From contig NC_086106.1 of assembly GCF_963921235.1 (NCBI RefSeq), forward strand, positions 18,662,001 to 18,726,000: a stretch of DNA of 64,000 bases, written 5' to 3'. Origin of the DNA: Mobula hypostoma. Taxonomy: Eukaryota. Shown here piece by piece: positions 1 through 64,000 of this stretch (its first letter is position 1; each line of letters begins with the position of its first letter). The translations under genes and the position numbers were made by a program. The notes below the pieces were generated by a model. That model searched no databases. It was not told the DNA's origin and was given only the letters and a program-made list of their open reading frames with translations.

Positions 1-415
1 ACTGCCTGTCATTAATGACCTGTTTGATTTGTGGACCAACAAAATTTTTTTTCTTAATCTTGGCATCATTTATTCTGGGAAGCATCTGTCTCAAATATCA
101 AAATCATTCATAGAAATTTTTGTGCCTGGTGATAGCAAATTCCATCCTTACGGTCCTGAACCCAATAATTATTTCAACCTGTCCTGCCGTGCCACCTAAG
201 CGTGCCCAAGCATGCCCGGACAAGATAGGAATCTTTCTAGCTTACATTGTAGGCAACATTTTAATTGACTTGAATTATGAATTGAAATAATAAACATAAG
301 TTTATTTTAAAAATGGTGCATGGTAGGGAAATTTCATGGTGATTTTCATGATCAGTAGCCCAAAATTCATAAGATACACCTAAAGGTATTCAGGAAGCAA
401 ATTTGTTGTCCAGTG
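1..415 (-). mobile_element. Internally deleted DNA transposon, probably CMC/Chapaev3; left terminus at 415, runs off window start
   Basis: Minus strand starts CACTGGACAACAAATTT. The distal part translates YLRQMLPRINDAKIKKKI/FVGPQIKQVIND, matching the recalled Chapaev3 transposase motif FPxISDAKIKEGIFVGPQIR. Confidence 0.6.
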
Positions 416-539
416 TTATTGCAAGGTAATAATGCATTGCCAGAAAAAGACAACAAGAGATAGCAGGGATTGTATAAACTGTCCTATCAGTGAGATACTA
501 ACTGATGAGTGAAAACCCTGCCCTTCCCCTATCTGTCAC

Positions 540-800
540 TTTCAATGTAGTCTCAGGACCTCTTGGTACAATGAAATCCTCCTGTACACTGTTTCACCCA
601 CACCATCCAGCAGTGTCTTTGTGCCTGACTGTTACCCTGACACCCAAAGACTGTCAGTTACGATTACAGCAGCCAGTTTAACTGAAGGCTCAGTATTTGG
701 AGGTGTTGGAGTTATTATTGCAGGGTAACAAATTATTTGAATCAAAATGGCTTCGGACAAAATTGACATCTGAACTCCAACAGGAAGAATGAAAGCATCA
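540..800 (+). repeat. Fossil RTE RT C-terminal block (block A), paralog copy U0
   Basis: Near-identical motif string ATCCTCCTGTACACTGTTTCACCCACACCATCCAGCAGTGTC...AGCAGCCAGTTTAACTGAAGGCTCA also at 59105-59385 (minus) and five other sites. Confidence 0.7.
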
Positions 801-892
801 CTGAGGGACAAATAACTACACATATTGCAAATAAGAGATAAAAACTCCAGAAATTACAGGACAGGCAGTATCTGTGGAGAGAGGAACAAACT

Positions 893-1268
893 ATTATTGC
901 AAGTCTTTCACACGAATGCTCCGGATGGCTCTTGACATGAGTTGGCACATGATGAACATCAAGCTCTCTGACAATCTACCGATGCTCACCACTAAAATTG
1001 AGGTGAGAAGACTGAAACTAGTGGGGCACTGTCGATGCCACCCCGAGCTACGTGTCAGCCTAGTCATCATATGGGAGCCCAAGCATGGGAGGATGAAACC
1101 TGGGCGCCCTCCCAAGACTATGGTCAACACGCTCCTAGAAGACAGTGGTGCAGCTAATGTAGATGAACTGAATACACTGATGAGGGAGAGGGAGAAGTGG
1201 AGAGTCCATCATTGTGGCTGACACTGGACCCCTAGGCCTGAGTCAATGTAGTAGTAGTAGTAGTAGTA
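893..1268 (+). mobile_element. RTE-clade LINE 3' end with (TAG)n tail
   Basis: ORF 874-1221 RMLRMALDMSW...LKLVGHC...GRMKPGRPPKT is an RTE C-terminus. (GTA)7 tail at 1248-1268; possible TSD TATTGCA. Confidence 0.85.
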
Positions 1269-2330
1269 TTGCAGATAACTCAGTTAGAAAATGAGATTCT
1301 ATTCCTCCAGCTTGCTTTTGGCCTCACCATGGTACTAAATGATGCCAAGACCGGACAGTTTGCTGTGGAAATGGGGAGAGGAATTGAAATGGCTGCAAGT
1401 GGGAGCTATCGATGGCCATTGTGGCTGGAGTGCAGATGTTTGTTAATGTGGTTCCCTAGTCCACACTTGGGTCACCTTGAGAGCACTGAATGCAATAGTC
1501 AACAATGGATGAGGTGCATGGAAATCTGAGCCTCACTGCAAAGACTGTTTAGGTGATTGAATGGTGGTCAGGAGGTGTAGGGAAGGGTGTTACACCATCA
1601 CCAATTGCAGAGGAAATTCCTGGGGAGGGTGAGTTATCAACAAACTAGTGAATCACGGAGAGGGTGGTCCCCGTGGAAAGCAAACAGGTGGGGGGGGGTT
1701 TAGAAGATGTGGGATTGCGAAGAATGAATTGCTGAATGTGAAGGCTGGTGGGATGAAATGTGAGAAAATTCTCTCCCTGTTCTGTCTGAGGGAGATGGAT
1801 TCAGTGCAGAATTGTTGGAAATGGAGGAGATGTGGGTCAGGTCTCTATCAACCACAGCATGAGAGCACTGAAACTTGCTGCTCTTTCCGAAAAGACGACG
1901 TTTCAGATGTCCTGTATAGAAGGCCATTTCTCAATTACAGATGCCGCAGAGATGGAGAAACTGAGAGAAAGGAACGGCAGCCCTACATAAAAGAATTTGA
2001 TAGGAAGTGTTGCCCTGGTATTATGGGAATTAGTGGGTTTGTAGCAATTGTTAGTGGACCAAGAAAGGGGAAGTTGGTGTCGAAAATGGTCCAAATGAAT
2101 CTGAGATTTTTGAGGGAAATGGGTAATCAACATTTTGGATGAAGGCTCTTCACCTTAACTGAAAGTGTAGAACAGAGATCACCAGTATAAAGAGGTGAGA
2201 GTGGGCTGGGACAAGAGCTAGTTATCTTTGTATCTTTTTTAGTGAAGTGAGGTCCCAGATGTCTGCAAAATTGCTAATGATTTTCTTTGTATAAGGACAC
2301 TTGGGATTATTCAGCAAGGTAAAGATCAGT
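1269..2330 (-). mobile_element. Penelope-like element remnants (RT thumb and GIY-YIG)
   Basis: Reverse strand gives degenerate LRFIWTIFDT...RTSETSSF and GIY-YIG-region sequence; 1269-1640 mirrors 58290-58660. Confidence 0.75.
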
Positions 2331-2394
2331 GAGACTCACATCAAATGGAGGGAAATGATGGGAGAAGATTCTTAGGGATTAGATTCACTCACTT

Positions 2395-2640
2395 TTAGTG
2401 AGTATGGACATATGAGGGACCGTCAGCCTGGCTTTGTGCATCGGAATTCCTGCCTTATGAACAACTGAGATTTTTTTGGGAAGTGATGAAGCTGATTGAT
2501 GATGACAGGGAAATGGATGTTGTCTACATGGGCTTTAGAAAAGGATTCAATATGGTCACTCATGCTTGACTTATCCAGAAGATTCAGACATTTGGGACAC
2601 ATGGAAACATGGGAATTTGGATTTAAAATTGACTTAAAAC
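2395..2640 (+). mobile_element. CR1 RT fragment
   Basis: Degenerate MDVVYMGFRKGFNMVTH, corresponding to DVVYMDFSKAFDKVPH. Confidence 0.7.
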
Positions 2641-2994
2641 AAACAGCTAGAGAAACTGAGCAGGCTTGACAGCACCGCTGGTGGTGGGGGGATAAGGACA
2701 GTTGATGTTGCAGGTAAAAACCCTGTAGCTGGGATACAAGAGTAGAGGGCAGATAGAGCAAGAGCTGGTTAGAGATAGGTGAATCCAACTGAGGACTGGT
2801 GTAAGGCTGGTACAGCCAACAGCAGGCTGTTGGTGATGAAATCTGCTAGGAGTAGAAGATAGAGCCATGTTAGGGAGGTGAGTAGGCAGATGAGAACAAC
2901 GGGGGTAGGAAACTCAGTAGCAGAAGTGTGTGAGTGATGGGCAGGTGGAGAAAGAAACAGCACAGTCAAGAGTTAGTGGTGGAGTCACTGGTTG

Positions 2995-3535
2995 GATGAG
3001 TGTAGGAGGAACTGGGTACGGCAGTTTGACAGGCTGAATCACTGTTTGATATGGGAGGGCTATTGCACAGGACCGAAAGAAGCTGCAGAGGGTTGTCAAT
3101 CTAGTCAGCTCCATCTTGGGTATTAGCCTACAAAGTACCCAGAACATCTTCAGGGAGCGGTGTCTCAGAAAGGCAGCATCCATTACTAAGGACATCCAGC
3201 ACCCAGGGCATGCCTTTTTCTCACTGTTACCATCAGGTAGGAGGTACAGAAGCCTGAAGGCACACACTCAGCAATTCAGGAACAGCTTATTCCCCTCTGC
3301 CATCTGATTCCTAAATGGACATTGAACCCTTGGATACTACCTCACTTTTTTTAAAAATACAATATTTCTGAATTTTGCACATCTTTTAATCTATTCAATG
3401 TACATATACTGCTATTTATTTATTTTTTTAATTTTATTTTGTTTACTTTTCTTCTATATTATGTATTGCATTGAACTGCTGCTGCTAAATTAACAGATTT
3501 CATGTCACATGCCTGTAATAATAAACCTGATTCTG
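2995..3535 (+). mobile_element. Rex1/Babar LINE 3' end
   Basis: QDRKKLQRVV...RERCLRKAASITKDIQHPGHAFFSLLPSGRRYRSL, then a tail ending in AATAAACCTGATTCTGA. Confidence 0.85.
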
Positions 3536-3539
3536 AATA

Positions 3540-3950
3540 GGAGGACGTGGATAGAGATGAAAAGGCTGTATTAACTGAAATTTGAGAATTCAGTATTTAT
3601 GCTGTTGTTTTGTAGACCACCCAGGCAGAATATGAGCATATTATGCCTCTACTTTGCATTTGGTCTTACTTTGGGAGTGGTGGAGGCCAAGGACAGACAC
3701 GTTAGAATGTGGAGGGAAACTAAAAAGGCAAGGGGGAGCTCTCTGATACACAGATGCTCAGCAAAGCAGTCAGTGAGTTTGAGCCTGGTCTCATGGACTT
3801 GGAGACTATGTTTGGTCTCATCTTGTCTCTACAATTCAGCTTCTTTTTTCTGTCCATGCTTGGAACAGAGCCCTCAAGAGAACAGGCACAGAGTGGTCCA
3901 GAGAAAACTGAAGCTGAATATCAGTCAGCAGGTTATTTATGAGCAAGTCC
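3540..3950 (-). mobile_element. Penelope GIY-YIG fragments
   Basis: Reverse complement resembles the IGETKRRLGDRFAEHL-type region seen in the other PLE copies. Confidence 0.6.
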
Positions 3951-5169
3951 TATCTTAGAGCACCACAGGTGACAGCTTCCATTGCCTTTCCGATGATTGA
4001 CAGTCAGCTGATCATGCCACAGTGGGAAGAACAAGGATGTGGCAAATTTTCTAGCTATGCATCTCTCTTTTATTACCCAATTCTGCATATATTTTATCTC
4101 CCTCACTCTCTCCCTTCGCATATATGATTAATCTTCCTCTATAAGCTACCTCTAAAATCTTTGCACTAACATGCCAATTGGTGTCTAATATTGCTGACTA
4201 AATGAAGTGACATGAAACAGTTTTCAATAATGGGACTGCAAATTCAAGTCACCTGTCGCTCACCATTTCTCTGTGTTTTATCAGCTGATTTCAATCTTGG
4301 TAAAGGATGTGTGTTTTATGGAACAGCTTTTCAGAGGTGGAAGAAACAGAGACACGGAACGATTCTGGGAGAAGACTCCAGTGCTGACAGCATAAAAGGT
4401 TGAAACTATGGCTGCAGTGGAGGGTGCAGGAGATGCAGGAATGGGCAAAGGATCTGAGTTGAGGAGAACAGTTGCAGTAAAAAGACAACTTGCACTTTTG
4501 TAGCATCTTTGTCAATCTCAGGACTCTGACAGTCAAACATAGTCTTCTTCCTGAAATCTCTTGCAGGATCAGAGCAAGAAGTATTAACACTTTCCCCTCC
4601 ATGAATGGCAGAGTGGACTTGGTAGATTATAACAATTCAGCAGTTTCACACAATCTTTCCCTCAATTTATGGTATTTGAATTCTGGGTTATTTTAATGTT
4701 CTGAAGCAAATTATCTTTGGTCAGGGTGAGTTTTTAATCTGTTTCTCTGGATCACTTCCCCACCCTCTGTATTACTGGTGTAAGGTCAGATCTATAGTGC
4801 CTCAAGAAATTTCATTCACAGCAATTTCAAATTAACTGGAAAAACATCCAACAGTGAACTGTTATTTTCAGTCTAATGAACTCAGAGGCACCATGTACAA
4901 AGCTACCTACTGGTGAGGGGTTAACGTACGCACGTTGAAGGATCGGTCCAGGTACACTGTGAAAGTAGACAGTCCCCTAACAAGTTTCACAGAATACCCT
5001 CACTTGACCTGATGGAGAGTGTCCTGAAGAGGAAGTCCAAGAACACCAAAGCTCTCAGGGAATGGAGGAATATAACCTGCTTGCAATCCTGACAAATCAA
5101 TAAGCAACACACACAAAATGCTGGAGGAACTCAACAGGTCAGGTCCATTGATGCTGCCAGGTACTCACT

Positions 5170-5600
5170 ACTCTCAGTGTAAAGTTAACTCTCAGATCTC
5201 TTTTTAATCTCTGCCCTCTTATATTCTATTAGCACCCTCCGTGTTGGACTCCCAACCCTGAGGAAACGCCTATGACCATCCACCATTCTGTACCCCTCAT
5301 GATTTTACAAACTTCTGAGGTCACCCCACACTCCCCTCTGCTCCAGATAATAAAGAAGCAGCATGGCTTACCTCATCCTATAACTCAGACCCTCCAGTCC
5401 AGACAACATCCTTGTACATCTCTTCTGTACCATTTCCAGCTCGTCAATGTCTTTCCTATATCAGAGTGACCAAAACTGTACACAATACTCCAAGTGTGAC
5501 CTCATCAACAATTTACATAACCACCGCATAATCTCCCCACTCCTGAACGATGAACACCAGCATGATAAATGCCTTTGGCACCACCCTGTCATCTCCTCAC
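5170..5600 (-). mobile_element. CR1 3' remnant
   Basis: Reverse strand reads RSHLEYCVQFWS. Confidence 0.8.
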
Positions 5601-5614
5601 AAACTCCATCAGCA

Positions 5615-6590
5615 CAGTTGCACCACAAAGCTGTGTTCTTAGCCCCCTGCTCTACTCGCTTTATACTCATGACTGTGAAGATTAACACAGCTCTAATATC
5701 ATATTGAAGTCTGCTGAATCTAATGAGGTCACAAATCAGCATACAGGAGGGAGATTGAAAATCTGGCTGAGTGGTTCCACAACAAAAACGTCTCATTCAA
5801 TGTCAGCAAGACCAAGGAGATGACTGTTGACTTAAAGAGGACAAAACTGAAGGTCCATGAGGCAGTCCTCATCGGGGTGATCAGACTTGGAGAGTGTCAG
5901 CAACTTCAAATTCCTGATTGTCTTTTCAGAGGATCTGCTCTGGGTCCAGCATGCAAGCACCATAATGAAGAAGTCTGCAAAGATTCTGCATGTCATCTAA
6001 AACTTTGATAAACTTCTTTAGAAGTGTGGTAAAGAGCATACTGACTGGTTGCTTCATGGCCTGGTATGGGACCACCAAAGCCCTTTAATGGAAAAGCTCA
6101 CGAAACGTGGTGGACATGGCTCACACCATTATGGCTAAAGCCCTCTCTAGCATTGAGCACAATTACAAGGAGCACTGTCGCATGAAAGAAGATCCATTAT
6201 CAAGGACCCAGGCCATACTCTTTTGTCAGGGGTACAGGAGCCTCAGGATCCACACCACTAGATTCAAGAAAAGTTATTACTCCTCAACTATCAGGCTCCA
6301 GTTCAGACGGGATAACTACTTTCAACTTCACTTGCCCCATCTCTGAACTGATCCCACAAGCTATGTCAATTTCAAGGACTATCTCGTGTTCTCAATATTT
6401 TTTGCGTATTTATTGATATTATCAGTTCTTTTCTTTTTCTTTCTGTATTTGCACAGTTTCTTGTCTTTTTCACATTGGTTGTTGTCTGTCCTGTTGGGAG
6501 CAGTCTTTCCCGCAAGAAAATGAATCTCAGGTTTGTATATTGTGACATGCACTGTATGTACTTTGATAATAAAGTTACTTTCAACTTTGA
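5615..6590 (+). mobile_element. Rex1/Babar RT 3' half
   Basis: CVLSPLLYSLYTHDC and TKEMTVDL motifs; tail ends at AATAAAGTTACTTT. Confidence 0.85.
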
Positions 6591-6599
6591 ACTTGTGCA

Positions 6600-8360
6600 G
6601 CTGATTTCAGTCCAAACTGCATCACCTCACTTGGATCTAATTTACTATTCCTTAGCCCTTCTCTCTAGTGGATCAAGATCATTTTGCAAATCAATGTAAC
6701 CTACTTCACTATCAACAAGATCCCTCATTTAGTATCATTAGCAACTTGCTAATTGTACATTGTACACTCATGTTCCAAATAATTAATACAAATGAATAAC
6801 AGAGGTACCAACGTTAACTACTGGTGACCACTAGTCACAGTCCTCCGGACAGAGGTTCAACCTTCAACCATTACCCTCTGCTTCCTCTCATCATTAAACA
6901 CACAGGTGGTCATGATGGTCATTCAAAGGACACAGTGTCTCCATAGTCAACCTTACACTGTTAAAGTAGCTGAAGAACTTGGTATGAACCATCTATCTCA
7001 TACCTTCTTTTTGCCCTCCTGATTTCCCTCTTAAGCCTGGTCTCAAACCTTTTACTATTTGTCAAGGGATCCATTCACAGCCAGCTGCCTAAGTGCTTTG
7101 TACACTTCTTTCTTTTTCTTTACCAGTGTCTTGATATCCTTTATCAGCCAGGTTTTCCTGAACTGGGTGTGTCTAACAGGAACAGGAACACTAACAGGAA
7201 CATACTGCCCCCTGGACTCCTGATATCACCCTTTTAAATATCTCCCACTTGCCAACTATTTCTTTTTCTTTAAATAGAGTCACTCAGTCAAGTCCAGCTA
7301 GATCCTGCCTAATCCCTTCAGCTGGTCCTGCTCCAGTAAAGGACATTACCATGTGGGATGATTTTATAGAAAAATCATAGATCCTGTGGTTCACTCTGTT
7401 TTTCCATTACTAATTTAAAACTAATAGAATTGTGGTCACCAGACTCCCCAACTTACACTTCAGTTACTTGGCCCATCTTTTGCCTAAAAAGTGGTTCAGT
7501 ATTACTCCTTCCCAAATAGTTTCTTTTATACAACGTGTGAGGGAACTGTCTTGGACACCTCACACAAATTCTCCCCATCCAGGCCCTTTGCACTCTGGGT
7601 GGCCCAGGTGACACCAGGAAATTTGATACTTCCTTTAAGCACTTCTCTACTACTCTCACAACTATGTGCAATTTCTCTACACGTCTGCTCCTCAAGTTCC
7701 CGCTGACTACTGGGGGTTCTGTAATAAAGCCCAACAAAAGTAACCATTCCTTTCTACTCATAAGATCATCCCTCAAGAATGTCCTCTCTAGCACTGCTGT
7801 TATGTCCTCTCTTATCACATTCTCCGGCCTTATCTGTTCCTCTGTCATGCCTAAAGCATCAGTATCCTTGAACAATGTGCTGCCCTTCTCTCAGCCATGT
7901 TTCTGTTACAGCCACAGTATCCCAGTTACTAAAAGCAATCCATGCTCCCATTTGATCCGTCTTACCTGTTAAGTGTATGGAAATAGATACAATTTAAAAC
8001 AGTGATCTTATCAGCCACTTCTCTGTAAAATGGGTATCCTGATGGCGGGGTGAACTCTCTTTCATCGCTGAATATAGCCCTGTAGTCTCACTGACTCCAC
8101 TCTCTTGTGTCCCATGCCCCTGCCAATCTAATTTAAACCCTACCTTGTAGGAAGAAACAGAGTTTTTGCTATGATATTGTTAACTCTCTGGTTCTTGTGC
8201 AAACCTGTCTATCTTGTACAGGTTACCTCTACACCAAAAGAGATTGCAATTATCCAAAATCCCAGATCCCTACTCCCTGCACCAGTTCTTTAGCCATACA
8301 TTAATCTGGTCCATTTTCCTATTACTAGACTAACCAGTACACAACACCCTCAAGGTCTTG
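6600..8360 (-). mobile_element. Degenerate CR1 (ORF1 esterase, endonuclease, RT pieces)
   Basis: ORF 7526-7747 VGLYYRTPSSQRELEEQ...TWATQSAKGLDG is CR1 endonuclease. Confidence 0.8.
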
Positions 8361-8688
8361 CAATTTAACTTATTATGTAACTCCCTATTCTCAATTTGCA
8401 GGAACTCATCTATTTTCCTATCAATGTCTTTCCCCACAAAGTGCACAATGATCTTTAGCTGTTCACCCAACCCCTCAGGATGTTTCTACAGCCGCTCAGG
8501 AACGTCCTTCACCCTGGCATACAGAAAACAACACACCATCCTGGCATCTTTTCTGCAGACAGAGTATCTCCTGTCTTCAAAAGTTCAAAGTAAATTCATT
8601 ATCAAAGTACATATATGTCACCATATACGACCCTGAGATTCATTTTCTTGAGCAATTCACAGTAATAACAAAACACAACTCTATTAAT

Positions 8689-9544
8689 TGTTACATACCT
8701 CATGGAGATCTTGTGACTTTCTTGTGGGAATGATGTAATGGTCTTTTGGAGGTCACCTGATGTAATTTTCCCACTGATGTGAGGTCACGTGATGACATGT
8801 TCACCACGGCTATAAAAGGAAAGATCTCTGATGACGCAGTTAGTTTTTCCAGTTAGAACGTCAATGAGATACTCAGCTCCGCTGTGTATTTGCATTATGA
8901 CGCAGCTTTGATTTTAAACGGAGTTTTATGTTCCATTGTAAGGTATAGAAGTCTGAACCAGCAGTTTGATCAATCGCTGCCAGGTTTGTTAATGTATCTT
9001 TTCAGTAACATTGGACAGTGAAGACAGGACCCTGAAGGAGACGTTCGACGGGTTTGGAAAGGATCGACCATTATTGAATTCGTTCAAGAAAGAGTGATCT
9101 GCATGAGATAGACTCTGCTAAAAAGGAAGCAAAAAAGGCTGTGCAGGATCTATTCTATGGAGGAAGGTTTGTGCCTTTAAAACCATTTTATTTCTGTCGT
9201 CGTGAATCCTGTGGACGAGGCAGGATCCGACTGGGAGTGGCAGTGACATCGTGTCTTCGAGGACTTCGTTACTTCATGAAAGTCTCTCCTAATTGACTAT
9301 ATAAATCTCTTGGACTTTAAAATTTACCATTCGAAGAACTGTGTTTGAATTTACCGCTTTAAGAACTGGTTTTGCATTTATTGCTTTAAGAACTGGTACT
9401 GAGTAGCGGTTTACTGAATGGCAGCATAGCCATTTACTTCCAGTTAGGGTTTTCGTTTTTTTTCATTGTTTATCAGGGTTTAATAAATGCTTGTTTGTTT
9501 ATAAATCCTGACTCGATATAGTCATTGTTGCTGATCACGTGACA
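8689..9544 (+). mobile_element. Solo LTR (Gypsy-like, 4-bp TSD)
   Basis: TGTTAC...GTGACA termini; flanks TAAT/CAAT; TATAAAA near 8811; AATAAA near 9482; interrupts a LINE-tail repeat that resumes after it. Confidence 0.75.
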
Positions 9545-9899
9545 CAATGGAAAAAATGCACACAAGACAGACAAACAATTAACATGCAAAAGACAACAAA
9601 CCGTGCAAGCACAAAAAAAGCAAACAAAATAAACAATAATATCAAGAACATCAGTCTCTGAGAGTGAGGCCATAGGATGCAGGAACAGTTCATGTCCTAC
9701 TCCTAATCCATATATCAAGCAATCAGAACCTCCACCAATACCACTCTCCTGAGTCCTTCCTGCACTACATCCACTCTCCAGTGCCCTACCCACACTTCAC
9801 CCACCATCCAGTCCTAACGTGCACACCGCACAGACATTGACACAATCACAATTAAGATGGTCATCCCATCAATGTCCCACCTTTTATTCCAGCAGAGCA

Positions 9900-11100
9900 T
9901 GACCCTATCTACCCATCTGAGTGTCAGAAACCAGTCTATCAGAGCCCAAAGCCTGTCCCAGTGACACACACACAATACAGTCATAACCAATCTAATGTCA
10001 ATTTCAGCATTAAACCAGATTCACATCCTTCTTCACACGATGAAAGGATTCCATTACATTCTGTTTTTCTGGGTCCTCTGTATTTGATCTGATGGTACCT
10101 TCATATCATTGATTACAAGGTGACCTTCTTTTCTCTAAATCATGGTTTCTCCTCCACCATAGTTGGCCAAACTCTCAACCATGTCTTTTCCACTTACAGC
10201 ACTCCAACTCTCACTCCATTATCACCTCCCACTCATCAGCAGGTCCACAAACGCCCACAATTCATTAATTATTCTCTGTCATTTCCACTACCTCCCAGGT
10301 CATATCATAGACAAATCTTCCCTCCCCTTCCATGAAACAATCGATCAAGATTATTTCCTCCCCAGCTGCTCAATTCACTCTTCTGCATAACACTTGCTGT
10401 CCTCACAACCTTTGGAGATCAAACAACTGCATTTTTAACTTGTTCCATCCCAGCTCCCAGAGATGTAAATGCTCCTTTTAGCTGAGACAGTGCTTCATTT
10501 GCACATTTCTGAATTATTGTAGTTGATCCCCTGCGCATGATGTGGATTCCTCTACACTGGGAAACCACAAACCCAGTGACTGATTTCAAGAATTCTTCAT
10601 TCTGACAGATTCCACTTTGTTCTCACGTGAATTCAATGCCCCACTCTGATCATCCTCACTTTGACAACTCAAGGTGAAGCTTGAGGAACGACATCATATC
10701 TCCCAATTAAGCACATTACAGACCCTGGGTCTGAGAGATGACATCACAATCTCAGATTACCAGCCATTCCAGTTTGCAACAGAACTGTCCAGCTCTGATG
10801 TAGAACATCCACCAAAAACCCATTTTCTTTATCGCCACAGATGCTGTCCGACCTACCCTTTTCACTCCTATCGCCCTTTTCCATGCCCAGCCGTGCTCTG
10901 GCCATTGGCTATTTCATGCAGCACCACTCCCATCATGTGCTCTCTGACCTGCCCATCCAGCTCAGATTACTCATATACGCTCTGTGCCTGCACCATATTC
11001 CTCCACCCACAAATACTGCTCAGACCGCTGAGTTTATCCAGCAGACTGCTTGTTGCCCCAGATTCCAGCATCTGCAGTCTCCCGTGTCTCCTGCTCACCC
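9900..11100 (+). mobile_element. Penelope-like remnants and terminal tail
   Basis: KLEERHHISQLSTLQTLGL (GIY-YIG C-terminus) and tail CCAGATTCCAGCATCTGCAGTCTC; 10900-11100 mirrors 63780-64000. Confidence 0.75.
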
Positions 11101-11419
11101 TTATGTTGAGTGATTCCTCTTTTCCTGTAATTGACGGAGTCTGTGTTGGAGGGAACAGTTAATTTTTGATGGACTGTACGGTGTAGACCATGATCTCTCT
11201 TTGGAGGCTTTGCTTTTGTTTGTATGGTGGGTAGTGGGAATGCTGATGCTTAATGCATCAGTGGGATGAGGGAGAGGGGATGGTTGATGTTGCTTGTGCG
11301 TGAGGGAGGCAGGGGAGCTTTGGGGTTCTTATACTTTTTTCTGTCATTCGTTGTTTGGGTGGGTTCTTCTGCAGAGTGTACATTGTATACATTCTCAAAT
11401 ATAAAATGGAACCGTTTTT

Positions 11420-12250
11420 GGTCTGACACACGAGGGAACCAACCGTTTCTCAGCCCTGCCGCTCCCCTTACCCTGCAATGTGTTGTCCCGTTGTCCGGTG
11501 AGCCCACCCTCAGACTCCTCCACTCACGGACTGCGGACTACCGGACACGAAAGCTGAGCGCTGGCGCCTCCTTTCTCCCGCCGCTCGCGCGCTCGACTCC
11601 TCGTCACGTGCGCTCACCCGTCAACCAATCGGAGCCTCATCTTCTCGCGCTCGACCCCTCGTCACGTGCGCTCACCCGTCAACCAATCAGAGCCTCATTT
11701 TCCCGCGCTCTCCTCCCGCGACCGGAGCCTTTGCCGCGCGCTCGCCCCTCGCCAGTCACGCGGGCACCGGGAGACTAATCAGCGCTCAAAGCCTTTGACA
11801 AGTGCGAGTCGGAGGAGGCCATATGTCACCTTCTGGCCGTTCCTCCAGTCAGAGCTTTTACCGTATCTCGTGTCCACAACCCCACTCTCTCCCCGAATCA
11901 CCTCCTGCCGGCTGCCCCGACCTCCAGTGAGAACCTCGACCAGCCCACACTCGGGCTCCGACCATTGAGAATCAAATTCGCGGCTCGAACAGCTCCCGAC
12001 CCCCCATCACGTGACGGCCGATCCTCCAATCACAGCTTGTCATTCTTCCCGCCCGCGCTTCGGCTGTTGGGTTTTGAACGAACAATCCCGCCCCAGGTCG
12101 TTGAAACGATCGGTCGGTATTTGGTTGGTGCTGCAGGGTCTGCGCTGACAGGACAGGCAGTGTCAGTAGTTCTGATACTCACAGCTTTTTCAGTTGATTT
12201 ACCGAAACAACTGCAATAATTCCTCAATGTAGTTGATAAAGTCGTCATGA
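11420..12250. promoter_or_regulatory. CpG island, putative bidirectional promoter (paralog U1)
   Basis: Dense CpG. Three CACGTG E-boxes each paired with a CCAAT box; GC box CCCGCCCC near 12087; minus-strand donor AGG/GTAAGG at 11472/11471. Confidence 0.75.
11588..11710 (+). repeat. 58-bp tandem duplication (2 copies plus partial) containing E-box and CCAAT
   Basis: CGCGCTCGAC starts at 11588 and 11646, partial third at 11704; each full unit has GTCACGTG...AACCAATC. Confidence 0.95.
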
Positions 12251-14168
12251 GTAGCTGTGTATATCCCCCAACCCACTCCTCTGCCAACGCAGGCCATCGG
12301 TGACTTTCAGACTGGCAACTTTAACCATGCCAACCTAAAAACAGTCCTGCCTGAACTCCACCAGCTCCCAGAGGTGACAGTACACTTGACCTGGTTTATA
12401 CTAACATACCAGGTGCCTATAAAGCAGTGCCTCGACTCCACATTGACTCTCAGACTACTTATCTGTAATGCTAATTGCAGCATACAAACGGGCCAAGCCA
12501 GTTCTAAAGATGGTGAAAACCTGGTCTGCAGCTGCAATCTACCTATGGTAACCATGTTAACATCGAGGAATATGTGGACTTTGTGATCAGCTACACAGAG
12601 AAGTGTACTGAGGATGTTACCATCACGAAACACATCCAGCTGAGGGTAAATCAGAAGCCATGGCTTACTGTAGAGGTCCGTGAATGGCGAGGGATCGTGA
12701 TGCTCCCTTTAGATCGGGGGATGTGACAGCTGTCAGGGAACTGAGAACTGTGCTTTCCTGCTCCAACAGGAATACAAAATGGAAACATTCTCAGAGAATT
12801 TACAGCCACTTCTGCAATGCCAGAGATGAGAGGCACTTGTGGCAAGAAACTCAGAGGAGTACAGACTATAAGTCTACCCTGCGCGTCAGAGACCAAGATG
12901 CTTCACTCCCTGAGAGGATTAATGCCTCCTGCGCCTAGTCTGATGCACAGAACAAAACGCTGCCTAAATGATTATCATCCGGTGGCATTAACATCAACCA
13001 TTATGAAATGCTTTGAGCAACTGGTCATGGAGCACATTAAAGTTTTTCTCCCGGCTGCATTGGACCCTTTCAAGTTTGATTAATGCTCAAATCGATCCAC
13101 TGATGATGCAATAGCCTCTGTCCTCCACTCTGTTCTGTCCCACCTGGAAAATGGGGTCTCATTTGCCAGACTACTGTTTATTGACCAATTTGGCATTCAA
13201 CCCCATCATAAACCAGAAACTGGTGGGGAAACTGTCCTCGCTTGGTTTCAACACCCCCTCGGCTAGTGGATACTGGACTTCTTAGCAGTAAGGCCGCAGT
13301 CAGTCCGTGTGGGCAGCAACATCTCTAGCTCCATTGCGCTGAGCACTGGCGCTACTCAAGGCTGTGTGCTCAGCCCACTGCTGATGCAGGACTGTGTCGC
13401 AAGATACAGTTCACCCAGGCCATCATTTGTGGATGATACACCAGTGGTTGGTCTCATCAAAAACGATGACAAGATGGAGTATAGAGAGGAAATGGAGCGG
13501 CTGGTGGATTGGTGTGAGAAGAACAATCTAAGCCTGAACGTGGAGAAGACAAAAGAAATGGTTGTGGACTTCAGGAAAGTGCAGACAAACCATCCCCCTC
13601 CCGAATACATGGCTGCTCCATAGAGAGAGTTAAGTGCACCAAGTTCCTGGAAGCTCACATCACGGATGACCTCACCTGGTCCCTTAATATCACTTCCCTG
13701 AACAAGAATGCACAGCAGCGCCTCTAAAGAAGTTTATTTCATTTGGCTTCTTGGGAAGTTCATTTCCTAAGAAGATTGAAGCAACCACGCTTGCCCGCAT
13801 CTGAACTGATTTTACAGGAGCGTCATTGAGAGCATCCTGACAAGTTGCATCTCCATCTGGTATGGGAGTAGTTGATCATCGGACAGGAATTCCCTACAAT
13901 GGGCTCTGTGTGAACGGCTGAGAGGATCTCCCAACCATTTATCAGGAGGGTTGCATACGCAGAGCCCTTCGTATTATTAAGGATCCCACTCATCCATCCA
14001 GCATCTTCCTTGACTTTCTACCATTAGGCAGGAGGCGACGATGCATAAAAACAAGAATGGTCAGGATTTGAAAGAGTTTTTTTTCCCAGGCCATTCCACT
14101 TCTGAGCTCCCTGTCACATCAAATTCAAAGTGTCACTGGTTAATCTGTTCCGGTACAATATTTAATAT

Positions 14169-17100
14169 AACCATATAAACATATAACAATTACAGCACCG
14201 AAACAGGTCATCTCTGCCCTTCTAGACCATGCCAAACTCCTACTCTCACTTAGTCCCACTGACCTGCACTCAGCCCATAACCCTCCATTCCTTTCCTGTC
14301 CATATAGCTGTCCAATTTAACTTTAAACTACAACATCGAACCTGCCTCACCCACTTCTGCTCGAAGCTCGTTTCACACAGCTACCACTCTCTAGTAAAGA
14401 AGTTCCCCCTCATGTTACACCTAAACTTTTGCCCTTTAAATCTTAACTCATGTCCTCTTGTTTGAATCTCCCGTATTCTGAATGGAAAAAGCCTATCCAC
14501 GTTACCTCTATCTATCCCCCTCATAATTTTAAATACCTCTATTAAGTCCCCCCTCAACCTTCTACATTCCAAAGAATAAAGACCCAACTTATTCAACCTT
14601 TCTCATAACTTAGATGATGAAACCCAGGTAACATTCTAGTAAATCTTCTCTGTACTCTCTCTAATTTGTTGACATCTTTCCAAAAATTCGGTGACCAAAA
14701 CTGTACACAATACTCCAAATTTGGCCTCAACAATGCCTTGCACAATTTCAACATTACATCTCAACTCCTATACTCAATGCTCTGATTTATAAAGGCCAGC
14801 ATACCAAAAGATTTCTTCACCAGCCTATACACAAGAGATTCCACCTTCAGGGAACTATGCACCATTATTCCTAGATCCATCTGTTCTACTGCATTCTTCA
14901 ATGCCCTACCATTTACCATGTATGTCCTATTTTGATTAGTCCTACCAAAACGTAGCACCTCACATTAAACTCCATCTGCCATCTTTCAGCCCTCTCTTCT
15001 AACTGGCCTAAATCTCTCTTCAAGCTTTGAAAACCTACTTCATTATCCACAACTCCACCTATCTTACTATCATCTGCATACTTACTCATCCAATTTACCA
15101 CCCCATCAACCAGATCATTAATGTATATGAGAAATAACTTTGGACCCAGTACAGATCCCTGAGGCACACCACTAGTCACCGGCCTCCAATCTGATGAACA
15201 GTTATCCACAACCACTCTCTGGCATCTCCCATCCAGCCACTGCTAAATCTGTTTTACTACTTCAATGTTAATACCTAAAGATTGAACCTTCCTAACCCAC
15301 TTTCCATGTGCGACCTTGTCAAAGGCCTTACTGAAGTCCATATAGACAACATCCACTCCTGTACCCTCGTCAACTTTCCTAGTAACCTCTTCAAAAAATT
15401 CAATAAGATTTATCAAACATGACCTTCCACGTACAAATCCATGTTGACTGTTCCTAATCAAATCCTGTCTATCCAGAGAATTATATATACCATCTCTAAA
15501 AATATTTTCCATCAATTTACCCACCACTGACGCCAAACTCACAGGCCGATAATTGCTAGGTTTAGTCTTAGGACCCTTTTTAATCAATGGAACAACATGG
15601 GCAATACACCAATCATCCGGCACCATCCCCGTTTCTAATGACATTTGAAATATTTCTGCCAGAGCCCCTGCTATTTCCACACTAACTTCCCTCACGGTCC
15701 TAGGGAATATCCTGTCAGGACCCGGAGACTTATCCACCTTCATATTCCTTAAAAGCTCCAGTACTTCCACTTCTTTAATCATCATAATTTCTATAATTTC
15801 CTTACCTGTTTCCCTTATCTTATACAATTCAATATCCTTCTCCTTAGTGAATACTGAAGAAAAGAAATTGTTCAGAATCTTCCCCATCTCTTTTGGCTCC
15901 ACACATAGCTGTCCACTCTGATTCTCTAAGGGCTCAATTTTATCCCTCACCATCCTTTTGCTACTAATATAATGGTAGAAACTCTTGGGATTTATTTTCA
16001 CCCTACTTGCCGAAGCAAACTCATATCTCCTTTTAGCTTTTCTAATTTCTTTCTTAAGATTCTTTTTATATTCTTTATATTCCTCGAGCACCTCATTTAC
16101 TCCATGCTGCCTATATTAATTGCAGATATCTCTCTTTTTCTGAACCAAGTTTCCATAGTAGACATAGTCATACTTTGTTGATCCCGGGGGAAATTGGGTT
16201 TCGTTACAGTTGCACCATAATTATTAAATAGTAGTAAAACCATAAATAATTAAATAGTAATATGTAAATTATGCCAGGAAATAAATCCAGGACCAGCCTA
16301 TTGGCTCAGGGTGTCTGACCCTTCAAGGAAGGAGTTGTAAAGTTTGATGGCCACAGGCAGGAATGACTTCCTATGACACTCTGTGCTGCATCTCGGTGGA
16401 ATGAGTCTCTGGCTGAATGTACTCCTGTGCCCAACCAGTACATGATGTAGTGGATGGGAGACATTGTCCAAGATGACATGCCACTTGGATAGCATCCTCT
16501 TTTCAGACACCACCATCAGAGAGTCCAGTTCCATCCCCACAACATCACTGGCCTTACGAATGAGTTTGTTGATTCTGTTGATGTCTGCTACCCTCAGCCT
16601 GCTGCCCCAGCACACAACAGCAAACATGATAGCACTGGCCACCACAGACTCATAGAACATCCTCAGCATCATCCGACAGATGTTAAAGGACCTCAGTATC
16701 CTCAGGAAATAGAGATGGCTCTGACCCTTCTTGTTGACAGCCTCAGTGTTCTTTGACCAGTCCAGTTTATTGTCAATTCGTATCCCCAGGTATTTGTAAT
16801 CCTCCACCATGTCCACACTGACCCCCCGGATGGAATCAGGGGTCACCGGTGCCTTAGCTCTCCTCAGGTCTACCACCAACTCCTTAGTCTTTTTCACATT
16901 AAGCTGCAGATAAGTCTACTCACACCATGTGACAATGTTTTCTACCGTAGCCCCGTACTCAGCCTCATCTCCCTTGCTGATGCATCTAACTATGGCAGAG
17001 TCATCCGAAAACTTCTGAAGATGACAAGACTCTGTGCAGTAGTTGAAGTCCGAGGTGTAAATGGTGAAGAGAAAGGGAGACAAGACAGTCCCCTGTGGAG

Positions 17101-18462
17101 CCCCAGTGCTGCTGATCACTCTGTCGGACACACAGTGTTGCAAGCACACGTACTGTGGTCTGCCAGTCAGGTAATCAAGAATCCATGATACCAGGGAAGC
17201 ATCCACCTGCATCACTGTCAGCTTTTCCCCCAGCAGAGCAGGGCGGATGGTGTTGAATGCACTGGAGAAATCAAAAAACATGACCCTCACAGTGCTCGCT
17301 GGCTTGTCCAGGTGGGCGTAGGCACAGTTCAGCAGGTAGACGATGGTATCCTCAACTCCTAGTCAGGGCTGGTAGGCGAACTGGAGGGGATCTAAGTGTG
17401 ACCTAACCATAGGCCGGAGCAGTTCCAGAACAAGTCTCTCCAGGGTCTTCATGATGTGGGAGGCCAATGCCACCGGTCTGTAGTCATTGAGGCCACTGGG
17501 GCGCGGCGTCTTCAGCACAGGGATGAGGCAGGATGTCTTGCACAGCACAGGAACCCTCCGGAGCCTCAGGCTCAGGATGAAGACATATATCCCTTGGAAA
17601 GGGATATCCAATATCCTTTGAAATCCATGGCTCTTTCAAACTTTTAACCTTTCCTTTCAACCTAACAGGAACACAAAGATTCCTTACTCTCAAAATTTCA
17701 CCTTCAAATTACCTCCATTTCTCTGTTACATTCTTCCCATAAAACAAATTGTCCCAATCCACTCCTTCTAAATCCTTTTGCATCTCGTCAAAGTTAGCCT
17801 TTCTCTAATCAAAAATCTCAACCCTGGGTCCAGACCTATCCTTCTCCATAATTATATTGAAACTAATAGCATTGTGATCACTGGACCCAAAGCGCTCCCC
17901 AAGACAAACCTCTGTCACCTGACCTATCTCATTCCCTAACAGGAGATCCAACACTGCCCCTTCTCTAGTTGGTACCTCTATGTATTGCTTCAAAAAAACT
18001 ATCCTGCACACATTTTACAAACTCCAAACCATCCAGCCCTTTTACAGTATGGGCTTCCCAGTCTATATTTAGAAAATTAAAATCTCCCAAAATCACAACC
18101 TTGTGCTTACTACAAATATCCGCTATCTCTTTACAAATTTGCTCCTCCAATTTTCGCTCCCCATTTGGTGGTCTATAATACACTGACATAAGAGTTAATA
18201 CACCTTTCCCATTCCTCAATTCCACCCAAATAGCCTCCCTAGACGAGCCTTCTAATCTATCCTGCCAAGCAATACAACACCTCCCACTCTTGTCCCTCCG
18301 ATTCTATCACATCTGAAGCAATTAAATCCAGGAATATTTAGTGGCCAATCACACCCCTCCTCTAACTATGTTTCACTAATAGCTACCACATCATACTTAC
18401 AAGTATCAATCCATGCTTTAAGCTCATCCACCTTTCTTATAATGCTCCTAGCATTAAAATTA
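14169..18462 (-). mobile_element. CR1 LINE ORF2 (endonuclease plus RT), nested in Rex1 and itself split by a second Rex1
   Basis: ORFs 15243-16091 (KSPGPD, NYRPVSL, DFSKAFD), 14913-15215 (PQGSVLGP, YADD), 17965-18225 and 18366-18593 (NARSI, ISETW); 3' tail near 14170. Confidence 0.95.
16156..17585 (-). mobile_element. Rex1/Babar LINE, 5'-truncated
   Basis: ORFs 16916-17290 (DFSSAFNT, PQGTVLSP, FSDD), 16298-16897 and 17363-17611. Confidence 0.95.
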
Positions 18463-18663
18463 TTAATGCACTTTAGTTTGTTATTTACGTGTGATTCATC
18501 TATAGACTTTATCCTTACCTTCATAAGTTTCCCTGTGTTATGTGCACTACTGTGATTTACACCCTGATTCAGAGAAACACTGTCCCGTTTCAATATACAT
18601 TATATGGTTATATACATTATATACATGTGTATAGTTAAATGACAATAAACTTGACATGACTTG

Positions 18664-18900
18664 ATGAAATGAAGTTGAGTCACTGGAATGTGAGAACCTG
18701 TGGAGTTTCCAACAGCGAAAAATATGACTGTCGTTTTAGTCTCAAACACGGACATTGATGTTGCCACCCTAGTGAGGGGTTCAGGAGAAGGTCAGCTGAA
18801 GGAACAAGGTAACAGGTACACGGTATGGAAGGGTCATCTGGAAGGAAAACCTCTTCTACATGGGGTTGGATTAGCTGTGAAAAATGAGATGTCTGTCCCT
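18664..18900 (+). mobile_element. Fossil RTE endonuclease N-terminus (U1)
   Basis: WNVRT..DIDVATL..GEGQLKEQG..YTVWKG..LHGVGLAVKNE matches the RTE AP endonuclease N-terminus; continues at about 26320-26500. Confidence 0.85.
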
Positions 18901-19063
18901 ATAGGCGGTGTTAACAGTGGTGCCAATCAAGTTGAAAGGCAGCCAACACTGAAACAGCAGCACCTCAGGAACTCCAAGGAACTGCGAAGTGATACTGGAT
19001 CAACAGCGACCTCTAGTGGCTTAGGTGATTATGACAGTAATGAGGTAGGTTCCCCCCCCACCC

Positions 19064-20232
19064 CAAGGTAGAGCATTCCTATGAAACAGTTCGTAAGCCG
19101 AAATGTTGTAAGCGAAGAAGCAATTACCATTTATTTATATGGGAAAAATTTGTGAGCGTTCGCAGACCCCAAAGTAACCTACCAAATCATGCCAAATAAC
19201 ACATAAAACCTAAAATAACAGTAACATACAGTAAAAGCAGGAATGATATGATAAATACACAGCCTATATAAATTAGAAACACTTCTCTGCAATCGGCAAT
19301 CGCCTCTGATCTGGGCCGACATTTATGTGCCGGGCAGCACCTAATTAATTAGCTTGTTTATTTCGTTTTTTTTTCTTAAAGACGTGCTGGATGCCTCCCG
19401 GCTACCGCTGAATTCTCCGCGAATCGGTATCTGTCCGCAGTCCGGGGGTTAGGACCACTGGGGTCGTGGGACACGGGGGTGTCATCTCATCGTCGATCAG
19501 GGCAGGCAGGTCATCTTCTTTGGCGAAGGTCGAGGTTCGTCGTCTGCTGTGGCTGATGTGGAAGGCTTGAAAAACGACAGTATGCTTAACTGCTTAGCCT
19601 TGCGCATTTTTCTATCATACAGTTCTTTGTAAACCATCTTGCAAATATGCCCTAAACCAATGTACCCTTTCAAAATTAAAGTCGTACTTTATCATTGCAG
19701 CGAAAATCTCACGCAGTTGCTTCACATTCAGTTCCTGGACGACTTCACTTTCGGTCCGTTCACTACTGCATTCGGTTTTGATTGTTATCTTTTCCTCTTC
19801 CAATTGCATCAGCTCTTCATTTATCAGTTCTTGGTCATGGGATGCCAAAACCTCTTCAACATCATCTTCGTCATCTTCCACAAGCCAAACTCACTTTGTC
19901 CGTACTTCTTTCACCACGATCGAAACGCTTAATTATGGCTAATTTTACGCTAAGTGCAACATCCTTACGAGCTCTTTCAGGCTTTTCCGATACCATAGAA
20001 TTCATCTTACAAACTGCTGCTCACAGGTACGTGTTTAAGCAATGCCGGCGAGAATGCAGTTCCGAATCCAGGGGAGGAGTTTGGCTGCTCGGGGCGCGCG
20101 CTGCTTATTTTCGCGTGCTGCTTTTTTCGTAACAGTGAAAACACCTTCTGTTAGCGAAAACAGGTACTAATGCAAGCCTTTCGTAACAGCGAAGTTTCGT
20201 AAAGCGAACGTTCGAAAAGCGGGGGACACCTG
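19064..20232 (-). mobile_element. Tigger/pogo (TcMar) non-autonomous transposon
   Basis: ORF 19615-19881 EDDVEEVLASHDQELINEELMQLEEE resembles the Tigger transposase C-terminus; terminus CAGGTGTCCCCC at 20232. Confidence 0.8.
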
Positions 20233-22607
20233 GTAATTGGTCTGGCAGCCATGGCAGGACTTGTCCCAGTAAAAACTAAGAGAGTGAAAACATGCAAGAC
20301 TGATGATGGAGAGTATGGCAGGAAACAGGAAGTTTGTCATCAACCACCAGATCCAGAAAAAATGGTGAATGATCTTGAGAAGTTGTTGGGCTGAACTTCA
20401 ATGAATTAAGAATATATACAAATTGCATCCATTTGTGGACATTCAAGTTTCAGTTACTCTGCTAATAACTCAGCAAATACAGCATTTGACACTGTGAGTT
20501 GAAGACCGTATAGGGGAGGATAAACAGAATTCACCAGCTGGTTGAGAATCAATTAAGGTGTGGTTAGACAGACATGCCCCAAAGCAGATTGACTGGAAGA
20601 AAGTGGTTGATTACAAACAAAAGCCTTCAGAGGATATTTCTGAATATGAAGACTGTTCTGGGACAGTTTGGTTTGCTTACTCAGGTGTCCCAGGAACAAA
20701 GAAAGATAATATCGAAGAGACTACATATGGCCCTCTCAAGTCGATTTTCAAGGATGGTTTGAAGACAGATGTTGCCAAAATGGTGAAGATAGTAAAAGAA
20801 AATTGGAGTGAAACTGCTTTTTCCTACAGTGAACTAGTATGAGCTGATAAGCAAGTGGAGCGAGATATCAACATCCAAATAAGATCGATACAGATGGATC
20901 AATGATCTCCATCTGCTAACCAACAGAACAAGTGGAATTGGATATGCAAGTTATATGGTAGAAGAGGACATTGGGCGAGATCTTTTTGCCATAAAAAATT
21001 AACTTCACCACAAAGACCTCGCCAACAACTTCCCCACAGTAAGCTCAATCCTGACCTCACAAGGGAAGGAAAACATTGACTGGATGGCACAACTTCAGGC
21101 GACAATTGCAGACGTAATAGGTATGTTGTCAAGGTTGCAAAAATGACTAGGCCCATCACAACAGCCATCATCTGCAATGGCAGAGCAAAAATCAGGTGAC
21201 TTAGCGACACTGTTGTCAGTGGACATGGAAGACTACGATGACCATGACTGTGCAAGAACAATAACATGTCAAGAAGATGTCATTAAGAAGTGCCTTTGTT
21301 GAACCCAGATCTGGTTCTGTACCCTGATGGCTCTTCAGTCACTGAGTGAGGAATTCGAATGGCTGTTTGGGCTGCTGTCACAGAAAATGAAGCGATAGCC
21401 TCAGGAAGCAGGGGATCTCTGCATGTGAAAGCTTTAACTGAAGCCTGTAAGCTAGCAGAAAGAAGATAAGCTAATATGTACACCAATTCTCGATATGCTT
21501 TCTGAGTTGTTCATGAATTTGGAAATTTATGGAGACAAAGAGGATTTCATACAGTCATGGGAATTCCAATCAAAAATGGTGAGCTAGTACAAGAGCTCAC
21601 GGAATCATACAACTACCAACAGAAGTTGCAGCATTAAAATGGAAAGGTTACTCTAAAATGACCACAATGGAAAGCCATGGAAATGCATCTGCAGATGAAA
21701 CCGCAAAAAGGGCAGCAAGCGAAGGAGTAAAGAAAATCGAAGCCATGGAAGAACACCTGATAACTGAAACCAAGTTAAACACTATGTCGCAAACAAACAT
21801 GGAAGATATTCAAGAAATGCAACATCGGTGCTCAATTAAAGAAAAGAGGTACAGGATGGAAAATGGAGACGATAGAGTATGGAGAAATGGCACTAGTCTT
21901 AGACTGGTCTCGGCCTGAAATGTCGACTGTACCTCTTCCTAGAGATGCTGCCTGGCCTACTGCGTTCACCAGCAACTTTGATGTGTTGCTTGAATTTCCA
22001 GCATCTGCAGAATTCCTGTTGTTCACTAGTCTTAGACTGGTAGCCCCATCTGAGCTGCTTCCTTACCTGACCCAGCAGATACACTCCTTGGGGCACATTG
22101 TTTGCAAAAGATGGTCGATAGATTCTCCCCATGGTGGTGGAACCCAAAGTTCAGGATGCAAGCTTGGCAAATAGTTTAGAGATGTATGACATGCCAGAAA
22201 ACAAACCCCAGATCAGCTACCTCAACTGAGTACTCCTGCTCCACCTGGTCCATTTTCACATCTGCAAGTGGACTACATTACTTTAATGAAGTGCAAAGCA
22301 TATTCAGATTGTTAGTAAAAGTGGACGAATTTTCAAGATGGGTAGAACCCATCCCAGCAAGAAATGTTACTGCCACATACATAGCAGGAATCCTGATTAA
22401 AGACTATATTCCTTGATGAGGATTTGCATTCCACATTGACTCTGACCAGGGAACACATTTCACTGGAAATGTTTGTTAAGAATGGCATCATCAAACAACG
22501 GCTGAATAAGTATCATGATGAAGGTGTACCATAGCCTACAGCTATTCCTTTGCTTTTATGCAGTATCAGGGCAACCCCAAACAAGAATACAAAACTAAGC
22601 CCATTTA
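20233..22607 (+). mobile_element. gag: Endogenous retrovirus internal fragment 1 (gag, RNase H, integrase; protease/RT deleted; no LTRs seen)
   Basis: Capsid DWKKVVDYKQKPSEDISEY; degenerate CCHC knuckle ICKLYGRRGHWARS; RNase H LYPDGSS..YTNSRYAF..GNASADETAK; integrase VDEFSRWVE..IDSDQGTHF. Confidence 0.9.
21909..22023 (+). mobile_element. 115-bp Penelope terminal fragment with perfect 18-bp TSD
   Basis: CACTAGTCTTAGACTGGT at 21891-21908 and 22024-22041. Confidence 0.9.
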
Positions 22608-25512
22608 TATAAAGCCTGAAGGTTTTGTGTGTCAATGCCAGGAGCATTCGTAACAAGGTGGATGAATTGAAAGTGCAGATTGTTATTAATGATTATGATA
22701 TAGTTGGGATCACAGAGACATGGCTCCAGGGTGACCAAGGATGGGAGCTCAACGTTCAGGGATATTCAATATTCAGGAGGGATAGACATGAAAGAAAAGG
22801 AGGTGGGTGGCGTTGCTGGTTAAAGAGGAGATTAACACAATAGAAAGGAAGGACATAAGCCGGGAAGATGTGAAATCGATATGGGTAGAGCTGCATTACA
22901 TTAAGGGGCAGAAAACGCTGGTGGGAGTTGTGTACAGGCCACCTAACAGTAGTAGTGAGGTCGGGGATGGTATTAAACAGGAAATTAGAAATGTGTGCAA
23001 TAAAGGAACACCAGTTATAATGGGTGACTTCAATCTACATGTAGATTGGGTGAACCAAATTGGTAAAGGTGCTGAGGAAGAGGATTTCTTGGAATGTATG
23101 CGGGATGATTTTTTGAACCAACATGTCGAGGAACCAACTGGAGAGCAGGCTATTCTAGACTGGGTTTTGAACAATGAGGAAGGGTTAATTAGCAAACTTG
23201 TCGTGAGAGGCCCCTTGGGTAAGAGTGACCATAATATGGTGGAATTCTTCATTAAGATGGAGAGTGACATAGTTAATTCAGAAACAAAGGTTATGAACTT
23301 AAAGAGGGGTAATTTTGAAGGTATGAGACGTGAATTAGCTAAGATAGACTGGCAAATGACACTTAAAGGATTGACGGTGGATATGCAATGGCAAGCATTT
23401 AAAGATTGCATGGATGAACTACAACAATTGTTCATCCCAGTTTGGCAAAAGAATAAATCAAGAAAGGTAGTGCACCCATGGCTGACAAGGGAAATTAGGG
23501 ATAGTATCAATTCCAAAGAAGAAGCATACAAATTAGCCAGAAAAAGTGGCTCACCTGAGGACTGGGAGAAATTCAGAGTTCAGTAGAGGAGGACAAAGGG
23601 CTTAATTAGGAAGGGGAAAAAAGATTAGGAGAGAAAACTGGCAGGGAACATAAAAACTGACTGTAAAAGCTTTTATAGATATGTAAAAAGGAAAAGATTG
23701 GTAAAGACAAATGTAGGTCCCCTACAGACAGAAACAGGTGAATTGATTATGGGGAGCAAGGACATGGCAGACCAATTGAATAATTACTTTGGTTCTGTCT
23801 TCACTAAGGAAGACATAGATAATCTTCCAGAAATAGTAGGGGACAAAGGGTCCAGTGAGATGGAGGAACAGAGCGAAATACATGTTACTAGGGAAGTGGT
23901 GTTAGGTAAATTGAAGGGATTAAAGGCAGATAAATCACCGGCCAGACGGTCTGCATCCCAGAGTGCTTAAGAAAGTAGCCCAAGAAATAGTGGATGCATT
24001 AGTGATAATTTTTCAAAACTCTTTAGATTCTGGACTAGTTCCTGAGGATTGGAGGGTGGCTAATGTAACCCCACTTTTTAAAAAAGGAGGGAGAGAGAAA
24101 CCGGGGAATTATAGACTGGTTAGCCTAACGTCGGTGGTGGGGAAACTGCTGGAGTCAGTTATCAAAGATGTGATAACAGCACATTTGAAAAGCGGTGAAA
24201 TCATCGGACAAAGTCAGCATAGATTTGTGAAAGGAAAATCATGTCTGACGAATCTCATAGAATTTTTTGAGGATGTAACTAGTAGAGTGGATAGGGGAGA
24301 ACCAGTGGATGTGGTATATTTGGATTTTCAAAAGGCTTTTGACAAGGTCCCACACAGGAGATTAGTGTGCAAACTTAAAGCACACGGTATTGGGGGTAAG
24401 GTATTGATGTGGATAGAGAGTTGGTTAGCAGACAGGAAGCAAAGAGTGGGAATAAATGGGACCTTTTCAGAATGGCAGGCAGTGACTAGTGGGGTACCGC
24501 AAGGCTCAGTGCTGGGACCCCAGTTGTTTACAATATATATTAATGACTTGGATGAGGGAACTAAATGCAGCATCTCCAAGTTTGCGGATGACACGAAGCT
24601 GGGCAGCAGTGTTAGCTGTGAGGAGGATGCTAAGAGGATGCAGGGTGACTTGGATAGGTTGGGTGAGTGGGCAAATTCATGGCAGATGCAATTTAATTGG
24701 ATAAATGTGAAGTTATCCACTTTGGTGGCAAAAATAGGAAAACAGATTATTATCTGAATGGTGGCCGATTAGGAAAAGGGGAGGTGCAACGAGACCTGGG
24801 TGTCATTATACACCAGTCATTGAAAGTGGGCATGCAGGTACAGCAGGCGGTGAAAAAGACGAATGGTATGCTGGCATTTATAGCGAGAGGATTCGAGTAC
24901 AGGAGCAGGGAGGTACTACTGCAGTTGTACAAGGCCTTGGTGAGACCACACCTGGAGTATTGTGTGCAGTTTTGGTCCCCTAATCTGAGGAAAGACATCC
25001 TTGCCATAGAGGGAGTACAAAGAAGGTTCACCAGATTGATTCCTGGGATGGCAGGACTTTCATATGAAGAAAGACTGGATGAACTAGGCTTGTACTCATT
25101 GGAATTTAGAAGATTAAGGGGGGATCTGATTGAAACGTATAAAATCTTAAAGGGATTGGACAGGCTAGATGCAGGAAGATTGTTCCCGATGTTGGGGAAG
25201 TCCAGAACGAGGGGTCACGGTTTGAGGATAAAGGCAAAGACTGAGATTAGGAAAAACTTCTTCACACAGAGAGTGGTGAATCTGTGGAATTCTCTGCCAC
25301 AGGAAGCAGTTGAGGCCAGTTCATTGGCTATATTTAAGAGAGAGTTAGATATGGCCCTTGTGGCTAGGGGGATCAGAGGGTCTGGAGGGAAGGCTGGTGC
25401 AGGGTTCTGAGTTGGATGATCAGCCATGATCATAATAAATGGCGGTGCAGGCTCGAAGGGCCCAATGGCCTACTCCTGCACCTATTTTCTATGTTTCTAT
25501 GTTTTCTATGTT
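22608..25512 (+). mobile_element. CR1 LINE, nearly complete ORF2 with few stops and frameshifts
   Basis: NARSIRNKVDEL, ITETW, SDHN, NYRLVSL, DFQKAFD, PQGSVLGP, FADD; TTCTATG-type repeat tail near 25490-25512. Confidence 0.97.
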
Positions 25513-25749
25513 TTGCCAATCAACTTTCCAGCTCTTAGCTCCATCCCTCCCCCTCCTGTCTTCTCCTACCATTTCGGATCTCCCTCCACCCCACGTTCAA
25601 ATCTCTCACTATCTCTTCCTTCAGTTAGTCCTGATGAAGGGTCTTGGCCCGAAACGTCGACTGTACCTCTTCCTTGAGATGCTGCCTGGCCTGATGCATT
25701 CTGCCAGCATTTTGTGTGTTGCTGAAATTATTGGACATTTTCTTTGGAT

Positions 25750-26250
25750 ATTATGATCATAATCTACATTTTTGTGTTTGTTTAAATGTGATTACTCTGA
25801 ATTCTCAGATGTGATTCTGCCAGTGTACTTATAGAATCAAAAGTGGGAACTGTTTGAACCCACCATTTTTTAAATAATACTTTTTATAAGATTTGAACTT
25901 TTTAACAAAGTCACATATTTTTCACAGCATGTGATGTTTCATCCCCACTCACTGGTAGAAAGCAGTATAGCAGCTATACTCATGATTCATCACCTTTCTC
26001 ATTTTTCTTTGGCTAAGTATCAACACATTACCTACGTGATGTAGTCATTTTAATTATGTAATCTATTACCAAGCTTATTTTCTATCTGAGGAATTTCTTA
26101 ATCTTGTTCATAAAAGTGAATGATTTGTACAGAAACGCCATACGAGCTGCTTTATTCTTCTGTCTTTCCACCACTTGGCATCGTTTCTCAACTCTTTCAT
26201 TAGTTTGCTTTGTATTTGTATGTTTGTATTCCAAAATAAACTGAAATCTT
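25750..26250 (-). mobile_element. Degenerate L1/Tx1-like fragment (end of endonuclease)
   Basis: Minus frames give VWRFCTNHSLL..FMNKIKKFL, resembling L1 WRLNSxLL..FIKEQIKEFL; very A-rich strand. Confidence 0.4.
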
Positions 26251-26799
26251 GGAATTAAGATTTGGCCAGTTTTGGCTCCCAGAAGAACACAATGGATCAG
26301 AAAAATAAACAGAGATCCAACAGTCTCTACCACAGACTGTTCAGTAATAACTGAGTGTCTGACAAACATATGGCTGGAAAATAGATCTTGCACGCTCCTG
26401 GCACAGCAGTCAATACTCTGATATATTTTAGTGGGGCCAGAGAGGATTTCTTCTGAAACTTGAGAAAACCTTGGCCTGAATTCAAATAGGAAACAAATTG
26501 TGAGAAATAGCAAGGACAAAAACCTTTAGAAATGTGCAATGGATGTATGAGGAGAAGTAAAATCAACTTGAGTAGAATCATGTGGGACAAGAACCCTGTG
26601 TCTGTTGTGATGTAGAGTATTCACTTGAAATGTTGTCCCTTCCTTTCTTTCCACAATTGTTGCCTGACCTATTGAGTTCTTCTGGCAGTTTGAGTTTTCC
26701 TACAGATTCTAGCATCGGCAGTCTTCAAGAGAATACTTTTCCTGATGAAGTGCAAAGAACATGGACTCATCACTTACAAACTGCAATGGAAGAGACAAG

Positions 26800-28725
26800 A
26801 GACTTCATGACAACATATTTGATCCAAGTGCTAGCACCTGATAGATATCATATTCTTTGGGCAAAGGAATATTAATGGTGTTGGAATCATCAGAGGTGAT
26901 AGAAGCTGGACAGACTGCTTAATCATAGAGTATCACTGATAGAAGAGTGTGGAAGAAATTCAATTTGCCTATGAAGTCTATGGTGTTGTATTCAAGAGCA
27001 AACCAGCATGTCCCCCTGCCTTGTCTCTCCCTTTATTCTGCAGTTTGTCTTCCTTTCAATTTTCCACTTCCCTTTTGAATGCCCCAATTGGATCAGTTTC
27101 CTCTACCAGGCACACCAGAGATTTCTAAACACAAGCATCTCACTGCACAAATCATTCCTTCCTGATGTGACTCTGATCCTTTTGTCAACCCCACTCATTC
27201 TACACCCTCTGCATTCACCAATATCTGGGAGGCTGGAGGACCACCAGAATTCTCACATTGTGATTCCATTGGGCCACCAGAAGAACTTCAGTAGAACTCA
27301 TATCACGCTCATCCCCCCTTACACTGGCAACACAGCAGTGGAAATTGCAAGCAATTTCAAACTCTTGGGAGTGCTAATCACACACAACTTCTCATGGTCC
27401 ACAAATCTCTTCCTACATGGTAGAGATCGCTCACCAGTGCTAATTTCTGAGGAGGCTGAAGAGAGCTGGACGTTGCAAATCCAGACCCACATCATTGTAG
27501 AGATGCACAGTGGAGAGAGCATCCTAACAAGCTGCGTCACTACTCAGTGATGCAAAGCAAATTTCACATCATCTGCCAGTGACATTAAACCTGATTCTGG
27601 TTCTGATTCTTCTGGTACAGAAATTGAACTGTGGGGGACAGGAAAACCCTACAACAGGTAGTTAACACTGCTCAATACATTAGCCTACCTGCCATCAAGG
27701 ACATAGATACAGAAAGGTTCTGGAAAAGGGCCAGTAATATCATGAAGTGTCCCACCTACCCAGCATGCTGATGAACTGCTTGTCCCACTTACACCAGGGA
27801 GGGGGCTACACAGTATCCATGCCAGGATGACCAAACTCAAACAGATACTTTCCCCAAGCAGTAAGGTCAATCAACACCCCCACCCACTAACTCCACCACT
27901 ACTTTATTATTTCCTCTCAGTCACCTTATGTACAGCCTCATATCACTTTATGAAATATAATTAATCTACCTATGAATATAAGCTGTTTTGTGAATTTATA
28001 TTTATGGTGTTTTTATTTATTCTTGTGTTCTTTATCTTATTGTGGTTACTTTGTGCTGCATCAGATCCAGAGAAACAATTATTACATTCTCATTTACACC
28101 TGTGTTCAGGAAATCACATTAAACAATCTCGAATCTTGAATCTTGGAACCTTTCAGTCACCTTATGTACAGCCTCACATCACTTTATGGGCATACAATCA
28201 ATCTACCTGTGAATATAAGGTCTTCAATGTTTTATATTTATTGTTTTCTTTTATTATTATTGTGTTCTTTATGCTATTGCATTTTTGTGTTGTTGCCCAG
28301 AGTAACAATTATTTTGTTCTCGTTTACACCTGTGTACAGGAAATCACATTAAACAATCTTGAATCTTGAGTCTTAGAGCTTTAGTGATTAGAAATACCTT
28401 CACAGATGTTCTCTCCACTTCCTCCTTTCCAAACAAAATAATTCTGGCAGCTCCATTGTCTAACTGATATCCATTATTCCTGGAATCATCCTAAGGTTCT
28501 CTCAGAGTGACACATCACTCCTCTGATATTGTGTCCTGAATTATGGATAATATATACATTGGGATAATATAAACAGATAGAAAACTGATTCCCCTTTTGT
28601 CAGAATCAGTTTTATATGTGTAGACATCATCATCATTGTTTTCTTCCCTCTTACATCCTGATTATTTGGGCTGTAAAGGGATTACTAACAAATGACATAA
28701 TGTAATCAGCGGGTTACCTATACAC
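26800..28725 (+). repeat. Shared paralogous block (CR1 and Rex1 relics plus RTE linker)
   Basis: Aligns by eye with 43400-46230 (plus) and 56790-56050 (minus). Confidence 0.85.
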
Positions 28726-28761
28726 TTACTAGCTCTTCACCAGCAACTTTGATGTGTGTTG

Positions 28762-30534
28762 GAGGATTTATCACCTCGTCGGGGAAAATGATTAAACCCG
28801 CCTCCTTCGTACTGAACCTTTCAGAAGCTATAGAGTTGCCACAGACTTTAGAAATAATTAAGAGCCAGGCACACACCTCAGCCGAGAATGAGGTCTCCAA
28901 GGGAAATCGGTTTGCAGACATGGTAGCAAAACAGGTGTCCCTTCAGCAACAACCTGTGCTACAGACCCCTCGGGCTGAATCGGGAGGGAAGAAGCTCTGT
29001 GTGTATGGACGTCCAGCAGTTGCAGGAAGCCCAAGATCTTGCCTCACAGCAAGAGAAATGTGCCTGGAGCAAATCTGCATGTTACCAGAATACCGGGCTA
29101 TGGCGTCACCCAGATGGCTGAGTAGCGTACCCGCATAGTTTATTTTTGCCCATGGCTCACCTGGCACATGGCCAGGCTCACATGGGCAAAGGTGGGATGC
29201 AGCATGCCAACACTCAACAATGGTACTCCCCAGGGACAACACTAACTATCGAGAAGGTAGCACGAACTTTTTTAGTTTGCCAGCAAAACAATAGAGGAAA
29301 GGCGCCCGCTAGATTTGAACACCTGCCCCAACTGGAAATTATACCTAGGTTTGGAATTCCCCTAGGGATAAATAGCGACAGGGGAACCCATTTTACAAAT
29401 AAAGTAGTGCAGGGACTGAAGGAAGCCTTGGGGTTCCAGTAGAAATTGCATATCCCCTACCAGCCTCAGTCCTTAGGTATGGTGGAAAGAGCAAACGGGG
29501 AAATAAAAGTGGTTTTGACAAAAGTTTGTCAGCAAGACTGTGTCGGACGGCCAGAGGCAATGCCCCTAGTAACGTACACTCTGCGAAAATCAGAAGAATA
29601 GAAATACAGGACTTACCCCTCATGAAATTTTGGTGGGGCGGTCTATGACAACAGGAACTAAGACCCCATGACCCCAGAAAACGGTAGTGCTAATGATGAG
29701 AAGACACTGAAATACCGGGACAATTCTGATTAGATGGAGAGGGAGGTGAAAGCACAGAGGAACATATGGAGAAATTTCTGAAACGCGGGTTCGCTGCTGT
29801 TTTTACTGCGCGTTCGAGAATCTTCCGGAGGGAAGGCCTCAAAATCCCTGGCTTTGCCTGCTGTTGGCAACCGAGATTGAGGTCGAATCTTTCGAATAGA
29901 GATGGTGCTCGGTACCCGGTGTTGGAGAGCTGATCGGAGGCTTGAGGTTTTCGGACAACTCAGAGTCGGACTGTGGTTGGGCATGCCAGGGAGGGTTTTA
30001 CTTCCTTCTTCCGTCTGTGTAAGATGTAGGACATTTGAGAGACTTTGAACTTTTTACTGTGCTCATGGACTGTTCTTCATCAAGTTATGTTATTGTTGCA
30101 CTGTTGTAACTATATGTTATAATTATGTGGTTTTGTTAGTTTTTTCAGTCTTGGTCTGTCCTGTGTTTTGTGATATCTCACCGGAGGAAATATTGTATCA
30201 TTTCTTAATGCATGCATTACTAAATTACAATAAAAGAGGACGATTGGTCTTCATAATCTAAATACGCGCAAGCATTGTGTCAGGAGGCAGGGAAATTATC
30301 TGAAAGGGTCTAGCAAGCCCAAGCACCTTTAACTGAAGCTAACATGCATCCGTTACGCCGGCAGATAGAATATATGTGAGATCAATGAATAAAGATTCTT
30401 TCTCTCCCAGGTGGAAAGGCCCCTACCCAGCGCTTATAACAACCTGAACCATGGTGAAGGTTGAAGGAAAAGGAGAATGGATTCACGCTACTCGGTGCAA
30501 ACTGCACCAGGAGTTGGAAGCCAAGAAAGTATGA
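28762..30534 (+). mobile_element. pol: ERV2 pol 3' part (RNase H end and integrase), interrupted by a LINE-tail repeat at about 29775-30261
   Basis: KGNRFADMVAK; HMGKGGM..C..CQQNN; IPRFGIPLGINSDRGTHF; PQSLGMVERAN; RWKGPY..WIHATRCK; stop at 30532-30534. Confidence 0.92.
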
Positions 30535-32949
30535 AGCTGACAAGCCAGATGCTTTTACGGGGACTGATACTGGGGGGAGTTAGTATGGCCTTATCGAAAA
30601 ATACCTTTTTGTCTTTATGTCACACTTATGCCAGTCAACAAAGTGAAGAGTTGGACTCTTGTTGGGTGTGTGTAAAGATAGCTCAGCATGCTGCCCAGGG
30701 AATGTCCCTGGAAGGGGTCCTCCGAACGGAAGCAAAATGCTTTCTGTGTGACTTATGAATGAATTTAACCATCCTATTCCAACTTTAAAACAAGAGATTG
30801 GCAGAAGATGATAAACATAGAACATAGAATAGGACAACACAGTACAGGCCCTTCGGCCCACATTGTTGTGCCAACCCTCAAACTCTGCTTCCCATATACC
30901 CCCCCACCTTAAATTCCTCCATATACTTGTCTAATAGTCTCTTAAATTTCACTAGTTATCTGCCTCCACCACTGACTCAGGCAGTGTATTCCATGCACCA
31001 ACTATCCTCTGAGTAAAAAACCTTCCTCTAATATCCCCCTTGAACTTCCCACCCCTTAACTTAAAGCTATGTCCCCTTGTATTGAGCAGTGGTGCCCTGG
31101 GGAAGAGGCGCTAGCTATCCACTCTGTCTATTCCTTTTAATATCTTGTATATATCTATCATGTCTCCTCTCATCCTCCTTCTCTCCAAAGAGTAAACCTA
31201 AGCTCCCTTAATCTTTGATCATAATCCATACTCTCTAAACCAGGCAGCATCTTGGTAAATGTCCTCTGTACCTTTTCCAATGGTTCTGCATCCTTCCTAT
31301 AGTGAGGCGACCAGAACTGGACACAGCACTCCAAGTGTGGCCTAACCAGAGTTTTATAGAGCAGCATCATTACCTCACGGCTCTTAAACTCTATCCCTCG
31401 ACTTATGAAAGCTAACACCCCATAAGCTTTCTTAACTGCCCTATCCACCTGTGAGGCAACTTTCAGGGATCTGTGGACATGTACCCCGAGATCCCTCTGC
31501 TCCTCCACACTACCAAGTATCCTGTTATTTACTTTGTACTCTGCCTTGGAGTTTGTCCTTCCAAAGTGTACCACCTCACACTTCTCCAGGTTGAACTCCA
31601 TCTGCCACTTCTCAGCCCACTTCTGCATTCTATCAATGTCTCTCTGCAATCTTCGACAATCCTCTACACTATCCACAACACCACCAACCTTTGTGTCATC
31701 TGCAAACTTGCTAACCCACCCTTCTACCCCCACATCCAGGTCGTTAATAAAAATCACAAAAAGTAGAGGTCCCAGAGCAGATCCTTGTGGAACACTACTG
31801 TTCACAATCCTCCAATCCAAATGTACTCCCTCCACCAGGACCCTCTGCCTTCTGCAGGCAAGCCAATTCTAAATCCACTTGGCCAAACTTCCCTGGATCC
31901 TATGCCTTCTGACTTTCTGAATAAGCCTTCCCTGTGAAAATTTGTCAAATGCCTTATTAAAATCCATATGGATCACATCCACTGCACTATGCTCATCTAT
32001 ATGCCTGATCACCTCCTCAAAGAACTGTGATGTCAGGGAAGGGGATTGTGGATGTACCTGCTTCAAAGGATGGTACCTCCATACCCCGACGGAGGAAAAA
32101 AAGATGCCCTTCTTTGAGTTAGTACTGTAATATGGCGGGGGGGGGGAATGGGACATTTCTGGGTCATAGCTCTTGTACTGAACAGAGGCGGTACGTGGGG
32201 AAAGAGCTTATCCTTGGTTTCCAGGGCTGCCAGGCAAAACTGGGAATGTGTCCCCAGGAAATTGGACGGCCTGCTGTTATTTGGCCCATATAGTGCCCTC
32301 CATGCATCTTATAAAAGATATATCGCAACACCCTTATTTAAGGCGAAGTAAGCGAGGGATAACGGAAAGTGAAAGGTTTTGGATGGTAGCATTTCCCTCA
32401 TATGGTGTGGCACGAAATTCACGAGAAATTATTAATATGGCAGCCGCTCTAGAGAAATTGGCCAATGACACTGCCGATGCCCTAACTGACGTGCAGACGC
32501 AAATGAAAGACCTAACAACAGAAGTAATTGCCCTTAGGATGGTAGCCTTGCAAAATAGAATGGCCCTGGACCTACTCTTAGCCAAAAAAGGAGGGACATG
32601 TGCCTTGGTAGGGTAGGGATGCTGTACTTGTATTCCCGATGATTTAGAAAACATAACTGACTTTAGTCAACACATAAGGGGAAAAATTGAGGAGATTAGA
32701 AAGATAAGGAAACAGTTTAAGAAATTTGGTTTAGGAACAAAATGGTGGGAAATAATAGAGGAATGGTTTTCTGGCTGGGGAAACTGGATTACCCATGGGA
32801 TAATTATATTGGTAATGGTATATGTTTTAGGGTGCTGTGTATGTGGAGCATTACGATCGTGTTGTTATCAGTTAATGAAAAGAGCCTTACTCGGATCTGA
32901 AAATGTCCCTATGATACCCCAGATGGTGAGAGAAATGCGCAGAAGGTGA
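30531..32949 (+). pseudogene. env: ERV2 env (gamma-type), split by CR1 at 30813-32027
   Basis: Signal peptide, CWVC (CXXC), furin site RSKR, ISD LQNRMALDLLLAKKGGTC, CX6CC containing one TAG, hydrophobic TM GIIILVMVYVLGCCV. Confidence 0.93.
30813..32027 (-). mobile_element. CR1 3' portion inserted in env
   Basis: ORF 31170-31835 PQGSALGP, FADD; CTATGTT tail at 30813. Confidence 0.95.
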
Positions 32950-33080
32950 AACTGGTGGGGAGAGGAGGTACATCCTGGCAAAGTAAGAACATTTCCAGAG
33001 GGATATGAATCCCCCTATGAGGAAGAGGAGGAAATACCTCATGAGGAGTGTTGATCTGAAAGGATCAACAAGGAGGGAAT

Positions 33081-33517
33081 TGTGGAAGAATTTAAGACTC
33101 TCTGGATATGTAGGGGTTAACCTAATAGCTTGTGAATGCTCTTAAAATTCAGCTAAAGTCCTTGCTCTAAGAATTTAGCTGAAAGTCCTTGATAAAGTCT
33201 AAAGAAAAACGTTATAGCACTGCATTTACGTAATGCTGTTGCTTGTTGAAATTTAGGCCAAGTTCAAAGTCACGTTGTTTGTTACATTCTAGACCTAAGT
33301 TCACAGTCAAGCAATGTTATTGTTAAGTGCTTTCAGTTACATACGCTGTGTCTATATAATGAAGCGTGTCTGGAAGCTAACCAGAGCCTCCGAGCACCGC
33401 TTTTAGGAAAAGTGGCTCTCCGTGATATCACGTATAAATAAAGTCCTTTAGTCTGAAACAGTTCTCTGAGTCGGCCTGATTTGTTCTGTCTGCTGCTCCT
33501 GAGATTTTTCCGCAACA
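33081..33517 (+). mobile_element. ERV2 3' LTR
   Basis: PPT AAGGAGGGAAT then TGTGG; TATATAA near 33353; AATAAA near 33436; ends GCAACA. Confidence 0.88.
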
Positions 33518-36500
33518 CCTCTGACAGCCCTCCACACTATCCACAACACCCCCAAACATTTTGTCATCAGCAAATTTACTAACCCATCCCTCCACTTCCT
33601 CATCCAGGTCATTTATAAAAATCACGAATAGTAGTCGCCCCAGAACAGATCCCTGAGGCACACCACTAGTCACCGGCCTCCATGCAGAATACGACCCATC
33701 TACAACCACTCTTTGCCTTCTGTGGGCAAGCCAGTTCTGGATCCACAAAGCAACGTCCCCTTGGATCCCATGCCTCCTTACTTTCTCAATAAGCTTTGCA
33801 TGGGGTACCTTATCAAATGCCTTTCTAAAATCCATATACACTACATCTATGGCTCTACCTTCATCAACGTGTTTAGTCACATCCTCAAAAAATTCAATCA
33901 GCTCGTAAGGCACAGCCTGCCCTTGACTAAGCCATGCTGACTATTCCTAATCATATTATACCTCTGCAATTGTTCATAAATCCTGCCTCTCAGGATCTTC
34001 TCCATCAAGTTACCAACCTCTGAAGTAAGACTCACTGGCCTATAATTTCCTGGGCTATCACTATTCCTTTTTTTGAATAAGGGAATAACATCCACAACCC
34101 TCCAATCCTCCAGAACCTCTCCCGTCCTCATTGATGATGCAAAGATCTTTGCCAGAGTCTCAGCAATCTCCTCCCTCGCCTGGGGTACATCCTGTCCGGT
34201 CCCAGTGACTTATCCAACATGATGCTTTCCAAAAGCTCCAGCACATCCTCTTCCTTAATATTTACATTCTCAAGCTTTTCAGTCCACTGCAAGTCATCCC
34301 TACAATCGCCAAGATCCTTTTCCGTAGTTAATACTGAAGCAAAGTATACATTAAGTACCTCCGCTATTTCCTCTGGTTCCATACACACTTTTCCATTGTC
34401 ACACTTGATTGGTCCTATTCTCTCACGTCTTATCCTCTTGCTCTTCACATACTTGTAGAATGCCTTGGGGTTTTCCTTAATCTTGTCCGCCAATGCCTTC
34501 TCATGGCCCCTTCTGGCTTTCCTAATTTCATTCTTAAGCTCCTTCCTGCTAGCCTTATAATCTTCTAGATTCCTATCATTACCTAGTTTTTTTTTGAAAC
34601 TCTCGTAAGCTCTTCTTTTCTTCTTGACTAGATTTACAACAGCTTTTGTATACCACGGATCTTGTACCCTACCATCCTTTCCATGTCTCATTGGTACATA
34701 CCTACTCAGAACCCCGCGCAAATATCCCCTGAACGTTTGCCACCTTTCTTCCATACGTTTCCCTGAGAATATCTGTTTCAAATTTATGCTTCCAAGTTCC
34801 TGCCTGATAGCCTCATATTTCCCCTTACTCCAATTAAACGCTTTCCTAACTTGTCTATTCCTATCCCTCTCTAATGCTATGGTAAAGGAGATAGAATTGT
34901 GATCACTATCTCCAAAATGCTCTCCCATTGAGAGACCTGATACCTGACCAGGTTCATTTCTCAATACCAGATCAAGTACAGTCTCTCCTCTTGTAGGCTT
35001 ATCTACATATTGTGTCAAGAAACCATCCTAAACACACCTAACAAATTCTACCCCATCTAAGCCCCTCATTCTAGGGAGATGCCAATCAATATTTGGGAAA
35101 TTAAAATCTCCCGCCACAACAACCCTGTTATCATTACTCCTTTCCAGAATCTGTCACCCTATCCATTCCTTGATGTCCCTGTTACTATTGGGTGGTCTAT
35201 AAAAAACACCCAGTAGTGTCATTGACCCCTTCCTCTTCCTAACTTCCACCCACAGAGACTCCGTAGACAACCCCTCCATGACTTCCTCCTTTTCTGCAGC
35301 TGTGACACTATCTCTGATCAACAGTGCCACGCCCCCACCTCTTTTGTCTCCCTCCCTATCCTTTCTGAAACATCTAAAGCCTGACACTTACAGTAGCCAT
35401 TCCTGCCCTGCACCATCCTAGTCTCTGTAATGGCAACAACATCACAGCTCCAAGTGCTGATCCACGCTCTAAGCTCATCTGCATTATTCATGATACTCCT
35501 CGCATTAAAATAGACACATCTCAGACCATCAGACTGAGCACGTCCCTTCTCTATCACCCGCCTATCCTCCCTCTCGCATTGTCTCCAAGCTTTCTCTATT
35601 TGTGAGCCAACCTCCCTTTCCTCCATCACTTCAGTTCGGTTCCCACCCCTCAGCAATTCTAGTTTAAACTCTCCCCAACAGCCTTAGCAAACCTTTCCGC
35701 CAGGATATTCATCCCCTTTGGATTCAAGTGAAACCTATCCTTTTTGTGCAGTCACAGAAGAAGAGATCCCAATGATCCAGATATCTGAATCCCTCCCCGC
35801 TGCTCCAATCCCTCAGCCATGCATTTATCTTCCACCTCATTCTATTCCCATACTCACTGTCGCGTGGCACAGGCCGTAATCCCGACAACACTACCTTTGA
35901 GGTCCTGCTTCTCAACTTCTTTCCTAACTCCCTGTAGTCTGTTTTCAGGACCTCCTCCCTTTTCCTACCTATGTCGTTGGTACCAATATTTACCACAGCC
36001 TCTGGCTGTTCTCCTTCCCGCTTCAAGATATCTTTGTCAAGGGCAGGTCGTGCCTTACGAGCCTGATTGAATTTTTTGAGGATGTGACTAAATATTTTGA
36101 TGAAGGAAGAGCAGTAGATGTAGTATATATAGATTTCAGCAAGGCATTTGATAAGATACCCCATACTTAATGAGAAAGTAAGAAGGCATGGGATCCAAGG
36201 GGACATTGCTTTGTGGATCCGGAACTGGCTTGCCCACAGAAAGCAAAGTGTGGTTAGAGATAGGTCACATTCTGCATGGAGGTCGGTGACCAGTGGTGTG
36301 CCTCAGGGATGCGTATGGGGACCCCTAGTCTTTGTGATTTTTATAAATGACCTGGGTGAAGTAGTAGAGGGATGGTTTAGTAAGTTTGCTGATGACACAA
36401 AGGTTGGAGGTGTTGTGGATAGTCTGGAGGGCTGTCAGAAGTTACAGAGGGACATTGATAGGATGCAAAACTGGGCTGAGAAGTGGCAGATGGAGTTCAA

Positions 36501-38189
36501 CCCAGATGAGGGTGAAGTGGTTCATTTTGGTAGGTCAAATATGATGGCAGAATATAATATTAATGGTAAGACTCTTGGCAGTGTGGAGGATCTGAGGGAT
36601 CTTGGGGCCCGAGTTCATAGGACACTTAAACAGCTGCGCAGGTTGACTCTGTGGTTAAGAAAGCATACGGTGTATTGGCCTTCATCAATCACGGAATTGA
36701 GTTTAGGAGCCGAGAGGTAATGTTGCAGCTATATAGGACCCTGGTCAGACCCCACTTGGAGTACTGTGCTCAGTTCTGGTCGCCTCACTACAGGAAGGAT
36801 GTGGAAACCATAGAAAGGGTGCAGAGGAGATTTACAAGGATGTTGCCTGGATTGGGGAGCATGCCTAATGAGACAGATTGAGTGAACTCGGCCTTTTCTC
36901 CTTGGAGCGATGGAGGATGAGGGGTAACCTGATAGAGGTGTATAAGATGATGAGAGGCATTGATCGTGTGGATAGTCAGAGGCTTTTTCCCAGGGTTGAA
37001 ATGGCTGCCGCAAGAGGGCACAGGTTTAAGGTGCTTGGGAGTAGGTACAGAGGAGATGCCAGGGGTATTTTTTTTATATAAACGCAGAGAGTGGTGAGTG
37101 CATGGAATGGGCTGCCAGCAACGGTGGTGGAGGCGGATACGATAGGGTCTTTTAAGAAACTTTTGGATAGGTACATGGAGCTTAGAAAAATAGAGGGCTA
37201 TGGGTAACCCTAGTAATTTCTAAGGTCGGGACATGTTCGGCACAACTTTGTGGGCTGAAGGGCCTGTATTGTGCTGTAGGTTTTCTCTGTTTCTATGCTT
37301 CTATATCATGGTCTCCATCAGAAACATTCCGGACCCTGGCACATGGGAGGCAAGCTACCAGCCGTGTTTCTTTCCTATGACCACAGAATCACCTGTCTGA
37401 CCCCTAACTAGAGTCCCCTATCGCTGCTGCCATCCTCTTCCTTTCCTTACCCTTCTGAGCCACAGGGCCAGACTCTGTACCAGAGGCGCGACCACTGCTG
37501 CTTCCCCCAGGTAGGCTGTCCCCCGCAACAGTACTCAAGCAGGAATACTTACTGTTAAGGGGGACAGCCACTGAGGTACTCTCTAGTACCTGCTTTTTGC
37601 CCTTCCCTCTCCTGACTATTACCCACTTCTCTGTCTCCTGTGGTCCCGGGTTGACTACCTGCCTATATCTCCTCTCTATCACCTCCTCACTCTCCCTGAC
37701 CAGATGAAGGTAATCGAGCTGCAGCTCCAGTTCCCTAATGCGGTCTCTAAGGTGCTGCAGCCTGACGCACCTGGTGCAGATGTGGTCGTCTGGGAGGCTG
37801 GGAGTCTCCAGGGCCTCCCACATCAGACACCAAGCACAGAAAACCCGCCTCACACACATACTCTGTCTTTATTTTAAACAGATAGCCTACCTGGCCTCGA
37901 CCCTTTATCACCGAAGCCTCATTGAGCCAAAGCCTTCTTACTCTGTCTCCCACTACTCTGTCCCCCGCACCTCCGATGTCCGCTCTGTAAATCTGTCTTC
38001 CTTTTAAACTCTTCCCGCTGTTCTCACTGGCCGACTTCCACATGCATGCGTAGTCGTGCCCTGCTCAAACCGCTGAAGAAATAACCATCACCTTTCAACT
38101 CTGCTCGATTTTAAAATGTTCCCACTGTTCTCACTGGCCGACCTCCACGCACTTGCGCAGTCGTGCCCCGTTCAAACCACTGAAGAAAT
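33518..38189 (-). mobile_element. CR1 LINE with 5'UTR, ORF1 (zinc finger/leucine zipper, esterase), endonuclease and RT; 3' end cut at the ERV LTR
   Basis: ORF 37404-37859 CAWC..CTRCVRLQHLRDRIRELELQLD; VNIGTNDIG; NARSI; SDHN; DFRKAFD; PQGSVLG. Confidence 0.93.
36032..37302 (+). mobile_element. CR1 3' portion nested in the ORF1 esterase region of the previous CR1
   Basis: FADD and RPHLEYCAQFWSP; TTCTATG tail; host ORF1 resumes at 37303; ATATC on both sides. Confidence 0.9.
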
Positions 38190-38615
38190 GAGGGGAGATT
38201 TGATAAAATCATGAGGATGCAGCTGTGATCAATCCACACAGTCTTTTACCTAAAACTGGGGAATCAAGAACTAGAGGGCTTAAGTTTCAACTGAGAGGAG
38301 AAAGATTTAATAGGAATGTAAAGGATTATTTTAAAACAGAAATAGTGGAAAATATACGAAATATGCTACCAGAGGAAGTGGTTGAGTTAAGTTAATAACA
38401 ACTTTTAAAAGGCACTTGGACAGGTACATGGAGAGGAACATTTTGGAAGGTTATGGGCCAAACACTGAGAAATGGGACTCGTCTGGATTGGCACCTTGGT
38501 CAGCGTAGATGACTTTTGCTAAAGGCCTGTTTCCATGCTGTAGGACTCTATTAATCTACACTAAGGGCAATTTACAGTAAACAATTAACCTACAAACAAG
38601 CATGTCTTTGGGCCA
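38190..38615 (+). mobile_element. CR1 3' end plus V-SINE (HE1-like) fragment, shared among paralogs
   Basis: Same junction TAGGACTCTATTAATCTACAC at 47892-47913 and, in shortened form, on minus at 54680-54697; V-domain-like CAATTAACC...GTCTTTGG. Confidence 0.75.
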
Positions 38616-38619
38616 CATT

Positions 38620-39425
38620 GCAGTGTAACATATCCACCTGAAGAGCTCCTGTGGCCTCAGGACTTCCTGACACAATGGATTCCTCCTGTGCACTTTCACC
38701 AGAACTGTCCAGCAACCCCTGTCTCTCCGTAACACTGACACCCAGTGGCTCAAGGTTGCTATTACAGCAACCAGTTTGATCGAAGCCTCAATAACTTCTC
38801 TCAGAGGTGTTTCTCTGCCCCCCCCCCAGTGGTTACAGGTTGTCACTACAAGGTACCAAATGCTGTGCGTCAAGTTAACTTTAATGCAGACACAAGAGAC
38901 TGCAGATGCTGGAATCCAGAGCAATGCATAATCTGCTGGAGAAACACAGTGATTTCAGCAGCATTGATGGATGGAAAGAAACTGCATCAGGTCAGTACAA
39001 ATTAGCATCAGGTTTACCACAGGCAGAATGTAATCATCACCAAAGCAAAATAAAACCTGCTCAGGTTACATTGCAGAGAAAAAAATACTCTTGAAGACAC
39101 TGGACAGAAAATACCCATGGTGCATCAGTGGTGGAGGGAATGATGTGGAGTGTAGCTGGGCAGACTATATACATCACCAAGTGTGCCAGCTCATGAGATG
39201 CCAATGATCATCTCGACACAATTGTAAAATAGCAAGAACAGCAAAAAAAAAAGCTAAAGCTGAGTCTGATGAAGAACAGTTCAGATCAAATCCATATTGA
39301 AGCTGCTGTCTAAAAGCATGAGATTCCCTGCTGGCTGACTTCATCCAATGGTTTATCATTGAGGTCTATCCATGCACACAAATGAACCACGGTAATCCTC
39401 AGTGAAGAACAGGGGCTCATTCAAA
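38620..39425 (+). mobile_element. Fossil RTE RT C-terminus and 3' end (blocks A and B) with a PLE tail between them (U1)
   Basis: Degenerate LQWLQVV (cf. ISWxDKVTNEEVL) and ITKAK..CSGYI..TLLKTLDG (cf. KLRYFGHI..LEK..LEG). Confidence 0.65.
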
Positions 39426-39589
39426 AGACAGTCTGTTTCACATTGGAAAGTGGGACAGCAGAAACAGTGAGACAGGTAGCATTGTGTGAAGAACAGAAAT
39501 CACAGACAAATTGTATGACATAAAATGATGTGACTAGCAGGTTTTCAAACTTTGACAGCTTTATACAGGGGAAGCTGCAAAGAGGGAGG

Positions 39590-39810
39590 ATGAAGGAGAG
39601 ACAGTCAGACTGGGAATGGAGAGGAAGAATGATGGCGAGAGGAAAGAATGGGCAAGATGGAGAGAGAATGGATCAGATATAGTGAATCTGAAAGAGAAAT
39701 GACAAAGGAGAAGAGAGAGTAATAACAAAGATCGAGAAAGAGATTGACCAAGAGAACAATGGAGATGGAAATGGAAAGAGATAAGGAGAACGAGTGGGAA
39801 AGGGAATGAT
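39590..39810 (+). repeat. GA-rich low-complexity tract
   Basis: Purine-rich GAGA/GGAA run; paralog at 48960-49200. Confidence 0.85.
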
Positions 39811-39934
39811 GTCTGATGGGCAAAGCCACCAGGAGAAAGCTAGGATTGTATAGAATGTCACTGTAGAGCCCTGCACTGTCTGTGAGATACCAACTGGTGA
39901 ATGAATCTCCTGTTGTTTCCCTGTCAGAATTTTC

Positions 39935-40483
39935 TATGTGACATATTCATCTGAAGGTCTTCTGCAATGAATCAGGATTTCCTGGCACAGTGGAATCCTC
40001 CTGTGCACTGTTTCCTCACACTGTCCTGCAGTTCCTCTGTGCCTGACCATTACACTGATACCCAGAAACTGTCAGTTATTATGAGCAGCCAGTTTGACTG
40101 AAATGTCAATAATTGGAGGTGTTCATATGACACCCAGTGATTGCAGGTTATCGCTGCAAGCAACCAAATTCTTTTCACACAATGAGCCTCCGGAAGATCA
40201 TCTGTATTTTCTGGGCAAGAAAGATCTCCAACCATGTCCTTATCCTTCAGTGTCAGCAAAGCTTGGGAACATGATGAGGCCAACTCCATCATGAAGACTT
40301 CATTAGATCCCTGAAGACCAGAGGAAACACAGGAGACCAAAGACAACTTGGCACCATACCATAGACATGGAAATGAGAACCCTGAACCCTGGGGCACAAT
40401 AGAGAAGATGGCCAAGGACAGAGAGAGATGCAAGGCCTTCACTGCTGCCCCAAACGCCAGTGGCATAACAGGCAGTAAGTAAA
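39935..40483 (+). mobile_element. Second block-A copy followed by a younger RTE 3' end
   Basis: Block A motif then GRPKTTW-like RTE end with AGTAAGTAA tail; same arrangement at 49322-49928. Confidence 0.75.
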
Positions 40484-40519
40484 TGGAGCAGGGAACTCAA
40501 ACTAAAATGGACCTGAAAT

Positions 40520-41995
40520 GTAAACTGTCCTTCACACAAGACAGTGGCACTTCTCAGAGTGCAGCAATGTCAAACATACAAAGGCCACTCCCACCACAGG
40601 GTCTTTGCCAAAGGAAGAGAGGGGAACAATCAGAATAAAGGGCAGGCAGACACAGTGAACCAGACTGTGCCTGACCCGACCCTGTTCCTGCCACCATTGG
40701 TTAAAAGGCTTCACGGTCCTCCAATGAAACATGAACCTTCTCAAATTCAGCACTCCCCTCACCTCCTTGAAGCTTACCTTCTCTGAACACACTGCCCTCC
40801 ACTCTCTCCAACCAATCCCAAACTTACCATCAAAGCTGTAGACAAAGGGGGTGCTGTTGTAGTGTGGTGGACTGACCTCTACCTTGCTGAGGCCAGGCAG
40901 CAATTCTCAGACACCTCCTCATACTTACCCCTTGAAGAGGACCCCACTCCAAACCATCAGAAAACTGTCTCCAACAGCATGACTGACCTTCATGACTGAC
41001 CTCATCAATTCTGGAGATCTCCTATCCACTGCCTCCAAACTGATTGCTCCATAACCCCACACTGCTCACTTCCACCTCCCACCCGAGATCCACAAACATG
41101 ACTGTCCGGGCAGGCCTTTTGACTCTGCCTGCTACCACCCCACTGAAATCGTGTCCTCATATCTTTGCTCCGTTCCATCGCCCTGTTTCAGTCCCTTCCC
41201 ACCTCCACCTGCGATACTTCTCATGCTCTCAATCTCCTCACTAACTTTTAATTCTCTGGCCCTGACTACCTCATTTTCCCCATAGATGTTCAGCTCCTAC
41301 ATCTCCCATCAAGAAGGCCTTAAATCTCTCCACTTCTTTCTCAATAAAAGAACCAACCAGTTCCCCTCTATCAGAACCCTCCTCTATCTGGCAGAACTGG
41401 TCCTCACTCTCATCGAATTTTTCTTTGGCACTTCCCAGTTTCTCCATACTCCAGTGGTAGCAATGGGCACCCTCATGGGCCCCAGCTATGCCTGCATCTT
41501 CATTGGCTGTGTAGAATAGTCCATGTTCCAAGCATTCCCATGTGATGCTCCACATCTTCCTCTGCTACATTGACAACTGCATTGGTGCTGCTCATGCACT
41601 CATGCTGAGCTTAACAATTTCATCAAGTTTACCTTTAACTTCCACCCTGCCCTTAAAATCACTTGGTCTATTTCTGACAACTCCCTTCACTTTTTTTGAT
41701 CTCTCTGTCTCCATCTCTGGAGACAAACTGTCAACGAACTTCTCTTATAAACCTATCAATTCCCACAGTTGTCTTAACTATACCTCTTCCCACACTGTCT
41801 CCTGTATAAATGCTATTTCCTTTTCTCATTTCCTTTGTCTCCACCGCATCTGTTCTCAAGATGTGGCTTTCCTTTCCAGGGCATCAGAAATGTGTCCTTC
41901 TTCAAAGAATAGGGTTTCCCTTCCTCCACCATTGATGCTGCCCTCACCTGCATCTCTTCCATTTCCCAAACATCTGAGCGCACCCCATCTTCCCG
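40520..41995 (+). mobile_element. Penelope-like element (RT)
   Basis: IKAVDKGGAVVVW, VAMGTLMGPSYAC and YIDNCIG motifs. Confidence 0.9.
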
Positions 41996-42479
41996 CTGCC
42001 TTACCAGTGATAGACATTAAACCTGATTCGGGTACTGATTTTTCTGGTATGGAAACTGCACTGCAGCAGAAAGGAACATTTACAACAAGTCGTCAAAATT
42101 GCCCAGTGGATCAGCCTAAGCACCATCGAAGAGGCTACACAGCATACATGCCAGGAACACCAGGCTCTTAAACAGTTACTTTCCCAAGCAGTAAATCTGA
42201 TCAACACCTCCACCCACTAACTCCACCACTACTTTATTATTTCCGCTCAGTCTGAATGGAGGAGAATTTGGGGAAATTTGATAAAATCATGAGGACAGAG
42301 CCGTGATGAATTCACTCAGTCTTTTACCAAAGATTAATGAATTGAGAACTAGAGGGCTTAGGTTAGAGGGACAACACCTTATATTCCGTTTCGGTAACCA
42401 CCAAACTGATGGCATGAACATCAATTTCTCAAACTTCCAGTATGCCAGTGACCAGCCCCTCTCCTGCTCAGGAGCCTTT

Positions 42480-42705
42480 GAGCCCATACAAATCAGCTGC
42501 ACAAGACTCCGTCGTTGAGAGGAAACGGAGGAGAGGATTGAGGCTTCCTTTACTGTGGGAAGCGGGTCACCTGCGGGCTGAATGTCCAAAGCTGCAGCCA
42601 TCAGGAGAACTGCTCAGAATGTCCGGTGTCGAGAGGACTGTGATGATAGCAGTCACTATTCCAACCCCAATGATTCTGGTGTCATGCTGAAGGCGCAGAT
42701 CTGTT
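42480..42705 (+). mobile_element. Gypsy gag zinc-knuckle fragment
   Basis: TTTACTGTGGGAAGCGGGTCACCTGCGGGCTGAATGT reads FYCGEAGHLRAEC with one frameshift. Confidence 0.55.
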
Positions 42706-43400
42706 GGGGTAAGAACCTAGAGGGAAAAGAGGATGGGGAATGGTGGAGGGGGGCATTACCAAAAATTCAAGAAATCTGTGCTAACAGGTTGGAGGCTACC
42801 CAGATGGAATATAAGGTGTAACTCCTCTGACATCAGTGTCATACTGTCATGATGAGGCCATGCATTGACATGTCAGAATGGGAAAGGAAAGAGCACCTCC
42901 ACTCTGTCCGCCACCCAGACAGGATCTCCCGGTAGCCACCCACTTCAACTCTGCTTCCCATTCCCATTCAGATATGTCCATACGTGGCCTCCTCTACTGC
43001 CATGATGAGGCTAAACTCAGGTTGGAGGAGCAACACCTCAGATACCGTCTAGGTAGTCTCCAGCCCCTTGGTATGAACATAGAATTCTCCAACTTCCAGT
43101 AATTCCCTCCCTCTATCCCTATTTCATATCACCTCCCTCATAGTTCTGCCTCCTTCTACTATTGTTCTCCTGCCAATCACCTCCCTGCTTCCCCTCCCCC
43201 ACCCATTTGTCTTAAAAATTACTGTTTATTTTCAACTACCAGCATTCTTCAAACCCTCCCCAAAGTTCTTCCTTCAGTCCTGACGAAGGGTTTCAGCCCA
43301 AAACATCGACTAATCTTTTCAACTGATGCTGACTGACCTGCTGAGTTCCTCCAGCGCATTGTGAATATTCCTTTGACAACAGCATCTGCAGATTATTTTG
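42705..43400. mobile_element. Penelope GIY-YIG and tail fragments
   Basis: ORF 42878-43102 PVATHFNS..EAKLRLEEQHLRYRLGSLQP. Confidence 0.85.
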
Positions 43401-44793
43401 TGTGAACATTAAGGGTATTGGAATGATAGGAGGTGGTAGCAGCTGGACAATTGCTTAATCGCTGATAGAATAGGTGGAAGAAAGTCAATTTGCCTCCTAA
43501 ATCTATGGTGGTTGTATTCAAGAGCAAACTACCATTTCTTCCTCTTGTCTCTCTCCTTATTCTGCAGTTTGTCTTCCTTTCAATATTCCATTTCCCTTTT
43601 GAATGTCACAATTGGATCAGCTTCCCCTACCAGGCACACCAGTGATTTCGAGACACAAGCCTATCTCTGCATAAATCATTCTTTCCTGGTGTGACCTTCT
43701 GTCAAACCCACTAATTCTATATCCTCTACATTCACCAATATCCGGGATGCTTGAGGTCTCCCAGAATTCTCACAGTGGGATCCGATTGGGCCACTGGAAA
43801 AAGTCAAAAGCATGTGAATGCTCCTTTTTAATTCTCTTGCCCCAAACAATCTGTAGCCTCCTCTCTTGATTTGATTGGGCCACCAGAAAAATTCAAAAGC
43901 CTGCAAATGCTTTATTATAAATCTCTCACCCTGACCTATGTGTAAACTTTTCTCTCAATTCAATTGGTTGATCAAAAAAACTTCAGTAGAACTCCCACAA
44001 CTCAGATCCCCCTTTACACTGGTGATACAGCAGCGGAAACTGCAAACAGCACATCACACACAACCTCTCATGGTCCACAAAACTCTTGCTACACGGTACA
44101 GATCGCTCACCAATGCTAATTTCTGAGGAGGCTGAAGAGAGCTGGACGTTGCAAATCCACTCCCACATCATTATACAGATGAACAGCAGAGAGTATCCTA
44201 ACAGGATGCATCACTGCTTGACGATGCAAAGCAAATTTCACAACATCTGCCAGTGACATTTAACCTGAGTCTGATTCTGATTTTTCTGGTACGCCAACTG
44301 CACTGCAGCGCAGAGGACGGTTCCACAACAGGTAGTCAAAACTGTCCATTGCATCAGCCTATTCACCATCAAGAAGGCTACACAGCATCCATGCCAGCAA
44401 CACGGGACTCACAACCAGTTACTTTCCCCAAGCAGTAAGGCTGATCAACACCCCCACCCAATAACTCCACCACTACTTTGTTATTTCCTCTCAGTCTCCT
44501 TATATACAACCTTGCATCACCTTATGGAAAATAAATCAATCTATCTATGAATAAAACCTATTTATGTATTTATATTTGTGTTTTTTTATTATTATTGTGT
44601 TCTTTATCTTATTGCATTTTTGTGTTATTGTCCAGAGTAACAAATATTTTGTTCTCATTCATACTTGTGTTCAGGAAATCACATTAAACAATCTTGAATC
44701 TTGGAGCCTTTGTGATTAGAAATACCTTCACAGATGTTCTCTTCACTTCCTCCTTTCCAAACAAAATAATTCCAGCTGCTCCATTGTCTAACC

Positions 44794-45981
44794 CAGGGGT
44801 CCCCAACCTTTTTTGCACTGCGGACCGGTTTAATATTGACAATTTTCTTGCGGACCGGCCAACCCCGGGGGGGGGGGGTAGGGTTGTCAATGGACAGGAG
44901 TAGCAGTCAAATACATTGTGTTTACCCCTAAAAGACTACAATGACCATGAAGCCTTGCGCGAGCACCAGTGCGCATGCGTGTACGTACCGATTTTTTTCT
45001 ACAAATCGTTTTTCGGCGATTCTGTTTGGGGGGTGGGGTGTTAATCACGACTGGAATATAGGTGATAAGTGGCTAATACACTCAATTTCGTTTCTAAGAG
45101 GGTTTATCTAACGAATTTAATATTAAACACACAGCGCATATTTTGCTCGCATGAATATAGTGATAAGTCAATTATCAGGGGAGGACAGGGGAGCTTGAAG
45201 TAAGTGTTGAACGGACTTCCAGTAGAAGTGGTAGAGGCAGGTTCAATATTATAATTTAAAGAAAAATTGGATAGGTATATGGACAGGAAAGGAATGGAGG
45301 GTTATGGGCTGAGTGCAGGTCGGTGGGACTGGGTGAGAGTAAGAGTTCGGCAAGGACTAGAAGGGCAGAGAAGGCCTGTTTCCGTGCTGTAATTGTTATA
45401 TGGTTATAGAAGTCACTTATAAGTTAATAGCATCATAACATTTTAAGTAACGTTTGGATATCAAACACACAGCACATATTTTCCCCGTATGAACATATAA
45501 AATCATTGAAACACACCAATATCGTGAATCAGTGGGAGCCCTGGGCTTGTTTTCCCGCAACAAGATGGTCCCATCGAGGGGTGATGGGAAACAGCGATAC
45601 TCGAAGGGGGTTCCTTATGTCCAGTCTATTCCACAATTTAGTTTTCGTTGCATTTATTGCAGAGATATGTTGGAAATGGAAGCAACGTTTTCAGTGCTTT
45701 CATGGCTATCTCAGGATTTTCAGCCTTGACTTTGATCCAGAAAGCCGGCAGAGATGTTATGTGAAACATACTTTTCAGCCCGCCGTCATTTGCAAGCTCG
45801 AGGAGCTGATCTTTTTCCCACGCTGACATGGATGACGCGTGAGTAATGACCTCGCGTGCGTAATAGCTCAACAGTGGGCATGACAGGGAATGAGGAAAGG
45901 TGCAGCTGACTCATATCGCCAAATCATGTCGTTTCCTCGCGGCTTGGTACTGGTCTGCGGCCCGGTGGTTGGGGACCGCTG
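44794..45981. mobile_element. hAT/Charlie non-autonomous transposon with 8-bp TSD; contains a CR1 tail at about 45160-45410
   Basis: TIRs CAGGGGTCCCCAACC / GGTTGGGGACCGCTG; TSD GTCTAACC/GTCTAACT; minus ORF 45638-45871 FWIKVKAENPEIAMKALKTLLPFPTYLC (hAT dimerization domain); empty site at 28458-28465. Confidence 0.93.
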
Positions 45982-46929
45982 GTCTAACTGATGTCCATTA
46001 TTCCTGGAATCATCAAATATTCTCTTAGGGCGACTCATCACTCCTCTGATGCTGTGTCCTAAATTATAGTTAATATATACATTGGGATAATATAAACAGA
46101 TATAAAACTGATTCTTCTTTCGGCAGAATCAGTTTTACATATATATAGACATCATTGTTTCCTTCCCTTCCTGATTATTTGGGCTGTAAAAGGATTACTA
46201 GCGAATGAGATGATGTCATCAGCAGGTTACCTGTATATTTTGGCTGTTCTTGCTGTGGAGATGGTGTGAATACTATATACTGTATGAGTATAATTCTCAA
46301 TGCCACAGAACTACACACTACAATGACAGAAGCAGAATAAAGAAGAGAACGGTATGAGAACGTGGCAGCACCACCAGGAAGAAGATGTGAAAGAATTGAT
46401 CAGCTCAGGAGACTGATATCAAAGGGAAAAGATGTTCTTCATCTGGTCATTTGGGTTTTCCAGCTTCTTGACATTCTCCAGAAGTTAGCAGACTGAAAAG
46501 GGAATGGTCAGCATGGTATGCATCCTTGACAATACCACAAGTCTTCCTGAGACATTGCACCATGAAGACTGACTGGATGGGAGGAATTAACAAGCCTCTG
46601 ATGGACTGGGCTGCGTTTAGCACTCTCTTCAGGTTCAGACGGTCAAGAGCAGAGCAGTTGCTGTCCAGGAGTGTATTGCAACCTGTCCAAGTGCTTTCTA
46701 TGCAAGTCTATAGAAATTTGAGAGATTCCTGGCAGACATACTAAACCTCAGAGATTTAACAAAAGGAATATGCTAATGATCTTTCTTGATCACAACATCA
46801 GTGTGAAGGGACCTGGTGAGGTTGCTGGTGATATGAGTGCCAAGTTGAAGCTGTTGAATATTTTTACAGCAGCTCCTTTGATGAGTTGGTGCTGTAACTG
46901 GCCACAGAGTTACGGGTCTACAGGGAGTA

Positions 46930-47900
46930 GATCCATGACAAATGGTGTACCTCAGGGGTCAGTGCTGGGTCACTTGCTGTTTGTCATCCACATCAAAGAT
47001 TTGGATGAGAATGTACAAGGCATCATTAGTAAGCTTATAGATGACGTTAAAGTAAGTAGTAAAGTGAACTGTGAAGAAGATGATCAAAACTTACAGGAGT
47101 ATGTTGATTAGCTGAGCAAATAGGCAGAGCTAGGTTTTAATTCAGATAAATGCGAGGTGTTGCATTTTGGAAAGTCAAACTAATGTAGGACATTCAGGGT
47201 AAACGACAGGGCATCGGGTAGTGTTGAGGAACAGAGGGACCTTGGAGTTTAAGCACATGGTTCACTGAGAGTGAGTGTTAGATAGGATAGTGAGGAATGG
47301 TTTTGGCATACTGGTCTTATTTACACAGAATATTCATTCTGAATGTTGGGTGGTCATGGAGCAGTTGTACGAGGCACCGGTGAGGCTGCACTTGCAGTAT
47401 TATGTTCATTTTATTCACCAAGCTGCAAGAAAGATATCATTATACTGGAAAGAATGCAGAAAAGGTTTACAAGGATGCTGCCAGGACTCTAGGGACTGAG
47501 TTATAGGGAGAGGTTGGACAGGCTAAGGCTTTATTCCTTGGAGTGTAGGAAAACGAGGGGAGATTTGATAAAATCACGAGGACACAGCTGTGACAAATCT
47601 TCTCAGTCTTTTACTGAAGATTGTGAATCAAGAACTAGATGGCTTAGGTTTCAACTGAGAGGGGCAAAATTTAATAGAAATGTGAAGGATTTTTTATACA
47701 GAAATGGTGGAAAATATGTGGAATATGCTACCAGAGGAAGTGGTTGAATTAAGTTAATAACAACTTTTATAAGGCACTTGGACAGATACATGGAGAGGAA
47801 CATTTTGGAAGGTTATGGGCCAAATGAGATTCGTCTGGATTGGTATCTTGGTCAGCATTGGCGACTTATGCTAAAGGTATGTTTCCATGCTGTAGGACTC
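46930..47900 (+). mobile_element. CR1 RT 3' part (shared block; paralog 54680-55610 minus)
   Basis: PQGSVLGHLLFVIHIKDLD in ORF 46770-47111. Confidence 0.9.
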
Positions 47901-47984
47901 TATTAATCTACACTCAGGGCTATCTACAGTAGCCAATTAACCCAACAACAAGCATGTCTTTGGTGTGTGGGAGGAAAACCTGTT

Positions 47985-49928
47985 GCAATGTGACATATTC
48001 ATCTGAAGAGCTCCTGTAGCCTCAGGAACTCCTGGCACAATGGACTCCTCCTGTGCACTGTTTCACCAGTACTGTCCAGCAACTCCTGTCTGTCTGTCTG
48101 TAACACTGACACCCAGTGGCTCGAGGTTGCTATCGCAGCAGCCAGTTTGACTGAAGCCTCAATACCTTCTTTCAGAGGTGTTCCTTTGACCTCCAGTGGT
48201 TACAGGTTGTCATTGCAAGGTACCAAGTGCTTTCCATCAAGTCAACTTCAATCCAGACACAAGAGACTGCAGATGCTGGAATCCAGACAAACACACAATC
48301 TGCTGGAGAAACACAGCGATTTCAGCAGCATTGATGGCTGGAAAGAAACTGTTGAACCCCTGCATCAGGTCAGTTCAAATTAACACCAGGGTTACCACAG
48401 ACAGAATGTAATAATGACTGAAGCAAAATAAACCTGCTCAGGTTACATTGCAGAGAAAAAATACTCTTGAAAACACCGGACAGACAATATCCAGGGTGCA
48501 TCAGTGGTGGAGGGAGTGAAATGGAATGTAGCTGGGCAGACCTTATACATCACCAAGTGTGCCAGCTCATGAGATGTCAATGGTCATGTCGACACAGCTG
48601 TAAAATAGCAAAAACAGCAAAAATAAGCTAAAGATTGGTCTGATGAAAATCAGTTCAGTTCAAATACATATTGAAGCTGCTGTCTAAAGGCATGGGGTTC
48701 CAGTTGGCTGCCTATGTTCAAATGTTTATCACTGAAGTCTATCAATGGAACCAATGAGCCTCTGTAATCCTGAATGAAGAACAGGGGCTGATTCAAAAGA
48801 CAGTCTGTTTCAGATTGGAAAGTGGGAGAGCAGAAACAGTGAGACAGGCAGTGTTGTGTGACGAACAGAAATCACAGGAAAATTGTGTGAAATAAAATGA
48901 TGTGATTGGCAGGTTTCAAAACCTGGCAGCTTTATACAGGGGAAGCTGCAATAAGGAAAGAGGAAGGAGAGAGAGTCAGTCTGGGAATGGAAAGGAAGAG
49001 TGATGGGGAGAGGAAAGAATGGACAAGATGGAGAGAGAGAATGGATCAGATATATGTGAACCTGAAAGAGAGATGACAATGGAGAAGAGAGACTGAAGGA
49101 GAGAGAGAATAAAAAAAAGATCAAGAAAGAGATTGACCAAGGGAATAATGGAGATGGAAATGGAAAGAGATAAGAAGAATGAGTGGGAAAGGGAATGATG
49201 TCTGATGGGCAAAGACACCAGGAGAAAGCATGGATTGTATAGAATGCCATTGTAGAGCCCTGCACTGTCTGTGAGATACCAACTGGTGAATGAAACTCCT
49301 GTCGTTTCCCTGTCTGAATTTTCAATGTGACATATTCATCTGAAGGTCTTCTGCAATGAATCAGGGCTTCCTGGCACAGTGGAGTCCTCCTGTGCACTCT
49401 TTCACCCACACCGTAGAGCAGTCTCTCTGTGCCTGACTATTACACTGAGACCCAGAGACTGTCAGTTATTATCAGCAGCCAGCTTGACTGAAGCACCAGT
49501 AATTGGAGGTGTTCCTCTGACCGTCCCCTCCCCCAGTGATTGCAGGTTATCATCGTAAGCTACCAAATTCTTTTCACACCAAAAGCCTCTGGAAGATTAT
49601 TTGTATTTTCTGAGCAAGAAAGATCTCCAACCACATCCTACTCGTTCAGTGTCATCAAGAGGACATGGCCGCAATCACCTTGATGAAGCTTTGGAGATGG
49701 GTTGGGAACATGATGAGGCCAACTCAACTCCATCATCATGACTTCATTGGATTCCTGAAGACCAGAGGAATCACAGGAGACCAAAGACAACTCGGCACGA
49801 TACCACAGAGACAGAAATGAGGACCCTGAACTACACCTGGGCACAATAGAGAAGATGGCCAAGGACAGACATAGATAGAGGACAATCATTGCTGCCCTAA
49901 ATGCAAGCAGAATAATGGGCAGTAAGTA
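47985..49928 (+). repeat. U2 copy of A - PLE tail - B - GA tract - A2 - RTE end
   Basis: Collinear with 38620-40483. Confidence 0.9.
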
Positions 49929-49959
49929 AATGGAGCAGGGAACTCAACTAAAATGGACC

Positions 49960-51925
49960 CAGAATGTAAATTGTCCTTCACACAGCACAGTGGCATTTCC
50001 CAGAATGCAGCAATGTCAAGCATGTAAAGATCATTCCCACCATTGGAAGAGAAGGGAACTACCAGAATAAAGGGAAGACAGACACAGTGAACCAGCCTGT
50101 GCCTGACCCGACCCTGTTCCCGCCACCACTGGTTAAAACGCTTGACAGTCCTCTAATGAGACATCAACCATCTCAAATCCAGCACTCCTCTCTCCTCCTC
50201 GAACGTGACTCTTTTTGAATGCACTGCCCTCCTCTCTCTCTGCACCAATCCCAACCTTACCATCAAAGCCACAGACAAAGGCAGTGCTGTTGTGGTGTGG
50301 TGGACTGACCTCTACCTTGCTGAGGCCAGGCAGCAATTCACTTTCACCATAGATGTTCAGATCCTAATTCTCTAATCAAGGAAGCCTTAAATCTCTCCAC
50401 TTCTTTCCCAATAAAAGAACCAACCAATTCTCCGCCAGAGCCCTCCTCCATCTGGCAGAACTGGTCCTCATCCTCATCAAATTTTCCTTTGGCTCCTCCC
50501 ACTTCCTCCATACTCCTGTCATGGTTCCACTTGGTTGTTCCCCTTTAACACTCCTTTCTCCCTGATTATGCCCTAATTTCAGCCATTAGATTTCAATTGC
50601 TGCTAGTTTACTTAATTACAGCACACCTGGTTTGCATCAGAGACTGTGAAATAAGTACGATGGCATTACTACACAGGTCGCCAGTTTGTTGGTCTATTCT
50701 TGTGTGAAACTTTGTTCTCTCATCCGCTTAGAACCTTTAGTTCTAAGTTTCGTTCCAAGTTCTGCTCTAGTTTCAAGATAGTCCCTGTAAATCCTGTCTC
50801 CTTGTCAAGATTCCTCCGGTTTGCTGTTCTACGTTCACGTCTATGCCAGCATCCCCAACTCAGTCAACGTGCCGGTGTCCTGCACTTGGGTTCTCCTCAG
50901 TTGCACTGTGCAACAACTCCAGGGGTAGCCATGGGCACCCTCATGGGCCCCAGATAATCTGCCTCTTCATTGGCTGTGTAGAACAGTCCATGTTCCAAGC
51001 CTTCCCAGGCAATGCTCTCTGTCTTCCTCTATTACATTGACAATTGGATTTGGGCTGCTTCATGCACCCATGCTGAGCTCATCGATTTCATCAACTTTGC
51101 CTCTAACTTCCACCCTGCCCTTAAAATCACTTGGTCTATTTCTGACACCTCCCTTCACTTTCTAGATCTCTCTGTCTCCATCTCTGGGAACAAACTGTCA
51201 ACAAACTTCTTTTATATAACTATCATTTCCCATGATTATCTTGGCTAAACTGCTTCCCATACTGTCTCCTGTAAAAATACTATTGCCTTTTCTCATTTCC
51301 ATCATCTCCACTGCATCTGTTCCCAGGATGTGGTTTTCCTTTCCAGGACATCAGAAATGTGTCCTTCTTCCAAGAATGGGGTTTCCCTTCCTCCACCATT
51401 GATGCTGCCCACACCCGCATCTCCTCCATTTCCCAAACATCCGAGCTCACCCCGTCTTCCCACTGCCTTATCAGTGATAGAGTTCCTTTTGTCATTACCT
51501 ACCACCCCATGAGGTTCTGCATCTGACTCATCATCCTCTGCAACTTCCACCATCTCCAAAGGGATACTTCCACTAAACATATTTTACTTCCCCCCCCTCC
51601 ATTTTTCATATGGATCCCTCCCAACATGATTCCCCTGTCCATTCATCCTTCCCCACTAATCTCCCTCCTGGCATTTATCCCTGCAAGTGGCCAAAGTGCT
51701 ACACCTGCCCATTCACCTTCTCCCTCACCTCCATTCAGGGCCCCAAGCAGTCTTTCCAGGTGAGGCAACACTTCACCTGCAAATCTGCTGGGGTCATCTA
51801 TTGTGTCCAGTGCTCCTGATGTGGCCTCCTCTATATTGGTGAGATCTGTCGTAAATTGGGAAACCACTTCATCAAACACCTCCATTCCAACCACCAAGAT
51901 GAGGCAACCCTCAGGGTGCAGGTAG
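49960..51925 (+). mobile_element. Penelope-like element (RT to GIY-YIG), paralog of 40520-41995
   Basis: IKATDKGSAVVVW, YIDN and GVIYCVQCS..LYIGE motifs. Confidence 0.9.
50517..50915. mobile_element. Solo LTR with perfect 5-bp TSD
   Basis: TGTCATGG...GTGCAACA; ACTCC at 50512-50516 and 50916-50920; single ACTCC at 41448-41452 in the paralog. Confidence 0.92.
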
Positions 51926-53215
51926 GAAATTCTGATCATAGCAATGAGAGGTTGAAGATGTCTTTGAATGCCCCTGCCAGTTGGTTAGCACAGGTTTTCA
52001 AAGCCTTACCTGGTACTCCATCGGGCCTTGCCACCTTGCGAGGGTTCACCCTCTTGAAAGACAGCCTGATGTTGGCCTCCAAGACAGAGATCACAGAGCC
52101 AGCAGGTGCTGCAGGGACTCGCACAGCTGTAGTTCCTTTTCTCCTTTTCAAAACAAGCATAAAAGGTGTTGAGCTCATTTGGGAGTGAAACATCACTGCC
52201 ATTCATGATGTTGGGTTTTGTTTTGTGGGAAGTAATGGCCTGAAAATCCTGCCAGAGTTGATGTGCATCCAGTGTTGCCTCCAACCTCTCCCAGAATTGT
52301 TTCTTGGCTCTTGAAATAACCCTCTGCAAGTTATGCCTGGTTTTCTTATACAGACATGAGTTGTCAGACTTAAATGTCACAGATCTAGACCCAGCAGACT
52401 ACGAACCTCCTGGTTCGTCCATGGCATTTGGCTTAGGAATGTACAGTAAGATTTCATAGGCACACACACATCTACACAGAATTTAATAAACCTGGTGACA
52501 ACTGTGGCATACTCATCCAGACTCAAAGATGACTCCCTGACCATAGTCCAGTCCATCAATTCAAAGCAGTCCTGTAAGCACTCCTGCCCTTTCCTGGTCC
52601 ATACCTTCTTGGTCCTCACTACTTGTGCTGCAGTCTTCGGTCTCTGCCTATGCTTACCAAAGTGTGGGTGTGGGAGAGTAGGATAGACACGCTTAAATTT
52701 AGTGTAACAGTGTTCCAGTGTGTTGGTTACTCTGGTACTACAGGGGATTTGTAGATAATCATTGTTGAAATCTCACTCAGCCCCTAAAATGGCCAGCACT
52801 TCATTGTGAGGTATTGCGGGTCTGGTGGACAATATTGGGAGGTCACCAACACACATTCACCATGAGGAGTTGATCATGAAGCAAGGCTGCTTTTGAGAGA
52901 CTTGACTGACCTATCTTGGTGGTGGAACTGAACCCGTCTGTCTTTATCTCTGTGTCCGGTGTGGAAAGGGTTAACTATGATACCATGAAACAAAGGATGC
53001 AAGTGGTCCTAATGTCTCTCTGATACAGCACCCTGGCTCTGAGATCTTCAGTTTTATTTACCAGGGACTGTACAATTGCCAGCAAGGTAGTTGGTATTGG
53101 GAGTTGAAAACCTCATTTTCTTAAACACACCATCAGACCAGGACGTTGAATCCACTTTCTCCAGCGGCTTCCTAAAGGAGCAGTGTGCCAACCACAGTCT
53201 AACTATTTTCTCTCA
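51926..53215 (-). mobile_element. Rex1/Babar LINE 5' half (endonuclease to RT start)
   Basis: SLVNKTEDLRARVLYQRD, CFMINSSW and [23 protein letters not shown]. Confidence 0.9.
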
Positions 53216-53431
53216 GTTTTAAGCAGCAATAAGTTGTTCAATTGTATCAAAACTTCACCACTGACTGTACACATCTTAGACGCAGATGTGGTTCTCAGCA
53301 ATTGCAGGCTAAAACAAGAATATTTGATGATCACACCAGGGCTGCACCATTATTCAATATTGAACTGGCCTGGCAGAGTTCACAGCACAATGTAAACAAT
53401 TTCGTGAACGGGGTGAGTCCCAGGACCCTAC

Positions 53432-53738
53432 CTTGGACGTTCTCCACTTGCTTCTTGATACAGGTATTGGAGGGCGGATAAATCACTGTACAGCTGAAGA
53501 CTGATTCTGTCTTCCAATCCTGCAAACTCACGGTCAGGAAGTGTCTGGCACTGAAAGTCCACCCCTGGTTGGTATAGCACTGGTGTTGGAGGTGATGATG
53601 GTGCTGCCTTTCTCCCAGGTGACATCCAATTGGTCTGGGTAGAATCCAGAGACCACACACTCCAGTGTGGCCATTTTCCTATTCTTCGTCTCTTCCTGAG
53701 GTGGAGGCTGTCAGGATTTTGAATAAAGACAAACAATT
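53432..53738 (-). pseudogene. Orphan immunoglobulin heavy-chain constant (C1-set) exon, IgW CH4 / IgNAR C3 type, frameshifted
   Basis: Acceptor TCTAATCCCCAG and donor CAAG/GTAGG (phase 1). Mosaic translation: QPPPQEETKNRKMATLECVVSGFYPDQLDVTWEKGSTIITSNTSAIPT / QGWTFSARHFLTVSLQDWKTESVFSCTVIYPPSNTCIKKQVENVQ. Both canonical Cys and the Trp are present. Confidence 0.9.
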
Positions 53739-53792
53739 CTGGGGATTAGAAATGGAAAACGTCAGAATCTTACTGGAGATATTCCTATCGGT

Positions 53793-54612
53793 TGTTGAAT
53801 CAGCCCCTGTTCTTCCCTTCCCTGTAATAAAGATTACAGTGGCTCATTTATATCCATGAAAAGCCTTCAATGACAAATAATTGGCCAAAGTCAGCCAGTA
53901 GCAACCCCGTGCTTTTACACAGTAGCTTCAAGATGGATTTGACCTGACCTCTCGTTCATGGGTCTCATCTTCAGTAATTTTGTTTGGCTGCTTTTGCTAT
54001 TTCACAGCTGTGTCGACATGATCAGAGACATCTCATGAGTTGGCCACTTGTATGTTCTGCCCAGCCACATTCGATTTCACTCCCTCCATGAGTGATGCAT
54101 GGTGAATATTGTCTGTCCAGAACTTTCAACAGTATTGTTTTCTCTACAATGTAACCTGAGCAGGTTTTATCTTGCTTTGGTGATAGTTGCATTTTGCCTG
54201 TGGTAGCCCAGATGCTAATTTGTACTGACCTGATGCAGGGATTCAACAGTTTCTTTCCAGCTATCAATGCTGCTGTAGTTGCCGTGTTTCTCCAGCGCAG
54301 ATTGTGCGTTGCTCTCGATTCCAGCATCTGCAGTCTCTTGTGTTTGGAAGGAAGTTGACTTGACTGAAGTATTTGGTACCTTGTAGTGACAACCTTCAGC
54401 CACTGGGGGTCAGAGGAACACCTCTGAAATAAGGTATTGAGACTTCAAACCGGCTGCTGTAATAGCACCCTCAAACCACTGGGTGTCAGTGTTACAGATT
54501 AGTCAGAGGGGGTTGCCCGACTGCTTGGGTGAAACAGTGCACAGGAGGAGTCCATTGTGCCAGGAGGGCCTGAGACTACAGGAGCTCTTCAGAGGAATAT
54601 GTCACATTGCAA
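53793..54612 (-). mobile_element. Fossil RTE blocks A and B (U3)
   Basis: Reverse-complement match to 47985-48795. Confidence 0.85.
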
Positions 54613-54679
54613 CGCGGTTTCCTCCCACATCTCAAAGACCTACTTGTCGGTAGGTTAAATGGCCACCGTAAATTGCCCT

Positions 54680-55610
54680 CAGTGATAGAGTCCTACAGCA
54701 TGGAAACAGGTCTATAGCACAAGTCGTCCATGCTGACCAAGATGAAAATCCAAGCTAGGTCCCATTTCCCAGTGTTTGACCCATAACCATCCAAAATGTT
54801 CCACTCCGTGTATCTGTCCAACTGCCTTTGAAAAGTTATTTACTTAACTCAAACACTTCTTCTGGTAACATATTCCATATGTTCCACCATTTCTGTTTAA
54901 AGAATCCTTTAAATTCCTGTTAAATCTTTCCCCTCTCACTGAAACCTATGCCCTCTAGCTCTTGGTTCCCCATCTTAATAAAAGACTGTGGACATTTACC
55001 ACAGCTATGCCCCTCATGATTTTACGCATCTTTATAAAAGTGCCTCTCAGACTCCTGTATTCCAAGCAATATAGCCTTAGCCTGTCGAACCTCTCCCCAT
55101 AACACGGACCTTGAGTCCTGGCAACATCCTTATAAATCTCTTCTGCACTCATTCAGTTTAATTGCCTCTTTCCTGCAGCTTGCTGACTGAAGTGCAGCCT
55201 CACAGATGCCTTGTACAACCGCACTGTGACCTCCCAACATTCACACTCAATGTTCTGTCTAATGAAGGCCAGCATACCAAAAGCCTTTCACCATCCTAAC
55301 TACTTTTGATTCCATGTCCTTTTAATCCACAACACTGTCCAGGGCCCTGCCGTTTACCATGAAAGTCCAACCTTGGTTTGACTTTACAAATTACGACACC
55401 TCACACTTATCTGAATTAAAATCCAGTTGCCACTCCTTACTCAGCTAATCAACATACACCTGTAATGCTTGATAATCTTTCACAAACTTCACTTTACCAC
55501 TTGTTTTAATATCGTCTGTGAACGTACTGACCATGTTTTGTACATTCGTATCCAAATCTTTGATGCAGATGACAAAAAAAAATGGCCAAGCACTGACCCC
55601 TGAAGTACAC
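54680..55610 (-). mobile_element. CR1 RT 3' part (U3)
   Basis: Reverse-complement paralog of 46930-47900. Confidence 0.88.
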
Positions 55611-55621
55611 CTACTTGTCAT

Positions 55622-55724
55622 GGACATACTCCCTGTTCACCGATAACTGTGGGGCCAGGTACAGCTCCAACTCATTAACAGAGTTTGTCTGGCACACAGT
55701 TATGGGTGTACAGGGAGTATGTCC
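55622..55724. repeat. Inverted repeat (37/36-nt arms, 30-nt loop) derived from Rex1 RT sequence
   Basis: GGACATACTCCCTGTTCACCGATAACTGTGGGGCCAG versus the reverse complement of CTGGCACACAGTTATGGGTGTACAGGGAGTATGTCC. Confidence 0.92.
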
Positions 55725-56161
55725 CTGTCAGAGCAACTCCCACACTGCAATCTCTGGCACAATGGAGGACAACTGTACTCGGGACATTGGGAATGCTACA
55801 GTCTGTATGACATGCACCATCTACACTTGGAAACAGCTGTCGGCTCCTACATTGTCATTTCACCCACGTCATAGACACCAATGATGATGTGAGCCCCGCC
55901 CTGAACCACTAACAGTCTGGGTGTGCAAGGATCATATCACTGACAACAATCTGGAGTATTAACATTATTTCTGTATCACTGACAGACACAGGGATGTGCG
56001 AAGTATACTTGTCACACAGTATATAGTATTCACACCATCTCCACAGCAAGAACGGACAAAATGTACAGATAACCTGCTGATGACATCATCTCATTTGTTA
56101 GTGATCCCTTTAAAGACCAGATAATCAGGATGTAAGAGGGAAGGAAACAACAGAAAAATTA

Positions 56162-56162
56162 T

Positions 56163-56193
<31 letters not shown>

Positions 56194-56218
56194 TGTGTGT
56201 CTGTGTGTGTGTGTGTGT
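56162..56218. repeat. Compound microsatellite (TA)n(CA)n(GT)n
   Basis: Read directly from the sequence. Confidence 0.97.
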
Positions 56219-56799
56219 TCAAAACCAATTATGCCACAACAGAGTATCATGTCTAATTCAGGACCCAATATCAGTGGGATGAAAAAGCATTAGAAAATAT
56301 TAGAATGATTCCAGGGATGATGGTCATCACGAATGTGGAAAATGGAGCAGCTGGAATTGCTTTGTTTGGAAAGGAAGATGTGGAAGGACATCCATGAAGG
56401 CATTTGTAATCACAGAGGCTCAAAATGGACGAAGAGAGAAACTGTCATTGGTGAATGTAGAGGGTGTAGAATGACAAAAGGATCAGAGTCACATCAGGAA
56501 TAATGATTTATGCAGTGAGAGGAACGTGTCTATAAATCACTGATATGCCTGGTAGAGGAAGCTCATCCAATTGTGGTATTCTGAAGGGAAATGGAAAATT
56601 GAGAGGAAGACAAAATGCAGAATAATGGGAGATAAGACAGGGGAACACATTGGTTAGCTCTTCATTACCACCAGCTCAGACTTAATAGGTGACTCAATTT
56701 TCTTCCACACTATTCTGTTAGTGATTCTCCGTGCTTAAGCCATCTGTCCAGTTGCTATCACATCCTATCATTCCAAAACCCTTAATGTTCCTTGCCCCA

Positions 56800-57130
56800 A
56801 AGACAATGATATCTATCAGGTGTCAGAAACATGCTGGCTCCATCTTACAATCAGGCACAGACCCATTAGACTTTTAATTTTTCCAAAACAGCCTTTGGTA
56901 GAGACATCCAGCTCATTTTCACAGCTAATCCAAACGAAATAGAAAAGATTCTCCTTCCTGATGATCCTTCTAGAATGTGCACGTTCTTTCAGCTGACTTC
57001 CTCCTGAACCCCGCACGGATTGGCAACATCAACGTCCAACCTTCTTTATTCGAGACTGAAACAACATTGGGACAACCAGATTTACGGGATTCTCACGTTC
57101 CAGACTACTGAACTCCACTTCACGACTTTG
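56800..57130 (-). mobile_element. Fossil RTE endonuclease N-terminus (U3)
   Basis: WNVRIP..RRLDVDVA..GSQLKE; homologous to 18664-18900 and 63020-63400. Confidence 0.8.
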
Positions 57131-57289
57131 TCAACAGCAGTTGTTATGGGGGAAAGAAAAACAACTGGAAAAGCTGTGAACATTACGACTAGTGACACTG
57201 TCTGTCCTGTCAGCACTGCCCCTACAGCACCAGCAACACCGTGTGTGAGTATCACATCAGTAACATGGTCTCTGGTGTCAGCATCTCCT

Positions 57290-57900
57290 CTGCAGCACCG
57301 ACCGCTCTTATCAACGGCCGGGAACGTGACTGCGCGGCGGAAACCCAACGGCCGAAGCTCAGGCGGGTCGATCGTCAAGCAGTGATTGGATGATCGGCCG
57401 TCACGTGGGTGTGTCTCTTGGAAGCGAGCTCGAGCGTGGGTTGTCGAGGTTCTCACCAGAGGGCGGGGTGACATCTTTGGTTGCCGGCAAAAAAAAAGGA
57501 TGATTCGAGAAGAGAGTCGGGTTGAGGCGCGCGGGTAGCGGCAAGCTGTGATTGGAGGATCGGCCTGAAGGTGACGTATGGCTGCTCCGCCTTCCGCTGA
57601 TTGAAGATATAGTCTCCCGGTGTCCGCGCGAACTGGGAGAAAGAGAGCACGCGGCAAATGGTTAAAGCGCGGGAGGGAGCGAGGCTCCGATTGGTTGAGG
57701 GGTAAAGGCGTGTGACGAGTAGCCGAGTGCGTGAATCTCTCCAACGGCGCAGCCGCAGCAGCGGGAGAAAGGAGACGCCAGCGCTGAGTTGTCGTGTCCG
57801 GTAGCAAATCGTTGGTGGCTGAAGAAGAGGGCTTCGTTGGAGGTGTGCACAAAAGCTAACGGGACAACGCATTGCAGGGTAAGGAGAGAGGCAAGTTCGG
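57290..57900. promoter_or_regulatory. CpG island, putative bidirectional promoter (paralog U3)
   Basis: Inverted homolog of 11420-12250; ATTGG at 57385, about 57551 and about 57690; CACGTG at 57402; donor AGG/GTAAGG at 57878/57879. Confidence 0.75.
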
Positions 57901-58289
57901 GAAACATTCATTTTCTGGTGTCTAAGAACAGACAGTGCAGGAAGAACACTAGTGTGGTATTGGAAGAAGTTCTGATTGTTTGATGTATGGACTTGGTGGG
58001 TGGAGATCGGAGAGGTCGTTGTATGACAGGTGGACTAGTGTGGAGTGTGAATACACAGTTAAACTAGTGACAGAAAGATTATGTGCTGGGTGGGTAGACA
58101 ATAAATAGACGTTTATTTTGTTGTTTGAGGCTGGATCTGCAGGTACTCAGGGTCATCTGGGAAGCTGGGGGCTTCATAGATGAGACACTTACAGAGGTGG
58201 TCATACCTGAAGTACAATTTCAGCTAGATGGGGAAGTAAGGGGAAAAGACAGTCAGTACATGTGCTGGTTAGTACCAGAATTGGAAAAT

Positions 58290-58760
58290 AGGCCAGATTT
58301 TCCTCTGCAATCGGCAATAGTGTAACAACCGTCCCTTTGCCTCCTCACCACCATCCAATCTCCTCAACAGTCTTTCCAGTGAGGCTCAGATTTCCATGCA
58401 CCACATCCATTGTTGACTATTGCATTCATTGCACTCAAGGTGACCCAAGTGTCATCTAGGGAATCACTTGAACAAATATCTGCACTCCAGGCACCATGGC
58501 CATCGATAGCTCCCACTCAGAAGCCATTTTAATTCTACTCCCCATTGCCACATCAACCTGTTTGGCTTTGGTGACATTCACTGTCATGGTGAGGCCAAAC
58601 GCAAGCATGAGGGACAGAACATCTTATTCCAGTTTGGTTATCTACAATCCAATGGCATGAATACTGAATTCTGCAATTTGAGGTAAACTTCTTCCCCACT
58701 GTCCCCTTTTCTCTCTCCTCCTGATCTACCCAGGTCCTCTTGTACACATCTTTCTTTCAA
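58290..58760 (+). mobile_element. Penelope GIY-YIG and tail remnant
   Basis: Inverted paralog of 1269-1640. Confidence 0.7.
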
Positions 58761-58999
58761 AACTCCCCAACCCCAACGGGACTCTAGAGGGATTGTTTAT
58801 TTCTGCCAAGTAAATTTTAAGGGCGATGGAGTAACAGGGCCCGTGTGAATTTATTCACAAGGTCCCTTGGTCACCATGGAGCGTAAGTGGAGGACAAAAT
58901 GAGTTGAACATTTTTTCTGCAACTGTACTTAGTGTTCAACCATTAAATGTCTAATTCCCTCAGCTCTTGTGAAAATACTGTGAATTAGTTTGTTTCTCT

Positions 59000-59445
59000 C
59001 TCCACAGATACTACCTGTCCTGTAATTTCATTAGTTTTTATCTCTTATTTGCAATGTGTAATTATTTGTCCCTCAGTGATGATTTCATTCTTCCTATTGG
59101 AGTTCAGATGCCAATTTTTGTCTGCAGCTGATTTGATCTGAACAATGTGTTACCCTGCAATAATAACTACAACCACTAGGGGTGAGAGGAACACCTCCAA
59201 ATATTGAGCCTTCAGTTAAATTGGCTGCTGTTTTGTTAACCGACAGCCTCTGGCTGTAAGTGTAACAGTCAGGCAAAAAGACACTGCTGGATGGTGTGGG
59301 TGAAACAGTGCACAGGAGGATTCCACTGTGCCAGGAGTTCCTGAGTCTGCAGGAGCTCTTTGGATGAATACATCACGTTGAAATATGACATCCTTCTTCA
59401 AAATTCATGCTTGTTGGTAGGTTATTGCCACTTTAAACTGTGCTT
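59000..59445 (-). repeat. Block A plus flank (U4), inverted paralog of 540-890
   Basis: Reverse complement of 59041-59110 matches 770-850 (CTGAACTCCAA..GGAAGAATGAAA..CATCACTGAGGGACAAATAA). Confidence 0.85.
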
Positions 59446-60240
59446 GTATTTGTAGAGTCAGAGGATCAAAGGCATGGAAACTGGTCCTTCGTCCCAACTC
59501 CTCCATGCTGACCAAGATGCCCATCCAAGCTGGTCAGATTGACAGCATTTTGTGGGAACTTTCCTTATCCATTGCCCTCTTGATTTTATGCATCTCTACA
59601 AAATCTCCACTCAATTTCCTACAAGTCGAAGATTTTCACCAGAGCTGAGGAAGTTAGAGATTTAATAAACAAGTACAGTCGCAGGAAAATATCCCATCTC
59701 ACTGTTACGTTGACTCTCCACAGTGACTGCGGCTCCAAGATACAAAATTACATTTTCTGTAATTTGAATATTCGTTCCAAGGAAAGTCCTAGCCCAGACA
59801 ATGTCTCCCTGTAACTCAGTCATGGCAACATCCTTGTAAATCATTTCTGTACCCTTTTCTCATTAATAGCATCTTTCCACCAGGAGATTGAATAAAAACT
59901 GAACACAATACTCCAAATACAACCTCACTGGTATCGTCTACCGTTTCAACATTTATACGCAATGTTCTGATTGATGAAGACCAGCATAACAAAAGGCTTC
60001 TTCACCACCCTGTCTACCTGTGACTCCACTTTCAGTGAACCATGTACTTGAACTCCAAGGTCCCTCTGTTCCACATCACTCTCCAGGGCCCTTTCATTCA
60101 CTGTGAAATTCCTATCTTGGTTTAACCTTTGAAAACATTACACCTTGCACTTCCTTGAATGGAACTCCGTCTGCCAGCCCATTTTTTCAGTTGAACAAGA
60201 ACCCGCTGTAATTTTGATAACCTTTGCTCTTCACTTTACT
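59446..60240 (-). mobile_element. CR1 RT 3' remnant
   Basis: Reverse strand has LEYCVQF-type and CR1 tail sequence. Confidence 0.8.
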
Positions 60241-62118
60241 GCTCATTTTTCGATGGGCTGCAATTCGTGAGAGAAAGGTCATTAATTGGGGTTTAAAAAG
60301 AGCTCAGGTGTATTCAAGACTTTTCAGTGGGCTGCAATCATGTTGATTCAGTCTGCTTCGATAGCACTCGTCAGGGGCCAATAAAGAGGAGTGAGGTGTA
60401 AGTGGGGCAGCCATTGTGGGAGTGGCCATTGTGTGAGTGGACAGTGTGAGAGTGGTCAGTTTTAGCTCAAAAGGCTTCCTTGAAGTCAGGTGTGGGCAAA
60501 CACAGGTGGATGCTCTAAGGAAGTTTCTAGTAAGTTTTTTTCCTCTTGGTACACAGCTTATTGCTCTGAGAATGGGTCCAGAGATAGTGGTATGTTCCTT
60601 GTATGAGATGTTGTAACTTCTGGATACATCCAGTCTCCCTGATAAATACATTTATACGAAGTGCACTGAGCTGCAGTTCCTTAGACACCGTGTTAAGGAA
60701 CTGGAGCTGCAGCTCAAAGACCTTTGGCTCTTAAGGGAAAATGAGGAGGTGATAGATAGGAGCTGTATTGAGGTAGTCACCCCTAAGTTACAGGAGATGG
60801 GTACCAGGGTGACTGTCAGTAGAGGGAAATGAAAAAGGCAGCCAGTACAGAGTGCCCCTGTGGCTGTTCCCCTCAATAATAATTCAAATGCTTTGGATAC
60901 TGTTAGGGGGACACCTGTTGGGGGCAGCTACAAGGACCTGATCTCTGGCACTAAATGTGTCTCAGTGGCTCAGAAGGGAAGGGAATGGGTGGGCTGGGAA
61001 GAAGAAGAGTGCAGTAGTAATTGGGGATTCCACGATTAGAGGACCGGACAGAGATTCTGTAGACACCTGGATAGTATGTTGCCTCACAGCTGCCAGAGTA
61101 GGAGATGTCTCAGATCAGGTCAATAGCATTCTAAAGGGGAAGGGTGAACAGCTGGAAGATGTGATACATATTGGTACCAATGGCAGGGCGGAAAAGGGAG
61201 GAGGTCTGGAAGACAGAATACAAGGAGTTGGGTCGAAAGCTGAGAAGCAGGGCCTCCAGGGTAGTAATCGCTGAACTGCTGCTTATGCCATGCACCAAGG
61301 AGGGTAAGAAAATGATGATATGGCAGATGAATGCAGAGCTGTGGAATTGGTACAGGGGGCAGGGTTTCAGATTTCTGTATCATTGGGATCTCTTCTGGGG
61401 AAGGAGTGACTTGTACAAAAAGGACGGCTTGCACCTGAACCTGAAGGGGACTAATACCCTTGCAGGCAGGTTTGCTGGAGCTTTAGGGCATGTTTTGAAC
61501 TAGTTTGGCAGGGGAATGGGAAACTGAGTGATAGGGCTGAGGATGGGGCAGTTGTTATATAACTGGATGCAGTGTGTAGTGAGACTGTGAGGAAGGACTG
61601 GCAGATGATGGGCAAAATTGCAGTCAGTGGGACAAGGGGCCAAAATAAAAATGATGAATTCAGGACTGAAGGTGTTATATTTGAATACAGCATATGGAAT
61701 AAGGTAGATGATCTTGAAGCACAGTTAGAGATCGGCACTAGTGATGCTGTGGACATCGCTGAGTCATGGTTGGAAGATGATCATAGTTGGGGGATTAACA
61801 TCCAAGGATACACGTTGTTTTGAAAGGATAGGCAGAGGAAGTGGGATGGCTCTGTTGGTAAAAAAAAATTAAATCAAATCATTGGAAATAGGTGACATAG
61901 GACTGGAAGATATAGAATCCTTCTGAGTGGAGTTAAGAAACTGCAAAAGTAAAATGTCCCTGATAGGAGTTATATACAAGCCTCTGAACAGTAGCCAAGA
62001 TGTGGGCTATAAATTACAACTGGAGGTAGAAAACACGTATCAAAAGGGCAATGTTATGATGACCATGAGGGATTTCAATATGCAGGGAGAATGGAAAAAT
62101 CAAATTGGTGCTGGATCC
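60241..62118 (+). mobile_element. CR1 5' part (5'UTR, ORF1 with SGNH esterase, endonuclease start)
   Basis: VVIGDSTIRG, VIHIGTN, DGLHLNLKGTN, IAESWL. Confidence 0.9.
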
Positions 62119-62775
62119 TGTGACAGGGTCTTGAATTACCCCTATGAACTATGCTTTTGAAAAGAGACAGAGAGAGTTATTTAACACCAACATCTTGTTT
62201 TTAAGAGAGAGAGATGTGAAGACTGCTCACAGTATGTTTACATTTCTACAAGGACGCTGCCTGGTTGGAAATTCTTACAGACAGAGAGGGGAGGAGCTGT
62301 TTGAGTGACAGTTGGTATTCAGCATGGGGAGATAAATAGAAGGTCAGATGATAGACCTGAGACACATGGTTTTGGACACTGAATGAGCTTTGTTGTGCCC
62401 ACAGAAAAGGTGGGTTTTGGAGGATCGATCAGTGGCTCTCGCAGTGTGAAAAGGGAATGACCAGTGGGGAGTTGTTTGTGTGTCCAACTCTCGCCTGGGT
62501 TGATAATTCCACCACAGAAGAACGGTCCCCTTTGTTGTGGTCACAGTTGGTGACCTCTAAAGGATTTCGGAGGACAACGGGAAGATCGATGGCATCAGCT
62601 CACTTGAAGACTCAAATCTCTTCCTCTCTTTCTCTCTCCATCACTACTCAATTCCATACCACGGACTGAACTGAACTTTACTCATCATCGTAAGACTGTA
62701 TCTATTTACCTCTAGACTTGAAGAAGCTTGGTTTTCATATATTTCCACACTTACTGATATACTTATATACTTATA
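62119..62775 (+). mobile_element. 3'-truncated LTR (Gypsy-like)
   Basis: Starts TGTGACAGG exactly where CR1 coding breaks; ATAAATA box near 62333; no terminal CA or TSD found. Confidence 0.55.
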
Positions 62776-63019
62776 TACTCAACTGCCAGATGAGCTCAAT
62801 GGGTCAGGCCACATCTTTGGAAGGAAAGGAAGGGACAACATTTCAAGTGGATGTTCTACATCAGGACAGACACAGGGTTCTTATCCCACGTGATTCTATT
62901 CAAGTTGGCCTTACTTTTCCTTACACGTCCATTATACATTTTGAAAGACTTTTTTCCTTACTGTTCCTCATCGTATTCCTCATATTAAAAAAAAAGTTTC
63001 CCTTTTGAATTCAGGCTAG

Positions 63020-63780
63020 AATTTGCTCAGATTTCGGAAGAAATCTTCTCTGATGCCAGTTGCAAATTTTAGAGCATTGGTTATGGTACCAGGAATGTGC
63101 AGGGTCCATTTTCCGGCCACATGGTCGTGAGACACTTGTTTATTACCAAACAGTGTGTGGTAGAGACAAACATTTCATTTTTCACAGCGAATCCAGCAAC
63201 ATGTAGAAGATGTTCTCCTCCCAGATGACCCTTGTATCATGTGTAAAAATCACCTTGTTTCTTTAGAGAATCCCTCACTTGGGGTGGCGACATCAACGTC
63301 CAACTCTCTGTGTTCGTGGTTAAAGCAACATTAGGACAGCTATATATTTCACTGTTGGAGATTCCATGGGTTCTCACATTCCAGTGACTCAACTTCACTA
63401 CATGACTTCAATTGCAGTGGGGAGTTATCACATTTGTTATGGGGAAAAAACAACTGGAAAAGCATTGTGTGTCCTGTCAGCACAGTTCCTGTAACACCAG
63501 CGACACTATTTGTGAATATCCCACCAGTAGCCTGGTCTATGGTGTCAGCATCTCCTCTGCAGCATCAACTAACCATTGACTGATCTGTGCATCCAAAGCC
63601 CCATGGCCGAAGCACAAGCAGGAAGATTGGCAAGCTGTGATTGGAGGATCCGTTGCCACGTGGATTGGAGGGGTGCGAGCTGTTGGAGCTGCAAATTTGA
63701 ATCCCAATAGTCGGCACTCGAGTGTGGGCTGGTCAAGGCTCTCATTAAAGGTCAGGGTTGATGTGTGTGACAGTCGGGTG
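63020..63780 (-). repeat. U4 copy: CpG-depleted, 5'-shortened promoter homolog plus RTE endonuclease
   Basis: Reverse complement GAGAGCCTTGACCAGCCCACACTCGAGTGCCGAC aligns with 11929-11961; HVAGFAVKNE in the RTE part. Confidence 0.85.
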
Positions 63781-64000
63781 AGAAGGAGACACGGGAGACT
63801 ACAGATGCTGGAATCTGGAGCAACAAGCAGTCTGCTGTATAAAGTCAGCTGCTGGAGTAGTATTTGTGGGTGGAGGAATATGGAGCAGGCATAAGGTATA
63901 TATGGATAAGCTGAGCTGTGATGGGCAGGTAGGAGAGGACATGATGGAGGGGAGTGGTGGGTGGGTGAAGGTGGCGACAACAGCGTAAAGGGTGGGTCAG
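63780..64000 (-). mobile_element. Penelope terminal tail, paralog of 10900-11100
   Basis: ATTCCTCCACCCACAAATACT...CCAGATTCCAGCATCTG...CTCACCC is shared. Confidence 0.85.

What the first reader, a model, noticed from the sequence alone, without database searches (positions are those of the whole stretch)
53432..53738. Orphan IgW/IgNAR-type constant exon stranded in a TE mosaic
Seen: a 307-nt minus-strand exon with intact AG acceptor, GT donor and phase-1 end, encoding a full C1-set Ig fold (LEC..GFYP..VTW..FS..LTV..W..FSC). It has a frameshift near its 5' end and a 3n+1 deletion in the PT-ALE-QG loop (about 10 nt if the template is PTALEQG). Knowledge: this pattern (GFYPD, PTALEQ, HPPS) is the recalled IgNAR C3 / IgW CH4 domain of cartilaginous fish, whose Ig genes occur as multiple V-D-J-C clusters. 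Seen: no V, D, J, RSS or other recognisable C exon elsewhere in 64 kb; flanks are a fossil RTE about 55 nt upstream and Rex1 about 220 nt downstream. Inference: a single C exon was carried out of an IgW/IgNAR cluster by segmental duplication, or the cluster was eroded to one exon.
Basis: partly seen in the sequence, partly recalled or inferred. Interest (0 to 1): 0.72.

Follow-up and report, generated by a model that had tools for sequence, protein, structure and literature searches.

The report
Dead hybrid IgW constant-exon relic
This is a broken, apparently unexpressed leftover of a devil-ray IgW antibody heavy-chain gene: the start of one constant-domain exon fused out of frame to most of the next, lying among jumping elements between working IgW genes. 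It is an ordinary gene fossil.

Summary
The exon at 53432-53738 (minus strand) is real. It has an AG acceptor, a GT donor and a clear C1-set immunoglobulin domain.

**Identity.** It is IgW, not IgNAR. It is 79-85% identical to the repeated CH4-type domains of Mobula IgW heavy chains, 48-55% to CH4 of named shark IgW, and 34% to IgNAR C3.

**The 5' "frameshift" is a fusion junction.**
- Bases 53709-53738 are the first 30 bases of a CH3-type exon (reads ELFVFIQNPD).
- From 53708 the sequence is a CH4-type exon that has lost about its first 9 codons.
- The join is one base short, so it is out of frame.

**Other damage.** The 10-base deletion (codons ALE plus one base, between 53567 and 53566) is confirmed against expressed paralogues. 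CpG decay is visible.

**Surroundings.**
- About 57 bases of upstream intron and 70-100 bases of downstream intron survive, so the piece is a DNA-level copy and not a retrocopy.
- Repeats abut both sides.
- The 64 kb holds no other Ig exon and no RSS.
- The locus is single-copy, and its flanks are present about 2% diverged in a second species.
- No RNA contig matches the exon itself.

**Position.** Earlier notes of this scan place working IgW genes 29-57 kb before the window and 163-208 kb beyond it. The exon is therefore an inter-cluster relic. The scan had not noted such a hybrid relic before.

Interest is low.

The parts
53739..53795 (-). Remnant of the intron that precedes CH3-type IgW exons, including the AG acceptor at 53739-53740
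   Evidence: DNA contigs of paralogues in two species lie on it at 80% likeness or more (depth 292 and 1890, against about 12 for the locus's own contig in organism A). They diverge exactly behind 53795 (loose ends). AG read.
53709..53738 (-). First 30 nt of a CH3-type IgW exon (phase 1; reads ELFVFIQNPD)
   Evidence: 9 of 10 residues match ELSVFIQNPD, which opens every CH3-type domain of the Mobula IgW chains. Organism-B DNA contigs aligned from 53709 upward continue with letters reading (I)EEMWID, the normal continuation of a CH3-type exon.
53432..53708 (-). CH4-type IgW exon body lacking about its first 9 codons, with a 10-nt deletion between 53567 and 53566; it ends in phase 1 before a GT donor
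   Evidence: 79-85% identity to Mobula CH4-type domains. RNA contigs aligned up to 53708 continue with letters reading EIRSPKVTL, the normal CH4 start. RNA contigs carry 10 extra nt behind 53566 that read ALE. Pfam C1-set.
53359..53431 (-). Remnant of the intron that follows CH4-type exons, with the GT donor at 53430-53431; its lower limit is uncertain (53332-53359)
   Evidence: Seven paralogous DNA contigs in organism A cover 53404-53409, and one gapped contig reaches 53359. RNA depth falls to 0 below 53417. GT read.
53796..55678 (-). Old LINE-type repeat copy directly abutting the IgW piece; orientation inferred
   Evidence: Two other copies in the window (48796-46878 at 77% and 39424-38204 at 78%) start their match exactly at 53795. 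An RT-like motif was seen by eye on the plus strand of the copy at 46722-47108, which is inverted relative to this one.
52947..53331 (.). High-copy interspersed repeat abutting the downstream intron remnant; LINE-like reading frames follow at 51939-52772 on the minus strand
   Evidence: More than 100 contigs at 80-90% likeness in each of two species at 52994-53087. Joints link 53043-53148 to 53207-53305 in other copies. The endonuclease/RT-like frames were read by eye only; Pfam found nothing.

Best explanation
A non-functional, single-copy relic of the constant region of an IgW (IgD-like) antibody heavy-chain gene. It lies in the repeat-filled spacer between working IgW clusters of a devil ray (Mobula).

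About 460 bp of IgW DNA survives (roughly 53340-53795, minus strand):
- 57 nt of the intron before a CH3-type exon;
- the first 30 nt of that exon;
- then, joined directly and one base short of frame, a CH4-type exon from its 'PPPQEE' codons to its end;
- then 70-100 nt of the following intron.

The most likely history (inferred):
1. A CH3-CH4 cassette, as part of an IgW cluster or a partial copy of one, was duplicated as DNA.
2. An internal deletion of roughly 1-2 kb removed the rest of the CH3 exon, the intron and the first codons of CH4.
3. A 10-nt deletion and CpG decay followed.
4. The rest of the copy was lost or replaced by LINE-type repeats.

It does nothing now. It cannot encode an Ig domain in any frame, no transcript matches it, and it decays neutrally.
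For: Shown:
- C1-set domain.
- Nearest kin are Mobula IgW chains with 5-6 tandem CH3-CH4 pairs. Named IgW sequences place the match in the fourth C domain.
- The tree puts the relic inside the ray CH4-type group, with an end branch of 0.12 against a median of 0.035.
- The hybrid junction at 53709|53708 is shown from both sides by loose ends of paralogous contigs. The ELxVFIQNP motif opens the third C domain.
- The 10-nt deletion is shown by RNA contigs of the expressed paralogues.
- Intron homology on both sides and retained AG/GT show a DNA origin.
- Exact own contigs at single-copy depth span 53643-54224, across the junction and the repeat boundary.
- Contigs of a second species cover both flanks at about 2% divergence.
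- Every RNA contig listed on the exon differs from it by 9-15%, so these come from paralogues.
- 4 of the 12 listed relic-specific changes are CpG to TpG/CpA.
- No other Ig exon or RSS in 64 kb.

From the scan's index, not tested here:
- IgW genes lie 29-57 kb before the window and 163-208 kb beyond it.
Against: - No further IgW-derived sequence was found for 10 kb upstream or 53 kb downstream. Mobula IgW genes span only 35-42 kb, so an eroded cluster needs large later deletions.
- The 30-nt continuation of the paralogous intron does not reappear beyond the upstream repeat. That repeat is therefore not a simple insertion into an intact intron.
- Whether the second species shares the two lesions is probable (one single-copy-depth contig covers 53706) but not shown.
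- Only two small RNA data sets were laid, and as contigs, so rare transcripts cannot be excluded.
Confidence: 0.65

Rival explanations
1. Small-fragment capture. Only the ~460-bp piece ever arrived here. It came either as filler DNA at a double-strand-break repair or by template switching of a LINE reverse transcriptase onto an unspliced IgW pre-mRNA. No IgW cluster ever stood at this spot.
For: - The IgW-derived stretch is short and abutted directly on both sides by LINE-type repeats.
- The downstream LINE-like element has the same orientation as the exon.
- No other IgW sequence in 64 kb.
- The intron continuation is absent.
- The CH3/CH4 junction has no splice signals and little or no microhomology. 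That would also fit a template jump.
Against: - No target-site duplication, tail or other hallmark was identified.
- The repeat orientations and ends are inferred from degenerate copies.
- Retention of intron on both sides is equally expected for plain DNA duplication.
- The piece lies in the IgW region itself, where cluster birth and death is the simpler source.
Confidence: 0.25
2. One complete IgW/IgNAR-type C exon with a small 5' frameshift was moved out of an Ig cluster to an unrelated site by segmental duplication.
For: It is the only Ig exon in the window. Splice sites are intact. The CH4 / IgNAR C3 homology group is correct.
Against: - The first 30 nt belong to a different (CH3-type) exon.
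- IgNAR identity is only 34%.
- Neighbouring notes place the window inside the IgW region.
Confidence: 0.05
3. Still in use, as an alternative or non-coding exon of a neighbouring IgW gene or another transcript, or as a gene-conversion donor for the CH4 cassettes.
For: Both splice sites are intact. The phase-1 frame happens to stay open across all 102 codons. The relic has the same orientation as the IgW gene noted before the window's start (inferred).
Against: - The length is 3n+1, so inclusion would shift the frame. The open frame does not encode an Ig fold.
- No RNA contig listed on the exon matches it at better than about 91%.
- The end branch is long and shows CpG decay.
- It lies about 82 kb from the next V-D-J.
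Confidence: 0.03
4. Assembly artefact: a chimeric join of CH3 and CH4 reads from the repetitive IgW cassettes.
For: The IgW cassettes are highly repetitive. Logan's contigs break inside the exon at 53443-53643.
Against: An independent contig of the same organism matches 53643-54224 exactly at single-copy depth, across the junction and into unique flank. A second species has contigs across both exon ends and flanks.
Confidence: 0.02

Closest known systems
IgW (IgD-orthologous) heavy-chain CH4 domain of cartilaginous fish, e.g. Triakis scyllium 'immunoglobulin W heavy chain' and nurse shark 'IgNARC'
   Same: The best match lies in the fourth C domain: 48% identity to Triakis residues 455-549 and 55% to nurse shark residues 465-559. 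Mobula IgW CH4-type repeats match at 79-85%. Same phase-1 exon end and GT donor.
   Different: It lacks the normal CH4 start (EIKSPKVxL) and carries a CH3-type start instead. It has a 10-nt deletion, is out of frame, and is not linked to V, D, J or other C exons within 64 kb.
IgNAR C3 domain
   Same: Same homology group. IgNAR C-terminal domains are related to long-form IgW (review PMC5192425). Within Triakis IgNAR the best match is C3.
   Different: Only 34% identity. IgNAR domains fall outside the CH4-type group in the tree.
Relic constant-region exons of lost Ig genes, e.g. the remnant of the rabbit IgD gene (PMC5568218, title and abstract only)
   Same: Recognisable but dead C-exon fragments left inside an IgH region.
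   Different: Here the isotype is still present in many working copies nearby. The relic is a two-exon fusion in a multi-cluster locus.
Tandem C-exon cassette amplification in IgD/IgW genes (coelacanth, sturgeon, lungfish; review PMC5192425)
   Same: The source genes in Mobula carry 5-6 tandem CH3-CH4 pairs. Such arrays are prone to unequal and illegitimate recombination.
   Different: The junction here is not at homologous positions of the two exons and is out of frame. It is a deletion product, not a new cassette.
UrIg2, a non-rearranging elasmobranch antigen-receptor-like gene (PMC12227049; PDB 9dmx)
   Same: A multi-C1-domain gene with repeated two-exon units, linked to the Ig/TCR region. 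Automatic annotation also gives misleading names to such genes.
   Different: Per-domain scores to 9dmx are only 13.5-18.9 bits, against 39.8 bits for an IgNAR C domain (4q9c). The nearest full-length kin have a VH and CH1 of IgH type.

Membership tests
Immunoglobulin C1-set domain | Match to Pfam PF07654 above its gathering score | tested here: met
   34.9 bits against a cut-off of 21 for the first piece. The second piece scores 18.5 bits, just below the cut-off on its own.
Immunoglobulin C1-set domain | Two conserved cysteines and the tryptophan of strand C (LEC...VTW...FSC) | tested here: met
   Read directly, but the residues are split over two reading frames.
IgW heavy chain, CH4-type domain | Best similarity to the fourth C domain of named IgW chains, and placement in the CH4-type group of a domain tree | tested here: met
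   The CH4-type group is separated from IgNAR C1/C3/C5 and IgW CH2/CH6 at 93/86 support.
IgW heavy chain, CH4-type domain | Complete exon with its own N-terminus (KSPxVxLLPP) | tested here: not met
   Replaced by a CH3-type start, ELFVFIQNPD. The junction is at 53709|53708.
Functional Ig heavy-chain cluster (V-D-J-C) | V, D, J segments with RSS and further C exons nearby on the same strand | tested here: not met
   None in 64 kb.
Functional Ig heavy-chain cluster (V-D-J-C) | Open reading frame through the domain | tested here: not met
   Two frame breaks. The length is 307 = 3n+1.
Functional Ig heavy-chain cluster (V-D-J-C) | Transcripts matching the exon itself | tested here: inconclusive
   Every RNA contig listed on the exon in two runs is 9-15% different and carries the missing 10 nt. 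The RNA data are small and held as contigs only.
IgNAR | Closest similarity to IgNAR C domains | tested here: not met
   34% identity to C3, against 79-85% to IgW.
Processed (retro) pseudogene | Absence of introns and splice sites; exon-exon joins at splice junctions | tested here: not met
   Intron remnants on both sides and AG/GT retained. The CH3/CH4 join is not at exon borders.
Non-Ig C1 proteins (MHC, TCR, tapasin, beta-2-microglobulin) | Best hits to those families | tested here: not met
   The top solved structures are all Ig heavy chains, IgNAR and UrIg2. The top library hits are IgW chains.

The most novel reading that the evidence does not exclude
The ~460-bp IgW piece was copied from an unspliced IgW pre-mRNA by a LINE reverse transcriptase that switched templates. 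It sits head-on to the 5' side of a same-strand LINE-like element, and its internal CH3/CH4 join could be a second jump. That would be a footprint of germline IgW transcription and of LINE-mediated exon shuffling inside an antibody locus of a cartilaginous fish.
Probability: 0.1. Interest if true: 0.4.

Novelty: new member of a known kind. Interest (0 to 1): 0.15.

Why it matters
It matters little on its own. It is one more fossil of the birth-and-death turnover of antibody gene clusters in cartilaginous fish.

It has three modest uses:
- It marks a deletion between neighbouring CH3 and CH4 exons. This shows the kind of illegitimate recombination that the tandem CH3-CH4 cassette arrays of ray IgW genes undergo.
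- As a neutrally decaying copy shared by two Mobula species, it could serve as an internal clock for dating cassette amplification and gene conversion among the working copies.
- It warns annotators that a lone, splice-site-bearing C1 exon in this region is not an alternative exon.

Tried and rejected
- **Genomic DNA of the working Mobula IgW genes.** Fetching it for intron-by-intron comparison failed: the files are too large and only the gene spans were returned.
- **Single-exon ORFs from short genomic contigs.** A word-index protein search with the 115-aa read-through ORF found no candidate.
- **Pfam on ten reading frames flanking the exon.** It found nothing.
- **The 30-nt continuation of the paralogous intron beyond 53795.** Searched in the whole window with up to 7 mismatches: no match.
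- **Two weak tblastn hits** (14614-14742 and 32623-32775, E 0.02-0.03) were not supported by the profile search and are taken as chance.
- **An in-frame junction plus a separate 7-nt deletion.** Considered and rejected. The loose ends show that the junction itself supplies the frame error: one base of the CH3 codon plus one base of the CH4 codon.
- **UrIg2 as the source family.** Considered and rejected on scores.
- **RNA holders of the exon.** None was found.

Full report
**What is in the sequence.** On the minus strand the stretch 53738 to 53432 is bounded by ...cccc-AG and GT-agggt and is 307 nt long. No frame carries the Ig domain through.
- One frame reads PPPQEETKNRKMATLECVVSGFYPDQLDVTWEKGSTIITSNTSAIPT.
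- Another continues QGWTFSARHFLTVSLQDWKTESVFSCTVIYPPSNTCIKKQVENVQ up to the donor.
- The third opens the exon with (E)LFVFIQNPD.

Pfam's C1-set model hits both main pieces, at 34.9 bits (E 2e-8, cut-off 21) and 18.5 bits. Against solved structures, every top hit is an Ig heavy chain, an IgNAR constant domain (4q9c) or UrIg2. No MHC, TCR or tapasin chain leads. 4q9c gives 39.8 and 27.8 bits, the highest score among the single-domain chains listed.

**Which family.** An exhaustive HMMER search of 1.84 billion representatives with the 58-residue first piece gave 365 hits. The top hit scored 449 bits, summed over 11 matched domains. The leading clusters are predicted heavy chains of Mobula birostris and Mobula hypostoma. 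Automatic annotation calls them 'uncharacterized' or 'titin-like'. Stingray proteins named 'splenic IgW, short secretory form-like' follow.

A second search from one of these chains brought in named references:
- 'immunoglobulin W heavy chain' of Triakis scyllium;
- 'IgNARC' of the nurse shark, an old name of IgW (review PMC5192425).

Domain by domain, with XXX at the deletion:

| Compared with | Identity |
|---|---|
| CH4-type domains of the long Mobula chains | 79-85% |
| CH4-type domains of a second Mobula IgW type | 69-71% |
| Fourth C domain of Triakis IgW (455-549) | 48% |
| Fourth C domain of nurse shark IgW (465-559) | 55% |
| Best IgNAR domain, C3 of Triakis (350-442) | 34% |

A maximum-likelihood tree of 66 domains was built on 96 columns, so it is only coarsely resolved.
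- All CH4-type domains separate from IgNAR C1/C3/C5 and IgW CH2/CH6 at 93/86 support.
- The relic falls inside a 26-row group of Mobula and Hemitrygon CH4-type domains (91/88).
- Its end branch is 0.12, against a median of 0.035.

The isotype is IgW, not IgNAR.

**The 5' 'frameshift' is a fusion of two exons.** The long Mobula chains consist of V, CH1 and CH2, followed by five or six tandem pairs of a CH3-type and a CH4-type domain.
- Every CH3-type domain begins ELSVFIQNPD/N-IEEMW. The same motif opens the third C domain of named shark IgW and C2 of IgNAR.
- Every CH4-type domain begins (V)EIKSPKVxLLPPxQEE.

The relic begins ELFVFIQNPD and then runs straight into PPPQEETKNRK. Laying public contigs on the stretch at 80% likeness shows this from both sides.
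- RNA contigs of expressed paralogues align up to 53708. They then continue with letters that read EIRSPKVTL, the normal CH4 start.
- DNA contigs of a second species align from 53709 upward. They then continue with letters that read EEMWID, the normal CH3 continuation.

The junction is therefore at 53709|53708. It joins the first base of a CH3 codon to the third base of a CH4 codon, so it is itself one base short of frame. No separate small deletion is needed. None of the 199 fetched proteins has such a hybrid start.

**The second lesion and decay.** RNA contigs in both RNA runs carry ten extra bases behind 53566. On the minus strand they read ALE plus one base. One search lists twelve exon positions where the relic differs from most or all of the paralogous contigs laid there. 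Four of them are CpG to TpG/CpA changes in the relic: T to M, R to C and two silent. With the long end branch, this fits neutral decay. Total length is 3n+1, so even exon inclusion would shift the frame.

**Origin as DNA, and the limits of the IgW piece.**
- Paralogous DNA contigs keep aligning upstream of the acceptor as far as 53795 and then diverge.
- Downstream of the donor they reach at least 53404-53409 (seven contigs). One gapped contig reaches 53359.
- RNA depth stops at the exon borders.

Intron remnants and both splice sites are therefore retained, which excludes a processed retrocopy. About 460 bp (roughly 53340-53795) is IgW-derived.

Exactly at 53795 a repeat begins. It has two other copies in the window, matching from 48796 and from 39424 downward at 77-78% identity. 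An RT-like motif in the better copy was read by eye only. It suggests a LINE whose 3' side faces the IgW piece.

Downstream, 52947-53331 is a high-copy repeat, with more than 100 contigs per species. LINE-like frames follow it on the same strand. Pfam did not recognise those frames, so the family names are untested. Elsewhere the window holds clear RT and endonuclease domains. 'TE mosaic' is a fair description.

**Alone in the window, but not outside the Ig region.** Three searches found nothing but this exon:
- tblastn with eleven IgW/IgNAR chains;
- profile HMMs built from 152 C domains and 16 VH domains against all six frames;
- an RSS scan.

Mobula IgW genes span 35-42 kb, so this is not part of an ordinary gene.

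However, the scan's index places several IgW features close by:
- an IgW V-D-J unit 28.6-29.3 kb before the window's start;
- the short-form (C2) tail 38.5 kb before it;
- five C3-C4 cassettes 41.5 kb before it;
- further IgW genes 163-208 kb beyond the window's end.

I could not read those stretches, so these are positions taken from the index, not results of mine. They make the relic an inter-cluster fossil, about 82 kb upstream of the next V-D-J and apparently on the same strand. It is not an exon carried away from the Ig region.

**Reality of the locus and its age.**
- Contigs of the same organism match 53076-53443 and 53643-54224 exactly at single-copy depth. The second spans the junction and the repeat boundary.
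- Contigs of a second organism cover 53041-53449 (9 differences and 1 gap in 410) and 53712-54271 (8 differences and 5 gaps in 555). One contig at single-copy depth covers 53706.

The locus is therefore not an assembly artefact, and it predates the split of two species about 2% apart. Whether both lesions are shared is probable but not shown. Every RNA contig listed on the exon differs from it by 9-15%, so these come from the working paralogues. Neither search for sequencing runs found an RNA run on record that holds the exon.

**How it most likely came about.**
- *Shown:* IgW CH3/CH4 hybrid, DNA-level origin, two frame breaks, no matching transcript found, single copy, repeats on both sides.
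- *Inferred:* a CH3-CH4 cassette, as part of a cluster or partial cluster copy in this birth-and-death locus, suffered an internal deletion of roughly 1-2 kb between the tenth codon of CH3 and about the ninth of CH4. It then suffered the 10-nt deletion, while the rest of the copy was deleted or overwritten by LINE-type elements.

The main rival is that only the 460-bp piece ever arrived, as repair filler or by a LINE template switch. In its favour are the short length, the direct abutment of repeats, and the failure to find the intron's continuation. I give the eroded or partial cluster copy 0.65 and fragment capture 0.25.

**Comparison with what is known, and verdict.** IgW genes in multiple clusters, variable numbers of C exons and tandem C-exon duplication in IgW/IgD are established (PMC5192425, PMC12227049). 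Relic C exons of Ig genes are also known (PMC5568218). Interest is low.

Noticed in passing
P0163 (Mobula hypostoma, 1623 aa), P0001 (M. birostris, 1428 aa), P0171 (Pristis pectinata, 1550 aa), P0173 (Chiloscyllium punctatum, 1299 aa): Predicted IgW heavy chains with five or six tandem CH3-CH4 domain pairs are annotated 'titin-like' or 'uncharacterized'. The amplification occurs in rays, a sawfish and a bamboo shark. The scan's earlier notes already describe the Mobula genes.
   Followed up: partly
window 38186-40906 and 47551-50339: A block of about 2.8 kb is duplicated in direct orientation 9.4 kb apart at 83-84% identity. It contains the LINE-type repeat that also abuts the IgW relic.
   Followed up: partly
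window 546-707, 38618-38864, 39936-40177, 47983-48236, 49320-49576, 54367-54612, 59181-59383: A short interspersed unit of about 250 nt recurs at least seven times in the window at 69-82% identity, sometimes twice within one larger repeat copy.
   Followed up: no
window 50980-52190, plus strand: Reading frames that look by eye like the end of a Penelope-type reverse transcriptase followed by a GIY-YIG-like cysteine motif. Pfam gave no hit, so this rests on memory only.
   Followed up: partly
window 53431-53745, minus strand: The phase-1 frame set by the CH3-type start stays open through the whole hybrid exon (105 codons) although it does not encode the Ig fold. This is probably chance.
   Followed up: no
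window 53400-53780: About 9% of the sampled 31-letter words of the exon stretch occur in presumed RNA runs of many differently coded organisms. This suggests a short, very conserved or repeat-derived word set. It was not located.
   Followed up: no
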